DNA from: the human T2T-CHM13v2.0 reference genome, Homo sapiens
Strand: one strand, 5' to 3'
DNA length: 64,000 bases
NCBI RefSeq assembly: GCF_009914755.1
Contig: NC_060932.1
Shown here piece by piece: positions 1 through 64,000 of the stretch. Made by a program: the position numbers and the translations under genes. How positions within the stretch are numbered: position 1 is the first letter of the stretch; every line of letters begins with the position of its first letter. The notes under the pieces were generated by a model that was not told the origin of the DNA, made no database searches, and saw only the letters and a list, made by a program, of their open reading frames with translations.

Positions 1-3000
1 CGTCGCTGGGGTCGGCCAGGACACGGTTCATCTCCTCGTCGAAGTAGCCGCGCCGGTAGGCCACGTCCACGGGCACGCGGTGGCTGTGCACGGGGTCGAT
101 GACGCCGCCCGTGGCGATCTGGGCCTCCAGCAGGCGGATGCCGTGCTCCCGGACGATGAGGTCCTTCTGCATGGCCTGGAAGAGGGAGATCTGCTGCCCG
201 GTGTAGGGGTCGGTGTAGCCGGTGACGGCGCGCTCGGCCGACAGCAGCTTCTCCTGGATCTCGCCGCCCACCACGCCCGCGGCCACGGCCTCCTCCACCG
301 ACAGCCTCAGGTTGCGCACGGGGTCGATGACGAAGCCGGTGGCCGCCTGCGCCTCCAGCAGCACCAGGGCCGTGCCGGGCCGCAGCACGCCCTTCCACAT
401 GGCCTGGTAGATGCTCATCTTCTCCTGGCGGCCGGGCTGGTCCTTGGCGGGCACTAGGACGCCCGCGATGCAGCTGGTGCCCTCCAGGTAGCGCTTGACC
501 GAGTCCATCTCCGTCACCTCCTGCAGCGTCTTAGTGCCCTGGGCCAGGTCCCGCAGGGTCTCGGGGCCCAGGATCCCGGACGTGTGCAGCTCGGAGGCGG
601 ACACCTGGCGCCTCAGGCCGCGGAAGGACACCTTGCTGAGCCGCTCCTCGGTCTCCTCGATGACCCGGGTGAGGACGGCGACGAGGTCGGGCAGGCCCAG
701 GGCGCCGGCCGCGTGCTGGGCCAGGAGCTCGTCTCGGCGGGCCTCGCTCAGGTACGAGGAGAAGAGGACGTCCCACACGGAGACCGGCCGCCCCTGGAAC
801 TGCCCGCGCTGCACCTCCATGGTGGCATCACGCAGGGTCTGCTCCTGGCGGCGGGTGGCGGCGGCGGCCTCCTGGGTCTCGCCCTCCCCCTGGCCCTCTC
901 GCTGGGAGCGCCCCGAGTCGCCGTCCCCTCGCCCGGCTGGCCCTGGCTCCCGCGGGCCGCGCCAGGCGTCCTGGAGCTGCGGCCGGGCCCCGGGGGCCTC
1001 CTCGGCCTCCTCGATGATGGCGGTCAGCCGGCGGGTCAGCGCGGGCAAGTCCAGGGTCCCCGAGCCAAACTCGGCCAGCAGCTCCTCCCGGGCGGCCCTG
1101 CTCACGTAGCCGGACGCCAGCACGTCCCACACGGGCACCGCGCGCCCCCGGAGGCGGCCCACCTTGACCTCCATGGTGGCCGCACGCAGGGCCTCCCGGG
1201 GGTCTGGGCGCGGGCTCCCGGCCTCGGCCTCGGCCCGGGCCTGGGCCTGGGCCTGGGCCAGCAGCGAGGTGAGGGTGGCGCCCAGCTCCTCCACGGTCAG
1301 CGTGCCCGCCCGGTATCTGCTCAGCAGGTCCTGGCGCCGGTCCTCGGACACCTCGCGGTAGAAGAGGAGCTCCCAGACGGAGACGCTCTGGCCCTGGAGG
1401 GCGCCCGAGCCTGGCGTCACGCGGGCGTCGCGCAGGGCACAGCGCAGCTCCTCGCTCAGCTGGTGCACGGCGGAGCCCCGGCCTGCCAGCTGCAGCATGT
1501 AGAGCCCGGTGTCCGGGTCGGGCACGCAGCGGCGCAGCAGCTGCACGTACGTGAGGTTCTCGTGCGTGTTGGGGTCGAAGAAGCCCTTGGTGTCGTCGCT
1601 GGGGTCGGCCAGGACACGGTTCATCTCCTCGTCGAAGTAGCCGCGCCGGTAGGCCACGTCCACGGGCACGCGGTGGCTGTGCACGGGGTCGATGACGCCG
1701 CCCGTGGCGATCTGGGCCTCCAGCAGGCGGATGCCGTGCTCCCGGACGATGAGGTCCTTCTGCATGGCCTGGAAGAGGGAGATCTGCTGCCCGGTGTAGG
1801 GGTCGGTGTAGCCGGTGACGGCGCGCTCGGCCGACAGCAGCTTCTCCTGGATCTCGCCGCCCACCACGCCCGCGGCCACGGCCTCCTCCACCGACAGCCT
1901 CAGGTTGCGCACGGGGTCGATGACGAAGCCGGTGGCCGCCTGCGCCTCCAGCAGCACCAGGGCCGTGCCGGGCCGCAGCACGCCCTTCCACATGGCCTGG
2001 TAGATGCTCATCTTCTCCTGGCGGCCGGGCTGGTCCTTGGCGGGCACCAGGACGCCCGCGATGCAGCTGGTGCCCTCCAGGTAGCGCTTGACCGAGTCCA
2101 TCTCCGTCACCTCCTGCAGCGTCTTAGTGCCCTGGGCCAGGTCCCGCAGGGTCTCGGGGCCCAGGATCCCGGACGTGTGCAGCTCGGAGGCGGACACCTG
2201 GCGCCTCAGGCCGCGGAAGGACACCTTGCTGAGCCGCTCCTCCGTCTCCTCGATGACCCGGGTGAGGACGGCGACGAGGTCGGGCAGGCCCAGGGCGCCG
2301 GCCGCGTGCTGGGCCAGGAGCTCGTCTCGGCGGGCCTCGCTCAGGTACGAGGAGAAGAGGACGTCCCACACGGAGACCGGCCGCCCCTGGAACTGCCCGC
2401 GCTGCACCTCCATGGTGGCATCACGCAGGGTCTGCTCCTGGCGGCGGGCGGCGGCGGTGGCCTCCTGGGTCTCGCCCTCCCCCTGGCCCTCTCGCTGGGA
2501 GCGCCCCGAGTCGCCGTCCCCTCGCCCGGCTGGCCCTGGCTCCCGCGGGCCGCGCCAGGTGTCCTGGAGCTGCGGCCGGGCCCCGGGGGCCTCCTCGGCC
2601 TCCTCGATGATGGCGGTCAGCCGGCGGGTCAGCGCGGGCAAGTCCAGGGTCCCCGAGCCAAACTCGGCCAGCAGCTCCTCCCGGGCGGCTCCGCTCACGT
2701 AGCCGGACACCAGCACGTCCCACACGGGCACCGCGCGCCCCCGGAGGCGGCCCACCTTGACCTCCATGGTGGCCGCACGCAGGGCCTCCCGGGGGTCTGG
2801 GCGCGGGCTCCCGGCCTCGGCCTCGGCCCGGGCCTGGGCCTGGGCCTGGGCCAGCAGCGAGGTGAGGGTGGCGCCCAGCTCCTCCACGGTCAGCGTGCCC
2901 GCCCGGTATCTGCTCAGCAGGTCCTGGCGCCGGTCCTCGGACACCTCGCGGTAGAAGAGGAGCTCCCAGACGGAGACGCTCTGGCCCTGGAGGGCGCCCG

Positions 3001-6000
3001 AGCCTGGCGTCACGCGGGCGTCGCGCAGGGCACAGCGCAGCTCCTCGCTCAGCTGGTGCACGGCGGAGCCCCGGCCTGCCAGCTGCAGCATGTAGAGCCC
3101 GGTGTCCGGGTCGGGCACGCAGCGGCGCAGCAGCTGCACGTACGTGAGGTTCTCGTGCGTGTTGGGGTCGAAGAAGCCCTTGGTGTCGTCGCTGGGGTCG
3201 GCCAGGACACGGTTCATCTCCTCGTCGAAGTAGCCGCGCCGGTAGGCCACGTCCACGGGCACGCGGTGGCTGTGCACGGGGTCGATGACGCCGCCCGTGG
3301 CGATCTGGGCCTCCAGCAGGCGGATGCCGTGCTCCCGGACGATGAGGTCCTTCTGCATGGCCTGGAAGAGGGAGATCTGCTGCCCGGTGTAGGGGTCGGT
3401 GTAGCCGGTGACGGCGCGCTCGGCCGACAGCAGCTTCTCCTGGATCTCGCCGCCCACCACGCCCGCGGCCACGGCCTCCTCCACCGACAGCCTCAGGTTG
3501 CGCACGGGGTCGATGACGAAGCCGGTGGCCGCCTGCGCCTCCAGCAGCACCAGGGCCGTGCCGGGCCGCAGCACGCCCTTCCACATGGCCTGGTAGATGC
3601 TCATCTTCTCCTGGCGGCCGGGCTGGTCCTTGGCGGGCACCAGGACGCCCGCGATGCAGCTGGTGCCCTCCAGGTAGCGCTTGACCGAGTCCATCTCCGT
3701 CACCTCCTGCAGCGTCTTAGTGCCCTGGGCCAGGTCCCGCAGGGTCTCGGGGCCCAGGATCCCGGACGTGTGCAGCTCGGAGGCGGACACCTGGCGCCTC
3801 AGGCCGCGGAAGGACACCTTGCTGAGCCGCTCCTCCGTCTCCTCGATGACCCGGGTGAGGACGGCGACGAGGTCGGGCAGGCCCAGGGCGCCGGCCGCGT
3901 GCTGGGCCAGGAGCTCGTCTCGGCGGGCCTCGCTCAGGTACGAGGAGAAGAGGACGTCCCACACGGAGACCGGCCGCCCCTGGAACTGCCCGCGCTGCAC
4001 CTCCATGGTGGCATCACGCAGGGTCTGCTCCTGGCGGCGGGCGGCGGCGGCGGCGGCGGCGGCCTCCTGGGTCTCGCCCTCCCCCTGGCCCTCTCGCTGG
4101 GAGCGCCCCGAGTCGCCGTCCCCTCGCCCGGCTGGCCCTGGCTCCCGCGGGCCGCGCCAGGCGTCCTGGAGCTGCGGCCAGGCCCCGGGGGCCTCCTCGG
4201 CCTCCTCGATGATGGCGGTCAGCCGGCGGGTCAGCGCGGGCAAGTCCAGGGTCCCCGAGCCAAACTCGGCCAGCAGCTCCTCCCGGGCGGCCCCGCTCAC
4301 GTAGCCGGACGCCAGCACGTCCCACACGGGCACCGCGCGCCCCCGGAGGCGGCCCACCTTGACCTCCATGGTGGCCGCACGCAGGGCCTCCCGGGGTTCT
4401 GGGCGCGGGCTCCCGGCCTCGGCCTCGGCCCGGGCCTGGGCCTGGGCCTGGGCCAGCAGCGAGGTGAGGGTGGCGCCCAGCTCCTCCACGGTCAGCGTGC
4501 CCGCCCGGTATCTGCTCAGCAGGTCCTGGCGCCGGTCCTCGGACACCTCGCGGTAGAAGAGGAGCTCCCAGACGGAGACGCTCTGGCCCTGGAGGGCGCC
4601 CGAGCCTGGCGTCACGCGGGCGTCACGCAGGGCACAGCGCAGCTCCTCGCTCAGCTGGTGCACGGCGGAGCCCCGGCCTGCCAGCTGCAGCATGTAGAGC
4701 CCGGTGTCCGGGTCGGGCACGCAGCGGCGCAGCAGCTGCACGTACGTGAGGTTCTCGTGCGTGTTGGGGTCGAAGAAGCCCTTGGTGTCGTCGCTGGGGT
4801 CGGCCAGGACACGGTTCATCTCCTCGTCGAAGTAGCCGCGCCGGTAGGCCACGTCCACGGGCACGCGGTGGCTGTGCACGGGGTCGATGACGCCGCCCGT
4901 GGCGATCTGGGCCTCCAGCAGGCGGATGCCGTGCTCCCGGACGATGAGGTCCTTCTGCATGGCCTGGAAGAGGGAGATCTGCTGCCCGGTGTAGGGGTCG
5001 GTGTAGCCGGTGACGGCGCGCTCGGCCGACAGCAGCTTCTCCTGGATCTCGCCGCCCACCACGCCCGCGGCCACGGCCTCCTCCACCGACAGCCTCAGGT
5101 TGCGCACGGGGTCGATGACGAAGCCGGTGGCCGCCTGCGCCTCCAGCAGCACCAGGGCCGTGCCGGGCCGCAGCACGCCCTTCCACATGGCCTGGTAGAT
5201 GCTCATCTTCTCCTGGCGGCCGGGCTGGTCCTTGGCGGGCACCAGGACGCCCGCGATGCAGCTGGTGCCCTCCAGGTAGCGCTTGACCGAGTCCATCTCC
5301 GTCACCTCCTGCAGCGTCTTAGTGCCCTGGGCCAGGTCCCGCAGGGTCTCGGGGCCCAGGATCCCGGACGTGTGCAGCTCGGAGGCGGACACCTGGCGCC
5401 TCAGGCCGCGGAAGGACACCTTGCTGAGCCGCTCCTCCGTCTCCTCGATGACCCGGGTGAGGACGGCGACGAGGTCGGGCAGGCCCAGGGCGCCGGCCGC
5501 GTGCTGGGCCAGGAGCTCGTCTCGGCGGGCCTCGCTCAGGTACGAGGAGAAGAGGACGTCCCACACGGAGACCGGCCGCCCCTGGAACTGCCCGCGCTGC
5601 ACCTCCATGGTGGCATCACGCAGGGTCTGCTCCTGGCGGCGGGCGGCGGCAGCGGCGGCCTCCTGGGTCTCGCCCTCCCCCTGGCCCTCTCGCTGGGAGC
5701 GCCCCGAGTCGCCGTCCCCTCGCCCGGCTGGCCCGGGCTCCCGCGGGCCGCGCCAGGCGTCCTGGAGCTGCGGCCGGGCCCCGGGGGCCTCCTCGGCCTC
5801 CTCGATGATGGCGGTCAGCCGGCGGGTCAGCACGGGCAAGTCCAGGGTCCCCGAGCCAAACTCGGCCAGCAGCTCCTCCCGGGCGGCCCCGCTCACGTAG
5901 CCGGACGCCAGCACGTCCCACACGGGCACCGCGCGCCCCCGGAGGCGGCCCACCTTGACCTCCATGGTGGCCGCACGCAGGGCCTCCCGGGGGTCTGGGC

Positions 6001-6876
6001 GCGGGCTCCCGGCCTCGGCCTCGGCCCGGGCCTGGGCCTGGGCCAGCAGCGAGGTGAGGGTGGCGCCCAGCTCCTCCACGGTCAGCGTGCCCGCCCGGTA
6101 TCTGCTCAGCAGGTCCTGGCGCCGGTCCTCGGACACCTCGCGGTAGAAGAGGAGCTCCCAGACGGAGACGCTCTGGCCCTGGAGGGCGCCCGAGCCTGGC
6201 GTCACGCGGGCGTCGCGCAGGGCACAGCGCAGCTCCTCGCTCAGCTGGTGCACGGCGGAGCCCCGGCCTGCCAGCTGCAGCATGTAGAGCCCGGTGTCCG
6301 GGTCGGGCACGCAGCGGCGCAGCAGCTGCACGTACGTGAGGTTCTCGTGCGTGTTGGGGTCGAAGAAGCCCTTGGTGTCGTCGCTGGGGTCGGCCAGGAC
6401 GCGGTTCATCTCCTCGTCGAAGTAGCCGCGCCGGTAGGCCACGTCCACGGGCACGCGGTGGCTGTGCACGGGGTCGATGACGCCGCCCGTGGCGATCTGG
6501 GCCTCCAGCAGGCGGATGCCGTGCTCCCGGACGATGAGGTCCTTCTGCATGGCCTGGAAGAGAGAGATCTGCTGTCCGGTGTAGGGGTCGGTGTAGCCGG
6601 TGACGGCGCGCTCGGCCGACAGCAGCTTCTCCTGGATCTCACCGCCCACCACGCCCGCGGCCACGGCCTCCTCCACCGACAGCCTCAGGTTGCGCACGGG
6701 GTCGATGACGAAGCCGGTGGCCGCCTGCGCCTCCAGCAGCACCAGGGCCGTGCCGGGCCGCAGCACGCCCTTCCACATGGCCTGGTAGATGCTCATCTTC
6801 TCCTGGCGGCCGGGCTGGTCCTTGGCGGGCACCAGGACGCCCGCGATGCAGCTGGTGCCCTCCAGGTAGCGCTTGA
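1..6876 (-). repeat. EPPK1: Coding tandem array of near-identical ~1.6-kb units (linker + B domain) inside EPPK1
   Basis: Equivalent positions recur at 495, 2088, 3681, 5283 and 6873 (periods 1593, 1593, 1602, 1590 bp); units differ by few substitutions and in-frame microsatellite indels. Confidence 0.97.
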
Positions 6877-9800
6877 CGCAGTCGTCCTCCATGAGCTCTT
6901 GCGTCGTGCTCCGTCCCGTTTCCAGGTCCTGGAGCATTTCCTCCGTGATTATGGCTGAGCTGAGGAGTTCAGAAGCTGTGATCTGTCGTCTAATTCCTTG
7001 GAACCACAGGTGTTTGTTGCTGGTTTCCTGCTTCTCGATCAACTCTAAGATGAGCTGCGCTACCGTCTGCAGTGCCCGTCTGGTGTGTGTTCTATACATC
7101 CTCACCAGCTGGAGCTTCTTCTCCTCTGTCACGTATTCGGAATTCAGTAGTGCCCACAGTGTTGGTTTCTGGCCTCTGAACCTTCCCACTGTGATTTCCA
7201 CTTGCTCTGCCTCCAGGGCCCTTCTCGTCTCGTCATCGATGTGCTCGGAGTCCCGTGCAGCCTTGTTCACTGGGAACAGCAGCCAGCCCGTGTCCTCTTG
7301 TGGGCGGCACCTCTCCTGCAGCTCTCGGTACGAGACCTTCTCTTGCGTGTTCGGGTCCACAAACCGTTTCCTCATGTGCTTCTGGTCGGAAATGAGCGCA
7401 TAGATGTCCTTGTGCAGACAGCCCCGTCTGTAGGCTGTTTCCAGTGGGAGCCGGTGGTGGTGCTGTGGGTCGATGACACCCCCCGTGGCCACCTGCACCT
7501 CCAGCAGCCTCAGTGCCTCCGCCTTCTCGATGAGCTGCTTCTGCATGGCCTGGAACAGCGGGATCGTGTCTCCTGTGGCCGGATCCCTGTAGCCCGTGGC
7601 AGCTCTTTCAGCCTTCAGGAGCCTCTCCCGCAGCTCCTCGTTCACCAGGCCCACATCCACAGCCTCATCCACAGAGAGCTTCTGGCGGGTGCAGGGGTCC
7701 AGGAGGAACCCGGTGGCGGCCTGCGCCTCCAGCAGCCAAGTCGCAAATGCTGCAGGGATGAGCTCCTTCCTGCTGGCCTCATGGAGGCTCATGACCTCCC
7801 TGGTGGAGGGCACCGTGACCCCCGCAATGCAGCCGCTGCCTTCCAGATAGGGCTTCACACACTCCAGCGTGCTGAGTGCCTGTCCCCCAGTCCTCCCCAC
7901 ACGAAGTGTGTGCAGGGTCTTCTGATCGATGACCCTGGAGTTGAACAGGTCTGCAGCTGTCACCTCCCCTCTGATGGCCGCCACTTTGATGCCTTGGTTT
8001 TGCGTCTCTGTTTCTTCAATTGTCGTGGTGATGATTTCCAGCAATTTCTCCAGGCCCCCACTCTGGGCTCCATACTCCTGGATGAGCTCCCGCTTCCTGT
8101 CCTCTGTGAAGTATGGAGAGGACAGCAGGTCCCAGAAAGAGACCACCTGGTCAGCAAACCTCCCCACGCGCATTTTTGCAGTTCTGGATTGCAACACGTG
8201 TCTCGTGGCCTCATTGATGTACACGTAGTTTTCTCCTTTCTTTATGATTTGTAGCAGGTACAGGCCCGTCTCGGGGTCCTCCACACAGCGCTCCAGAAGC
8301 TGCAGGTACGTGAGGTTCTCGTGCGTGTTGGGGTCGAAGAAGCCCTTGGTGTCGTCGCTGGGGTCCGCCAGGATGCGGTTCATCTCCTCGTCGAAGTAGC
8401 CGCAGCGGTAGGCCACGTCCACGGGCACGCGGTGGCTGTGCACGGGGTCGATGATGCCGCCCGTGGCGATCTGGGCCTCCAGCAGGCGGATGCCGTGCTC
8501 CCGGACGATGAGGTCCTTCTGCATGGCCTGGAAGAGGGAGATCTGCTGCCCGGTATAGGGGTCGGTGTAGCCGGTGACGGCGCGCTCGGCCGACAGCAGC
8601 TTCACGTAGGTTTCTTTCCCGAACATTCCTGCTTTGAACGCCTCCTCCACGGTCAGCTTCCGGTTCTCCACGGGGTCGATGATGAAGCCGGTAGCTGCCT
8701 GTGCCTCCAGCAGCACCAGGGCTGTGCCAGGCCGCAGGATGTGCCTCCTCAGGGCCTCTGGGATGCTCATCCTCTCCTGGGTGCCCTGGATAAGGACCCC
8801 GGCAATGAAGTTGCCTCCCTCCAGGGACCGCTTCACGCTGTCCATCTCCGCCACCTCCTTCACAGTCGTTGTCCCCTGGCTCAGCTCGTCCAGCGTCTTC
8901 CTGCTGATCAGCTGCGCCCTGAACAGGTCCCTGGCTGACACCTGCTTCCGGAGCCCTCTGAAGGTGGCCTGCAGGGGCTGCCTCTCTGCAGCCTCGACCA
9001 GGGCGGTGACTGCGCTGACCACCTGCCGCAGGGCCGCAGCCCTCCCAGACCGACAGAGTGCCACCAGCTCCCGCCGCTTGTCAGCGCCAACGTATTCGGA
9101 GAGCAGCAGGTCCCAGAGTGACACGCTACACCCCTTAAACCTCCCTGTGCTGACGGGCACCTTCATGGCCCTCAGAGCCACCGCGGTGTGGTCGTCCACC
9201 TCAAGCACTGTGTCTGAGGGCAGTGGCAACAGCAACAATCCGGTCTCGGAGTCGCACACGCAGCGCTCCCTGAGCTGCTGGTAGGTCACCTGGTCCCGCG
9301 CACTGGGGTCAAAGAAGAACTTGTTGTCCTTGTCAACTGCAGTCAGCACCTGGCTCGTCTGTGTGTCCAGAAGGCCGAGTCTGCAGGCTGCCGCCTGGGG
9401 CAGGTGCACCCCGTGGACAGGGTCCACCACACCCCCTGTGGCCAGCTGCACCTGCAGGAGGGGCAAGCCCTCGTTCTGTGGCACGAGCCCCTTCTCCATG
9501 GCCTGCCACAGAGAGAGGGAGGCCCTAGAGTAGGGATCTGGGTACCCGGCCGCCGCCCTCTCGGCCTGCCCGAGCTGCTCACTCAGCTCCCTGCCCACCA
9601 GGCCGACCTTAACCGCGTCCTCCACTGACAGTCTCTGGTTGTTCAGGGGGTCAACAAGGAAGCCAGATGCCACCTGGGCTTCCAGCAGCCTCTGGCCCAG
9701 GCCTGTGGGCAGGAGGCCATCCCTCACGGCCTGGGCGATGCTGGCCTTGGCCCCAGAGGGCTGTAGCAGCACACCGGCCACGCAGCCTGTGCCCCACAGG

Positions 9801-12800
9801 CAGGCCTTCACCGCCGGCTGCTCGGCGACCTGGGCGGGCGACTGCGTGCCCTGAGCCAGGGCCTCAAGGGTCTCCTGGGTGATGATGCCAGCATCCAGCA
9901 GCCAGACAGCGGGTACCTCACCCCGTGGGCCGGGCACCATGACGCGGGCCTGGGCCAGGAGCTTGGTCTCCTGTACCCACCTCTGCACAGAGGCTAGCAG
10001 CTGTGGCACAGTGGTCCTCCCCTCCTGCACGTCCTCCAGCAGGCCCCTCCGTTGCTCCTCGGTGAAGTGGCAGGAGCTGAGCAGGTCCCAGAGGGATGTG
10101 CCATCCTTGGCCCCCGGCACGGCCTGCAGGCTCCTCTGGACCTGCTCCTCGGTGGGGAGGGCAGGAGCACTTTCTGGCAGGGGCAGGAGGTGAAGGCCAG
10201 AAGTCTCATCCCTGGGGCACTCCTCCAGGAGCTGGGCATAGCTCGTGCGCCCCTGGCCGTCCGGTGTGGGGAAGGTCTCGGAGGAGCTGGACAAGGCTGT
10301 CTCCATCTCCTGGTCAACATAGCCACGCTGAATGGCCACTGGCATGGGGAGGTGGTGGTGGCTGGTGGGGTCAATGATCCCTCCTGTGGCCACTTGAGCC
10401 TCCAGGAGGCGGGCAGCTTGCTCCCAAGGGATGAGACCTTTCTTCATGGCCTGGAACACAGACACCTGCTTCCCAGAGAAGGGGTCTCTGAAGCCAGCAA
10501 TGGCACCCTCAGCCCGCTTCAGCCTGCCATACAGCTCCGGCCCCACCACACCCCTGCGCACGGCCTCATCCACCGAGAGGCTCTCTGGGCTGTGAGGGTC
10601 CATGATGGTTCCGGTGGCCGCCTGGGCCTCCAGCAGGGCCAGGGCCACCCTGGGCCCCAGCAGCTTCTGCCTCATGGCCTGGTAGAGGCTGAGCCGCTGG
10701 CCAGAGGGCAGCAGCCGCACACCGCCCACAGCTCCCAGACCGCACAGGTACCTGCGGACGCCGTCCATGAGTAGGAGGGCCTCCGGGCTGATTGTCCCGG
10801 CCAGCACTTGGTCCAACAGCTGCTGGTCAATGATACCGGCCTCCAGGAGCTGGTGGACGGTGACCCGGCTCCGCAGTGCGGGCAGCATGATGTCCGCCTG
10901 TCTCTGCGTCTCCGCCTCCAGCAGCTTTGCCACCTGCCCCAGCGTGACCTCGCGCTGCCGGTAGCGACGCAGCAGCTGCCTCCTGCGGCCCTCGCTGAAG
11001 TACTCAGAGTTGATCAGCTCCCACGCGGAGACCCTCTGCCCCTGAAACCGTCCATACTTCACGGAGAGCAGCAGGTTCTGGAAGGCCTGCTGGGTGGCAC
11101 TGTCCACCAGCGGGGACTGCGTGCTGCTGAGTGGCAGGAGGTACAGGCCCGTCTCGGGGTCACGCACACAGCGCTCCAGAAGCTGCAGGTACGTGAGGTT
11201 CTCGTGCGTGTTGGGGTCGAAGAAGCCCTTGGTGTCGTCAGAAGGGTCCAACAGGATCAAGTTCAGCATCTGATCGAAGTAGCCGCGCCGGCAGGCCACG
11301 TCCACGGGCACGCGGTGGCTGTGCACGGGGTCGATGACGCCGCCCGTGGCGATCTGGGCCTCCAGCAGGCGGATGCCGTGCTCCCGGACGATGAGGCCCT
11401 TCTGCATGGCCTGGAAGAGGGAGATCTGCTGCCCGGTGTAGGGGTCAGTGTAGCCAGTGACAGCGCGCTCAGCCGACAGCAGCTTCGCGAACACATCAGG
11501 CCCAATGACAGCAGCCCTCAGTGCCTCCTCAACGGAGTGCCCCTTGTTTGCTTTTGGGTCGATGATGAAGCCTGTGGCAGCTTGTGCCTCCAGAAGGATG
11601 AGGGCAGTGCCGGGCCGGAGGAGCCCCTTGCATCGGGCCTCATAGATGCTCAGGCGTTCCTGGGAGCCAGGGAGCAGCAGGCCAGCAATGCAGCCCGTAC
11701 CCTGCAGGTACCTCTGCACCGAGGCCAGGCTGCCCACATCCTTGGCTGTGGCCTGTCCATGCTCCAGCCGCTCGTACAGGTCCTGGTCGATGATCTCGGC
11801 TTTCAGCAGCTCTCCTGGTGTCACGGTGTCCCTCAGCCCAGAAAAGGTGACCCTGGCAGTGGCTGCAGCCTGCTCGAGGGTGGCGCTCAGCTCAGCGGCC
11901 AGCTTCTCCACGGAGAGGGTCCCTTCCTGGTACTGCTGGGCCAGCATCGCCCTCTGCTCTGAGGAGATGGCCTCAGAGAAGAGCAGCTCCCAGAGGGACA
12001 CGGGCCGGCCCCGGAACTTCCCCACAGAGACGGTGGCTGTGGCCGTGCTCAGGGCCTGCCGAGTGCTGTACTTGATGAATGGGGGTCCCTGGGGCTCCCC
12101 TCCCCGGGGTCCCCCTGAGAGTGGCAGGAAGGCAAGCCCGGTCTCTGGGTCGGTGACACAGAGGGCCAGCAGCTGTTCATAGCGCAGGCCGCCGTGCGTG
12201 CCGTCTGAGAAGCTGCCAGCCTGCGAGAGCTGCCGCTGAGTGTCTTCATCCAGGCAGCCGCAGCGCAGGGCGGCCTCCAGGGGCAGCCGGAGCCTGCGTG
12301 CTGGACAGACCAGCCCGCCTGTGGCCAGCTGGGCATCCAAGAGCCGCAGTGCTAGTGGCCTGTCCACTAGCCCCTTCTTCATGGCCTGGAAAAGGGGGAT
12401 TTGGGAGCCACTGAAGGGGTCGTGGTGCCCTGTCACGGCCTGCTCGGCCACCAGGAGCTGCTCATGGAGCTCTGGGCTGACCAGGCCCGCCCTGACTGCC
12501 TCGTCTACCCACAGCCGCTGGCCTGTGATGGGGTCCACCAGGGTGTGGGTGGCAGCCTGGGCCTCTAGGAGTGGCAGCGCGGTGCCCATTGGGAGCAGGT
12601 GCTCGGTGGCAGCCTGGAAAAAGCTCTTCTTGTGGCCTTCGGGCAGCAGGACAACCCCGGCCACGCTGCCGGTACCCTCCAGGTAGCGCCGCACCTCGGC
12701 ACGTGCACTCACGTCCACTGCGGCCAGCCTGCCCTCCCGCAGACCCTGCACAGCCTGCTCGTCCAGGATGCCCACCTCCAGCAGCTCAGCTGCACTCACC

Positions 12801-13522
12801 GCCCCGCCCATGGAGCGGAAGGTGATCTTGAGGGGCAGCAAGGCTAGCCCCGAGCCGGGGGCACGCACACACCTTTCCAGCAGCTGGTGGTATGTCAGCC
12901 GCTCCAGCGTGTTGGGGTCGAGGAAGCGCAGGTCACCTGTGCCAGGCTCAAGCTCTGACAGCTTGTGCCATGTCTCCCGGTCCAGGAGGCCCTGGTGGCA
13001 GGCTGGCTCAGGGGCCACGAGCACTCCCTGGGCGGGGTCCACCAGGCCCCCAGTGGCCAGTTGGACCTCCAGCCAGCTCTGCCCCAGGGCCCTGTCCACA
13101 ACCTCCTTCCCGATGGCCTGAAAGAGGGCCAGCTTCTCACCGCCGTAGGGGTCAGGATAGCCCGTAGTGGCACGCTCAGCGGCCAGCAGCTTCTCCTTCA
13201 GCTCCAGCCCCACCAGACCCTGCTGCAGGGCCTTGGACACAGGGAGCAGCTGGCCCCGGGCGAGGTCCACCAGGCCCCCAGTGGCTGCCTGGGCCTCTAG
13301 CAGAGCCTGCCCGAGCCCAGCAGGCAGGAGGCCCTGCTCCATGGCGGCGTAGACACTCTGGGCCTGGCCCGAGGCCTCCACATACACCCCAGCTATGCTC
13401 CTGGCCTGGGGCCTGGGGGGCGTGCCGGCTCCCAGCGTGGCTGCCATGGCTCTGGGTACACTGGCCTGCTCTGTGCTGTTGGTGCCTGGGACGGGAAGAG
13501 GAGGCAAGGTGTGGCCACTCAT
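2..13522 (-). CDS. EPPK1: Epiplakin, single giant coding exon (3' end lies beyond window start); 11 complete and 1 partial plakin-repeat B domains visible
   Basis: Reverse complement from ATG at 13522 reads [53 protein letters not shown]..., followed by repeated LLEAQAATG / [11 protein letters not shown] / [13 protein letters not shown] plakin motifs. It is absent from the ORF track, consistent with no stop before position 1. Confidence 0.97.
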
Positions 13523-13569
13523 CACACACGGCTGGTTATGCAGAGCCTGCTGAGGTCCACCTCTGTCCT
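13523..13569 (-). other. EPPK1: EPPK1 coding-exon splice acceptor and 45-nt 5'UTR segment
   Basis: Minus strand reads cctttctgtcccctgcAG|GACAGAGG...; AG at 13568-13569, 45 nt upstream of the ATG. Confidence 0.8.
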
Positions 13570-14555
13570 GCAGGGGACAGAAAGGCTCAATCAGGGACCC
13601 CGCATGGCCTGGTGGGCACGAGGGAAGATGCGGTCATGGGGCAATCCCATGCTGTCCCGGGCTGGGCTCCACCCACAGACGTGCAGCTAGAGTGTCCCCG
13701 AGGAGCTGAGTCTGCCCAGGAGCACTCTGCCGCGGGGGTGCCAAGGGAAGTGCCAGCTCAGAGGGACCATGTGGGCGCAGGCACCCAGGCGGCGCCGGGA
13801 GGCCTCTCGGGACTCCAGGGCTGTCCCTCCCGCAGGCTGTCCTTCCACCTCCACCCCAGGCCAACGCCCTCCCGCCAGCCCAGGGTCCTGTGTCCTCGAG
13901 TCCTTCCTGGGCACCCTGGTCCCATCCTTAGCCCTGCCCGAGGGGCCCAGCCCTGCTCCAAAAGGGCTGTGGCTCCACCCACAGGGCCCGCCCCTCAGCC
14001 TGGGCACCGGCATCTCCCCACCTTTTGTTCTCCAAAGGCTCTGCCCCATGCCCTGCCCCACCCCAGCTCCAGTGATCTCTTGAAACCTCCCACCCCACCT
14101 GGACCTGTCACTCCAGAGAAGCCTCTGCCACCTCCTGCTGGCTCCTGAGGTCCCGCCCTCCCTCCACAGCCATCCACCAGGCTCCAGCAAGACCCCAGCC
14201 CTCTGAAGCCCTGGTCTCCTGCCTCAGCCTGGCCCTGCATCCTCCTCTGCCTGTCCTGGATCTCACATCTGCGAGCACCACGGCCTCTGGGCTATTGCCC
14301 CTCTGAGCCCACACCCTGCCCCGGGGGCCGCAGGCTCAGCAGACGTGTGGCAGTCCTGCCAGGAGCCGGGTGCAGGCCAGGCAAGGCTGTCTCTCCCCCA
14401 TGGGCCCTGGTCCTCCGGCTGCAGCCCCGGCATGCCCTGCGCCAACCCCTTCCACACACAGCTGTACGACTGGCCCTGAGCAGAGCAGCAGGTGCCTCAC
14501 CTCCATCCCCACCACTCCTGCACGTCAACTGCCTCCACCCAGGCCTGTCCCCTTC

Positions 14556-14960
14556 TGCACCAGATTGAATTATGTCCCTAAAAACGTATGTCTAAGTCCT
14601 AATCTACAGTCCCTGTGAATGTGACCTTATTTGGAAATAGGATCTTTGCAGATATCACCCAGTTAAGGTGAGGTCATACCGGGCTAGGATTGGCTGTTAT
14701 CCAACATAACTAGTGTCCTTATAAGAAGACACACAGGGAGAGGGCGGCCGTGTGACGACAGAGGCAGAGATTGGATCTATAAGCCAAGGAATTCCCAGGA
14801 CGCCTGGGGCCCCAGAAGCTGGAAAAGGCAGGCAGGATCCTCCCCTCGAGCTCCGGAGGAAGTGCGGCCCTGCCCACTCCTCGCCTTCCGGCTTCTGGCC
14901 TCTAGAGCTGTGAGAGCAATTTCCTGCTCTTTAGGCCCCTGGTCAGTGTTCTGCACCCCT
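14556..14960 (+). mobile_element. MaLR (MLT1-type) solo LTR in EPPK1 intron
   Basis: Typical MLT1 motifs gaatgtgaccttatttggaaatagg...gcagat...aaggtgaggtcata and ggcctctagagctgtgagagcaatttc. Confidence 0.8.
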
Positions 14961-17900
14961 GCGCCCACCCACCCAGGAGCAGGGTCTGCTCCCCGTTTTC
15001 TCAGCACTACGGGCCCCAGTCCCTCTCTTGATTCTCCCCCTCATTCCAGCTGGAACCTCCCTCTGCTCAGCAGCCTGTCCATGACAACCTTTCCCTACCT
15101 CTACACAAGGTCTCAGGAGAAGGGTCGGATCCCACGTTTGACCCCCACCCCCACTCCACCGCTCTTGAGGCAGCCACCACCCCCGGCTGCCAAACTCGAC
15201 AAATGCATTTTGGAGCTGGCCCCCACCCACCTCCACCACATGGGCTATGGGGGCTCCCCTCTCCAGTGACAGGGTTCCGCTCCATCTTCGTTCACCCATT
15301 AACTCTGAGACCTCCTCCCACCTACCCTCAGCTCCCCAAATCTGCAGCAGGAGCCCAGCCTGTCCTGGGTCCCAAAACCATGTGCCCAGCTGCCTCCTGG
15401 AGGTCTCACAGGCACCCCATGCTGCTCATGCTCTGGAACATGCAGAGCCTAACCCTAGAAGGCACTGGGTCCTCCCCATCCCCTCTCCCCATGTCTGGTC
15501 TCACGAAGGGCATGCTCCAGGGGCAACTCTGAGGGCTGTCGAGGCTCGTAGATGCCCCTCAGGACCACCTGTTAAGACTGCAGCCCACCTACCCACCTTG
15601 GCAAAACCCTGGCCCTCTCCCTTCCCTTCTGCAGATACTGGTCCCGGGCCTCCTCCAGGCATCCTGCTGCTGACAGGCTGCTCAGAGCCTCAGACACGGA
15701 GCTGGGACCAGGAGGGCTCACCATCACCTCACTGGCCGAGTGCAGAGAGCCAGGGCTCCAGGAAGCAGCATTGCAGCTCAGCTGTCCCGAGGGACCGTGC
15801 TCAGGACACAGTGTCAGGTGGCTGGGAAGACGTGGAGGATTCAGAGGACCATGGAGTAGGGCTGCTGGTAAACGACCAGCATTGGAGAAAGCTCACAAGA
15901 GGCTGCAGACGTCTGGCCAGCTGGCCGGTGCGCCACAGGGATGCCTGGGCGCTTGTCTTCGTGGTGCAATGGGCCACGGGCCCGCTGGCCACATCACAGT
16001 CTGCCCCAGCCAAAAGCTGCTGGCCTGACAGGATGTAGGAATCACTTCCTGAAGGCACAGCCGGGGTGCCAGCTCCCCAGTGACGCCTTGCAGGCTAGGG
16101 CACCATTCTCCAGGAAGTCGGCTATACCACTCCAGAACGTGGCTTCCCATGTGCGTGTGTCCCAGGAGGTGGGTCACAGGGGCCCAGGAACCAAGGCCTG
16201 GCACAGTGGCCCCACCCCCCACCCCCCACTGACCTATGATGGAGCTTGGGCTCCTCGACCCCACAGCTCTGGGGCGGGTGGGCTTAGATGTCCTGGTCCC
16301 TGGAGTAGGAACACTTCTGCCAGGGGACACAGCTAGTGTCACCAAGCCAAAGGCTATGCTGCTCCCAGGCCCATCATGTCCCAGGAGCAAGCAGCCAGGA
16401 GGAGGCTCCCATCTGGCAGGGGACAGGCCTGAGCACCAGGAGGCGGCACCACAGGGGCAGACAGGGTGCAGGGACCTGGTGTGCCCTGCCTGGTTCTCAT
16501 GGTAAATAGAACATCACCCCCAGCCCTAGAGGGGACCCTCAGGGAAGAGGACCTGGTCACACCTGACAAGCCCTGAGCCAGCAGGCGCGCCCGGGTTGAG
16601 GGCATCCAGTCTGGAGGACGGGGAGGCAGCCCCAGGGGCCAGGTCCACCCTGCAAAACTTGTTTCTGCACTTCCCCAGGAAGAGGCCAGGCTCAAGGGCA
16701 CAGCCTGACCGGGGTGGCTACGGGGCTGTCCAGATCTGCTTCTGGGGGGTACATGAGACGGCAGGACAGGCCAGCTTCTCCTTCGTCCACCTGCTTCCTC
16801 CTCCCTTCCCTTCCTGAGGTCATCCTGAGACCACTCCCGGTTACCCCTGCCTCAGACAGACTCTGCTTCTGGGAACCCAGCCTGGGCGCTTTTGTGTCCA
16901 CCTCTACTGGCACCTGCCTCCCCTAGGGCTGGGCCCTCTCCAGCACGCCTCGTTCCAGGACCCTCCAGGATCTGTGAGCCTAAGGCAGCCACTCACTATG
17001 GCATCCAGGCCAGACGAGGGGCTTCTAGGGGGTCAGGGCCCTGCCCTGTCCCCTGACATCCGGCCAGGGATGGCGGTGAGGAAATGAGAGGAGCACCTGA
17101 TTTCCCAGCAAGGGGGAGGGGCAGTGCGGGCCAGGGTGGGGCAGGGCCAGCGAGGGCGGGGCAGGGCCAGTGAGGGTGGGGACAGCACCTTGGGCGGGCC
17201 CCTGACCTGCGCACAGGCCGCCAGCCCAGACAGGCCGCGTGCTAAGCGGGCCTCGTAAGCTCAGGCAAGTGGCTCAAGTTCCCCAAACAAAGAGGAGATC
17301 CAGGGAGGAAGGCTGGAGACAGGGCGCTTGGGAGCAGGGAGTCGGGGGCAGGCTTGCCCTGCGTGTGTGAGTGTGCCTGCCAGTGCATGCCCCGCACCAT
17401 GCGTGAGATGCGGCCTGTGGCTGGCTGCACCACTCCCTATCTCTTCCTGACCTTGGGCCTGGTATGAACCCCTCTGGGCCCTGCCCCTTCCCTGGGCCCT
17501 GCCCCTTCCCAGGCTTGGCAGGAGGAAGGCCCGGGAGTGGGTGTCTTGACTCCATGTGGGGCCTGGGAGGGCAGCTGGACAGAGGGTCCGGAGCGAGGGG
17601 GGGCAGGGGGTGCAGCTTCGAGTGTGGGGGCATCTGGAGGAGGTGGCTGCTGCCTAGGAGAGCACGGGGTCAGGGTTAGGGTGATGGGGTGGGGAGGAGG
17701 CCGAGCAGATTTCCCCGGAGCCTGAGGCACAAAGGGCCCCTCCTGTGGATTCCCCACTTCAGGTGGCCCCCAGGCCCCAAGTGGTGGAGGGCCGTTCCTG
17801 AGGAGGGTGGGTCTGCATCTCTTGGGTGAGGTCACTGTCTGTCACCAGACTGCCCGGCAGGCCCCCACCGCAGCCTGGGACAAAGGTTGGGGAGGCTGCA

Positions 17901-18618
17901 GCCGCCTGCCTGAGTCAGGTCAGGACAGACCCTGGCAGCTGCCTGGGCCCACACAGGAGGCAGCAGCCTTAGCTTCTGCCCGGCTGTGTGCCCTTGTGGG
18001 AAGACCCCACCCACCTGCAACCTGCACCATGATCAGAGATCAGTGGCCCCAATAACAAGCTTGGCACAGTGCAGCGGGGGCCCAGGGCAGGGAAGCAGAG
18101 CCCTGGGCCCAAGTGATGAACAGGGCCCTTCCTGCCTCTGCCTCCCACGGGTCTCCAGGCGACCGTGTGACCGCTTACCTGACCCGGAGTGGCCACCCCT
18201 GGGACCGCTCACCCAACAGCAGGCAGCTTCCCCGGATCCGTGACGCCTCCCTCCCGGCAATGTTGCCAGGAGTCACCCCTCTCAATTTGTCGGCCTAGCT
18301 GCCTCCTGGCCTGGGCGTTCCCCACCCTGCAGAGCGTGCCCCGGGCGGTCCTCGCTGCAGGGAAAACCGCTGGGCCTGCGAGACCCCCGCCCCTGGCCGC
18401 CTCTCCCGTGAGGGCTCGGGGCCGGCGCCTCCTCTTCACCGGCGCCCGGGACTCAGGGGCGCCACTTCGGACTCGGAGCTCAAATTGCCCAGGGCGGGAA
18501 ACCTGCCCGGCCAGAGCCCAAGACCCCGCTGGCCGCCGCGCCCCTACCCTGGCCTCGGCGTGCGGCTCCAGCGGGGATCCGGTTTCCTTCGGCGGCCGCC
18601 GCCCCGCCCGGCCCCGAG

Positions 18619-18720
18619 CCCGCACCCGCACCCGCCGCACCTGCCCGCACCCGCCGCACCTGCCCGCACCCGCCGCACCCGCCGCACCCGCCGCACCCGC
18701 CGCACCCGCCGCACCTGCCC
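18619..18720. repeat. GC-rich minisatellite (CCGCCGCAC)n interspersed with CCTGCCCGCAC
   Basis: Directly visible 9-bp units at the exon 1/intron 1 junction. Confidence 0.9.
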
Positions 18721-18746
18721 GCTCGCCGCTCGGTCCGCAGTGTCTC
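18715..18746 (-). other. EPPK1: Probable short non-coding first exon of EPPK1
   Basis: About 25 nt downstream of the TATA-like box: ...gcgagcgggCAG|GTGCGG donor (GT at 18713-18714). The TSS is approximate. Confidence 0.6.
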
Positions 18747-20247
18747 CGCGCGCCCGCTCCGCCCGCATTTCAAGCCCCACAGGCCCCGCCCCCGTCTAGG
18801 GCGGCGCCCAGGTCGGGGCCCCGACGCGGGGCGGGGCGGGGCGGGCAGGTGCCGGAAACCCCGCGCGGCCCGGGCCTGGCGCTTGCACCCCGGGCAAGGG
18901 GCGGCGGCTGGGCAGCCGGGACCCTCCCCTCGTCCCCAGCAGGGAGTCACCGCGAAGGAACGCAGGGCGGGCGCGGAGGCGTCCTGTGCCCTTCAGAACA
19001 GCTTTTTTTTTTTGGGAAAGGAGTTTGGAGTGAAACGCGGACCGGCCAGAGCGGCGGTTTCTATCCCCACAAGCCACTAATGCGGTGCGGGCTGGTGTCC
19101 CTGCCTCCAGCCCCGACCCCACCTTGTCTGCTCAGCTTCCTGGGGACGCTGCTTCACGTCGTGTGTCTGCTGGGTCCAGGGGTCTTCAAGGCTCTCCTTG
19201 GCAGGCCCCCCTGCCCCCATGACGTTGTAAGAGCTGGGATGTCCTGCCTGGAGCAGTGCCAGGCCTCACCCCCCGGTCTGGCTCCTCCACCTGGGCACAG
19301 AGAATGTTCCCTGTCACCCTGGGAGTACCTGGTCCCCTCTCTGAAGCCCATCCTGGCACCCACCTTCCAAGGCTGGGGCATGCCAGAGACACTGGGCATG
19401 GAGGCTCACAGCCTCGGGGGCTGGCCTGGGGGCAGCCTCAGCCTGGCACGGGAACCTTCCATGGATCTTCTGGAGGGCCCTCCCCTTGGCTGCCCCGATA
19501 TCCCAGGTGGGCAGGGCCACGGAAGTACAGGGCCCAAAGCCCCTCCTCCTCTGTCCCCAAGGCCCCTCCTCCTCTGTCCCGTAGTCCTGGAGGTCCTGAG
19601 GGCTCAGGTGCTCCCCACCCCCACAAGTGCCCCCTTCTCCCAAGCTCCAGCCCCCACCTCTGCCTGAGTCATTCTTGACCAGAAAATCATCCAGAGCCAG
19701 CCAGCCACCTCCAATGCACACCATGAGGGTAATTGCAGGCGCCCACGCAGGTGCAGGAGGGACAGGTTAGGCCTTCAGGGGTTAGGGTGCTTGGGACCAC
19801 TGCCCTGGCTCTGCTCTCACCCACCCACCAGGTCCACACTCACACCTGCTCACCCAGGCTGCCTGGACCCTGTCCACACCTGCCACACTGGCCGCACAGC
19901 ATGGCTGCTGCCGACTGCGGGGCCCTGACCCCAGAGGAGCTCTGGTGGAACCCGCATTTCCCCAAGGCACTGCCAGGCCAACCGCATCCATCCCCAGCCC
20001 TGCTCACCGGATGCCTGGACACTGTCTGTGTGGTCTTGCTGGGAGGCATGGTGGTGCTGGCTATGGCCTGTGGCCTGGAGCACACCCCAGAGCCACTTCT
20101 TCCTGCGGTGAGCCATTGCAGGCAGCGCCCCTGCCAGGCCACAAAACCTGGGTGTATGCCAGCCCCTCGCTGCAAGAAGGGGGTGTTAGGCTGGCCAGAC
20201 CAAGCCTTCTTGTGTGCCCAGGGACGGGCCACATGCCTGTCTGCTCC

Positions 20248-20432
20248 TCACCCCTCCGGTATAGGCAGGTGGCACAGAGCTGGCCCTGCTCCGCTGCACC
20301 CATTTCTGCCCGTCACCCCTCCAGTATAGGCAGGTGGCACGGAGCTGGCCCTGCTCCGCTGCACCCATTTCTGCCCGTCACCCCCCTGGTATAGGCAGGT
20401 GGCATGGAGCTGGCCCTGCTCTGCTGCACCCA
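20248..20432. repeat. 65-bp tandem repeat, ~2.8 copies
   Basis: gtataggcaggtggca... recurs at 20259, 20324 and 20389. Confidence 0.9.
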
Positions 20433-21607
20433 CTGGCATCTGTCCCCTGGCTCCTCTCCCTCGGCTTTGTCTTCCTGTGACTCCAGATCCCCTGCCCTGT
20501 GGTGGCCCCCAGCCCAGTGACCTCTGGGGACACCTCTGGGGGCAGACTTGGGTGCCTGCCCTACTCCCCAGGTCCCTGGGCCACTCCCAGTCAGGGCTTC
20601 TGGGAGCCACCACCTCCCCAGGGGCTCCAGTCCAGTGCTTCAGCCCAGCAGTCCCCGGAGCCACAGGCCACTCCTCCAGCCCCCAGGCCTGGGCCTATAC
20701 CACCTACACAGCAAGGAAGGGCATCAGGGAGGGTGTCAGGAGGTGAGCGAGAGGGCTCCCATGCCCAGTACTGCCCACGGCTCTACCCACCTCCTCCTGG
20801 CACTGGCACCTAGCTTCCCCCTGCAGGTCAGGGAGGCTCTCAGAAGACCTGGTCCAAGGAGGGAGGTCCCAGAGCCCCAAGACCAGTGCCCACGCTGCCC
20901 CTGGGCTGCTCCATGGAGTCACCGTGCTGGTTGGAGCCTTTGGCCAGGATCCCCATTGGTCCCTTGGAGCCTGGCATGGCCCAGCTCGAAGGGGAGTGCC
21001 CGCCATTGCTCCATAAAGCATCTGGGAGCAGGGTGTCCCCTCCACGGCACATGGCCCAGAGAGGAGACAGGGCAGATGCAGGCAGGATGGAGGGCCCGGC
21101 GGGAGCGGGTGGGACAGAGCTGAGCAGCAGGCTGACCTCTCCACCAAGGGCCTGGACATAGCAGCCGGCAGCTCCAACCGCAGGCCCAGGTACAGGGGGC
21201 GGGCAGCCTTGGGGGTGAGCCTTCCTCTCAGGCTGGGTGCCCTCACAGCAAAGACATGGGCTGCTCTCCCAGTGGCTCTCAGGGGACACCTGCCATCAGG
21301 GGAGCCCAGTGATGCAGCTGCCTCCGGGGGCAGGGAAGGGCTGAGGTGGGGGTTGGAGCCCTGCTGCCTCTGTCCCCCACGGAACCACCCCCCACATCCC
21401 AAATTCTCTTTCTCCACACCCTCCTCGCTGTGCGTCTCACTGATCCCCCATCCCCAGTCAGCCAGGGTGATGACACGGGCTGGCCCAGCTTCTCCTGCCC
21501 AGGCCTCGGAAGCCGGCCGGCACGAGGAGCACAGCCTCTGCCTGCCAAAGGCCCCCATGCTGCTCGGTCAGGGCCAGGAGAGGAAGGGCCAGAGGATTCC
21601 TCCCAAC

Positions 21608-22010
21608 TGTGGCTTGAACTCCATCCCCCAAATTCCTACGTCGAAGTCCAGACTCCAAATCCTCTGGGAATGTGACCTTCTTTGGAAGCAGGGTCGTTGC
21701 AGATGCGGTTAGTTGGGATGAGGTCATGCTGGAGTAGGCGGGCCTCATCCCATGTGCCTGGTGTGCTTTCAAAAAGGGGCATCGGACACAGACGAAGACC
21801 CACAGAAAGGGAAGATGATGTGAAGATAACAGGAAGAAGATGCCGAGGAGAAGCCTGGAGCTGGGTCTCACCTCATAGCCGCTGAGGGAAATAGCCCTGC
21901 CCACATTTCCATTTTAGACTCTGGCTTGGAGAGCTTAGGGTCGATAGTTTCTGTTGTTTGAGTCACCCCATTGGTGGTGGTTGGTTAGGGCAGCTCCGGG
22001 AAACTCAAAC
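21608..22010 (+). mobile_element. MaLR (MLT1-type) solo LTR
   Basis: gaatgtgaccttctttggaagcagggtcgttgcagatg...gatgaggtcatgctggagtagg; ends ...gttagggcagctccgggaaactcaaaca. Confidence 0.75.
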
Positions 22011-24082
22011 AGTCCCCAAGCCAGGGAAATAAGCCAGGGAGAGCAAGGGCAGAGGGGGCCGCAGGGTCCAGGTGTGAGGCAAACCCAGCTTCTCCCATTT
22101 TATAGAAGACAGAGGAGGAGGAGGGGGAGGAGGAAGGGGAGAAGGAGGGGAGGAGAAGGGGGAGGAGGAGGGGAGGAAGGCTCAGCCAGGACGGAACCCA
22201 CTCTGGGCCTCGAGGTTGCATTAAACACAGGAAAGGAGGCCCCAACCTGTATCTCAGAGTGAAATTTTTTCCTATCTTGCTCCAAATGTATATTCTTTCC
22301 AGTTGCCACATAAATGGAAGTCATACGTAGCAATACCATGCTCTTAACTGGGAATTCTACTTGATTGAAAAGGTAGAAGGCACACCCAGGTACCCAGGCC
22401 CTCTCTGCCCCACCCCAACACAGTTTAGAGGCTGGGTAGTGCTGTTCTGAGAGGTGCTGTCCTTGGGCTGGCTAGACCCACCTGTGGGGGCAGCCAGGAC
22501 CACCTGTACCTCCAGCTCTGACCCCATGGGAGAGCAGCACAGCCATGCATGGGGGATTGCAGTTGTTAGAAGGATGGGAGCTGAGCCATGAAATCGGCAC
22601 CAGAAATCGCTGCTCAACCCCGCCTGTCCCTGCCTTCCTTCTCCCCTGCCATACCCTCTTCTCCCTAAAGGGTGGGTGTCCTCTGGCTAGGCCCCTCCCA
22701 GCAGCTCCAGCCCAGAGCGTCCAAGTTGTCCAGCCTGCCCGTGGTCATCTCTCCTCCCGAGGGACTCTGGGGTGACTTCCTCCCTCCCTCAATCCTCCAA
22801 GGCACCTGCAAGGCTGGGGCCCAGCGGCCCTCTGGCCAAAGCCTCTCCCGCAGCCCCACCAGGCTTGCTGGCCTGGCCCCCAGGTGGCCTTCAGCCCCGT
22901 GTCCTGCTGCTGAGGCCCTGACCAGGGTTCCCCCAGGGATTCCTCCTCTGCCTAAAACACAGCTGGGGAGAGACAGTGCCACCTGAGTGCCAGTCTTGGG
23001 CCTGGCACCCTCCCCACCTGGCCCCAGTCCCCTCCAGAGCCTGACACGGGCAATCTCTAGGTGCCTGGTAGGAAGTGCTGTCTCGGGGCCACCACTGGGT
23101 GTGCCGCTGCCTGGCCGGGGGCTTATGCCTCCCATGCCATACTGGCCACCCGGGCCCTCAGCTGGGGGGGAGCCAGCATCGTCCTGGGCGGCCTGGCCTG
23201 GGGACTGAAAGCCCTCGGCACTCCCAGCCACCCTTGCTGCTCAGGGCTGTGAGCTGCAGCCGCCCCAAAGGGTACAGGCAGGTGGAAACCCTTCCTCTGG
23301 GGTGGGCCAGGTGGGCGCAAACACCTGCTCCTGGTTCTTGAGTCCTTGACGTTCAGAGGCTGCTCCTGCCAGTGTGATCTGGGCCTCCAGGCCTGCTGGG
23401 GATGAGGGCTCAGCAGACCCCATCCTTGGGGCACAAAGCAGCTCCCGCTGGGCACAGGCAGCACCATCCTTGGTCAGCCTCATGCAGTCCCGGAGCCGCT
23501 GCAGCGGCTGCTCCACCAGCTGAGCTTCATCCCCTGCCACGCCACAGGGAAGGGGCCAGGGGCCAGGGGCCAGGGGCCAGGGGCGGGGACACGGGCATTG
23601 GGAGGGGGCCTTGGACTGGGGGCCTGGGACGTGTCCCCCTGGGGCAACATCACAGACATCAGCACCAGGATGGCGCCCCAAGGCATGGCGGATGAGGGGC
23701 TGGGGAGGGGCTTTTCTGGAAGCACTCGGGACTCCTTGGGGGTCCAGCCAGCCGGGCTGAGGGACAAGGCTGAGGGCCCCTTACCCATGAGCAGCTCCAC
23801 CAGCCTCCGGCCTGTCTACAAGACCTTCACGTCCTGGATCCGCGCGGCAGCCTCGTCACACACATGCTGCAGACACAGGCTGGGGGCACATGTGTGCTGG
23901 GGACATGGAGCCCTGCGCAGCCTGCCGCCTCTCCCTGGGCCCAGTTCCTACCTGCAGGCACTGTACGGCCCCTCCTGGCCCTCGGGCTCCAGCCGCCCTG
24001 CCACAGCGCAGCCAGGAGAGTGTCCTGGCCACTTCGAAGCTGTGGGCTGCCAGGAAAAGTTGCTCCAGGACCCCCGAACTCC

Positions 24083-24617
24083 GGACCAAGACCGGGCAGC
24101 CGGCATTGCCCTCCCCACATGGTGCCCTCCCCACATGGTGCCCTCCCCGCACAGGTGCCCTCCCCACACGGTGCCCTCCCCACTCACGCCCCCCACAGCC
24201 TCACCTGGGGACCAAGACCGGGCACCGCAGGGCCCTCCCCGCACGGGTGCCCTCCCTGCTCATGCCGCCCACAGCCTCACCTGGGGACCAAGACCGGGCA
24301 GCCGGCAGTGCCCTCCCCACTCACGCCCCCCACAGCCTCACCTGGGGACCAAGACCGGGCAGCCGCAGGGCCCTCCCCACTCACGCCCCCCACAGCCTCA
24401 CCTGGGGACCAAGACCGGGCAGCCGCAGGGCCCTCCCCACACGGTGCCCTCCCCGCTCATGCCCCCCACAGCCTCACCTGGGGACCAAGACCGGGCAGCC
24501 GCAGGGCCCTCCCCACTCACGCCCCCCACAGCCTCACCTGGGGACCAAGACTGGGCAGCCGCAGGGCCCTCCCCGCACGGGTGCCCTCCCCGCTCATGCC
24601 CCCACAGCCTCACCTGG
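24083..24617. repeat. VNTR with ~60/79-bp units (cacagcctcacctggggaccaagaccgggcagccgcagggccctcccc...)
   Basis: About 7 copies of cacagcctcacctgg with internal ggtgccctcccc sub-repeats; fills one pseudogene intron. Confidence 0.9.
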
Positions 24618-27600
24618 CCTCTGCCTGCTGCACCAGGCAACCCCGCTGTGCACACGGCTCCGAGGGGCTCCCGGCTTCCTGCAGCCTCTGCTCCACCAGA
24701 GGCACCCTTGCCCCCAGCAGGTACAGGAGCAGCTGCTGGGACATGGGGGCGGGCTGAGCGCAGGGGGCTGGTGGCCTCTGTCCTGCCCTCCCACCAGTGC
24801 CCTTCACAGGGGTCAGCAGCCACGGGGACAAGAGCCACATCTTCCACCAGAGTCTGCCATCTGTCTGCCCCCCAGGGAGGGTCGGCTGTGACCTGACACC
24901 CAGCGGCATCATTGGGAATCAGTGGCTTGAGCTGAGATTCAGAGGCGATTCAGAGGTGTCCCAAAGGTGTCACTACTCAGCCCTGCCCCCCGCTCCCTGC
25001 ACCTCCTGTTCCTGCAGCTGCCACAGCATGAGGGACCAGAGGCCATGAAAGGCCTGAGCTCCTCCATACCATCCAGCCAGCTGCGAAGGGCATCCAGGGA
25101 CCCTGGGGATGCCTGCAGGAGGAATGACAGCTCCAGGGGCTGCCCTCCCCCCTACCCTGGCTGCTCCTGCCTCACCAGAGCCATCTGCCCCCCTCACTCA
25201 CCAGGCTTCAGTTCCACAGCCTGTCACCGCCATCTCCATCACCAGTGTCTGTCACCTCAATGGCACGGGGGCTCCACCAGGCCCAGGAGCTCCCAGAACA
25301 CCGCTGGCGGCAGGGACCCCCCAGACTTGGGGCCTAGCCCCCGTGTGGCTCCTCCTCAGCCCCCCGCAGCCCGACCATGAGGCCGGGTTTCCCCGTGGTG
25401 AGCACTGTGGGGCGAGGAGACCTGAAACAGATCTGGAAGAGGCCACCCAGCCCGCCCAGCCCCCTCGGCCCTGTGCTCAAGGCTGGGGCTAAGGCCACAT
25501 CCTCAGACTTACTGTCTGTGGCCACTGCTGCAGCAGGCCTGGGGGACGGAGGGAGCCCAGAGCCCAGGGGTCAGCTCCACCTTTACTGACGTCCCTGCCC
25601 CCAGCCTTCCCTCCCAGCCACAGCTTGGCCCGTCCCATCCAGCTGTCAGTGTGGCCAGTGCAGCCAGTCGAGCCACAGCCTCAGTGTTTTCCTCTTGACC
25701 CTGCCTCCTGCCGCCACTTGTTTCCAGGGAAACCAGGACCCGGCCCCAGCCATGTAAGTAGGAGAGACTGGGAAGGGGCTTCTCACCCTCCCCCTAGTTT
25801 CTTGCACCTCGGGGGAGGTGAATAGGCCAGGGTTGGAGGAACTCACTGCTCCCAAGGCCCGTCTGGCCCACTGGACTGAGCCCCCACGCTGGGCAGGCAG
25901 CCAGAGGGAGGGATTGCTGGCGGTGGATGCCAGGCCTGCCCTGGGAGGATCTGGGGGCGGGCAACATGGGGGTGCTGATCACACTCCTGTGGGCCAGGGA
26001 CTGAGGAGCTACAGGTGGGCTCTCCCGCCTCCTCCTCTGCAGCCATGCAGACCTCAAGGATCCCTGTCTCCTCACCTACACCCTCGATAGCCTCTCCATT
26101 CCCCAGCTGCCCCACCCCTGGGGACCCGACAGCCCCCACCCAAGACTTCCCACCACCCCAGACTGGCCGGTCTCGCTGCCAGGAACCTCCACCCTGTGGC
26201 CACGCCTTTCCCACCCAGGCCTGGAATGAACCTGCCCCTCCCCAGCCTGGAGCCCCCCTCTCCCAGGCCTGACAATGGGGAGAGGTGACTCCCCAGCGCA
26301 GGAGTGGGCGCCCCTGGTCCCTGCAGGTGCAGGGTGGTCAGCTGTGTCCGCAGGTGCCAGTGCAGACCCTCCCCCCACCCGCTGAGTCCTTCATCCAACA
26401 CTGGCCTCTACCGAGGAGTGGATGCTGTGTTGGGCACACAGGCCAAAGCCCACCTGTGCCCACCACTGTGCTGGGCCCCAGGCCCAGCAGGAGCCACCGC
26501 TGCTTGGGTAAGAGAGGGGACAGAGAGCAGGGGCCCAGCCTCCGGGCAGTCTGGACAGACACTGGGAGTCCCTGTGGGGCCCAGGCCCACCCCTGCCCGG
26601 GCATGTCTTTCTCACAGAGTTTGTGCTGCTGTTGCCTGGGGAACTTTCCATCAGAAGATGCTGGGTGGGGTGGGTAGGCAGGCCGGGCGGGCCCGCAGAC
26701 GCGCTGTGGGTGGATGGGTGGTGGACGCCTCTCCCGGGAGGGGCTGCTCTGGCCCACACCCTCGGACGGCCCACCCTGCCCACTCGTACCCCCACCTCCA
26801 GGCCCAGAGGTGCCAAGCATGTGAGCCCCACAGGATCCACGGTGGGCATCCCAGCACAGCCGCCAGGGAGGCCGGCACGTCTGCACCAGGGCCTGTACCA
26901 GGCAGGCCTCATGACCCCTCCTCTTCTCTCCTGGGGAGGAGGGGCAGGCGCCCTGGCTCCTGACGCCCTGGGTCGCCTCCCCGCCCAGGCAGGGCATGTG
27001 GGGTCTCTGTCAGAGCCTCCACAGGGCCGGCCACAGGGCTGAGGCCCAGGGTAGCCTCCAGCCACTCCTGCGCGGCACCTGGGGCAGGGTCTGGGCTGCA
27101 CCTGGCTCCTCCTGGAAAGGAACAGCAATGCTCGCCAGGCAGGACCCCAAAGCACAGCGGCCACCCCGCCTCCCCCAGGGGCTCTGACGGCCACTTTTCG
27201 AGTTGCGGGCACACCCAGCTCCTGGCAGCTCAGCTGACCACAGGGTCCCTTTCCACAGCGAGGCTTCGCCATCATAGCAGGGGCCCCGCCCTCCACGCCT
27301 GCGCCTGCACACAGAAGTAGGTGCCTTGCTGGGGCCCGAGGCCCCGTAGCTTGGGGCTCGTCCTGGGTGCTGCCACGGGACCTTCACACAAGCCTGGACG
27401 CTGCCATGGGTGGTCACGCAGGCCGCCTCTCTGCCATGACCTCCCTTCTCCCTGTCCTCTCCTTGCCCATTCAAGCTGACATCCTCTCCCAAGACCTCCC
27501 CTGGCTTCGTGCCCCTGACCCAGGCTGGGGACAGAGGTCTGGCCCCACCTGCACCCGAGGCTTTCTGCCTTCAGGGTATCACAGCCCCAGCACCGGGGCA

Positions 27601-28604
27601 GGGAAGCAGGCCCAGGAGGACCCTGTGTGCATGGCCTGAGGGCAGGCACAGATGAACCCGAGCAGGGAGGGGGAACACAGGCAGGGCCAGCACTGAAGAC
27701 GCAGCCCAGCCCAGTCCTAGCCCCGGCCGGCGCCCGAGGGACCTCCCAGTGGACACGCTGTGCGTGTCTGACAGCAGCCGTGGACCGCAGGCACACGGGT
27801 GTGCTCACGGGGCCTGGAGCAGTGCCAGGGTCTGGGGGGCCTGCGGAGGCAGGAGGCTTAGGGGCCGGAGTGTGCCAGGGCACAGGGCCTGGGGCTGGGA
27901 CTCCTGCTTCCCCTCTGGCCCAGGACAAGGAGCCGATGGGCACAGCAGGCACTCACTGAGGCACTTCTCCTCTCGGGGGGCTCCAAGCCCCTGGGAGGAA
28001 GGGGCTGGCAAGGGGAGGAGGGGTCCCAGGGAGAGCCAACTCCAGCAGAGACCTCGGCTGGCAGGAGTGGGGGTATAGGTTAAGATAAGAAGTGGCTTTT
28101 CTTTGCAAGATCTAAAGATTCACTAGGAAAAAAATATGGCAAGAATAATCGTTTCCACACTGACCACCAGCTCAGGTGTCTCTGTGATAGAAAAGCCCAG
28201 AGAGTTGGGGTCTTGGGCCCGAGGGGCCTGCACCCCATCCCAGTCGGGCAGAGCTCCTGGGCCCCTCGCAGGGCTGGAGAAGTGGTCACACGGCCGGTCC
28301 AAGGCCCTGCGGCCCCTTGGAGCAAGGGGTGGAGCCCAGACTCCAGCCGGTCCCCAGAAACCCAACTCAAACTGTCTTTAAAAACAGAAAATAAAAAAGG
28401 CAGCTCAGCTGGTAGCACTGACAGGGTGGGGGCGGGGTGCTGGAGCAGGGGGTTGCGTAGCGTCAGGCTGCGGCCTCCAGCCCGGGGAGCCCTGAGGGCC
28501 AGGACATCCAGGGCCAGGCCAGCACGAAGCCGACAGGACAGAGGAAGCCCATGAGCCTCTCTCCCGAAATTCTAGAAAAAGCACGTTAGTTCTCATCGGA
28601 TGGC

Positions 28605-29040
28605 CTGTTGTTCTGAGCTGAACTGTGTCCCCCAAAAAGACATGCCGAAGTCCTAATCCTAGTACCTGTGGACGCAACATTACTTGGAAATAGAGCACTT
28701 GCCAACGTCATCAAGTGAAGATGAGGTCACTAGGGTGGGTCCCAATCCTAATGGACTGGTGTCCTTACAAGAAAGCGCTGCCCTGTGAGGACGCGCCAGG
28801 GCACGCGCGGTGACGGAGGCAGAGGCTAAAGAGCTGTCGCCGCAGGCCCAGGACGGCCACAGGTTGGTAGCAAACAGCCAGAAGCTGAAGGAGCAGGGAG
28901 AGGTCGGCTCAGAGTTTCAGAGGAGCAGGCCCTGCCGACACCCTCTTCACAGGCTCTGGCCTCCAGAATTTCCAGATAACACGTCTCTGTTGTTTGAGCC
29001 CCCACTTTGTGGTGCTTGCTTGCGGCAGCCCCGGGAGACC
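28605..29040 (+). mobile_element. MaLR (MLT1-type) solo LTR
   Basis: ctgaactgtgtcccccaaaa...gaagtcctaatcc...ttggaaatagag...aagatgaggtca...ggcctccagaat...ttgtttgagcccccactttgtggt. Confidence 0.8.
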
Positions 29041-32000
29041 GGTCCACCTGAGCCATCTTGGGGGCCTGGAACGGGGGGCAGGGTCAGCCCGGCTGAGCTG
29101 TGGCCTGAGGGTGGGGAGGGAGTGGTTCCCCAGAAATGTCACTGCCAGGATCTGGGGCAGCGTGTGCTGAAAGATGTATCGGGGCAGGGCCTGGGAGGGG
29201 GTGAGCGCATCTCAGCAGACGCCGGGGAGGGAGAGGCGGAGGGCAGGGACTGGATTCATTCCAGCCCTCTGCATGCCGCAGCAGCCACCGCCTGAGACAA
29301 ACCCCCGAGGAGAGGGAACCCGCTGGCTGAGCCCAAGAGTCTGAGGCATGGTTGCTCAAATAAAAATGGACCTCGGCTGTGAAAACAGCACAGTTCACTT
29401 TTCGCCCACCTGTGTTTGTGGTCCGAGGTGGTGCCAGTTGTGTGACTATGGTTATGGACTCTAGGAGGCCTCGTGTGGCTTCAGAGGGCTGAGGGCGACG
29501 CTGGAGGACACGCTGAGTTCCTGATGGTTCCGTCGGGCTGAGCTGCGTCCGGATAAATGTGACAGGAAGCAGCTCGGACACACTGATGGCTGGAGGCCCT
29601 GCAGCTCCTGCTGCTTGGCATGCGCCGCGGGCCTGCGTGTCAGAGCCGCCTCTCTAGCTCGGCTCTTGCGGTCATGCTGGCCTTGGTCTCCACATGGCTT
29701 TGGGTTGGCTGTTCTTCGTGCCATTTTCTTTCTGGCTCCGTCTCCATCTCTGGAGTGGGAGGTGTCTGAACAGGCATGCGGAGCATCACCAGGTCCCAGT
29801 GCCACGACCCCCGGCACGGTGGGTCGCCATGATGCTGTGTGGCCTGCCAGGTGATAGGCGCCCTTGGGCCACATGGTGACAGAGGGTGCGAGGGTGCCAC
29901 TACCCCGTGATGAGCTGTAAACACACATTGTTATCCATCCCAGGAAAACACAAACTGCTTCTGTTCCTCTTTCTTGGCAGGTAAGGGAAGGGATGCCCTC
30001 CCGGGCTCTGGGAGATGTGCGTGTGCGGGATGCCACGTGACACAGCTGAACCTGAGGGGCCACTTTTGGCAAAGGCAGTGCGACAGGCCCGTGTCACGGG
30101 ACCCGTGGTCGCCGTGGTGATCCGCGTGGCAGCGCCGGGACTGCGGCCCTCAGGTGGTGGAGCCACCCCGCAGAGTCGCGCTCAGGGACAGCCGGGTGAC
30201 CACGGGCTGTGGAGCTGGGCACTGCGCTCCAGGGCAGGGCTTATGCCCTGAACCCGTAAGCAGTGCATCCTCAGCCTCTCCTCCCCAGTAAGTAGAACGC
30301 ATGGGCCTGGGGTGAAGAGGTGGAAATGGGAGGGGCCACACTCGCCATCCCTGCCGGTGCCCTCTTGCAGATCCTGCATCCCCTCCTGCAACCAGATACC
30401 GCCAAGGGCCGAGAGCCCAGTCTGAGCAGAGGACACTGAGGCCACCGCCACGCCAGGGCAGCTACTCCATTTTCAAGTGAACCTGAGCACAGCTCCTGGG
30501 TTGCATGAGGGGTGGGCTTGGTGGTGCCAAGCAAGAAAGGACAGGCATAGCGCCGGGGCTGACCGCGTGGGTGTGGGCTCAGGACCTGGAGGCCGTAGCT
30601 CGAGCACTCAGTCCAGCAGCCAGGAGCGGCTCCAGCAAGGGCCAGGCTGTGACCAGGGCTGGCTCAGACACCGCCGTGATCCCAGGAGGAATGAGCTGAT
30701 GGTGGGCTCCAGGGGTTACCGCCAGAGAGTAAGTATCCAGGCCTGGAACCTCCTGTGGGAAGGGGGTTGGCAGCTTCCAGGAAGGCCCTGCCTCCTGCAG
30801 CCCCGGTGGGCCCCCTCGCACCTGTATCTACTCCAGCAGGTACATTCCCGGGCCTCTCCAACACCCTGCACACCTGTCCAGTGCTCCCACGTCTCCGGCC
30901 GCCTGCCTAAGCACGGCTGCTGGCCCGATGTCCTTCCTCAGTACCGGATGCCTGCTTTCAAATGCTGTGTGGGGCTCATGAGCCATGGGCCCCGAACCAA
31001 CTGGGAAAGACCCAGCCTCCCCAATCTGTGGCGGGGTCTGTGCCTGATCCTGGCTGACTCGGGCCCGTCCTTGGCTCTCAGTCCACTGCAGTTGGTTTGG
31101 GGCCCACAGCTCATGAGCCCAGCACAGTCCCATGCCCTGCTGCCTCCGAAAGCTCCCTCGTCTCTGGCAGTGGGGGCCACGTCGGGGCTGTGATCTCCGC
31201 TGCAGCCAGAGAACTGTGGTGGGCAGCGTCCCCAGCGTCCCCTGTGTTCAGGTGGGCTGCGACACCGGGCCCCTCCTGACGTCCTGGCACCCGCCTTTCA
31301 CTCCCTCCTTCCTTGTCACCCCCAGAAGCACTCCTCCTCGCAGCCCCTGACGCAGGCTCTGCCGACCCCCAGCTGTGCAGCCAGCTGGGCCCCCAGGACC
31401 GCCAGTTCCACCTCCCGGAACTACCTTCCTTCCTCCACCGCACACTGGCCAGGGAGGGGCCGTCAGATGTTAGCAAACTCTTCCTGCCCAAGAGGCCACA
31501 CCTGCCAGCCCACTCTCAAAATCAGCCCTGGAGAAACTCCCCAAGCAAGAAGGGGTGTGGACTCCAGAAACCGCCCAGTGAGGCCCCGGTAGGGGGAGCT
31601 GTGGGCGGTGGGCTCTGCGCTTGCTGCTCCCCGGCCTGGTCTGCAGACCATCATCCACCCCTTCACCGCAGGCCACTGCCGCGGTCGATGGTGGCTTTGA
31701 GGAAAACCCTGGCTGGGTGACCAGTTGTGACAAGAGCTGGAGGCTAACATCGCCGGGCCCCTCCTCCAGCCACTGTCCTCTAAGCCCTGGGGCTGCAGGA
31801 AAGCAACCTGGGAAGCCCACCTCCCTCAAATGCATATGGGGGGATCCATGGCGCCCTGGCCCCCAGGACAGACCCTGTAGCCTGCCAGACAGCGGGGCAG
31901 CCGTGAACGTGCAGTGGGGGCGTGGGCCGCATCAGGCACAGACACGGCTGAGCGGCAGGTGCTGTGGAGGCAGCCAATGAGCCAGTGGACTTTCACATGA

Positions 32001-32468
32001 ACAAGGGGCGTGACCAGGCCGGAAGCAAGGGTGAGAGTTTGTTTAGGAAAAGTACCAGACCTGCTAGTGCAGGGACGCAGGCGGGGTGCCCAGCATCCCG
32101 GGGGCCAGGCCAGGGCCTTGCTGCTGGTGGCTGTGAAGGAAAAGGAGACCAAAAATATACAAGAAAATCCAGTGCTTTGGAGAATGGAGGTGAGAGGAGG
32201 CCCGGGAACCGCGGACTCGGGTTCCCCGGAGTTGGGGTGAAGGGGAAGATCTCACACAGAAAGGGTCAGGGGTCAGGGAGGCCACGGGGGAGACCCTGAA
32301 AACCCCACCCCGTGACCCAGAAGCCTCAGAGGCAAGAGGAAAATGGAAGGAACGTTGGGATAGAGAGAAACCTCCTAAAAGGGGCGTCACAAGGGCCTCC
32401 GATTTCTCAGCAGCAGCCCTGGCTAGGTGAGGACAGCTGCGTCTTGCTCTGAAGGAAAGAATAGCGGG

Positions 32469-32612
32469 CCTTAGACCTCCTTCCCCACCTTACAACTCCG
32501 TCCCCACCTTCGCCCTCTGTCCCCGACCTTAGACCTCCATCCCCGACCTTACGCCTCCGTCCCGATCTTAGACCTCCGTCCCCAGCCTCAAAGCTTCATC
32601 TCCGAACTTAGG
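32469..32612. repeat. Degenerate ~20-bp tandem repeat (ccttagacctccgtcccga-like)
   Basis: About 7 imperfect copies. Confidence 0.7.
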
Positions 32613-33216
32613 TCTTTGTCACTGGCCATCCAGATTTCTCTTAAACAGGAGGCCATCGTGAGAACAACCATCTCAGGCCCCCAGGCCCCCCATGGCGTGA
32701 ACATGTGGAGGGGTCAGGAAGGAGAAAATGAGAAAAGAATCTGACGGGGTGCGTGGCAGTCACGGCCGTAGGGCTGAGGGGAGAGGAGAAAGTGCAGCTC
32801 CACGCACGGTGCTCCGGGCCAGGTGCCGGCGAGGGGGGCCGGGGGAGCATGCGGCATGGATGCCGCTGAGAAGAGCAGGACGAGCTTGTCTGAGCCCCAA
32901 GGCAGCCGAGGTCAGAGCGGACGTGCAGGCCCCACTCACCAGGCCAGCAAAGGAAACGCAATGCGTCCCGGGCAAACCAATAAGCGAAAGCATAGTGTGT
33001 AGAGGCTGCAGAATAAGACGAGGAAATCTCTCCAAATACAGCAGGAGCTGCCGGACCCAGCCATGCTCACCCAGGAGGATACCCTCGGACCCCCCTGAGA
33101 AAGAGCAAATGAGACCCGGCAACTGGCGGGCTCCGAGGGACAATCTTAGAATAAAAAGACACGTGGGCCCAGGGCAGGAGGCACCAACCTCTGACCAACT
33201 AGAATCACAGGCGTGT

Positions 33217-33507
33217 GGCCGGGCGCGGTGGTTCACGCCTGTAATCCCAGCACTTTGGGAGGCTGAGGCAGGGGAATCACCTGAGGTCGGGAGTTCAAGA
33301 CCAGCCTGACCAACGTGGAGAAATCCCGTCTCTACTAAAAATACAAAATTAGCTGGGCATGGTGGTGCACACCTGTAATCCCAGCTACTCAGCAGGCTGA
33401 GGCAGGGGAATCGGCTTGAACCCGGGAGGCAGAGGTTGCGGTGAGCTGAGATCACGCCATTGCACTCCAGCTTAGGCAAGAAGAGTGAAACTCTGTCTCA
33501 AAAAAAA
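33217..33507 (+). mobile_element. Full-length Alu (S-type) with target-site duplication AGAATCACAG
   Basis: ggccgggcgcggtgg...gtctcaaaaaaaa; agaatcacag present before and after. Confidence 0.95.
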
Positions 33508-33826
33508 GAATCACAGATGCATGCCCAGGAGGGGAGGATGCCTGTCTACCACAGGGACAGCAGGCCCCAGCTTGCAGAATGGACCTCACAGACACCAGGA
33601 GCCAGAGAGACACAAACACAGAGGCTCTCATGGCTGACCCATGTTTTTTTTGTTTGTTTGTTTGTTTGTTTTTTGTTTTTTTTTGGCCCTGTGGGACACT
33701 TCTGCTCCTTCATCAGGCCACAGAGAAGTTTTGGAACAACCCAAATGGTCAATATCACACAGACAGTCCTCTGACCAAAATGCGTTAATTTAAATAATCT
33801 CTAACAAAAAGAATCCGACGAGGTGA

Positions 33827-34712
<886 letters not shown>

Positions 34713-34855
34713 CTTTGAAACTCTGAAGCCAAACAGTGGCCTCTCTCCAGCTACGAAAGTCTTAGATGGCCTCTTCTTCCAGTGGAAAGTTGTTTTGTCT
34801 ACATTGAAAATGTGTTGTTTAGGATAGCCACCTTCATCAGTGTTCTTAGCTTTGC
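34713..34855 (-). mobile_element. Tigger1-like (pogo) DNA transposon transposase fragment
   Basis: Translates as DEGGYPKQHIFNVDKTTFHWKKRPSKTFVAGE...GFRVSK, matching the Tigger/CENP-B DDE motif IFNVDET. Confidence 0.85.
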
Positions 34856-36691
34856 TGAACCAGGGACCCCATAACCCTACCCTAGGATTCAAGGTGGAAG
34901 ATACCATCCCAGGATGTGGGATGGAGGAGACAGTCCAGGTCTCTGAGGGAAAAGCAGAGAGAAAGGCAGGCAGGCACCATGTTTCCAGGCCACTGCCCCA
35001 GATCTCCGGAGTGCCTAGAGACGGCACTCTCTCCTGCCCTTCAGCTTGTGGTATCAAAAGTTCAGAGAGACGCTTGGAATTCCTAGGAATCCTGAGTCAG
35101 AAGCCCGAGATGGAGAGGGGACCCTGCTGGTCCTGAGTCCTTCTCTGCGGCCCAGATCCCTATCCCAGCTCCTAGAACCCATGCTCAGGGTTGCAGAGGG
35201 CAGGGCTGGCATGGGGGCAATCCCAGGGCAGTGAGCACTGGGACTCCCAGTGGGGTGTCGGCTCAGTGACTGGCAGAGCTGGCTTCGTGTTTCATAGACC
35301 CACATACGGTTTGTGAACTTTAGGGGGTCTTAAAAATGTAAAGGCCCTTATCATTGGATGTTAAAGCCCAATAATGACGTGATTATTATCTTGTAAAAGC
35401 TCCCTTGTCTTTGATAGACATACACAGATGATGGGCCGTGGGAGATGGACGGGGGTCCGGAGACGAAAGGCGGGCCATGAGCTCCTCACTGTTGAAGCTG
35501 GTGAGGTGCGCTTGGGAGCTCTTTATCCTATTCTGTTTACTTTAGCATGTTTGAATTTTCCACTATAAACACTTTAAAGAAATAACAGAAGGAATTGTCT
35601 TCTTGCTCATCTGATCCTGCGGCTCCGCGTGCCAGTGCTCACGCCCGCAGATCTTTGCTAGAGACTAAAGGTTTGATAGCTGTTTGCTTTGTACACTCAG
35701 GCCTCTTTTCCTTAACTTAATCATAAGCACCTCAGTCCCTTCAGGAACCTTTAGTTTCTTTTCCTAGAGCCATTTTGTTACTTAAAAGGATTTACAGGGT
35801 GCCTACCCAATTCATCAGGGATTTTAACCTCTGATGGGTGTGCCGGCCTACTCTTGACTTAATCCCTTCATTTAAGGCTGAGATCTATTACGCTCTGTCA
35901 CTCAAAGCATTTCTGCCTAGGGTTGAGAAGTAGTTGTCTCTTCTAGCTTTGTAAGTCCTCGATAATATGACTGGCTCCCTTCCCTTTCATTCCTGCTTAC
36001 AACGCAGCCTGTTCTTGTCTAAACATTTCTCTCTCTCTCAACATATACTTCACGTACCATAAAAGTCACCCCTTTAAAGTGTACAATTCGCAGTAGTTTT
36101 TAGTACAATTAGGTTATGCAACCATTACCACTATGTAATCCCAAAACAAACCCCACACCTTTTAATAGGAACTCTCCACCCCCTGGAAAGCTAATCTGCT
36201 TTCTGTCCTGGGGGATTTGCCTTTTCTGGGTATTTCATATTAAGGGAATCCTACAATATACCGTCTTTTGTGTCTAGCTTCTTTCATCTAGCATCTTGTG
36301 TTCAACGGTCATCCAAGCCATAGTATGTGTCAGAATTTCTTTCCTGTTCATGGCTGAGTAATATTCTATTGTAGGGAAATCCACATTCTCTTTATCCACT
36401 CACAGTTGATGGGCATTTGGGTTTTCACTTTTTAGCTATGATGAACAGTGCTCCCATGAACGTTGATGTTTAAGTTTCTGTACGGACATATGTTTTCCGT
36501 TCTTTTAGGTATATACCTAGGAATGGAGCTGCTGGGTCACACGGTAATTTGTGTTTAACTTTTTGAGGAACTATCATTGTTTTCCAAAGTGGCTGCACCA
36601 TTTTACATCCCCTCCAGCAATGTATGAGGATTTCAATTTCTCCACCTCTTCACCAACACTTGTTATTGTCCATTTTAAAAAATCAATCATG

Positions 36692-37005
36692 AGGCTGGGT
36701 GCAGTGGCTCACGCCTGTAATCCCAGCACTTTTGGAGGCCGAGGAGGGTGGATCACTTGAGGTCAGGAGTTTGAGACCAGCCTGCCCAACATGGTGAAAC
36801 CCCATCTCTACTGAGAATACAAAAAAAAAAAAAAATACCTGTACATCGTGGTGCATGCCTGTAGTCCCAGGTACTCGGGAAGCTGAGATGGTAGGATCAC
36901 CTGAGCCCAGGGAGGTGGTGGCTGCAGTGGGCCGTGATCGCACCACTGTACTCTAGTCTGGGCAACAGAGTGAGACCCTCCCTCAAAAAAAAATTAAAAA
37001 TAAAA
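36692..37005 (+). mobile_element. Alu
   Basis: ggctgggtgcagtggctcacgcctgtaatcccagc...A-tail. Confidence 0.93.
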
Positions 37006-37068
37006 TTAAATTGGGCTTTTGTCTTCTTATTGTTCAGTTGTGATGTTCTTTATGGATTCTAGATATAA

Positions 37069-37470
<402 letters not shown>

Positions 37471-37618
37471 CTCTTTTTGTTTTTGAAATGATGTCCTTTG
37501 AAACACAAAAGTTTTAAATTTTAATGAAGTCTAATTTATCTGGGTTTTTTCCTATGGTTGCTTGTGCTTTTGGTGTCATATCTAATAAGACTGCATAATT
37601 CAAAAGAACAAAAGTTTA

Positions 37619-38330
<712 letters not shown>

Positions 38331-38419
38331 GTCTGTTTTCTTCTAAGAGTTTACTAGTTTTAGCTCTTATCTTTAGGTATTTGATCCATTTTGAGTTAAG
38401 TTTTGTATGTGGTATATGA

Positions 38420-38788
<369 letters not shown>

Positions 38789-39001
38789 ACTTTAGCTCTT
38801 CAAATATTGTTTCCCTTAGCTCTTTGAACATATCTTCAATAATAGCTAATTTTAAGTCTTCATCTAGTAAGTCCAATGCCTGGGCTTCCTCAGGGGCTGT
38901 TTATGTTGATTCAATCTTCTTCAGTGTATGAGCATACTTTCTTGTTTCTTTGCATGTCTTATAACTTTTTGCTGAAAAGCAGACATTTAAAACAATATGG
39001 A

Positions 39002-39650
<649 letters not shown>

Positions 39651-40004
39651 CAACATAATGCGACAACTTTAGAAATTAGATTCTCTCCTCCCCTCCAGGA
39701 TTTGTTGTTGTCCTGCTTGCGGTAGTCCGACACACCTTCCCTTGTCAACGCCCTGCACGTGCGGCCACAGTGACCTACGTATTTCACGAGCTATATTTCC
39801 ACCCCTTCTCTTGGACACAAATTCACTGATTCGAAACCTGCTTCCCAGTTATCTTGGAGACAGTTTTGCCAAGTGTTTTGCATAATGCTGGTCTCTGCCC
39901 TTCTGATAAGTGCTTTGCGGTCAGGCCACTAGTCAGTGTCCCGTGGGGTTTGCAGTAGCAGCATCCCCCTCCCTGGCCTCAAAGTCCATCCACTGCGATA
40001 GGTT

Positions 40005-40330
40005 TGCTTATGTCACGTTCACAAGCCACCCCAGCGTCTCCAGCTTAAAGCCACAGCTTGTTCTCACTCGCACTGCATGGCAGGGGTTGGCTGAGTTTCT
40101 CTCTTCCGTCTTTGCTTCAGGACCCAGGCTGATGGAATGACTGCTGCCTAGAACATTGCAGGTCTTCCCAGATGAGACACAGAGGCTCTGGAGGGTCGTG
40201 CAATAGTAAGTAAATGCTCTGGCGTAAAGGTGCCATGTAAATACCTCCTCTCATTCCTCATTGGCCAATACTGGTCACATGGCACCACCTCATGACTCCC
40301 CGCCACGGTTCCCCTCCCGGCCATGATGGG
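40005..40330. mobile_element. Old MaLR (MLT1J/K-like) LTR fragment
   Basis: caagccaccccagcgtctccagcttaaa...tcattcctcattggccaatactggtcacatggc motifs. Confidence 0.5.
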
Positions 40331-41104
40331 ACCAGGCAGTCCGGCCCCTCCCACCCACCCGAAGATGAAGCAGAGTTGGGGAGCACTGCTAGGGACCACC
40401 ACTCCCCTCATTCCAAATCATCACCTTTATTCCCTCTGCCATAATTTTATTTATTGGGTAGGATAATTTACCCTCTAAGTAACACATCGTAATATTTAGT
40501 ATAGATGATCGCTTTCCACAGACATGATTTGGCAGCTTGTTATTAAATTTTGCTATGATTTCTGCCAAATGAATGATATTTGCCTTATCCCACGTGTGCG
40601 GTTGTTTGAATGGTCTTCTGGATCCTAGATACTGCCTCACCGGAAGCTGAGCCTGGTACACGCAGAGCCCACAGGACACCCACAAGAGTCACATACCTGC
40701 CATTGACCACCTCTGGGCTTTTAATACCGAAACTTCAAAGAACTTATGTGTCTCTCATTACACTTGCTAGCAATATTTATACAGGAACATGTTGTATTTA
40801 TATCCCCAAAAATCAGTAAGAGAATTTTAACAAAACCATGTATGGGAAAAGTCTTAAGTCACATTTCAGAAACAATGTGTAGTGGTTGTAATAACATGGG
40901 GGCATTTTGCAAAGTTTGAGAACCAACAAAGAGGCGTGCGCACAGCCAGGGTGGGGCTGGGGCTCCTGCAGAGAGATTTGCTCCACCCTGCGTTCAGGAC
41001 GCCACCTGCACGAAATGTTAAGTTCACCTGCGTGTCGTGTGTGTTACTGGCATACACGCTTCCCTGGTTTATAGTAACATTGTAATTTTTCTCATTTTTT
41101 AAAA

Positions 41105-42034
<930 letters not shown>

Positions 42035-42278
42035 TTAAGTGGAGACATTAAGTGGAGGGCGTGTGTGTGAGTGCCAGTGGCACCCGCGGACGCTTTTTTC
42101 AAATGACGTGTATTCATGGCATGGACTGCCATTTTTCACATTTTCTGTTGACTTTCATTGGTTGGTGCTGCAAATGAGCAGGTCACGCTAAGGCTGTGGG
42201 TAATCGCCGCCATCCTCACTCCTCAGCTGATCCTTCCCATGCCCAGAGAGGCTGAAATAAAAATGAAATTTATAATCC

Positions 42279-42588
<310 letters not shown>

Positions 42589-43078
42589 TTATAATCCTTT
42601 GAGTATTATATATTATAAAGTAACCAGGATCTAGTTGTTTCGTTTTGTTTTGTTTTTTACCAATTGGAATAATTCACGTTTAATGTTTCCAAACCCTTCT
42701 GCCTGCAACCGCCGTCCTGGGGATGAGAAATCTCTGGGGAGGAGGAGTTTGGGGGCCAGCATCTTGTGTCGGGGCATGGGTTGTTGAGATGACGCTAGCA
42801 CCCCCCATCCCCCGCCCCTGCCTACTGGGCTGGTTTCCCCTCCAGGGGGTGAGGTGGCGCCTCCCAGATGGGACACAGCCTGCTGTCCCCACTTTAGTCA
42901 GAAAGCAGGAGTGAGACAGGTGGCCGGGACGAGACGCTGGGGCTGGTAGGCGCTTTGCTGCCATCTGCTGGGGAGCCCGCAGCAGCCGCCGCCGTGGACC
43001 TTGTGCTGGTGGAAAGCACAAAACCACTGTCCACGTGAAGGCCGCCCATGTCCTGGCAGCGCCCCTGAGGGGTGGCCT

Positions 43079-43120
43079 CCTGCAACCACCCACCTGCAAC
43101 CACCCACCTGCAACCACCCA
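43079..43120. repeat. 14-bp tandem repeat (cctgcaaccaccca) x3
   Basis: Directly visible. Confidence 0.85.
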
Positions 43121-44589
43121 GGGGGCTGCAAAGCCACTCTGCTCGTGCTGGCCTGGCCTCTGAACCTATCACAACATAAGACAGAAGAGGACTGAATGGG
43201 GTGCGGCCCAGCGTACGCTGCTCAGCCTGGTCTTCGTGAATGGGCTCCATCCAGCCTCTGTCCTCAGAGACGGCAGGTGGTGCCTCATCTTCCTGGCAGA
43301 CCTGGAGGGAGTGTGGGTAGAGTGGGACCCAGCCAGGAGTCCAGGCCCTGAAGCCAAGGGCAGGCCCATGTCTCCACCACCCCACAGTCTAGCATCCTCA
43401 GACCAGGCCCAAGAGAAGCCCCACTCCTGAGCAGGGGGAGGGAAGGGGAGGCCGGGGACTCAGGCAGCTGCCCCCTAGAGTGGGAAGGAAGGGCCCCAGC
43501 GTTTCCCAGCTCTAGCCCCACTTAGCTTTTGGTCCCTTTGCTGTGGTCCCCAGGGGTGTGGCTTCCTCGGGGGGCTGAAGCCAGCAGTCCCTCAGCAAAC
43601 ACGCACAGGGCTCCAGGGTGGGGGATAAGACTCTGCCCCCAAAAGGCTCTGAAATGTGTCAGGATGTGACATGGTGGAACTGACCAGGTTTCCAGCAGGT
43701 CTGCGGGGCTGAGGCTTGCATCCCCTGGGAGGCTGACATGCGCTGTCTGGCACGGAAGGTGGATATCCCCTCAGCTATGCCTTCTTTGTTCACTGGCTGG
43801 AATACTTCCGCGATGACAAACCTCCCTCTCATGCTGTTTGGTTACCCAGCGGCCCATCTGCATAGGAAAGACAGAATAAGAGCTTGATTCTTTTCTTTTA
43901 TTTATCAATTTTAAAAATGTAAGCTTGTTGCCGGGATCTCCTAAGGACGATCAGTTAATTTTTTTTTTTAACTCAGGGATTTAAGCGGGTGAGTTGAGTA
44001 AGCTGAAGGTGTCCCATCTTCCGAACGCGTTTCTAGGACGGCAAAGCCTCCTGTTCCGAGACGGGTAGAGCAGGAAGCCACTTCCCACAGATCACAGCTG
44101 CCCCATCCCTTCAGGGCGTCCTGCCTTGCCTCGAACTCCTGGGCTCAAGTGGTCCATTCCCTTTCCTTAGAGTGTGGGATGAATGCCTCCAGGAGAGAGG
44201 TTCCTCCTCCGGGTCAGCAGCTGCAGCTACCTAAGCATTCTCTTCCTCACCCAGCAGGGCCCGCAGCCCAGGGTTATGGCGAGACTCCAGTTCAGGGTGG
44301 CGGCTGCCAGGGAGCTGTGGGTTGGTCGGCTGGAACCAGCTGAGGCCTCAGAACCAAGAAGCCCTTCCATGCCAGGCCCAGGGAGGAGGAGCCTGTTGAC
44401 AGCGTTGTCCCTGGGACCTGGTGGGCAAACAGGCCGGGGGCGAGAGCTTGGGACCCAGAGACCCGGGTCCTGCCTGCATATGATCCAGTAGGGAGGGCAA
44501 GCTGGTCTGCCCCCGAGGCCCAGCCACCGTGCTGGGCTGTCCTGAGAGGCCCTGGAGGACAGGTACGATGCTCGGTGGGCTGTCTCCAC

Positions 44590-44850
44590 AATATACAAAC
44601 ATCAGTTGTATTTCATGCTAGCAGTAGGCAATCCAAACATGAGACTAAGCAAACAGCTCCACACACAATAGCACTGCAAATAATAAAATACTCAGGAATA
44701 AACGTAGCCAAAGAAAGTCAAGACTTGTATATTTAAGACTAGAAAACATTACTGAAGGAAATGAAGAGGACATGATTGAACGGAAAGTCATCTCAGCATC
44801 ACTCCCCAAGCTGACCTGCAAATTCAGTGCAATCCCCATCACAATTCCAC
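44590..44850 (+). mobile_element. L1 ORF2 fragment
   Basis: aaaatactcaggaataaacgtagccaaagaaagtcaagacttgta and aaattcagtgcaatccccatcacaattcca. Confidence 0.75.
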
Positions 44851-45042
44851 TGTCTCCTGCCTGGGGGCTGCCCCTCCCCATATCAGCCCTCTGCCCAGGA
44901 CACAAGACTGCTGGGTGGCCTTGTGTGTGTGTTGGGGTGGGAGGGCTCCACTCCTGTCTGTGGCGTGCAGCCCTGCTCAATGCATTCCCAGCACTGAAGA
45001 ACGGCCTCTCCCAGGGCCCAGCAGTTGGGGCAGCCTTCCTCC

Positions 45043-45990
<948 letters not shown>

Positions 45991-46092
45991 TGCTGCTTCT
46001 GGAATGTTCAGGAGCCCACATGTTTCCTGATTGGGGTCAGCCATTTTGATGATGAAATTTGTAATATTAAGTTGTTTCGTTGGGACTTTTCA

Positions 46093-46398
<306 letters not shown>

Positions 46399-46719
46399 TG
46401 GAAATGGAGAAACCTGTTCTACCGTAACGGGAAGCAGCAGCCCTCTACCAGGATCTGCCTGAGGTAGCAAGTGCCGGCAGGTCCAGCGACCTGCAGGGCC
46501 ACCCTCCTTCCCGCTGCCACCCCCCGCCCATGCCGCGGTGAATGGCTTCTTTGTTAGCATTCCTCAGCCACCCTGTTTCCTGTTGGGACTCCACGGACAG
46601 ACACACTGCGTCTCCATTCTTTGAATAGTTGCTCTTACATTTTCAACATGGATATTTGACAAAGTCCAGAGTCCCAATCAAAATCTCTACCCTCTTCCTG
46701 AAAAATACAAAGGCAGTAA

Positions 46720-47000
<281 letters not shown>

Positions 47001-48560
47001 TGCATCTGCTAAACTCTTTTCCAGGTGGTTGAAGCACTGGTATTTCCATCAGCTCAGTGTGAGAGCTCTGGTTGCTGTACCTCCCATCAACATTTGACAT
47101 GTTTAGTCTTTTTAAATTTTCAGGCATTCTAGTGGGTGCATGATGGTGTCTCACTGTAATTTTAATTTCTATCTTCCTAATGACTAATGTTCTTGCATCT
47201 TTTTATGTGCTGTTCGCCATCCATATATCTTCACTGGTGAAAGGTCTGTTGAAATCTTTTGTCTATTTCTAAATTGGATTATTTCTGTTTATTGAGTGCT
47301 GGGGGTTCTTTGTATATTCTGGATACAAGTCCTTTATCAGTTATGTGATTTACAAGTATTATTCCCAGTCTGTGGCTTGTCTTTTTATTTTCTTAACAGT
47401 GTATTTTAAAGGGCATAAGTTCCTAATTTTGATGAAGTCCAATTTATCGATCTCTTTCTTCTATAGATCATAATTTTAGTGTTATATTTCAGAAATATAA
47501 CTCAAAAATGACAAAGATTTTTCTCTTACATTTTCCTTTAGATGGTTTATCATTTTAGATTCCAGTTGTGATCCATTTTGGGATAATTTTTGCACATGGT
47601 GTGAGATTAATTTTTTGCATATAGATGGTGAAAAGATCATTATTTTTTCACTGAAGTTCTTCTGTACCTTTACTTAAAATCAAATGACAATAGATGCATG
47701 GGTCTATTTCTGGACTCGGTTGATCTATATTTCTGTGTTAATATCAATACCTCGCTGTCTTGATTACAATAGACTTGCAACAGCCCTTCAAGTCAGATGG
47801 TGGACGTCCCCTCAATTCACTTTTCTTTTTCAAGGTTGTTTCAGCTGCTCTTGGTCCTTTGCATTTCCATATTAATTTTAGAATCAGTTTGTCAATTTCC
47901 ACACACAAAAAAACCTACTGGAATTCTGATTGGGTAGCACTGACCTGTAGTTCAAGTTGGAGAGCATATCTCAGCAATATCGAGTCTTCCAGTACATGAA
48001 CAAGGTCTGTCTCTACATGGACTTAGGAGTTTAATTTCTCTCATCAATGTTTGGCAGTGTTCAGTGTTCAGGTCTTGCACATCTTATCAGAATTATTCAT
48101 ATTTCACATTTTTGATGCTATTTTAAGTAATGTTTTAAATTTCACTTTATAATTGTCCATTATTAGAACATAGACGTACAGCTGATTTTTATATCTTGAT
48201 CTTGTTTCCCACAGTCTGGCTAAACTCAATAGTTCTAGTTGTTTTTCTGTAGATTCTATCAGATTTTCTACATGGGTAATCATGTCAATGGCAAATAAAG
48301 ACAGTTTTACTTCTTCCTTTTCAATATGGATGCCATTTGTTTGTTTATTATTTATCTATCTTTTCTTTTTGCCACTGGCTAGAAGCTTCAATACAATGTT
48401 GCCCTTTTTCCTGATCTTAAGGGAAAGCATTTGGTTTTTCATCATTAAATATGATGTTAGCTGTAGATTTTTCATAGATGCCCTTTATCCGGTTGAGGAG
48501 GTTCTCTCTTCTTCAATTTCTTGGAAGCGTTTTTACAGAATTGTTATTGTTTTTCCTTAA
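47001..48560 (-). mobile_element. Old L1 (L1M) ORF2/3' region, antisense
   Basis: tatattctggatacaagtcctttatcag, ttgatgaagtccaatttatc, ttttagaatcagtttgtcaatttcc, gcaaataaagacagttttacttcttcc. Confidence 0.85.
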
Positions 48561-48657
48561 ATGGGACATTGAGTTTGCAGTAAGCCATGATGGTCCACGG
48601 CAGTCCAGCCTGGATGACAGACGGAGACCCTATCTCTTAAAAAAAAATGCAGGTTCG

Positions 48658-48952
<295 letters not shown>

Positions 48953-49489
48953 TGCAGGTTCTGATCAGCGGGTTTTCCATGAAAGGTTCACTTATGCAAA
49001 GCAACCCTCACATGAGGACGGAGCTGAGAAACCAAAGAATGAGGCTGACAGATTCGGTTTGTCAGGAGAGGGTGCTCTACTGGGGAACCTGCCACCAGGG
49101 GTGGCCTTGGGTGGGACAGGTGCAGCTCTGCACTGTTGCTCCCCAGACCCAGGGCTCAGCTTCTCTGTAGGGAAAGGCTCTGCATGCTCCACACAGGCAA
49201 GAACGCAACATCGCCTGTCATCTGTGTAATAACATCAAGGCTGCTCTGATGGAAAGGCAGGATTCATAGCGAGTGCACGTTCTTACACTAAGGACAGTAG
49301 ATACGGCAGGAATCGGGGCATTCCCAGGACGGCGGCTCATCAGAAGTCTGCACGGTGGAGTAGAACCTAACACGGAGTCACTTCTGTCTCCACAGTGGGT
49401 CTGCGCTGGGTCTCGAGAGTCTTCATTTCAGAAGTTCAAGGGTGAAGCGCTCGCTCCTAGTTCACGGAACACACATTAAGAGGCTTCCG

Positions 49490-50150
49490 CTTTTGCTAAT
49501 GGGTTGTGTCCATTATCCTTTCGTAGGGAATCTGTCTTTTCTCTCTAGCTGCTTTAATTTTTTTTTCTTTTTTGGTTTTCGGTTTTCCGCAATTTTACTA
49601 CAATGTGTTTTGATGTAGATGTTTTATTTGCCATACCTGGGTTTTACTGTGCCTGTTGGATAAATGGTTCATGTTTTTCATCTATTTGGAAAACAATTAT
49701 CAGCCACTATTTCTTCAAAACGTCCTCACCTTATTCCAGGATCTTCTTATAGAACCCCAGCTGGACTGATGCTAGATGTCTTCTGTTCTGCCTCCTAACC
49801 TCTCTTTCCTGTTTCCCATCTCTGGGATAAATTCTGAGTAATTTCTTTAGATCTATCCTTTAATTCACCAATTCTTCAACTATGATTCGTCTGCTGTTTA
49901 GTCCATTGAGCTTTAAATATTATTAGTATATGTTTCATTTCTAGAAATTCTATCAAATTTCTTTAAAATCTTCTTGCTCTTTTTAGCTAGAATTTTACTT
50001 CTCACATTATGGATTTGTTGTGTTATAAACATTTCAAACATACTCACTGTGTATTCTTTATTGAATAATTCCAGTATCCTGCGTCCCTCAGCTTCCAGTT
50101 CTGCCCTTGTTCATGATGCTCGTTTCCATGCGTCTTGTAACTTTTGACTG
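49490..50150 (-). mobile_element. Diverged L1/HAL1-like fragment
   Basis: T-rich antisense L1 5'-region motifs (tcagccactatttcttcaaa, tttcatttctagaaattcta). Confidence 0.5.
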
Positions 50151-51356
50151 CGTCATGTTGGAAAGCCCGAGGTCTTTTATCTGAAGCCTGGGAAGCCTTG
50201 GTTGGGGGCAAGACCTCCAGATAAGATTATATTGGCTCATACCAGGTACCAGGCAACAACCAACCTGGGGCCATGGTGATGTAATTCCTCCACATGGGGT
50301 TCTCCAGACCCTACAGGGGGATGGCCTGAAATTGTAAAGCTCAGTGGAAACGCTTTCCTGTCAGAGCCCAGGCAGGATCCAGTGTTTCCCTTCTGTGGCT
50401 GGATCGTCGGAGAACCCGCTTTCTCGCTGGGTGCAGCCCTTTGAGGATCCGGATGCCACAGAGGCCTCTGGCTGTACGGCCCGCATCCCGGCCTCCTGTT
50501 CCTGAGGACCTTTAAAACCCGAGGCTTCAGCCTTCCAGGATCAGCAAATTCCTCGGGAAGCGTCAGCTCAGCCGCTGCACTGAGGACCCTCCTTTCTCTT
50601 TCACCCCTGGTGGTTTCCTTGTCTTTTTGGTAACGTCAGAATGCACCCGAGAAGCTATTTAAGTTTTACCCGGATTTACGTGGGAGGAGTTTTCAAGGGT
50701 CTCTCGGTCCGTCTGCGCTGCTACTGAGGAGCTGCCACCGTGAAGGCAGCTGCCGTGGCCGATCCTCCAAGATCCCCTTGGGTGTCCTTGTTCCCCTCCC
50801 CAGCTGCTGCAGACGCTCACCTGTGTCCTCCTCCAGAACACTGCCCTTGGCTGACAAGAGCTGCTCATTCAGAGATGCCTGAGGACCACGTGCCACCCCA
50901 CAGGCAGCTCAGACCCACGTGTGGGCAGGAGTCAGAGCCTCTGAGCTGTGCCCTTGCCTCTCAGATGTCCGTGGGGCAGGGCTACGGCTCCAGCCCCCTT
51001 TGCCAGCTCCTTGCCCTCCCCACTTGTTGCACCCCTTTTCTGAGAATTCTCCAGAAACCATGTGTAACTGAGGCACCGCCCTGGGGAGCCTGCCTGGGAT
51101 GGGGGGGCGCAGACGTGGTCCTGGCGCACAGATGCCACAGTTGGTCAGAACACCACCGACTGCCTGGCGATGCTGTCAGCCTGGCACCAATGGCAGTGCA
51201 GCCGCTGGAGCTCCCACCTGTTGAGACGTGCTGGCAGCGGGAGGGAAGGTGGGGGCAGCGGCCAGAAGACCCTGACCATGGGGGCCCATGAAGCTGGCTC
51301 ATGGAGCGCCACAGTCTGACAGGAGACGCAGATGGGCAGCCTGCAAGGAGCTGCTC

Positions 51357-51535
51357 ACTACACTGGTTCTCACACTCAGGCACATGGCAGCCCCTGGAGG
51401 GCTCCTTAAAGCACAGCTGGCTGAGCCCCAGGCCCAGGATTTCTGACTCAGTTGGTCTGTGCCGCGGCCAAGGCTCTGCCCCTTCCAAGCTCCCAGGTGG
51501 TCCCGGGGCACACTCGGAGGACACTGGCTCAGCAC
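51357..51535. mobile_element. MER5-like hAT DNA transposon fragment
   Basis: cactggttctcacact...cctggagggctccttaaagcacag...gatttctgactcagttggtctg. Confidence 0.6.
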
Positions 51536-51699
51536 GCGGCACCCACAAATTTTAAAACGAGTGAGTGAGTCCAGGCCCACTGCTCTGATGGAAAACACAA
51601 CCACTTGCTTTGTTTCCTTATGTCAGCCAGTTCTCAGAGCCAGAGCCCACAAATGGAAAGAGCGGCCAGGTCCCCTTGTGAAAGGCCTCACGCCTCCAA

Positions 51700-54250
51700 G
51701 TGTGGACAGCAGTGACCCCCCAGTCCCTCCAGGGACCCAAAGATGCTTATCTGGACAACTGTGCCCTGGGGAGAGGAAGACGCCCAGATCAGGGTCTGAG
51801 TGGACGCTGACACCTGGGGCGCAAAGCACCCTCAGAGGCTCCCATCTGGGTAGGGAATATGGGGTCAGGAAGGACCTGGAGTCCTGGCCCAGGCCTCAGC
51901 CCATCATTTCCCAGCCCAGGAACGTGCAATTGGAACTGGCATGCTCAACAGCAAATCCTCACATGGGCTTTTTGGCCCATGGAGTAAAAATCACTGTAGT
52001 AGGAAAGACCAAATGGAAACCTTAGAAACTACCCCCAGCTCCAGCCAAGGAAATAAAACAATACAACCTCCTGGTCAAAACGGCGGCGTCAGCAACACCG
52101 CAGATGCCTAAAGGGTGCATGGGTGATGGCCACCATCTTCCCACTTAATTTGCTGGTCAGGTCCCTACAAGAGCTGGGTAGACTGTGGTGGACGGCGGCT
52201 GAGCCACAGCGTCTCCCCACAGTGCCAACTCCAGCTGCTGTGCTGTCTGTGGTCTTTCCTGGAGCAGACTCACAGCCTCAGACGGTGTCCTGTGGCTCCT
52301 GGCTGGGCAGAGGGCTCTCCACTGCACCGGGAGGAGGTCAGGGGCAGTTCCCATTCACACGAGGTGGACAGCAGCGCACAGACATGCAGACACACAGACA
52401 ACTGACCAAAGCGCAAACACGCAAGTCCGCTCACTGACAGCATCGCACCCACCAGGCCTGGCAAGCGGGAAGTGGCAGGCGTTCTGAGCGTCCTGCTAGG
52501 ACACAGGCACTCCAGGGCAGGAGAGAGGCTGAGCCAAGATTCAGGGACTGGTCACGTCATGAAGGTTTTAGGAGTCCAGAGATCTGGGCATGTTAGGACG
52601 TCCTGTCCAAGGTCAAGAACGAGTTTTGAGCCTTGCATTTCCTAACACCAGGAAAGAAGCTGGCAGATGGCAGGCCTCTGGGTTCTGGACACAGCACGAT
52701 GATGCCAGACACGGCACGATACCAGACACGGCAGGATGATGCCAGACCCAGCACGATGCCAGGCACGGCACGATACCAGACCCAGCACGATACCAGGCCC
52801 GGCACGATACCAGACACGGCAGGATGATGCCAGCCCCAGCACGATACCAGACCCGGCACGATACCACACACAGATCTTTTTATCAGTTGGCACAGAGGCT
52901 TCTCGTTTTGAGTGGGGCCCAGGAAAAGGAAGGGTAGCACAGCTGGTGAGGCTGTGGAACAAAGTCCTGCCACTCAGGCCCTGTGAGCTAACAGAGCTCT
53001 TGTACCAGGAGCACCTGCCGCAGGTGGGGAAGGATGCGTCAAGGGGTCTCCGGCAAGGCCCAAAAGAGCTGCAGCACCAGCCCTAAGTTTTGAAGCAAGG
53101 AGGTCCCGACTGCAACAGAGAACTGCGGACTGTTCAGAGAAGTTCCTGGGGATGGTGTGGCCACAGCTCCCACCAGGAGCCAGTGCCACAAGACCCACCC
53201 AGGCTAAGGTCAGCGGCACAGTGAGGATCCAGGGTAAGGGGCGGTGCACTGCCGGGCACCAGCCATGAGAGCCAGAGGGCTGCACGGGCAGGTGGCGCAG
53301 CTTCCAGCTTGCCCGCCAGTCAGGCCACAGCCTCAGAGGGTCCCTGTGACTGGGTGGGGGCCAAGCCCGGCCTGCTTCATGGCGGTTGGGTTCATGGTAG
53401 TCGGACCACTCCACTTGGGCTGGCCCTGGAGTCAGGGGTCGGGGCGATCCCTGGCCTCTCATGAGGAGAGGAGAGCAGCTCATGGTAAGGACACACGTGG
53501 ACAGGGCTGGGGAAGGGCTCGGCTGGCCGGTCAGGGCCTGAGAAGGGCAACGCTGGAAGACGGACTGGGGAATGGAACTGCCGGGTGGACACCAGCGTGG
53601 GGACTTGTGGGTGTTCACCAGGGGCACCGGCTGCCGAGCGGGCACCCAGCCACCCACAAGCCAATGACGCGGCCAGTGACGCAGCGTCCGGTGCTCCCAC
53701 ACGGCTCCCGCCTGGAGCGATGGAGGACCAGACGAAGCCAGGCGCCCCATGACAAGCCCAGCTCCTGTCGGCAGCAGCACATCCCGTCCTCTGGCCATAA
53801 AGACCACCAGGGGCCCTGGACGCAAAACCAGCCAGAGACCAACCGGTCACTTGGAGGTAAACTCAGCCCTGGAGGCCCCTTCCCCTTGGAAAGACAACAG
53901 CTGGTATTCCAGGCACGGACCCACCTTTCCAGCCCACGATGCCTCCGTGTCTGCCCTGGGAGACGGGCTCCTGTGTAACGGCCCCCAGGGCTTCTGACTG
54001 CTTCCGGCAAGGGGGTGCAGAGGGAGCGGGAACACGGGCGCCGCTGAGCCTAGAGCGTCGGCGAGCTTCTCGGAAAGAGTTGGTGCCACCGTCCTGACAC
54101 CAACCCTCTGGGACTGTGGTGGTCCCGTCCTCCAGGATGTGGTCTTCGGCCTAAATCAGTGGCCCCACAGAGGACCGCATGGGTCTGGGGACCAAGGGGT
54201 AGAGGCAGGAGTGGCCGCCCACTCACCAGCTCCCAGTGACCCACTGACAA
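51700..54250 (+). mobile_element. Degenerate ERVL-class internal (pro/pol) sequence
   Basis: Remnant peptides ...VVGKTKWKP (cf. ERVL GKAKWKPLEL), FPLNLLVRSLQ...WW, AAV, gaaggttttaggagtccag (VKFLGVQ-like) and an integrase-like segment near 53900. Confidence 0.6.
52693..52866. repeat. Degenerate 16-19-bp tandem repeat (gcacgataccagaca/cc)
   Basis: About 10 imperfect copies. Confidence 0.85.
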
Positions 54251-54508
54251 CCTGTGCTTCCTTTCCCTGCAACTCTTAAGCTGTGAGGGCTCAGAGGTCC
54301 TAAAACCCAGCCACCTGGGACAGAGTAAGGCACTGCCCCGCTCGATGGCTGTGGGTCACCCGGCCGGGGCCACTCCTGTTCCAGCGGACCAGCAGGCAGA
54401 GCACCCTCTACCGGGCCGGGGCAGGGAGGGTAAAGCCCAGCAAGAGCGAGAAGACTAGGACTTGGACCCCAGGGTGAACGCCTGGGTCCCACCAGCAGGA
54501 GAGGCGAA

Positions 54509-54869
<361 letters not shown>

Positions 54870-55424
54870 CTAAGTCTTCCCAGAAACTGCCACCAGTCGG
54901 AAGCCTGGAGAAGCCCATCCAGATGGAATCCCCGGAGTGTGATGGGCATGGGGCCGAGACATGGCAGACTGTGGTGGAGGCCCTCATACTAGGCCCACTG
55001 CCTGTGGCCCCTTCTCTGGAGGGCTGCCCGGCCAGCAGCAACCAACTGACCCGGGGCCATGTGGCACCCTCCCCGGAGGCCAAGGGGCCACAGCCAGTGA
55101 CTGATATGGGAGCATACCACACCCCGCCTCAGATAAGGAAACGTGAGCCCCTTATAGTGCGAAGGGTGGGGCTGGGAGACTGGTCAGCACCTGACCAGCA
55201 GCAGGTCCCAGGGGGCCCGGCCTCAGTGTGGCCACCACCCTGCCCCACACTGAATCCCTCTGCCCAGGGTCTCTCAGCTGCCCTCCTGCGAGCACCTGGT
55301 CTCTGCTGCACACAGACGTACGTCCCTGACTGGCCATAGTGGCTGAGCTCAGAGCCTGGAGCCTGGGGCTGCAATGTCCACCCTGTCCCTGACACACACC
55401 TGACCCCAAGACACAAGGCCGGAG

Positions 55425-56455
55425 GCACGGGAAGGTTGGAATTGCTTTTATTGGGGGCGGATACCGCAAGGCCCCGCCCACGGTCAGGTTAGTGTTCTGC
55501 CCTTGCAGAGGCGCCAGCAGCCTGACACCTCCACCTGCCACCCGCCCGGGGTTAGTGGAACATGCAAAGCTCAGAGGGTGGAGGCAGGGGTGGTCGCTGC
55601 TGAGACCAGGGCTGGGTGCAACAGGAGGGTCAGCACAGAGCCTGGCTGGTGTCCCTGGGCCCAAAGGGGGCTGGGGCTCCATGGGAGAGAGACGGGCAGG
55701 CGGCACCCCAGTGTGGGGCTCCACAAGCTGGAGGGGCCCCTGGACCCACCAGGAGGACAGGTCTGCAGTTCCCAGCCATGCCGGCTGGAACGTCCGCCTC
55801 CCCACTGGGTCTGGGTCCTCGGGGCCTGGGGTTAGAGGCCGACATGGAAGGCACTTACTAGGGGAACAGAGGCTGGAGGCTGACGCCGGAGGCCAGGGGT
55901 CTCAGGAGTGAGTGTGGGGGGTGAGCTGGAAAGCACAGATCAGACAGCACTGTGGGGGCTGGGCCCGAGGGCCTCGTCTTCCCATGGGGAAGGGGCTTCT
56001 CTGGGTAGACTGGGAGAGAGGCTGACTGGGGCCCCCCGTCCCCAGCAAGGCCCACCGTGCAGGCCAGTGCTAGAAACACCAGGGCCCTCTACAGACAGGG
56101 TTGGGCCCAGCTGCCCTGTGCAGCTAGGACTGGCAGGCGGGCTACCCTGGGAAGACAGGAGGGTGGGCTGGGGCCCAGCTTGGGACCCTCCAAGGCACCT
56201 GGCTGTGTGAGTGGCAGGTAGAAGGGAGTGAGGAGACCCGAGGGGGTGAGGCGGCCAGCAGGGCTGGGCCAGCCCTGTCCCCCAAGATACAGGCTGTCTG
56301 GACAGCAGATATATATTAATATATTAGTCTGGTCTTTTTGGTTAAACTTTAGGCACCACTTGGGAGGAAGACACCTTTAAGCGTTGAAAACGGCCCCCGC
56401 GCCTCGGTGGGAGCCGGGCTGGGCCGCATGCAGAGCGGGGTGGGCGCAGGCAGCC
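55425..56455 (-). other. PLEC: PLEC 3'UTR
   Basis: Between the TGA at 56456-56458 and the AATAAA; cleavage site approximate. Confidence 0.8.
55447..55452 (-). terminator. PLEC: PLEC polyadenylation signal AATAAA
   Basis: tttatt on the + strand ~1 kb after the PLEC stop; followed on the minus strand by GU-rich sequence (ccttgtgtcttgggg). Confidence 0.85.
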
Positions 56456-59400
56456 TCAGGCCACGGCAGACTCAGGGCCCCCCAGGGAGGCCGAGGACCC
56501 CGAGGCGTAGCGGCGGCCGTAGCCCGAGGAGGAGTAGGAGGATGAAGAGAAGGTCATGGAGAAGCCGGAGCCGGTGGCGTCAAAGCTGCCGCGGCGGGAG
56601 CCGGCCCGGGAGCCGGTGCGCGAGCCGGTGCGGGAGCCAGCGGTAGAGCCGGAGCCGCTGACGCTGTAGGGGCTGTAGTAGCCCTTGGTGGACTGCGCGG
56701 CAGCCTCCAGCAGCCGCAGCCCCGTGCCCTCCTCCACCATGCTGCGGTCCAGCGCGTCCTTATAGGAGATCTTGAGCTTGGTCTTAGGGCAGGTGAGGTA
56801 CTTGGAGTAGGCGCCCACGTCACGCAGCTTCTGTGCGGTGCGGGCGTCCACCGTGCCGCGCTGCAGGGCCTCGTCCAGGGGCACGCGGCCCGGCGTGTCG
56901 GGCTCGATCAAGCCGCCGGTCAGGTACTGCACCTCCAGGAAGCGCTGGCCGGCCTCGTAGTAGAGCCAGCCCTTCTTCAGGGCCTGGGCGGCCGACATCT
57001 TGGTCTTGGTGCGTGGGTCCTCGAAGCCGCAGAAGGCCTTCTGGGCCAGGTTGATGCGGTCCACCATGATCTTGTCCACCAGGCCCTTGTTGACGGCGTC
57101 GGTGACAGGGAAGCGCTCACCGGTGCTGGGGTCGATGATGCCCCCGGTGCAGGCCTGCGCCTCCAGCAGCCGCTGCCCCGTGATGTTATCCACCAGGTTC
57201 CGGTGCATGGCCTCGGTGATGGACACCTTCTCCAGCGTCTCCGTGTCCAGGATGCCAGCCACGGGGCCCGTCTCCTCAGTGGGGTCTGACCAGGAGGCCA
57301 GCTGGGTCCTGGAGACGGCGGGGCTGATGGGGTAGGAGGAGGAGGATCCCACCGAGGAGGAACGGGAGCGGAAACCACCGGCGTTGCCCGAGAGCATGTC
57401 GGCGAACTCGGTGATGGAGAGCGTGCCGGCGCGGTACTGGTCCAGTGCCGAGCGGTCGATGAGGTTCTTGGCGATGGCATCATCGATGTCGTACTGGCGC
57501 CCGGAGCGGCGGTCGATGATCATGGACTTGACCACGCCGTCCGAGGAGGAGATGGTGATCTCCTCCCACTCGCACTCCTGCTCGGACAGCTCCAGGTACG
57601 TCTGGTGGTCAATCAGGCCCTTGCGGTAGGCCTCGTACACTGACATCTCCTTGCCCGTCTCGGGGTCCACGATGACCACTCGGCGCTTGCGCACGGAGGA
57701 CTTGGAGGACGTCTTCCGCTCCCGCTTCTTCTCCTTCAGCGGCAAGAGACACAGGCCCGTCTGGGGGTCAGTGATACAACGCTCCATCAGCTGCAGGTAG
57801 GTGAGGTTCTCCTCCGTGTTAGGGTCAAAGAAGCCCTTGGTGTCGTCCGAGGGGTCGGTCAGGATCTCGTTCATCTCCTCATCGAAGAGGCCGCGCTTGT
57901 AGGCCACCTCCACGGGCAGCCGGTGGCTCTCCTCAGGGTCGATGATGCCGCCCGTGGCGATCTGGGCCTCCAGCAGGCGGATGCCATGGTCCTTCAGGAT
58001 CAGGCCCTTCTTCATGGCCTGGAAGAGGGAGATGAGCTTCCCAGAGTAGGGGTCCTTGTACCCAGTGACGGCGCGCTCGGCCGACAGCAGCTTGTCCTTG
58101 AACTCGGGGCCCACAATGCCCATACGCACAGCCTCCTCCACCGTCAGCTTCAGTCCCTTGATGGGGTCGATGACGTAACCGGTGGCCGCCTGCGCCTCCA
58201 GGAGCTCAAAGGCTGTGCCGGGGCGGATGATGCCCTTCTTCATGGCCTGGTACACCGAGAGCCGTTCCTTGGTGGCGTCCACGAAGACACCAGCGATGCA
58301 GCTGGTGCCTTCCAGGAACTTCTGCAAGTTCTTGGTGACCTCCTCGATGGAGGTCAGGCCCTCCCGCAGCTGCAGCGCCGTGGCCTCGTCCATGACCTGC
58401 GAGCGCACCAGCTCCTCCATGGTGATCTGCTTCCGCAGGCCACGGAAGGTCAGCTTGCGGGCGTCCGACAGTGGCAGGAGCAGCTGGCCGGTGCCGTCGT
58501 CACGACGGCACCGCCTGAGCAGCTGCGTGTAGCTGAGGCGCTCGTCGGTGGACGGGTCCACGTAGCTGCGCACCTCGCTGGGCTCTGACAGCTGGTCGTG
58601 CGTGTCCTTGTTGAGGTAGCCACGCTGGTAAGCCACCTCCAGGGGAAGGTGGAAGCCCAGGCGGGGGTCCACGATGCCGCCGGTGGCCAGCTGGGCATCC
58701 AGCAGCCGCAGGGCCTCCTCAGTAGGGATCAGCTCCTTCTTCATGGCCTGGAAGAGCGAGATGGTCTGCTCGGTGTAGGGGTCACGGTAGCCGGTGACCG
58801 CCCGCTCAGCCGAGAGCAGGCGGTCGTGCAGCTCGGGCCCCACGAGGCCCTTCCGCACAGCCTCATCCACAGTCAGCCGCTCCCCCTTCACCGGGTCCAG
58901 CAGGAAGCCTGTGGCTGCCTGTGCCTCCAGCAGCAGGCGGGCCACCTCGGCACTCAGCAGCCCTTTCTTGAGAGCCTGGTAGATGCTCAGTGTCTGCCTG
59001 GAACCGGGCAGGTAGACACCAGCCACGGAGCCCGTGCCATAGAGGTAGCACCAGGCGGACTCCGCCTCGAGAGCCTCACGGAGGCTCCTGGTGCCCTCCC
59101 GGAGCAGGTTGTAGGTCTCGAGAGAGATGATCCGAGCCTCGAACAGGTCCTCAGCCGTGAGGCGGCGGCGCACGTAGTCGTAGGAGGCCAGACCCTGCTG
59201 GCGGATGATCTCTGTCTTCTCAATGATCTCGATGATGATGATGATCATGCGTTCCTTGGTCACCCGGCCGGCCTGGAAGTCAGCCATCAGCTGGGCCCGC
59301 TGCTCCTCGGGGATCAGGTCCGACTGCATCACCTCCCACAGGGACATGGTGGAGCCGCCGTGGCTGCCGCCGCCGGGAATGTCGATCTGTGTCTCTTCAA

Positions 59401-62400
59401 ATGCCCTTCTTGTCTCCTCCTCAGTGTACACCTGCGTGGTCTCCACCACCTCAGCCTTCTCCGCCCCTTTCAGTGGCAGAAGGCGCAAGCCCGTCTCGGG
59501 GTCCTCCACGCACCGCTCCAGCAGCTGCCTGTACGTGAGGTTCTCATGCGTGTTGGGGTCAAAGAAGCCCTTGGTGTCGTCGCTGGGGTCCGCCAGGACG
59601 CGGTTCATCTCCTCACTGAAGTAGCCGCGCTGGTAGGCCACGTCCACAGGCACGCGGTGGCTGTGCACGGGGTCGATGATGCCGCCCGTGGCGATCTGGG
59701 CCTCCAGCAGGCGGATGCCGTGCTGCCGGAGAACCAGGCCCTTCTGCATGGCCTGGAAGAGGGAGATGGTGCTGCCCGAGTAGGGGTCTCTGTAGCCGGT
59801 GACGGCCTTCTCGGCAGACAGCAGCTGCTCGTGAAGCTCGGGGCCCACCACGCCCGCCTTCACGGCCTCGTGGACATACAGGCGCTGGTTCCGCACGGGG
59901 TCCACCAGGAAGCCAGTGGCCGCCTGCGCCTCCAGCAGGAGCGCAGCCGTTGTGGCTCTCAGCAGGCCCCGGCGCATGGCCTCGTAGATGGACACCTTCT
60001 CCTTGGTGTCCTCCAGGTAGATGCCGGCGAGGCAGCCACTGCCCTGCAGCAGCGTCCGCACGGAGCCCAGCTCCGAAAGGTCCTTGACCGTCGTCTTGCC
60101 GTCCTTGAGCTGCTCAAACTGGGCTCTGCTGAGGACCCCGGAAGCCAGGAGCTCGCTGGCTGGCACAGGGGCACGGAGGCCGCTGAAGGACAGCCTCTCC
60201 TGCCGCAGGGTCTCCACCTCCTCCACGATGGTAATGAGAATCTTGATGACCTTCTCCACGGTGACCTTGCCCGTGCGGAACTGACGCAACAGCTCCTGCC
60301 GCTGCTCCGCAGTGAAGTACTCAGAGCTGATGAGCTCCCACACCGTCACCGTCCTGCCCTTGAAGCCACCCACGGGGACCTCAACCGGGGTCTTTTCAAA
60401 GGTCTCACGGGCCTGCAGCTCTGAGTAGAGCTCCTCCTGCCGGGCCCGAGCAGCCTTTTCTGAGAGCGGCAGCAGGCTCAGCCCGGTCAGCTGGTCGGGC
60501 CGGCACCGCTGCTGGAGCTCGCCGTAGGTGGCCGGCTCCCCTGTGCTGGGGTCACTGTAGGCCTTGGCGTCGGCCCTTGGTGCCGACAGGGCCCTGCTGG
60601 TCTCCTCATCCAGGCAGCCTCGGGCGCAGGCGACATCCAGGGGCACGCGGTGGCTCTTGCTGGGGTCCACGATGCCGCCCGTGGACAGCTGGGCGTCCAA
60701 CAGGCGCAGGCCCTGCTCCCGGGGAATGAGGCCCTTCTTCAGGGCCTGGAACAGGGAGACGCTCTGCCCTGTGTAGGGGTCCCTGTACCCTGTCACAGCC
60801 TTCTCGGCTGATAGCAGCTTCTCATGAAACTCGGGGCCCACCAGGCCAGCACGCACTGCCTCGTCCACGGTCAGCCGGGCGCTGGTGGCGGGGTCGATGA
60901 TGTGCCCGGTGCCGGCCTGGGCTTCCAACAGGGCCACGGCCATGTCGGATGGCAGCAGGTCTTTCTTCAGGGCATTGTAGATACTCAGCTTCTGCCCCGC
61001 CTCCTCCAGCCATACACCCGCGATGACGTTGGCACCCCGGAGAGCCCGCCGCACAGTGTCCACCTCGGCTACGTCTCGCACAGAGCGCTCACCTCGCTGC
61101 AGCTGCTGGTAGAGCTCGCGGTCGATGACCCTGCTCTCCAGCAGCTCGGCGGCTGGCACCAGGCTGCGCAGGCCCTCAAAGCAAAGCCGGCCCTTCTGCT
61201 CCTGCTCCTCCACCACCGTGATGATGATCTTGATGATCTTCTCCACTGTGATCCGGCCCGTGCGGAACTGCCGCAGCAGGTCCCGCCGCTGCTCTGCCGT
61301 GAAGTATTCCGAGTTGATGATCTCCCAAATGGTCACCGTCTTGCCCTGGAACTTGCCGAACGGCGCAGACACGGTGGCCTTCTCAAAGACGTCCCGGGCC
61401 TCGGAGTCAGTGTAGACCAGCTCCCCGCCCTTGGCAGCCTTATCCGTGAGTGGCAGAAGGCACAGGCCCGTCTCGGGGTCCTCCACGCAGCGCTCCAGTA
61501 GCTGCAGGTACGTGAGGTTCTCGTGCGTGTTGGGGTCAAAGAAGCCCTTGGTGTCGTCGCTGGGGTCCGCCAGGACGCGGTTCATCTCCTCGTCGAAGTA
61601 GCCGCGCCGGTAGGCCACGTCCACGGGCACGCGGTGGCTGTGCACGGGGTCGATAACGCCGCCCGTGGCGATCTGGGCCTCCAGCAGGCGGATGCCGTGC
61701 TCCCGGACGATGAGGCCCTTCTGCATGGCTTGGAAGAGAGAGATCTGCTGGCCAGTGTAGGGGTCCTTGTAGCCAGTGACGGCGCGCTCGGCCGACAGCA
61801 GCTTGTGGTGCAGCTCGGGGCCCACCACACCCTCCTTCACAGCCTCGTTGACGGTCAGCCGCCGGTTCCGCACAGGGTCCAGCAGGAAGCCTGAGGCCGC
61901 CTGCGCCTCCAGCAGGATGAGGGCCGTGCCGGGACTCAGCAGCTGCCTCTGCAGGGCGGCGTAAACACTCAGCTTCTCATTGGTGGCCTTCAGCAACAGC
62001 CCTGCGATACTGCTGCGGCCCTGCAGGTAGTGGCGCACGTCTTCCCGCCGTGCGAGCTCGTCCACCGTGGTGTGGCCCTGCGCCAACCGCTGCAGCTCCT
62101 CCGCACTCAGGATGCCGGCCTCCTGCAGCCTCTGAGCTGACACCTTCCGCCGCAGGCCATCGAAGCTGTGCTCCGGCTCTGCCTCTGCCGCGGGGCCATC
62201 AAGTGCATCCCGGCCATTGGGTAGGGTCTTTGTGGCAGCCACCTGCGAGGCAGTGACCTCCTCTGAGTGCGCCAGCGCGGCCCGGTGCTGCTCCTCCAGG
62301 AGCTGCAGCTGCTCACGCAGCCTCTGGTTCTCCTCAGCCAGCAGCTCCTCCTGCTGCCGCCGCTGCTGCTCCAGCTGCTGCAGCTCCTCCTGCTTGCGCC

Positions 62401-62674
62401 GCACGCCCTCCTCGGCCTCATGCTGCCGCCGCCGCGCCTCCTCCATGCTGGCCACCAGCCGCTGCCGTTCCTGCTCCATCTGCTGCTGCTGCCGCTGCTG
62501 CTCCTCACGCAGCTGCTGTGCCTTGGCCACCTCGTCCTGGAAGAGCTGCTCCAGCTTGGCCTTCTCCTGCTCGATGAAGCGCTCCCGCTGTAGCAGGCTG
62601 TCCTTTTCAGAGAGGAAGCTTTGCTGCAGGGCCTGCGTCTCCTGCAGCAGCTGCTCCTGCTGCACCGTCTGCAT
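56456..62674 (-). CDS. PLEC: Plectin last exon: end of rod, five B-type and one C-type plakin-repeat domains, IF-binding linker, GSR-rich tail
   Basis: 2072-aa ORF MQTVQQEQLLQETQ...KEKKRERKTSSKSSVRKRRVVIVDPETG...GSRTGSRTGSRAGSRRGSF...PESAVA*; acceptor ctctcttcttctgcAG-like tract at 62675. Confidence 0.98.
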   Translation of the reverse strand: MQTVQQEQLLQETQALQQSFLSEKDSLLQRERFIEQEKAKLEQLFQDEVAKAQQLREEQQRQQQQMEQERQRLVASMEEARRRQHEAEEGVRRKQEELQQLEQQRRQQEELLAEENQRLREQLQLLEEQHRAALAHSEEVTASQVAATKTLPNGRDALDGPAAEAEPEHSFDGLRRKVSAQRLQEAGILSAEELQRLAQGHTTVDELARREDVRHYLQGRSSIAGLLLKATNEKLSVYAALQRQLLSPGTALILLEAQAASGFLLDPVRNRRLTVNEAVKEGVVGPELHHKLLSAERAVTGYKDPYTGQQISLFQAMQKGLIVREHGIRLLEAQIATGGVIDPVHSHRVPVDVAYRRGYFDEEMNRVLADPSDDTKGFFDPNTHENLTYLQLLERCVEDPETGLCLLPLTDKAAKGGELVYTDSEARDVFEKATVSAPFGKFQGKTVTIWEIINSEYFTAEQRRDLLRQFRTGRITVEKIIKIIITVVEEQEQKGRLCFEGLRSLVPAAELLESRVIDRELYQQLQRGERSVRDVAEVDTVRRALRGANVIAGVWLEEAGQKLSIYNALKKDLLPSDMAVALLEAQAGTGHIIDPATSARLTVDEAVRAGLVGPEFHEKLLSAEKAVTGYRDPYTGQSVSLFQALKKGLIPREQGLRLLDAQLSTGGIVDPSKSHRVPLDVACARGCLDEETSRALSAPRADAKAYSDPSTGEPATYGELQQRCRPDQLTGLSLLPLSEKAARARQEELYSELQARETFEKTPVEVPVGGFKGRTVTVWELISSEYFTAEQRQELLRQFRTGKVTVEKVIKILITIVEEVETLRQERLSFSGLRAPVPASELLASGVLSRAQFEQLKDGKTTVKDLSELGSVRTLLQGSGCLAGIYLEDTKEKVSIYEAMRRGLLRATTAALLLEAQAATGFLVDPVRNQRLYVHEAVKAGVVGPELHEQLLSAEKAVTGYRDPYSGSTISLFQAMQKGLVLRQHGIRLLEAQIATGGIIDPVHSHRVPVDVAYQRGYFSEEMNRVLADPSDDTKGFFDPNTHENLTYRQLLERCVEDPETGLRLLPLKGAEKAEVVETTQVYTEEETRRAFEETQIDIPGGGSHGGSTMSLWEVMQSDLIPEEQRAQLMADFQAGRVTKERMIIIIIEIIEKTEIIRQQGLASYDYVRRRLTAEDLFEARIISLETYNLLREGTRSLREALEAESAWCYLYGTGSVAGVYLPGSRQTLSIYQALKKGLLSAEVARLLLEAQAATGFLLDPVKGERLTVDEAVRKGLVGPELHDRLLSAERAVTGYRDPYTEQTISLFQAMKKELIPTEEALRLLDAQLATGGIVDPRLGFHLPLEVAYQRGYLNKDTHDQLSEPSEVRSYVDPSTDERLSYTQLLRRCRRDDGTGQLLLPLSDARKLTFRGLRKQITMEELVRSQVMDEATALQLREGLTSIEEVTKNLQKFLEGTSCIAGVFVDATKERLSVYQAMKKGIIRPGTAFELLEAQAATGYVIDPIKGLKLTVEEAVRMGIVGPEFKDKLLSAERAVTGYKDPYSGKLISLFQAMKKGLILKDHGIRLLEAQIATGGIIDPEESHRLPVEVAYKRGLFDEEMNEILTDPSDDTKGFFDPNTEENLTYLQLMERCITDPQTGLCLLPLKEKKRERKTSSKSSVRKRRVVIVDPETGKEMSVYEAYRKGLIDHQTYLELSEQECEWEEITISSSDGVVKSMIIDRRSGRQYDIDDAIAKNLIDRSALDQYRAGTLSITEFADMLSGNAGGFRSRSSSVGSSSSYPISPAVSRTQLASWSDPTEETGPVAGILDTETLEKVSITEAMHRNLVDNITGQRLLEAQACTGGIIDPSTGERFPVTDAVNKGLVDKIMVDRINLAQKAFCGFEDPRTKTKMSAAQALKKGWLYYEAGQRFLEVQYLTGGLIEPDTPGRVPLDEALQRGTVDARTAQKLRDVGAYSKYLTCPKTKLKISYKDALDRSMVEEGTGLRLLEAAAQSTKGYYSPYSVSGSGSTAGSRTGSRTGSRAGSRRGSFDATGSGFSMTFSSSSYSSSGYGRRYASGSSASLGGPESAVA

Positions 62675-62782
62675 CTGCAGAAGAAGAGGGTGTGATCAGG
62701 GACCGCCAGCCCAGGAGCACCCATCACCCACCAAAGCAGATCCCCGGGCCCACCCGCCCGTCGCACGTAGAGGGGGCGGTAC
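62675..62782 (-). other. PLEC: Last PLEC intron, 108 bp, phase 0
   Basis: GAG GAG|GTACC ... tgcAG|ATG CAG. Confidence 0.92.
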
Positions 62783-64000
62783 CTCCTCAGACTTGAGCTG
62801 CAGCAGTTTGGCCTCCTGTTGGAGCTTCTCCTTCTCACGCTCCAGCTCAGCGATGGCCTCCCGCAGGCGCTCGGCATCATGGTCACTCTGCTGTCGCTGG
62901 ATCTCCAGTGTCTGCACCAGGGTCACCTTCTCCTGGGTGGCGAGCTCCGTGCGGTGCAGCTTCTCACCGATCTCCTCCGCCTGCTTCCGGAAGCGCTGGG
63001 CGTCCTCCTCAGCGCGGGCCTGGGCTCGGCTCATCTCGGCCACACGCAGCTTGAGGCGCTCAGCCTCAGCGCTCATCTCCAGCTGCCGCTGCCGCTCGGC
63101 CTCCAGCGTCCGCTGGAAGCCCTGCGTCTCCTCCGCCAGCTGCTGCGCCATCTGCTCCTTGTCCTCCTGCAGCCGCCGCGCCTGCTCCTGCGCAAGCTCC
63201 TTCTGCTGCTGCAGCAGTTCCGCCTCAGCCTTGAGTCGCGTGGCCTCCTGCACCGCCTGCATCTTCTCCTTGAGCATCTTCTCTGCCAAGGCCCGCTGCT
63301 GTGCCAGGTCCTCCTCTGCCAGCTGCCGCAGTCGCGCAGCCTCTTGGGCCGCCACACTCAGCCGCGCGGCCTCCTCCGCCACCTGCTTCATCTTCTCAGC
63401 CTCCTCCTGCAGGAAGCGCTGCGTATTGTCCTTGTCACGCAAGATGAGTGCGCGGTTCTCAGCCTCGATGCGTGCCTTGAGCTTGCTCAGCTCCTCCATC
63501 TGCACGCGCACCGAGAAGAGCTCCTCCTCCACCTGGCTGCGCTGGCGTGCGGCCTCCGTGGCCTCCGCCTTCAGCCGCTGCAGCTCCTCGTCCAGCAGGT
63601 TCTTCTGGTGGTCGGTCTCCTCCAGCTGCAGCCGCAGTGTTGTCAGCTCCTGCTCCACCTGCGCCTTCTGCCGCAGCGTCTGCTCGGCGAATTTCTTATG
63701 CTTCTCCATCTCCGCGTCAGCTGCCTGCTTCTGCCGCAGGGCCGCCTGCTCCGCCTGTGCCCGCCGCGCCGCCTCTTGCTCGGCCTCCTTGCGCAGCTTC
63801 TCTGCAGCCGCCTGTGCCTGAGCCCGGGCCTGTGCCTGCTCCTCTGCCGACTGCTTCAGCCGCTCGGCCTCTTCCACCTGCCGCCGGGACTGCGCCGCCT
63901 CACGCTCCGCCTGCACCCGGGCCTCCTCCGCCTCCTCAGCCGCCCGCCGGGCCGCCTCCGCCTCGCCGCGCAGCTGGTCCAGCACGCTCTGCTCCTGCTG
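62783..64000 (-). CDS. PLEC: Plectin coiled-coil rod exon (partial; continues beyond window)
   Basis: E/Q/A/R-rich heptad sequence ...LDQLRGEAEAARRAAEEAEE...KLLQLKSEE ending at a GT donor. Confidence 0.97.

What the first reader, a model, noticed from the sequence alone, without database searches (positions are those of the whole stretch)
19658..19755. GAS2/GAR signature exon remnant ~900 bp upstream of the EPPK1 TSS
The minus strand reads ACC CTC ATG GTG TGC ATT GGA GGT GGC TGG CTG GCT CTG GAT GAT TTT CTG GTC AAG AAT GAC TCA GGC AGA G|GT = TLMVCIGGGWLALDDFLVKNDSGR, against the recalled MACF1/DST motif [24 protein letters not shown], ending at a phase-1 GT. Just upstream, LRGR-LQ joins only through a frameshift and no AG acceptor is evident. 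This is the most diagnostic single piece of the fossil gene.
Basis: partly seen in the sequence, partly recalled or inferred. Interest (0 to 1): 0.85.

Follow-up and report, generated by a model that had tools for sequence, protein, structure and literature searches.

The report
Dead human copy of mouse BC024139
The stretch is a genuine leftover of the tail of a microtubule-binding (GAR) domain, and belongs to a broken six-kilobase human copy of a little-known plakin-family gene that rodents, bats and camels still appear to keep.

Summary
Window 19730-19659 (minus strand) reads TLMVCIGGGWLALDDFLVKNDSGR, followed by G|GT. It matches Pfam GAS2 (E 6e-6) and the MACF1 GAR domain (E 8e-7). In a whole-genome search it is the only GAR-like site besides the six known GAR genes, and 0 of 200 shuffles come near its score.

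It is not an isolated exon. It is the second-last exon of a decayed gene running from 25392 to 19188, between PLEC and EPPK1 on their strand. The intact counterparts are predicted proteins of about 770 aa in rodents (mouse "cDNA sequence BC024139"), bats, camels and aardvark. Their nearest longer relatives are the proteins of about 2,300 aa with spectrin repeats, EF hands and a GAS2 domain in marsupials, monotremes, reptiles, birds and fish. These fit MACF1CTL, a gene that one paper calls absent from placental mammals.

All placental copies keep only the last third of the GAR domain and lack its conserved cysteine. The missing front part is therefore an old shared feature, not a human frameshift.

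The human copy is dead. The start codon place reads CGG, there are 8 in-frame stops, and 4 substitutions fall at positions invariant in 59 relatives. It is a unitary pseudogene relic: real, of moderate interest, and not found described in print.

The parts
19659..19730 (-). The finding itself: 24 codons, TLMVCIGGGWLALDDFLVKNDSGR. This is a relic of the C-terminal third of a spectraplakin-type GAR domain (the 'GAR tail') and forms the second-last coding exon of the dead gene.
   Evidence: Second codon positions are 24/24 identical to MACF1 and DST, against 9-12/24 at third positions. Identity to the consensus is 18/24 for placental, 18/24 for non-placental MACF1CTL-type and 17/24 for MACF1/DST-type sequences.
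19656..19658 (-). Last exon base G (19658) and donor GT (19657-19656), phase 1.
   Evidence: The place and phase match MACF1 and DST (CGA G|gtaagg, AGG G|gtaagg) and no other human GAR gene. The orthologues splice here...NDPGR|AKGR. Their read-through forms continue with G.
19731..19790 (-). Upstream flank of the same exon. Frame 0 reads ...P*PLKA*PVPPAPAWAPAI, with stops at 19784-19782 and 19769-19767. The +1 frame reads LHLRGRLQ (19756-19733). AG dinucleotides lie at 19774-19773 and 19791-19790.
   Evidence: This stretch corresponds to the poorly conserved ...QV[AS]RG[AST] stretch of the placental orthologues.
19490..19657 (-). Relic of the last intron, 168 nt, with acceptor AG at 19491-19490. 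It contains a 23-bp tandem duplication at 19533-19580.
   Evidence: Its length is a multiple of three and it has no stop, which accounts for the stop-free 150-codon frame at 19766-19317.
19188..19489 (-). Relic of the terminal coding exon: (A)KGRALQKIHGRFPCQAEAAPRPAPEAVSL...PSSYNVMGAGGPAKESL, with 2 in-frame stops.
   Evidence: tblastn with P0013 residues 701-779, E 2e-8; reading from the acceptor. The placental consensus is AKGRTSQKIHERF, the non-placental one VKGRTNLKI[KN]EKY and the MACF1 one ARGRTNLELREKF.
20365..20703 (-). Exon relic matching P0013 residues 506-627 (VV*AQAWGLEEWPVAPGTAGLKHWTGAPGE...), with 1 stop.
   Evidence: E 1.4e-15.
22685..23014 (-). Exon relic matching P0013 residues 339-438 (...CLSPAVF*AEEESLGEPWSGPQQQDTGLKATW...), with 2 stops.
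   Evidence: E 2e-11.
23322..23531 (-). Spectrin-repeat-like exon relic (DEAQLVEQPLQRLRDCMRL...GLKNQEQV), with no stop.
   Evidence: E 1e-12; E 3e-16 against chinchilla P0009. It also matches opossum P0045 residues 375-453 directly, E 3.6e-5.
23789..24074 (-). Two further spectrin-like exon relics, at 24074/24042-23952/23968 and 23908-23789. The second has 1 stop (KVL*TG).
24607..24789 (-). Spectrin-like exon relic (...VEQRLQEAGSPSEPCAQRGCLVQQAEAR*G). A stop stands where the orthologues have W.
   Evidence: (E 1.5e-9).
25053..25115 (-). Spectrin-like exon relic, QASPGSLDALRSWLDGMEELR.
   Evidence: It matches opossum ALQSWLDDMEELQ directly, 77% identity, E 0.034. The chinchilla counterpart matches a MACF1 spectrin exon, E 0.013.
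25222..25395 (-). Relic of the first coding exon. CGG (25395-25393) stands where the orthologues have the start Met (MGN[RP]AS...), followed by GNPASWSGCGG.... It has 1 stop and a probable frameshift: SSWAWWSPRAIEVTD at 25294-25247 lies in another frame.

Best explanation
The stretch is the best-preserved piece of a unitary pseudogene. [quoted passage not shown]

Inferred: before the placental radiation this gene lost about 1,440 middle residues. These included the EF hands, the first two-thirds of the GAR domain and the conserved cysteine of DPCR. What remained is a gene of about 770 aa: N-terminal spectrin-like repeats, a 26-residue GAR tail and a short terminal exon.

Shown from predicted proteins only: this short gene persists with open frames in rodents (mouse BC024139), bats, camelids and aardvark, and its GAR tail is highly conserved there.

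Shown: in the human lineage the gene is dead. The start codon place reads CGG, there are 8 in-frame stops in the aligned parts and at least one frameshift, and the sequence has changed at positions that are invariant elsewhere.

Inferred: the decay amounts to roughly 0.12-0.14 substitutions per site. This fits inactivation early on the primate stem, after the split from rodents.

The 72-bp piece makes no GAR domain and most likely does nothing as coding sequence today. It was detectable because it derives from the most conserved exon of the family and because the human lineage evolves slowly.
For: Identity as a GAR tail.

Ancient coding history rather than a recent copy: second codon positions are 24/24 identical to MACF1/DST, while third positions are only 9-12/24 identical. 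MACF1 against DST gives 14/24 at third positions.

Spectraplakin-type donor.

Whole fossil gene: 10 colinear minus-strand matches to beaver P0013 from 25392 to 19188, E 1e-15 to 3e-5, containing 8 stops. The same layout appears with chinchilla P0009.

Named orthologues: 33 proteins (rodents, three phyllostomid bats, two camels, one hippopotamus model). In 11 of 12 scanned, GAS2 is matched only from HMM position 41-45 to 68/69.

Link to MACF1CTL:
- The best longer relatives of P0013, after two epiplakin-fused models, are proteins of marsupials, monotremes, a lizard, a bird and fish with spectrin, EF-hand and GAS2 domains.
- Beaver residues 87-362 align with opossum 210-497 (39% identity, E 2e-36), and beaver 682-727 with opossum 1945-1990.
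- Opossum hits the human window directly at the GAR tail (E 1.8e-5) and at two spectrin relics.

Synteny:
- The hub table places the relic between PLEC and EPPK1 on their strand.
- PMC8782857 (section 6 and passages read) places MACF1CTL there in non-placentals.
- Fused 'epiplakin' gene models of Fukomys and Orycteropus carry both GAS2 and plectin repeats.

Diagnostic residues: LMV is shared with the MACF1CTL lineage, against VMV in MACF1/DST. The human G at the cysteine position and the human next-exon start (A)KGRALQKIHGRF, read from the acceptor, fit the placental type, whose consensus is AKGRTSQKIHERF.

Death in human:
- CGG at the Met place.
- 4 changes at the 16 positions invariant in 59 relatives.
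- Human differs at 31 of 112 columns invariant in 6-8 placental orthologues, or 20 of 87 without the frameshifted first exon.

No gene is listed here in the RefSeq table supplied by the hub.
Against: No DNA of other mammals could be read. Shared versus human-specific lesions, and dN/dS in the supposedly intact orthologues, were therefore not measured.

The orthologues are almost all automatic gene models with several isoforms. Their middle parts (for example P0009 residues 395-607) look like translated intron. Evidence for expression is limited to the mouse gene's name as a cDNA sequence and one passage naming its mRNA.

That the ~2,300-aa proteins are the MACF1CTL of the paper rests on domain content, length and species.

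That primates in general lack the gene rests only on no primate appearing among the 67 named hits of two length-limited, word-filtered searches. This is weak evidence.

The date rests on recalled neutral rates.

The last two exons keep donor, acceptor and frame. The stretch also lies inside a RefSeq-listed enhancer (19454-20096, hub table). A residual non-coding role is therefore not excluded.
Confidence: 0.87

Rival explanations
1. The gene was lost once in the placental ancestor, as published. On this view the human piece has been a neutral fossil of full-length MACF1CTL for more than 100 My, and the rodent, bat and camel 'genes' are gene-prediction artefacts laid over equally dead DNA.
For: PMC8782857 states that MACF1CTL was lost in a common ancestor of placentals (passages read). 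The orthologue models have isoforms that read through the last intron (P0009, P0018, P0027, P0037) and poorly conserved middle parts. Pfam finds no spectrin repeat in them.
Against: Thirty placental sequences from three superorders keep the 24-residue tail within 1-4 changes of their consensus, with 16 positions invariant, and 15 share an identical next-exon start, AKGRTSQKIHERF. Human shows 4 changes at the invariant positions and 8 stops. Such a contrast is not expected if all lineages had decayed freely for equally long, and rodents evolve faster than primates. Frames of ~770 aa stay open in many species. Mouse has a cDNA-based gene name and a reported mRNA.
Confidence: 0.06
2. The relic is dead as a gene but has been kept as regulatory DNA. 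On this view the last two exons, 0.45-1.0 kb upstream of the EPPK1 start, were co-opted into an EPPK1 enhancer or promoter-proximal element. This adds to the best explanation rather than excluding it.
For: The hub table lists a RefSeq enhancer at 19454-20096 that covers the GAR tail, the intron relic and the start of the terminal exon. None of 24 second codon positions has changed against MACF1/DST. Donor, acceptor and frame are intact here but not elsewhere in the gene. Exon remnants acting as enhancers after loss of the host gene are documented in PMC2831330 (abstract read).
Against: The tail carries 5 changes from the placental consensus in 24 codons, 4 of them at otherwise invariant positions. 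This matches the decay of the other exons: 20 of 87 conserved columns changed. There is therefore no sign of extra constraint. The good preservation is explained by the high conservation of the ancestral exon. No conservation track or functional data could be consulted.
Confidence: 0.12
3. The human locus is still a working gene, either an unannotated protein-coding gene or a micro-protein that uses the GAR-tail exon.
For: A stop-free frame of 150 codons runs from 19766 to 19317, with an ATG inside TLMV (my reading). Donor and acceptor of the last intron are intact.
Against: The start-codon place reads CGG, and 8 stops and a frameshift lie in the upstream and terminal exons. The GAR frame has stops at 19769-19767 and 19784-19782 with no AG after them. 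The open frame follows from an intron of 168 nt, a multiple of three. No gene is listed in the RefSeq table supplied.
Confidence: 0.03
4. The piece is a secondary copy of a MACF1 or DST exon, made by retroposition or a DNA-level insertion.
For: It matches MACF1/DST well at the protein level: 17/24 identities.
Against: DNA identity is only 51/72 and 50/72, with third positions near saturation. The intron donor is kept, so it is not a processed copy. L at position 2 and the next-exon sequence follow the MACF1CTL lineage rather than MACF1/DST. Nine further exons of a different gene lie colinear with it. The DNA is single-copy in the genome.
Confidence: 0.01
5. The resemblance arose by chance in G+C-rich DNA, where GGA GGT GGC TGG readily gives GGGW.
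For: The genome-wide HMM E-value is only 0.37, and an unrelated site scores nearly the same.
Against: 0 of 200 shuffles reach half the observed score. The MACF1 exon search finds only true GAR genes plus this site. The donor place and phase are conserved, the next exon is homologous, and the whole gene is colinear with the orthologues.
Confidence: 0.005

Closest known systems
MACF1CTL (MACF1 carboxy-terminus-like), the 'eighth plakin gene' of PMC8782857 (Sci Rep 2022;12:1112)
   Same: It has the same place and strand, between PLEC and EPPK1. It is a GAR domain of spectraplakin type with LMV rather than VMV. The N-terminal spectrin repeats are homologous: beaver 87-362 aligns with opossum 210-497, and opossum matches the human relics at 25091-25053 and 23540-23319.
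   Different: The paper describes it as absent from placental mammals, humans included. Here a truncated descendant is found as predicted genes in placentals and as a decayed copy in human. The human and placental version lacks about 1,440 residues, including the EF hands and the first two-thirds of the GAR domain.
Mouse BC024139 ('cDNA sequence BC024139', 'GAR domain-containing protein') and its rodent, bat and camel orthologues
   Same: The exon order matches over the whole length. The truncated GAR tail is the same (HMM 41-45 to 68/69). The DPCR cysteine is lost in both. The terminal exon begins AKGR..QKIH.RF in both.
   Different: The human copy has no start codon, carries 8 stops and has 4 changes at invariant tail positions, so it is a pseudogene. 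The function of the intact gene is unknown. In the searchable library it appears only as a named transcript, in 3 papers (one passage read).
GAR domains of MACF1 and DST (PDB 5ve9, 5x57)
   Same: Identity is 17 of 24 residues. The exon ends at the same codon and phase. All 24 second codon positions are identical.
   Different: Only HMM positions 46-68 of 69 are present. The cysteine and proline of DPCR are replaced (DSGR). R and V of MVRVGGGW are replaced (MVCIGGGW). It is a paralogue that diverged long ago, not a copy.
Exonic remnants that outlive their host gene (PMC2831330, NAR 2010)
   Same: An exon-derived stretch is still recognisable after its gene died, and it lies beside another gene in annotated regulatory DNA.
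   Different: Those remnants are conserved as non-coding elements with tested enhancer activity. Here no constraint beyond neutral decay is shown.

Membership tests
GAS2/GAR domain (Pfam PF02187) | Profile match above the curated cut-off | tested here: met
   The 25-aa piece scores 26.4 bits against a cut-off of 21.3, E 6.3e-6. The 150-aa frame scores 21.0 bits, just under the cut-off. The whole-genome scan gives 22.2 bits.
GAS2/GAR domain (Pfam PF02187) | Whole domain present (about 69 profile positions, encoded by two exons in all six human genes) | tested here: not met
   Only HMM 46-68 is matched. No first-half exon was found: Smith-Waterman with the MACF1 GAR_A exon scores 31 on the minus strand and 29 on the plus strand. 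A Pfam scan of 140 plus 148 minus-strand frames over 19785-55183 gave no GAS2 hit.
GAS2/GAR domain (Pfam PF02187) | Residues invariant in all relatives ([8 protein letters not shown], DPCR) | tested here: not met
   Human reads MVCIGGGW and DSGR. This gives 4 changes at the 16 positions invariant in 59 sequences, and the cysteine is replaced by G.
Spectraplakin-type (as opposed to GAS2/GAS2L-type) GAR exon | ALD[ED]FLVKND motif, and an exon end one base after the R codon of DPCR | tested here: met
   only MACF1 and DST among the six human genes have this donor. MACF1 scores 31 bits and GAS2 14 bits.
MACF1CTL / BC024139 lineage (orthology) | Position between PLEC and EPPK1 on their strand | tested here: met
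   The hub table places PLEC at 55432.. and EPPK1 at ..18744, both on the minus strand; the relic spans 25395-19188 on the minus strand. PMC8782857 section 6 gives the same position for MACF1CTL. Fused epiplakin models carry GAS2.
MACF1CTL / BC024139 lineage (orthology) | Lineage-specific residues: LMV rather than VMV; next exon [AV]KGRT..KI rather than ARGRTNLELREKF | tested here: met
   human reads TLMV and (A)KGRALQKIHGRF.
MACF1CTL / BC024139 lineage (orthology) | Colinear homology of the other exons | tested here: met
   10 matches to P0013 in order and 7 to P0009. Opossum matches directly at 3 places.
MACF1CTL / BC024139 lineage (orthology) | Gene tree placing the placental short proteins with non-placental MACF1CTL | not tested
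   Only ranked E-values are available: marsupials 1e-44, monotremes 1e-38, lizard 5e-28, bird 2e-21, fish about 1e-20. No tree was built.
Functional protein-coding gene in human | Start codon, open frame and usable splice sites throughout | tested here: not met
   CGG stands at the Met place. There are 8 stops in the aligned parts and a frame change inside exon 1.
Processed pseudogene of MACF1/DST | No introns and DNA close to the parent | tested here: not met
   The donor and a 168-nt intron relic are kept. DNA identity is 51/72.

The most novel reading that the evidence does not exclude
MACF1CTL, called the eighth mammalian plakin gene and published as absent from placentals, was not lost there. 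On this reading it was cut down to a gene of ~770 aa with spectrin repeats and a GAR tail (mouse BC024139). That gene has stayed under selection in rodents, bats, camelids and Afrotheria, and died separately on the primate lineage. Mouse would then have a plakin-family gene that human lacks. The 26-residue GAR tail without its cysteine would have a function of its own, and the human remains beside the EPPK1 promoter may have been taken over as EPPK1 regulatory DNA.
Probability: 0.3. Interest if true: 0.6.

Novelty: new member of a known kind. Interest (0 to 1): 0.45.

Why it matters
The finding corrects the picture of the plakin family. The only paper found on MACF1CTL (1 paper holds the name) says the gene is absent from placental mammals. 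Here its shortened descendant is traced in many placentals, and its wreck is found in the human genome at the expected place.

This gives three things:
- A dated example of stepwise gene decay: first domain loss with survival of the gene, then death in one lineage.
- A gene difference between mouse and human that matters when mouse cytoskeleton or epithelial data involving BC024139 are carried over to people.
- A concrete test of whether a 26-residue GAR tail can work without the rest of the domain.

For genome annotation, it explains the stop-free 150-codon frame and the GAS2 signal upstream of EPPK1 as pseudogene remains, not a new gene.

Tried and rejected
1. Paralogue-based search for further relics. 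I took all 3,290 plus-strand frames of at least 20 aa from the last 200 kb of MACF1 and ran tblastn against the window. Outside Alu and plakin-repeat matches, only the GAR tail was found. Smith-Waterman with 10 conserved MACF1 3' exons gave 9 of 10 at noise level. I first concluded from this that the piece stood alone. That was wrong: the other exons are too diverged from MACF1 and appeared only with orthologues (onwards).

2. Pfam scans of 140 minus-strand frames (19785-33232) and 148 (33455-55183, Alu-like frames left out). No spectrin, EF-hand or GAS2 match was found. Pfam also finds no spectrin repeat in the intact orthologues. The spectrin nature of the N-terminal part rests on three things: the Pfam domains precomputed for the marsupial relatives, a weak MACF1 match (E 0.013), and the protein-atlas lead (scores 0.90-0.94, spectrin/nesprin clusters).

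4. The search for homologous proteins with the 52-aa human frame and 'longer' lengths returned nothing.

The paper's supplements (Fig. S4, Table S1), which hold the MACF1CTL alignment and accessions, were also closed.

6. Processed copy, recent duplication and chance were all rejected (see the rival explanations).

7. Neutral fossil since the placental ancestor. I held this reading. I dropped it when the placental orthologues appeared.

8. A literature search for EPPK1, PLEC and 'unitary pseudogene' found no paper among the 8 listed that holds the term together with either gene. A search for MACF1, 'unitary pseudogene' and placental found nothing relevant in the 10 listed.
Full report
**The observation**

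On the minus strand, window 19730-19659 reads ACC CTC ATG GTG TGC ATT GGA GGT GGC TGG CTG GCT CTG GAT GAT TTT CTG GTC AAG AAT GAC TCA GGC AGA. This translates to TLMVCIGGGWLALDDFLVKNDSGR and is followed by G|GT. The motif is printed in the PDB alignment and can be read from the MACF1 and DST loci.

**Is it more than chance?**

- Pfam GAS2 (PF02187) matches the 25-aa piece at E 6.3e-6 and 26.4 bits, over profile positions 46-68 of 69.
- Against the PDB, the MACF1 GAR domain scores 31 bits (E 8e-7), while GAS2 itself scores 14 bits.
- In the whole genome, the Pfam model finds the two GAR exons of each of the six known genes: MACF1, DST, GAS2, GAS2L1, GAS2L2 and GAS2L3. This site comes next at 22.2 bits and genome-wide E 0.37. 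An unrelated site scores nearly as high at 21.9 bits. The family model alone would therefore not settle the matter.
- A genome-wide search with the 40-aa MACF1 exon returns 7 of 7 candidates as the six genes plus this site. The site ranks fifth at E 0.0016, above the true exons of GAS2L3 and GAS2.
- Two hundred dinucleotide shuffles of the surrounding 19.6 kb give a best Smith-Waterman score of 36.9 ± 3.3 (maximum 47), against 94 for the real sequence.
- The DNA is single-copy.

**What kind of GAR piece is it?**

It is of the spectraplakin type. The exon ends one base after the arginine codon of DPCR, followed by GT. Among the six human genes only MACF1 and DST do this.

Codon by codon against MACF1 and DST, identities are 24/24 at second positions, 15-17/24 at first positions and only 9-12/24 at third positions. 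MACF1 against DST gives 14/24 at third positions. This pattern indicates an old paralogue that evolved as coding sequence for most of its history. It does not fit a recent DNA or RNA copy.

**A wrong turn**

Using MACF1 as the probe, I found nothing else in the 37 kb between EPPK1 and PLEC.

- tblastn with 3,290 frames from the last 200 kb of MACF1 hit only this piece outside repeats and plakin repeats.
- Nine other conserved 3' exons, the two EF-hand exons and the first GAR exon among them, scored at noise level.
- Pfam scans of 288 minus-strand frames were empty.

At that point the piece looked like a lone survivor.

**The literature**

PMC8782857 (Sci Rep 2022; section 6 plus passages of the introduction and discussion read) describes MACF1CTL. 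[quoted passage not shown] Its supplements could not be opened. It is the only paper in the library that holds the name.

**The orthologues**

A profile-free search of 1.84 billion representative proteins with 30 residues of the window gave 8 hits at E ≤ 0.001. Five were GAR tails:

- Two are of an intact type: ...[19 protein letters not shown][IT][13 protein letters not shown].
- Three have G in place of the cysteine.

One of the three, P0009 (692 aa), maps colinearly onto the minus strand of the window from 25294 to 19650.

A search with P0009 returned 33 proteins that their sources name:

- Uncharacterised LOC genes of chinchilla, naked mole-rat, degu, beaver and many muroid rodents.
- 'cDNA sequence BC024139' of jerboa, blind mole-rat, hamster and mouse.
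- 'GAR domain-containing protein'.
- Three phyllostomid bats, two camels and one hippopotamus model.
- No primate.

In 11 of 12 of these proteins scanned, Pfam finds GAS2 only from profile position 41-45 to 68/69. The GAR domain is thus truncated in the same way as in the human piece.

**The fossil gene in human**

The beaver protein P0013 (779 aa) gives ten colinear matches on the minus strand:

| P0013 residues | Window coordinates |
|---|---|
| 2-68 | 25392-25222 |
| 84-129 | 25115-24990 |
| 104-167 | 24789-24607 |
| 189-212 | 24042-23968 |
| 205-245 | 23908-23789 |
| 248-317 | 23531-23322 |
| 339-438 | 23014-22685 |
| 506-627 | 20703-20365 |
| 681-707 | 19730-19650 |
| 701-779 | 19502-19188 |

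These matches contain 8 in-frame stops.

- Where the orthologues begin MGN[RP]AS, human reads CGG GGA AAC (25395-25390).
- The first exon also changes frame.
- The last intron is intact in form. Its donor is G|GT at 19658/19657 and its acceptor AG is at 19491-19490. It is 168 nt long, and splicing would keep the frame...NDSGR-AKGRALQKIHGRF..., against the orthologues' ...NDPGR-AKGRTSQKIHERF.
- Because 168 is a multiple of three and the intron has no stop, a 150-codon stop-free frame (19766-19317) runs through exon, intron and exon. It is a by-product and not evidence of a gene.

**Link to MACF1CTL**

The longer relatives of the beaver protein are, in order of score:

- Two gene models called epiplakin (Fukomys 1,708 aa, Orycteropus 3,789 aa). 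Both carry GAS2 and plectin repeats, meaning the short gene is fused to its downstream neighbour EPPK1.
- Proteins of about 2,000-2,400 aa with spectrin, EF-hand and GAS2 domains, with E-values falling in phylogenetic order: marsupials (1e-44 to 9e-36), monotremes (1.5e-38, 1.5e-33), a lizard (5.5e-28), a bird (1.7e-21) and many fish.

Beaver residues 87-362 align with opossum 210-497 (39% identity, E 2e-36). Beaver 682-727 aligns with opossum 1945-1990. The placental protein thus corresponds to MACF1CTL without about 1,440 middle residues.

Opossum also hits the human window directly at three places: the GAR tail (E 1.8e-5), 25091-25053 (E 0.034) and 23540-23319 (E 3.6e-5).

That these long proteins are the paper's MACF1CTL is inferred from domain content, length and species. 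Platypus and the caecilian Rhinatrema appear in both sets. Accessions were not compared.

**The GAR tail across 59 sequences**

| Group | n | Consensus of the tail | Start of the next exon |
|---|---|---|---|
| MACF1/DST type | 4 | [24 protein letters not shown] | ARGRTN... |
| Non-placental MACF1CTL type | 25 | [TSC]LMVRVGGGW[TI][13 protein letters not shown] | VKGRTNLKI... |
| Placental | 30 | [AST][LM]MVRVGGGW[VA]ALDE[FY]L[VI]K[NY][DE]P[GVND]R | AKGRTSQKIHERF |
| Human | 1 | TLMVCIGGGWLALDDFLVKNDSGR | (A)KGRALQKIHGRF |

- Human shares L at position 2 with the MACF1CTL lineage. It shares the lost cysteine and the AKGR..QKIH.RF exon with the placentals.
- Sixteen of the 24 positions are invariant in all 59 sequences. 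Human has changed four of them: R5C, V6I, E15D and P22S.
- The placental sequences differ from their own consensus by 1-4 residues.

**How long has the human copy been dead?**

In columns invariant among 6-8 placental orthologues, human differs at 31 of 112. Leaving out the frameshifted first exon, it differs at 20 of 87. If about three-quarters of nucleotide changes alter the residue, this corresponds to roughly 0.12-0.14 substitutions per site of unconstrained evolution.

Recalled estimates of human-lineage neutral divergence since the primate-rodent split are of the same order. I therefore infer that the gene died early on the primate stem. This is an inference only. No primate DNA could be compared, and the absence of primates among 67 named hits is weak evidence.

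LRGRLQ (19750-19733) lies in the +1 frame, two bases before ACC. A DNA alignment to DST supports homology of CTGCACCTGCG with CAGCAACTGCG (QQLR), with a net loss of 7 bases.

In all placental orthologues, however, this part of the GAR domain is already replaced by a poorly conserved ...QV[AS]RG[AST] stretch. Their profile match also starts at position 41-45. The loss of the front of the domain is therefore old and shared.

Whether human has an additional small frameshift just upstream of TLMV cannot be decided without DNA from other species. In the GAR frame, human has two stops (19784-19782 and 19769-19767).

**How it works**

As coding sequence the piece does nothing. It is a pseudo-exon.

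A residual regulatory role is possible, because it lies inside a RefSeq-listed enhancer (19454-20096, hub table) less than 1 kb from the EPPK1 start. However, its decay matches that of the other exons. Nothing here shows constraint.

**Status in print**

- BC024139 occurs in 3 papers of the library. In the one passage I read, it is listed as an up-regulated mRNA, 'GAR domain-containing protein'.
- No paper found links it to MACF1CTL or to a human relic.
- Supplements of PMC8782857 that I could not see may bear on this.

**Verdict**

This is a real, correctly read GAR remnant. It is the most diagnostic exon of a roughly 6.2-kb unitary pseudogene, the human counterpart of mouse BC024139, which is the truncated placental descendant of MACF1CTL. 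As a kind of object it is ordinary. It is of moderate interest because it revises the published history of this plakin gene.

Noticed in passing
window 24107-24617: A minisatellite with units of 60, 76 and 136 bp, at 83-97% matches, lies inside the fossil gene between the exon relics at 24789-24607 and 24074-23952. In translation it gives the repeated '...GCGGREWGGPCGCPVLVPR*' strings seen.
   Followed up: no
window 20240-20432: A 65-bp unit repeated 3.0 times at 92% matches overlaps the 3' part of the exon relic at 20703-20365.
   Followed up: no
window 19317-19766 (minus strand): A stop-free frame of 150 codons spans exon relic, intron relic and terminal exon relic. It exists because the intron relic is 168 nt long and has no stop. 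A gene finder could mistake it for a gene.
   Followed up: yes
P0042 (Fukomys) and P0043 (Orycteropus): Public gene models named 'epiplakin' carry an N-terminal GAS2 match in front of the plectin repeats. The short MACF1CTL-derived gene has been fused to EPPK1 by the predictor, or there is real read-through transcription.
   Followed up: partly
G000:C8:54703908-54703964 (+): Another sub-threshold GAS2 profile hit in the genome: 21.9 bits, E 0.46, profile positions 36-54. It is probably chance. It did not appear in the search with the MACF1 exon.
   Followed up: partly
window 56832-59029 and 12227-13408: The large plakin-repeat exon of MACF1 (frame C1:39199093-39204573) matches the plakin-repeat exons of both PLEC and EPPK1 at 24-28% identity. 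This is the expected family relationship.
   Followed up: no
window 18400-19000: G+C is 0.79-0.83 around the EPPK1 first exon, falling to 0.63-0.65 over the relic. The terminal exon relic ends about 440 bp from the EPPK1 start.
   Followed up: no
P0036/P0037 (Camelus), P0027 (Lemmus), P0062 (Nothobranchius), P0068 (Rhinatrema); [quoted passage not shown] The family has no settled name in the databases.
   Followed up: no

What the first reader, a model, noticed from the sequence alone, without database searches (positions are those of the whole stretch)
23325..25112. Five phase-compatible spectrin-repeat pseudo-exons collinear with a MACF1 segment
Segments 25003-25112 (110 nt, frameshifted), 24614-24732 (phase 0 to 2), 23952-24078 (2 to 0), 23785-23866 (0 to 1, in-frame TAG at 23816-23818) and 23325-23533 (starts phase 1) splice consistently. 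They give SLDALRSWLDGMEEL..QLQEQE / LLLYLLGAR..AEA(S) / GVLEQLFLAAHSFE..LQ / HVCDEAAARIQDVKVL*TGRRLVELLM / GDEAQLVEQPLQRL. This parallels recalled MACF1 LESLLSWLADTEEL..QIQEQK / LLQRLLDDR..AAAR / QKQLEDILVLAKQFHE..HK / ALNEEIVNRKKNVDQAIKNGQALLKQTT / GEEVLLIQEKLDGI. Several consecutive matching phases are unlikely by chance.
Basis: partly seen in the sequence, partly recalled or inferred. Interest (0 to 1): 0.82.

Follow-up and report, generated by a model that had tools for sequence, protein, structure and literature searches.

The report
Relic exons of lost MACF1CTL gene
Between the human plectin and epiplakin genes lie decayed exons of a spectrin-repeat cytoskeletal gene that other vertebrates still have but placental mammals lost, which suggests the gene decayed where it stood and was not removed whole.

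Summary
The five minus-strand segments are real.

Generic spectrin tests failed. Pfam gave no hit, and my own spectrin HMMs scored the stitched peptide no better than its shuffles.

The decisive evidence came from a published gene, MACF1CTL. [quoted passage not shown]

- The stitched exons align in one collinear stretch with residues 211-399 of an intact family member, P0141. The score is 59.7 bits, E 2e-12 against 150 proteins. None of 4000 decoys reached it, and all four exon junctions are gap-free.
- On the same strand, 3-4 kb further on, I found a frameshifted EF-hand exon relic (19985-20154) and a GAS2 relic (19659-19730).

So this is a unitary pseudogene relic. It keeps spectrin repeats 1-2, an EF-hand exon and part of GAS2. 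No trace of about 14 middle repeats was found.

The gene loss is published. I found no mention of human remnants in that paper's main text; its supplements could not be opened.

The parts
25003..25112 (-). Pseudo-exon E1. It encodes helix A and the start of helix B of spectrin repeat 1 (..PGSLDALRSWLDGMEEL.. then QLQEQE after a frameshift). The exon may start at 25151, after a 'tag'.
   Evidence: tblastn of P0141[200-520] hits 25106-24990 (E 0.024), the best hit in 14.3 kb. It aligns to P0141 211-249.
24614..24732 (-). Pseudo-exon E2 (LLLYLLGARVPLVEQRLQE..LVQQAEA), phase 0 to 2. It is about 14 codons shorter than in P0141.
   Evidence: P0141 250-~305. The junctions on both sides are gap-free in the blastp alignment.
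24107..24617 (.). Minisatellite filling intron 2 and running 4 nt into E2 (units of 60 and 76 bp). On the minus strand its unit starts like the E2 donor (gtgaggctgtgggg) and ends like an acceptor (ggtccccag).
23952..24078 (-). Pseudo-exon E3 (SGVLEQLFLAAHSFEVARTLSWL..VQCLQ), the start of spectrin repeat 2, phase 2 to 0.
   Evidence: tblastn of P0141[200-520] hits 24122-24009 (E 0.19), the second-best hit.
23785..23866 (-). Pseudo-exon E4 (HVCDEAAARIQDVKVL*TGRRLVELLM), with an in-frame TAG at 23816-23818, phase 0 to 1.
   Evidence: It aligns to P0141 ~357-384 and to the N-terminal end of P0128.
23325..23533 (-). Pseudo-exon E5 (GDEAQLVEQPLQRLRDCMRL...NQEQ). The first ~35 codons align and the rest has diverged.
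   Evidence: tblastn of P0141[200-520] hits 23540-23439 (E 0.78), the third-best hit. Against P0128 2-101 the E value is 0.015-0.019.
20155..23324 (-). Stretch where spectrin repeats 3 to about 16 (roughly 1,390 residues in P0141) would belong. No relic was detected, so most of it is presumed deleted.
19985..20154 (-). Relic of the first EF-hand exon, frameshifted. HPGFVAWQGRCLQWLTAGRS is in one frame and KKWLWGVLQATGHSQHHHASQQDHTDSVQAS in another.
   Evidence: tblastn gave P0149 E 2.8e-4 and P0132 E 0.002, with six more family members at E 0.08-0.41.
19790..19853 (-). Possible relic of the first GAS2 exon (WVSRCECGPGGWV against ..QVAQCNCAKRFQV..). Weak and uncertain.
   Evidence: (E 2.6) and by eye.
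19659..19730 (-). Relic of the second GAS2 (GAR) exon, TLMVCIGGGWLALDDFLVKNDSGR. A donor (AGAG|gtgggg) sits at the same codon position as in MACF1. The first ~15 codons of the exon are not readable in this frame.
   Evidence: Pfam GAS2 E 3.1e-4, 21.0 bits. The best non-self matches in the human genome are the GAR exons of DST and MACF1. tblastn E 1e-9. Identity is 81% to four family members (two of them also).

Best explanation
These are the decayed remains, still in their original place, of the human copy of MACF1CTL. [quoted passage not shown]

On the minus strand, running from PLEC towards EPPK1, the human genome keeps:
- five pseudo-exons for spectrin repeats 1 and 2 (25112/25151 down to 23325);
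- about 3.2 kb with no recognisable relic, where some 14 repeats should be;
- a frameshifted first EF-hand exon (20154-19985);
- the core of the second GAS2 exon (19730-19659), about 0.9 kb upstream of EPPK1 exon 1.

The copy cannot encode the protein. It carries a TAG in E4, frameshifts in E1, in the EF-hand exon and apparently in the GAS2 exon, several internal deletions, and the loss of most of the rod.

Shown here: the homology, the order, the strand and the lesions. Inferred: orthology to MACF1CTL, the ancestral role (a microtubule-binding spectraplakin C-terminal module, by likeness to MACF1), and the absence of any present coding function.
For: 1. The paper. [quoted passage not shown]

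2. The family in the protein library. Ten proteins are 50-70% alike over long matches and mostly 35-50% like the MACF1 representatives (a few family pairs are nearer 40%). P0141 and P0106 have Spectrin, EF-hand and GAS2 domains and no CH domain. P0145 runs from Spectrin and EF-hand domains into 16 Plectin repeats, as a gene model would if it merged MACF1CTL with its neighbour EPPK1.

3. The spectrin exons.
- blastp of the stitched E1-E5 against P0141 gives one collinear alignment, query 16-166 to P0141 211-399. It scores 59.7 bits, with E 7e-14 against two subjects and 2e-12 against all 150 representatives.
- E2-E5 alone score 45.4 bits, E 6e-8 against the 150.
- Decoys reaching 59.7 bits: 0 of 2000 shuffles (maximum 27.7) and 0 of 2000 randomly stitched intergenic ORFs (maximum 47.8).
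- All four predicted junctions are gap-free in that alignment.
- A profile of the family scores the peptide 5.5 bits, E 1.5e-4. Shuffles reach that in 0 of 2000 and random stitches in 4 of 2000.
- An unguided tblastn of P0141[200-520] against 14.3 kb, both strands, ranks E1, E3 and E5 first, second and third, all on the minus strand and in order.
- P0141 217-308 and 314-399 are spectrin repeats by an HMM seeded from SPTBN1, SPTB and MACF1.

4. Independent relics. See the GAS2 and EF-hand entries under parts. They lie in the domain order of the family and on the same strand.

5. Single copy. The ORFs holding E2, E5 and the GAS2 relic have no other strong match in the human genome.
Against: - Generic spectrin models give no support. 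Pfam found no Spectrin hit on any of the 7 ORFs. My spectrin HMMs do no better on the real peptide than on shuffles. In a scan of 1443 ORFs the top hits are an L1 element, not these exons.
- The other long family member, P0106, gives only weak hits to the stitched peptide (E 0.3-3.7). The spectrin evidence therefore rests mainly on P0141, with some from P0128.
- Single-exon tblastn E values are weak (0.024-0.78).
- The EF-hand relic is only 29-35% identical.
- The GAS2 match covers 24 of 69 profile positions and is 0.3 bits below Pfam's cut-off. It is only one residue closer to the family than to MACF1.
- No vertebrate genome other than human could be searched.
- The exon set was chosen by a reader looking for compatible phases, so phase agreement by itself counts for little.
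Confidence: 0.9

Rival explanations
1. It is a chance pattern. GC-rich DNA gives long open frames rich in L, A, E, Q and R, and many AG and GT sites, from which a reader can pick a phase-compatible chain.
For: Stop codons are rare at 66-70% G+C. Generic spectrin HMMs cannot tell the peptide from its shuffles. There is no Pfam or PDB hit. The ORFs holding E2 and E5 find no spectrin gene in the human genome.
Against: None of 4000 decoys reach the score against P0141, and E is 2e-12 against 150 proteins. All four junctions are gap-free. The unguided tblastn puts E1, E3 and E5 on top. EF-hand and GAS2 relics lie downstream on the same strand in the right order. A published gene of exactly this make-up belongs at this spot.
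Confidence: 0.02
2. It is a fragment copied from MACF1 or DST itself (a segmental or retro-copy) that landed here and decayed.
For: The GAS2 relic's best human matches are the GAR exons of DST and MACF1, at 72% over 25 residues. E1 resembles three MACF1 repeat starts.
Against: The intron positions are kept, so it is not a retro-copy. The stitched peptide scores 59.7 bits to P0141 but at most 32.3 bits to any MACF1/DST-like representative. The EF-hand relic is found with family members (E 2.8e-4) but not with MACF1's own exon (E 1.3). Location and strand fit the ancestral gene order.
Confidence: 0.03
3. The exons are still in use. They might be unannotated coding exons, or spliced non-coding upstream exons of EPPK1 or of a PLEC read-through transcript.
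For: All ten splice dinucleotides of E1-E5 are canonical and the donors are close to consensus. Net frame is kept within E2, E3 and E4 despite deletions. By the annotation supplied with the task, RefSeq enhancer calls abut or overlap the relics (19454-20096, 25114-25637).
Against: There is a TAG in E4 and a frameshift in E1. Most of the rod is missing, and the EF-hand and GAS2 exons are broken. By the supplied annotation, RefSeq has no transcript here. No library protein of 122-2000 residues holds E5 except a 177-residue copy of the same human ORF. The exons were picked because their splice sites look good.
Confidence: 0.05

Closest known systems
MACF1CTL (MACF1 carboxy-terminus-like), described in PMC8782857 (Sci Rep 2022;12:1112; passages read)
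   Same: Position between PLEC and EPPK1, orientation, and domain order (spectrin repeats, EF hand, GAS2). The best protein match is a family with that make-up.
   Different: The human copy is a broken remnant. It has 2 of about 16 repeats, one EF-hand exon, about a third of GAS2, one stop and several frameshifts. The paper's main text calls the gene absent in placentals and does not use 'remnant' or 'pseudogene'.
MACF1 rod exons at C1:39290612-39296170 (human)
   Same: Paralogous spectrin repeats. The intron positions and phases match for E1/E2, E2/E3 and E3/E4.
   Different: Similarity to the relic is only marginal (tblastn E 0.5-1 for E1 and nothing for the rest). MACF1 has no intron where E4/E5 is split. 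The MACF1 exons are 1 to 16 codons longer.
Unitary pseudogene relics of genes lost in mammals, such as the vitellogenin remnants (recalled, not looked up here)
   Same: Exon-sized remnants stay in the ancestral syntenic place, keep order and strand, and carry stops, frameshifts and deletions.
   Different: Here the middle of the gene is missing, and the 3' relic lies within 1 kb of the start of a living neighbour gene (EPPK1).

Membership tests
MACF1CTL (orthologous relic) | Lies between PLEC and EPPK1 on their strand | tested here: met
   The relics span 25151-19659 on the minus strand. By the supplied annotation, PLEC ends at 55432 and EPPK1 exon 1 is 18715-18744, both on the minus strand. 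The gene's position is taken from PMC8782857.
MACF1CTL (orthologous relic) | Spectrin repeats like those of the family | tested here: met
   Stitched E1-E5 against P0141 211-399: 59.7 bits, E 2e-12 against 150 proteins, and 0 of 4000 decoys reach it. That region of P0141 is two spectrin repeats.
MACF1CTL (orthologous relic) | EF hand | tested here: met
   A frameshifted match at 20154-19985 to the first EF-hand exon. P0149 gives E 2.8e-4, P0132 gives 0.002, and six more members give 0.08-0.41. The calcium-loop residues are not kept. No second EF-hand relic was found.
MACF1CTL (orthologous relic) | GAS2 (GAR) domain | tested here: met
   Pfam PF02187 E 3.1e-4, positions 45-68 of 69. tblastn E 1e-9 to the MACF1 exon. 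81% identity to four family members.
MACF1CTL (orthologous relic) | Closer to MACF1CTL than to MACF1 or DST | tested here: met
   Spectrin part: 59.7 bits against at most 32.3 bits. EF-hand exon: detected with family members, but E 1.3 with MACF1's own exon. GAS2: only one residue of difference, which says nothing.
MACF1CTL (orthologous relic) | The library proteins used as reference really are MACF1CTL | tested here: inconclusive
   No names or loci are given. The inference rests on the architecture (no CH domain), on within-family likeness of 50-70% against mostly 35-50% to MACF1, and on P0145 running into 16 Plectin repeats.
MACF1CTL (orthologous relic) | Open, complete coding sequence | tested here: not met
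   TAG at 23816-23818, frameshifts in E1 and in the EF-hand exon, and about 14 repeats undetected. It is a pseudogene, not a gene.
Spectrin repeat (Pfam PF00435) | Score over Pfam's cut-off of 29.9 bits | tested here: not met
   No Spectrin hit on any of the 7 ORFs that hold the exons, even at E up to 10. The stitched peptide could not be given to Pfam. My own spectrin HMMs scored it 0.5-1.2 bits.
GAS2 domain (Pfam PF02187) | Score over Pfam's cut-off of 21.3 bits | tested here: not met
   21.0 bits, 24 of 69 positions. It is a fragment of the domain.

The most novel reading that the evidence does not exclude
The loss may not have been a single event in the placental ancestor. The first five exons keep all ten splice dinucleotides and keep net frame inside E2, E3 and E4 despite 1- to 14-codon deletions. 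The surviving pieces abut or overlap RefSeq enhancer calls upstream of EPPK1. These pieces may therefore have stayed under selection long after the rod was deleted. They could have acted as a shortened coding gene in early placentals, as spliced non-coding upstream exons, or as EPPK1 regulatory DNA made from old exons. Some placental lineages may still carry a less broken copy.
Probability: 0.15. Interest if true: 0.6.

Novelty: new member of a known kind. Interest (0 to 1): 0.45.

Why it matters
MACF1CTL was proposed in 2022 as an eighth plakin gene and reported absent in placental mammals. Recognisable remnants in the human genome matter in three ways.
- They suggest the gene was lost by decay and internal deletion where it stood, not by removal of the whole interval.
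- They give fixed lesions (the TAG, the frameshifts, the missing rod) that can be compared across placentals to date the loss and order its steps.
- They add direct human evidence for the gene order PLEC, MACF1CTL, EPPK1. That order underlies the idea that PLEC and MACF1CTL arose by fission of a MACF1-like gene.

The finding also explains a stretch of unannotated, exon-like DNA just upstream of EPPK1. That is useful when reading variants or enhancer calls there.

Tried and rejected
- Pfam on the 7 ORFs holding the exons gave no Spectrin hit.
- A PDB sequence search with the ORF holding E2 found nothing at E up to 10.
- Pfam Spectrin over the whole human genome listed no match in this window among the 150 rows shown of 153. 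Only 150 of 2892 candidates were scored.
- Human-genome searches with the ORFs holding E2 and E5 found only themselves.
- tblastn of the exon peptides against 200 kb of MACF1 gave E1 at E 0.5-1. The rest was noise or Alu translations.
- My own spectrin HMMs on the stitched peptide, and a scan of 1443 ORFs, showed no signal above shuffles. The top hits were an L1 element at 47-50 kb.
I used ORFs instead.
- A word-based protein search with E5 returned only a 177-residue copy of the same human ORF. The same search with the ORF holding the GAS2 relic returned nothing at E up to 10.
- tblastn of MACF1 ORFs against 13.6-55.4 kb was swamped by Alu. I repeated it on the repeat-poor 18.7-33 kb.
- MACF1's own first and second EF-hand exons, first GAS2 exon and last-repeat exon found no convincing relic.
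- The family proteins found no relic of P0141 residues 1-210 upstream of E1, nor of residues 456-1790 between E5 and the EF-hand relic.
- A match at 30368-30472(-) to a late repeat of P0145 and P0132 (E 0.05-0.07) is out of order. I treat it as noise.


Full report
**What is there.**
Each is bounded by an AG acceptor and a GT donor of good form: GAG|gtgcag, CAG|gtgagg, CAG|gtagga, TGG|gtaagg and CAG|gtgttt. E2 to E5 join into 537 nt, which is 179 codons with one TAG. E1 needs one frame change. Intron 2 is filled by a minisatellite with 60- and 76-bp units.

The window is human (T2T chr8), and the whole genome could be searched.

I fetched 200 kb of the MACF1 locus. The recalled peptides are all there. 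I fixed the exon ends from the DNA:
- X1: 39290612-39290782, phase 0 to 0.
- X2: 39291911-39292077, phase 0 to 2.
- X3: 39295338-39295497, phase 2 to 0.
- X4: 39297125-39297209, phase 0 to 1.
- X5: 39297710-39297951.

The phases of the pseudo-exons agree with this pattern.

**Generic tests fail.**
- Pfam finds no Spectrin match on any of the 7 ORFs that hold the exons.
- The PDB sequence search finds nothing.
- The ORFs holding E2 and E5 match only themselves in the human genome.
- tblastn of the exon peptides against the MACF1 locus gives only E1 against three repeat starts, at E 0.5-1.0.
- I built spectrin HMMs from SPTBN1, SPTB and MACF1 repeats, and widened two of them with MACF1 fragments from the protein library. 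They score the stitched peptide 0.5-1.2 bits.
- Composition-preserving shuffles reach that score in 140, 712 and 743 of 2000 for the three models. Peptides stitched from random intergenic ORFs reach it in 7, 22 and 22 of 2000.
- The peptide therefore has a spectrin-like composition, but these models see no order-specific signal.
- A scan of all 1443 ORFs between 13.6 and 55.4 kb puts an AT-rich L1 element (47-50 kb) on top, not the finding.

**The literature gives the key.**
A search led to PMC8782857 (Sci Rep 2022;12:1112). I read passages of its abstract, introduction, results and discussion.

The paper reports an uncharacterised gene, MACF1CTL. [quoted passage not shown] They propose that PLEC and MACF1CTL arose by fission of a copy of MACF1.

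The main text does not contain the words 'remnant' or 'pseudogene'. The name MACF1CTL occurs in no other paper of the library. The supplements could not be opened, so they may hold something on placental remnants that I did not see.

**Independent relics downstream.**
The ORF list held a GAS2-like word at about 19.7 kb, so I tested that region.
- Pfam on 39 minus-strand ORFs between 18.8 and 23.5 kb gives one relevant hit. This is GAS2 (PF02187) on ORF 19314-19766, residues 13-36 against profile positions 45-68 of 69, E 3.1e-4. The score is 21.0 bits against a cut-off of 21.3. Three other hits are unrelated noise.
- In the human genome the best non-self matches of that ORF are the GAR exons of DST (C6:56307359-56307433) and MACF1 (C1:39336550-39336624), both 72% over 25 residues.
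- Among 2747 MACF1-locus ORFs run against window 18.7-33 kb, this is the one strong hit: E 1e-9, 17 of 24 residues identical.
- The donor after ...KNDSGR sits at the same codon position as in MACF1.

**Getting the family.**
I spent the single exhaustive search on MACF1's first EF-hand exon.
- Of the 150 representatives returned, 52 have 300 residues or more. I ran those against the window.
- Pfam on 20 of them, together with pairwise comparison, defines a family of ten: P0141, P0106, P0145, P0156, P0132, P0139, P0149, P0131, P0143 and P0128.
- Over long matches they are 50-70% alike and mostly 35-50% like the MACF1 representatives. A few pairs involving fragmentary members are nearer 40%.
- P0141 (2319 aa) and P0106 (2009 aa) have Spectrin, EF-hand and GAS2 domains and no CH domain.
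- P0145 runs from Spectrin and EF-hand domains into 16 Plectin repeats. That is what a gene model merging MACF1CTL with its neighbour EPPK1 would look like.

I take this family to be MACF1CTL. That is an inference, because the library gives no names.

**The decisive comparison.**
- blastp of the stitched E1-E5, with X at the stop and at the frameshift, against P0141 gives one collinear alignment. Query 16-166 aligns to P0141 211-399, with 32.8% identity over 189 columns, 59.7 bits and E 7e-14.
- Against all 150 representatives the E value is 2e-12. The next best are MACF1/DST-like proteins at no more than 32.3 bits.
- E2-E5 alone give 45.4 bits, E 6e-8 against the 150.
- No decoy reaches 59.7 bits. 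Among 2000 shuffles the maximum is 27.7, and among 2000 random stitches it is 47.8.
- A profile of the family scores the peptide 5.5 bits, E 1.5e-4. Shuffles reach that in 0 of 2000 and random stitches in 4 of 2000.
- An unguided tblastn of P0141 residues 200-520 against 14.3 kb, both strands, ranks E1 (E 0.024), E3 (0.19) and E5 (0.78) first to third, all on the minus strand and in order.
- P0128 independently matches E4-E5 (E 0.015-0.019).
- P0141 217-308 and 314-399 are its first two spectrin repeats, out of about 16 stretches.
- P0106, a more distant member, gives only weak hits (E 0.3-3.7).

**The EF-hand relic.**
Windowed tblastn of the ten family proteins produced 207 alignments at E up to 2, with 112 on the minus strand and 95 on the plus strand. 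It finds the first EF-hand exon at 20154-19985, split over two frames. P0149 gives E 2.8e-4, P0132 gives 0.002, and six other members give 0.08-0.41. MACF1's own exon gives only E 1.3 there.

The same run finds nothing convincing for P0141 1-210 upstream of E1, or for residues 456-1790 in the 3.2 kb between E5 and the EF-hand relic. Most of the rod is therefore gone.

A possible relic of the first GAS2 exon at about 19853-19790 is weak.

**How the relic relates to MACF1.**
MACF1 X1-X5 aligns best to P0106 155-534 (E 8e-25). A nearly identical block spans the X1/X2 junction. Other repeat registers score about 80 bits.

The E4/E5 intron has only the position and phase of the X4/X5 intron of the next repeat.

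**What it is and how it works.**
It is a unitary pseudogene relic. By likeness to MACF1 (established knowledge of spectraplakins, not tested here), the ancestral product would have been a spectrin-repeat rod ending in EF hands and a microtubule-binding GAR domain.

The human copy cannot make this protein. It has one stop, at least three frameshifts, several deletions inside exons, and the loss of about 14 repeats.

Two features are mildly odd for some 100 million years of neutral decay. All ten splice dinucleotides are kept, and net frame is kept inside E2-E4. Both are also what a reader selecting for clean exons would pick up. I leave them as a lead, not a claim.

**Novelty.**
The gene and its loss in placentals are published. 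Recognisable human remnants are not mentioned in the main text of that paper, nor under the gene's name in any other paper of the library. I file this as a new member of a known kind, of moderate interest.

Noticed in passing
window 47000-50200, minus strand: An AT-rich stretch (35-44% G+C) whose ORFs look like L1 ORF1/ORF2 pieces. Its lysine- and glutamate-rich coiled-coil ORFs outscore everything else against my spectrin HMMs, which shows how little those models discriminate. The L1 label is my reading of the translations and was not tested.
   Followed up: partly
window 24107-24617: The minisatellite in intron 2 has units of 60 and 76 bp. On the minus strand each unit runs from a donor-like gtgaggctgtgggg to an acceptor-like ggtccccag. 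It looks as if a whole short intron had been copied head to tail.
   Followed up: partly
window 20240-20432 and 22107-22180: A 65-bp tandem repeat (3 copies, 92% alike) and a GAG/GGA-rich tract lie in the stretch where the missing spectrin repeats should be.
   Followed up: no
P0145 (library protein, 2329 aa): A gene model that runs from three Spectrin repeats and EF hands straight into 16 Plectin repeats. Apparently MACF1CTL and EPPK1 were merged by a predictor, and part of its GAS2 region is read in a wrong frame.
   Followed up: partly
P0132, P0139, P0149 (library proteins, 556-618 aa): Three family members end 50-60 residues after the first EF-hand exon in unrelated sequence, as if read on into the next intron. 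Whether these are truncated models or broken genes in their species is unknown.
   Followed up: no
window 25050-25091, minus strand (inside E1): E1 (ALRSWLDGMEELRP) also resembles a second, more N-terminal motif of the family. It matches P0141 46-59 at 64% and P0106 92-109 at 44%. The family thus seems to carry a partial copy of the repeat-1 start near its N-terminus.
   Followed up: no
window 30368-30472, minus strand: A weak match (E 0.05-0.07) to a late spectrin repeat of P0145 and P0132 lies upstream of E1 and so out of order. I treat it as noise, but it could be a displaced fragment.
   Followed up: no
window 19454-20096 and 25114-26161: By the annotation supplied with the task, RefSeq enhancer calls overlap the EF-hand and GAS2 relics and abut E1. 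The 3' relic ends about 0.9 kb from EPPK1 exon 1, in DNA that rises to 75% G+C.
   Followed up: no
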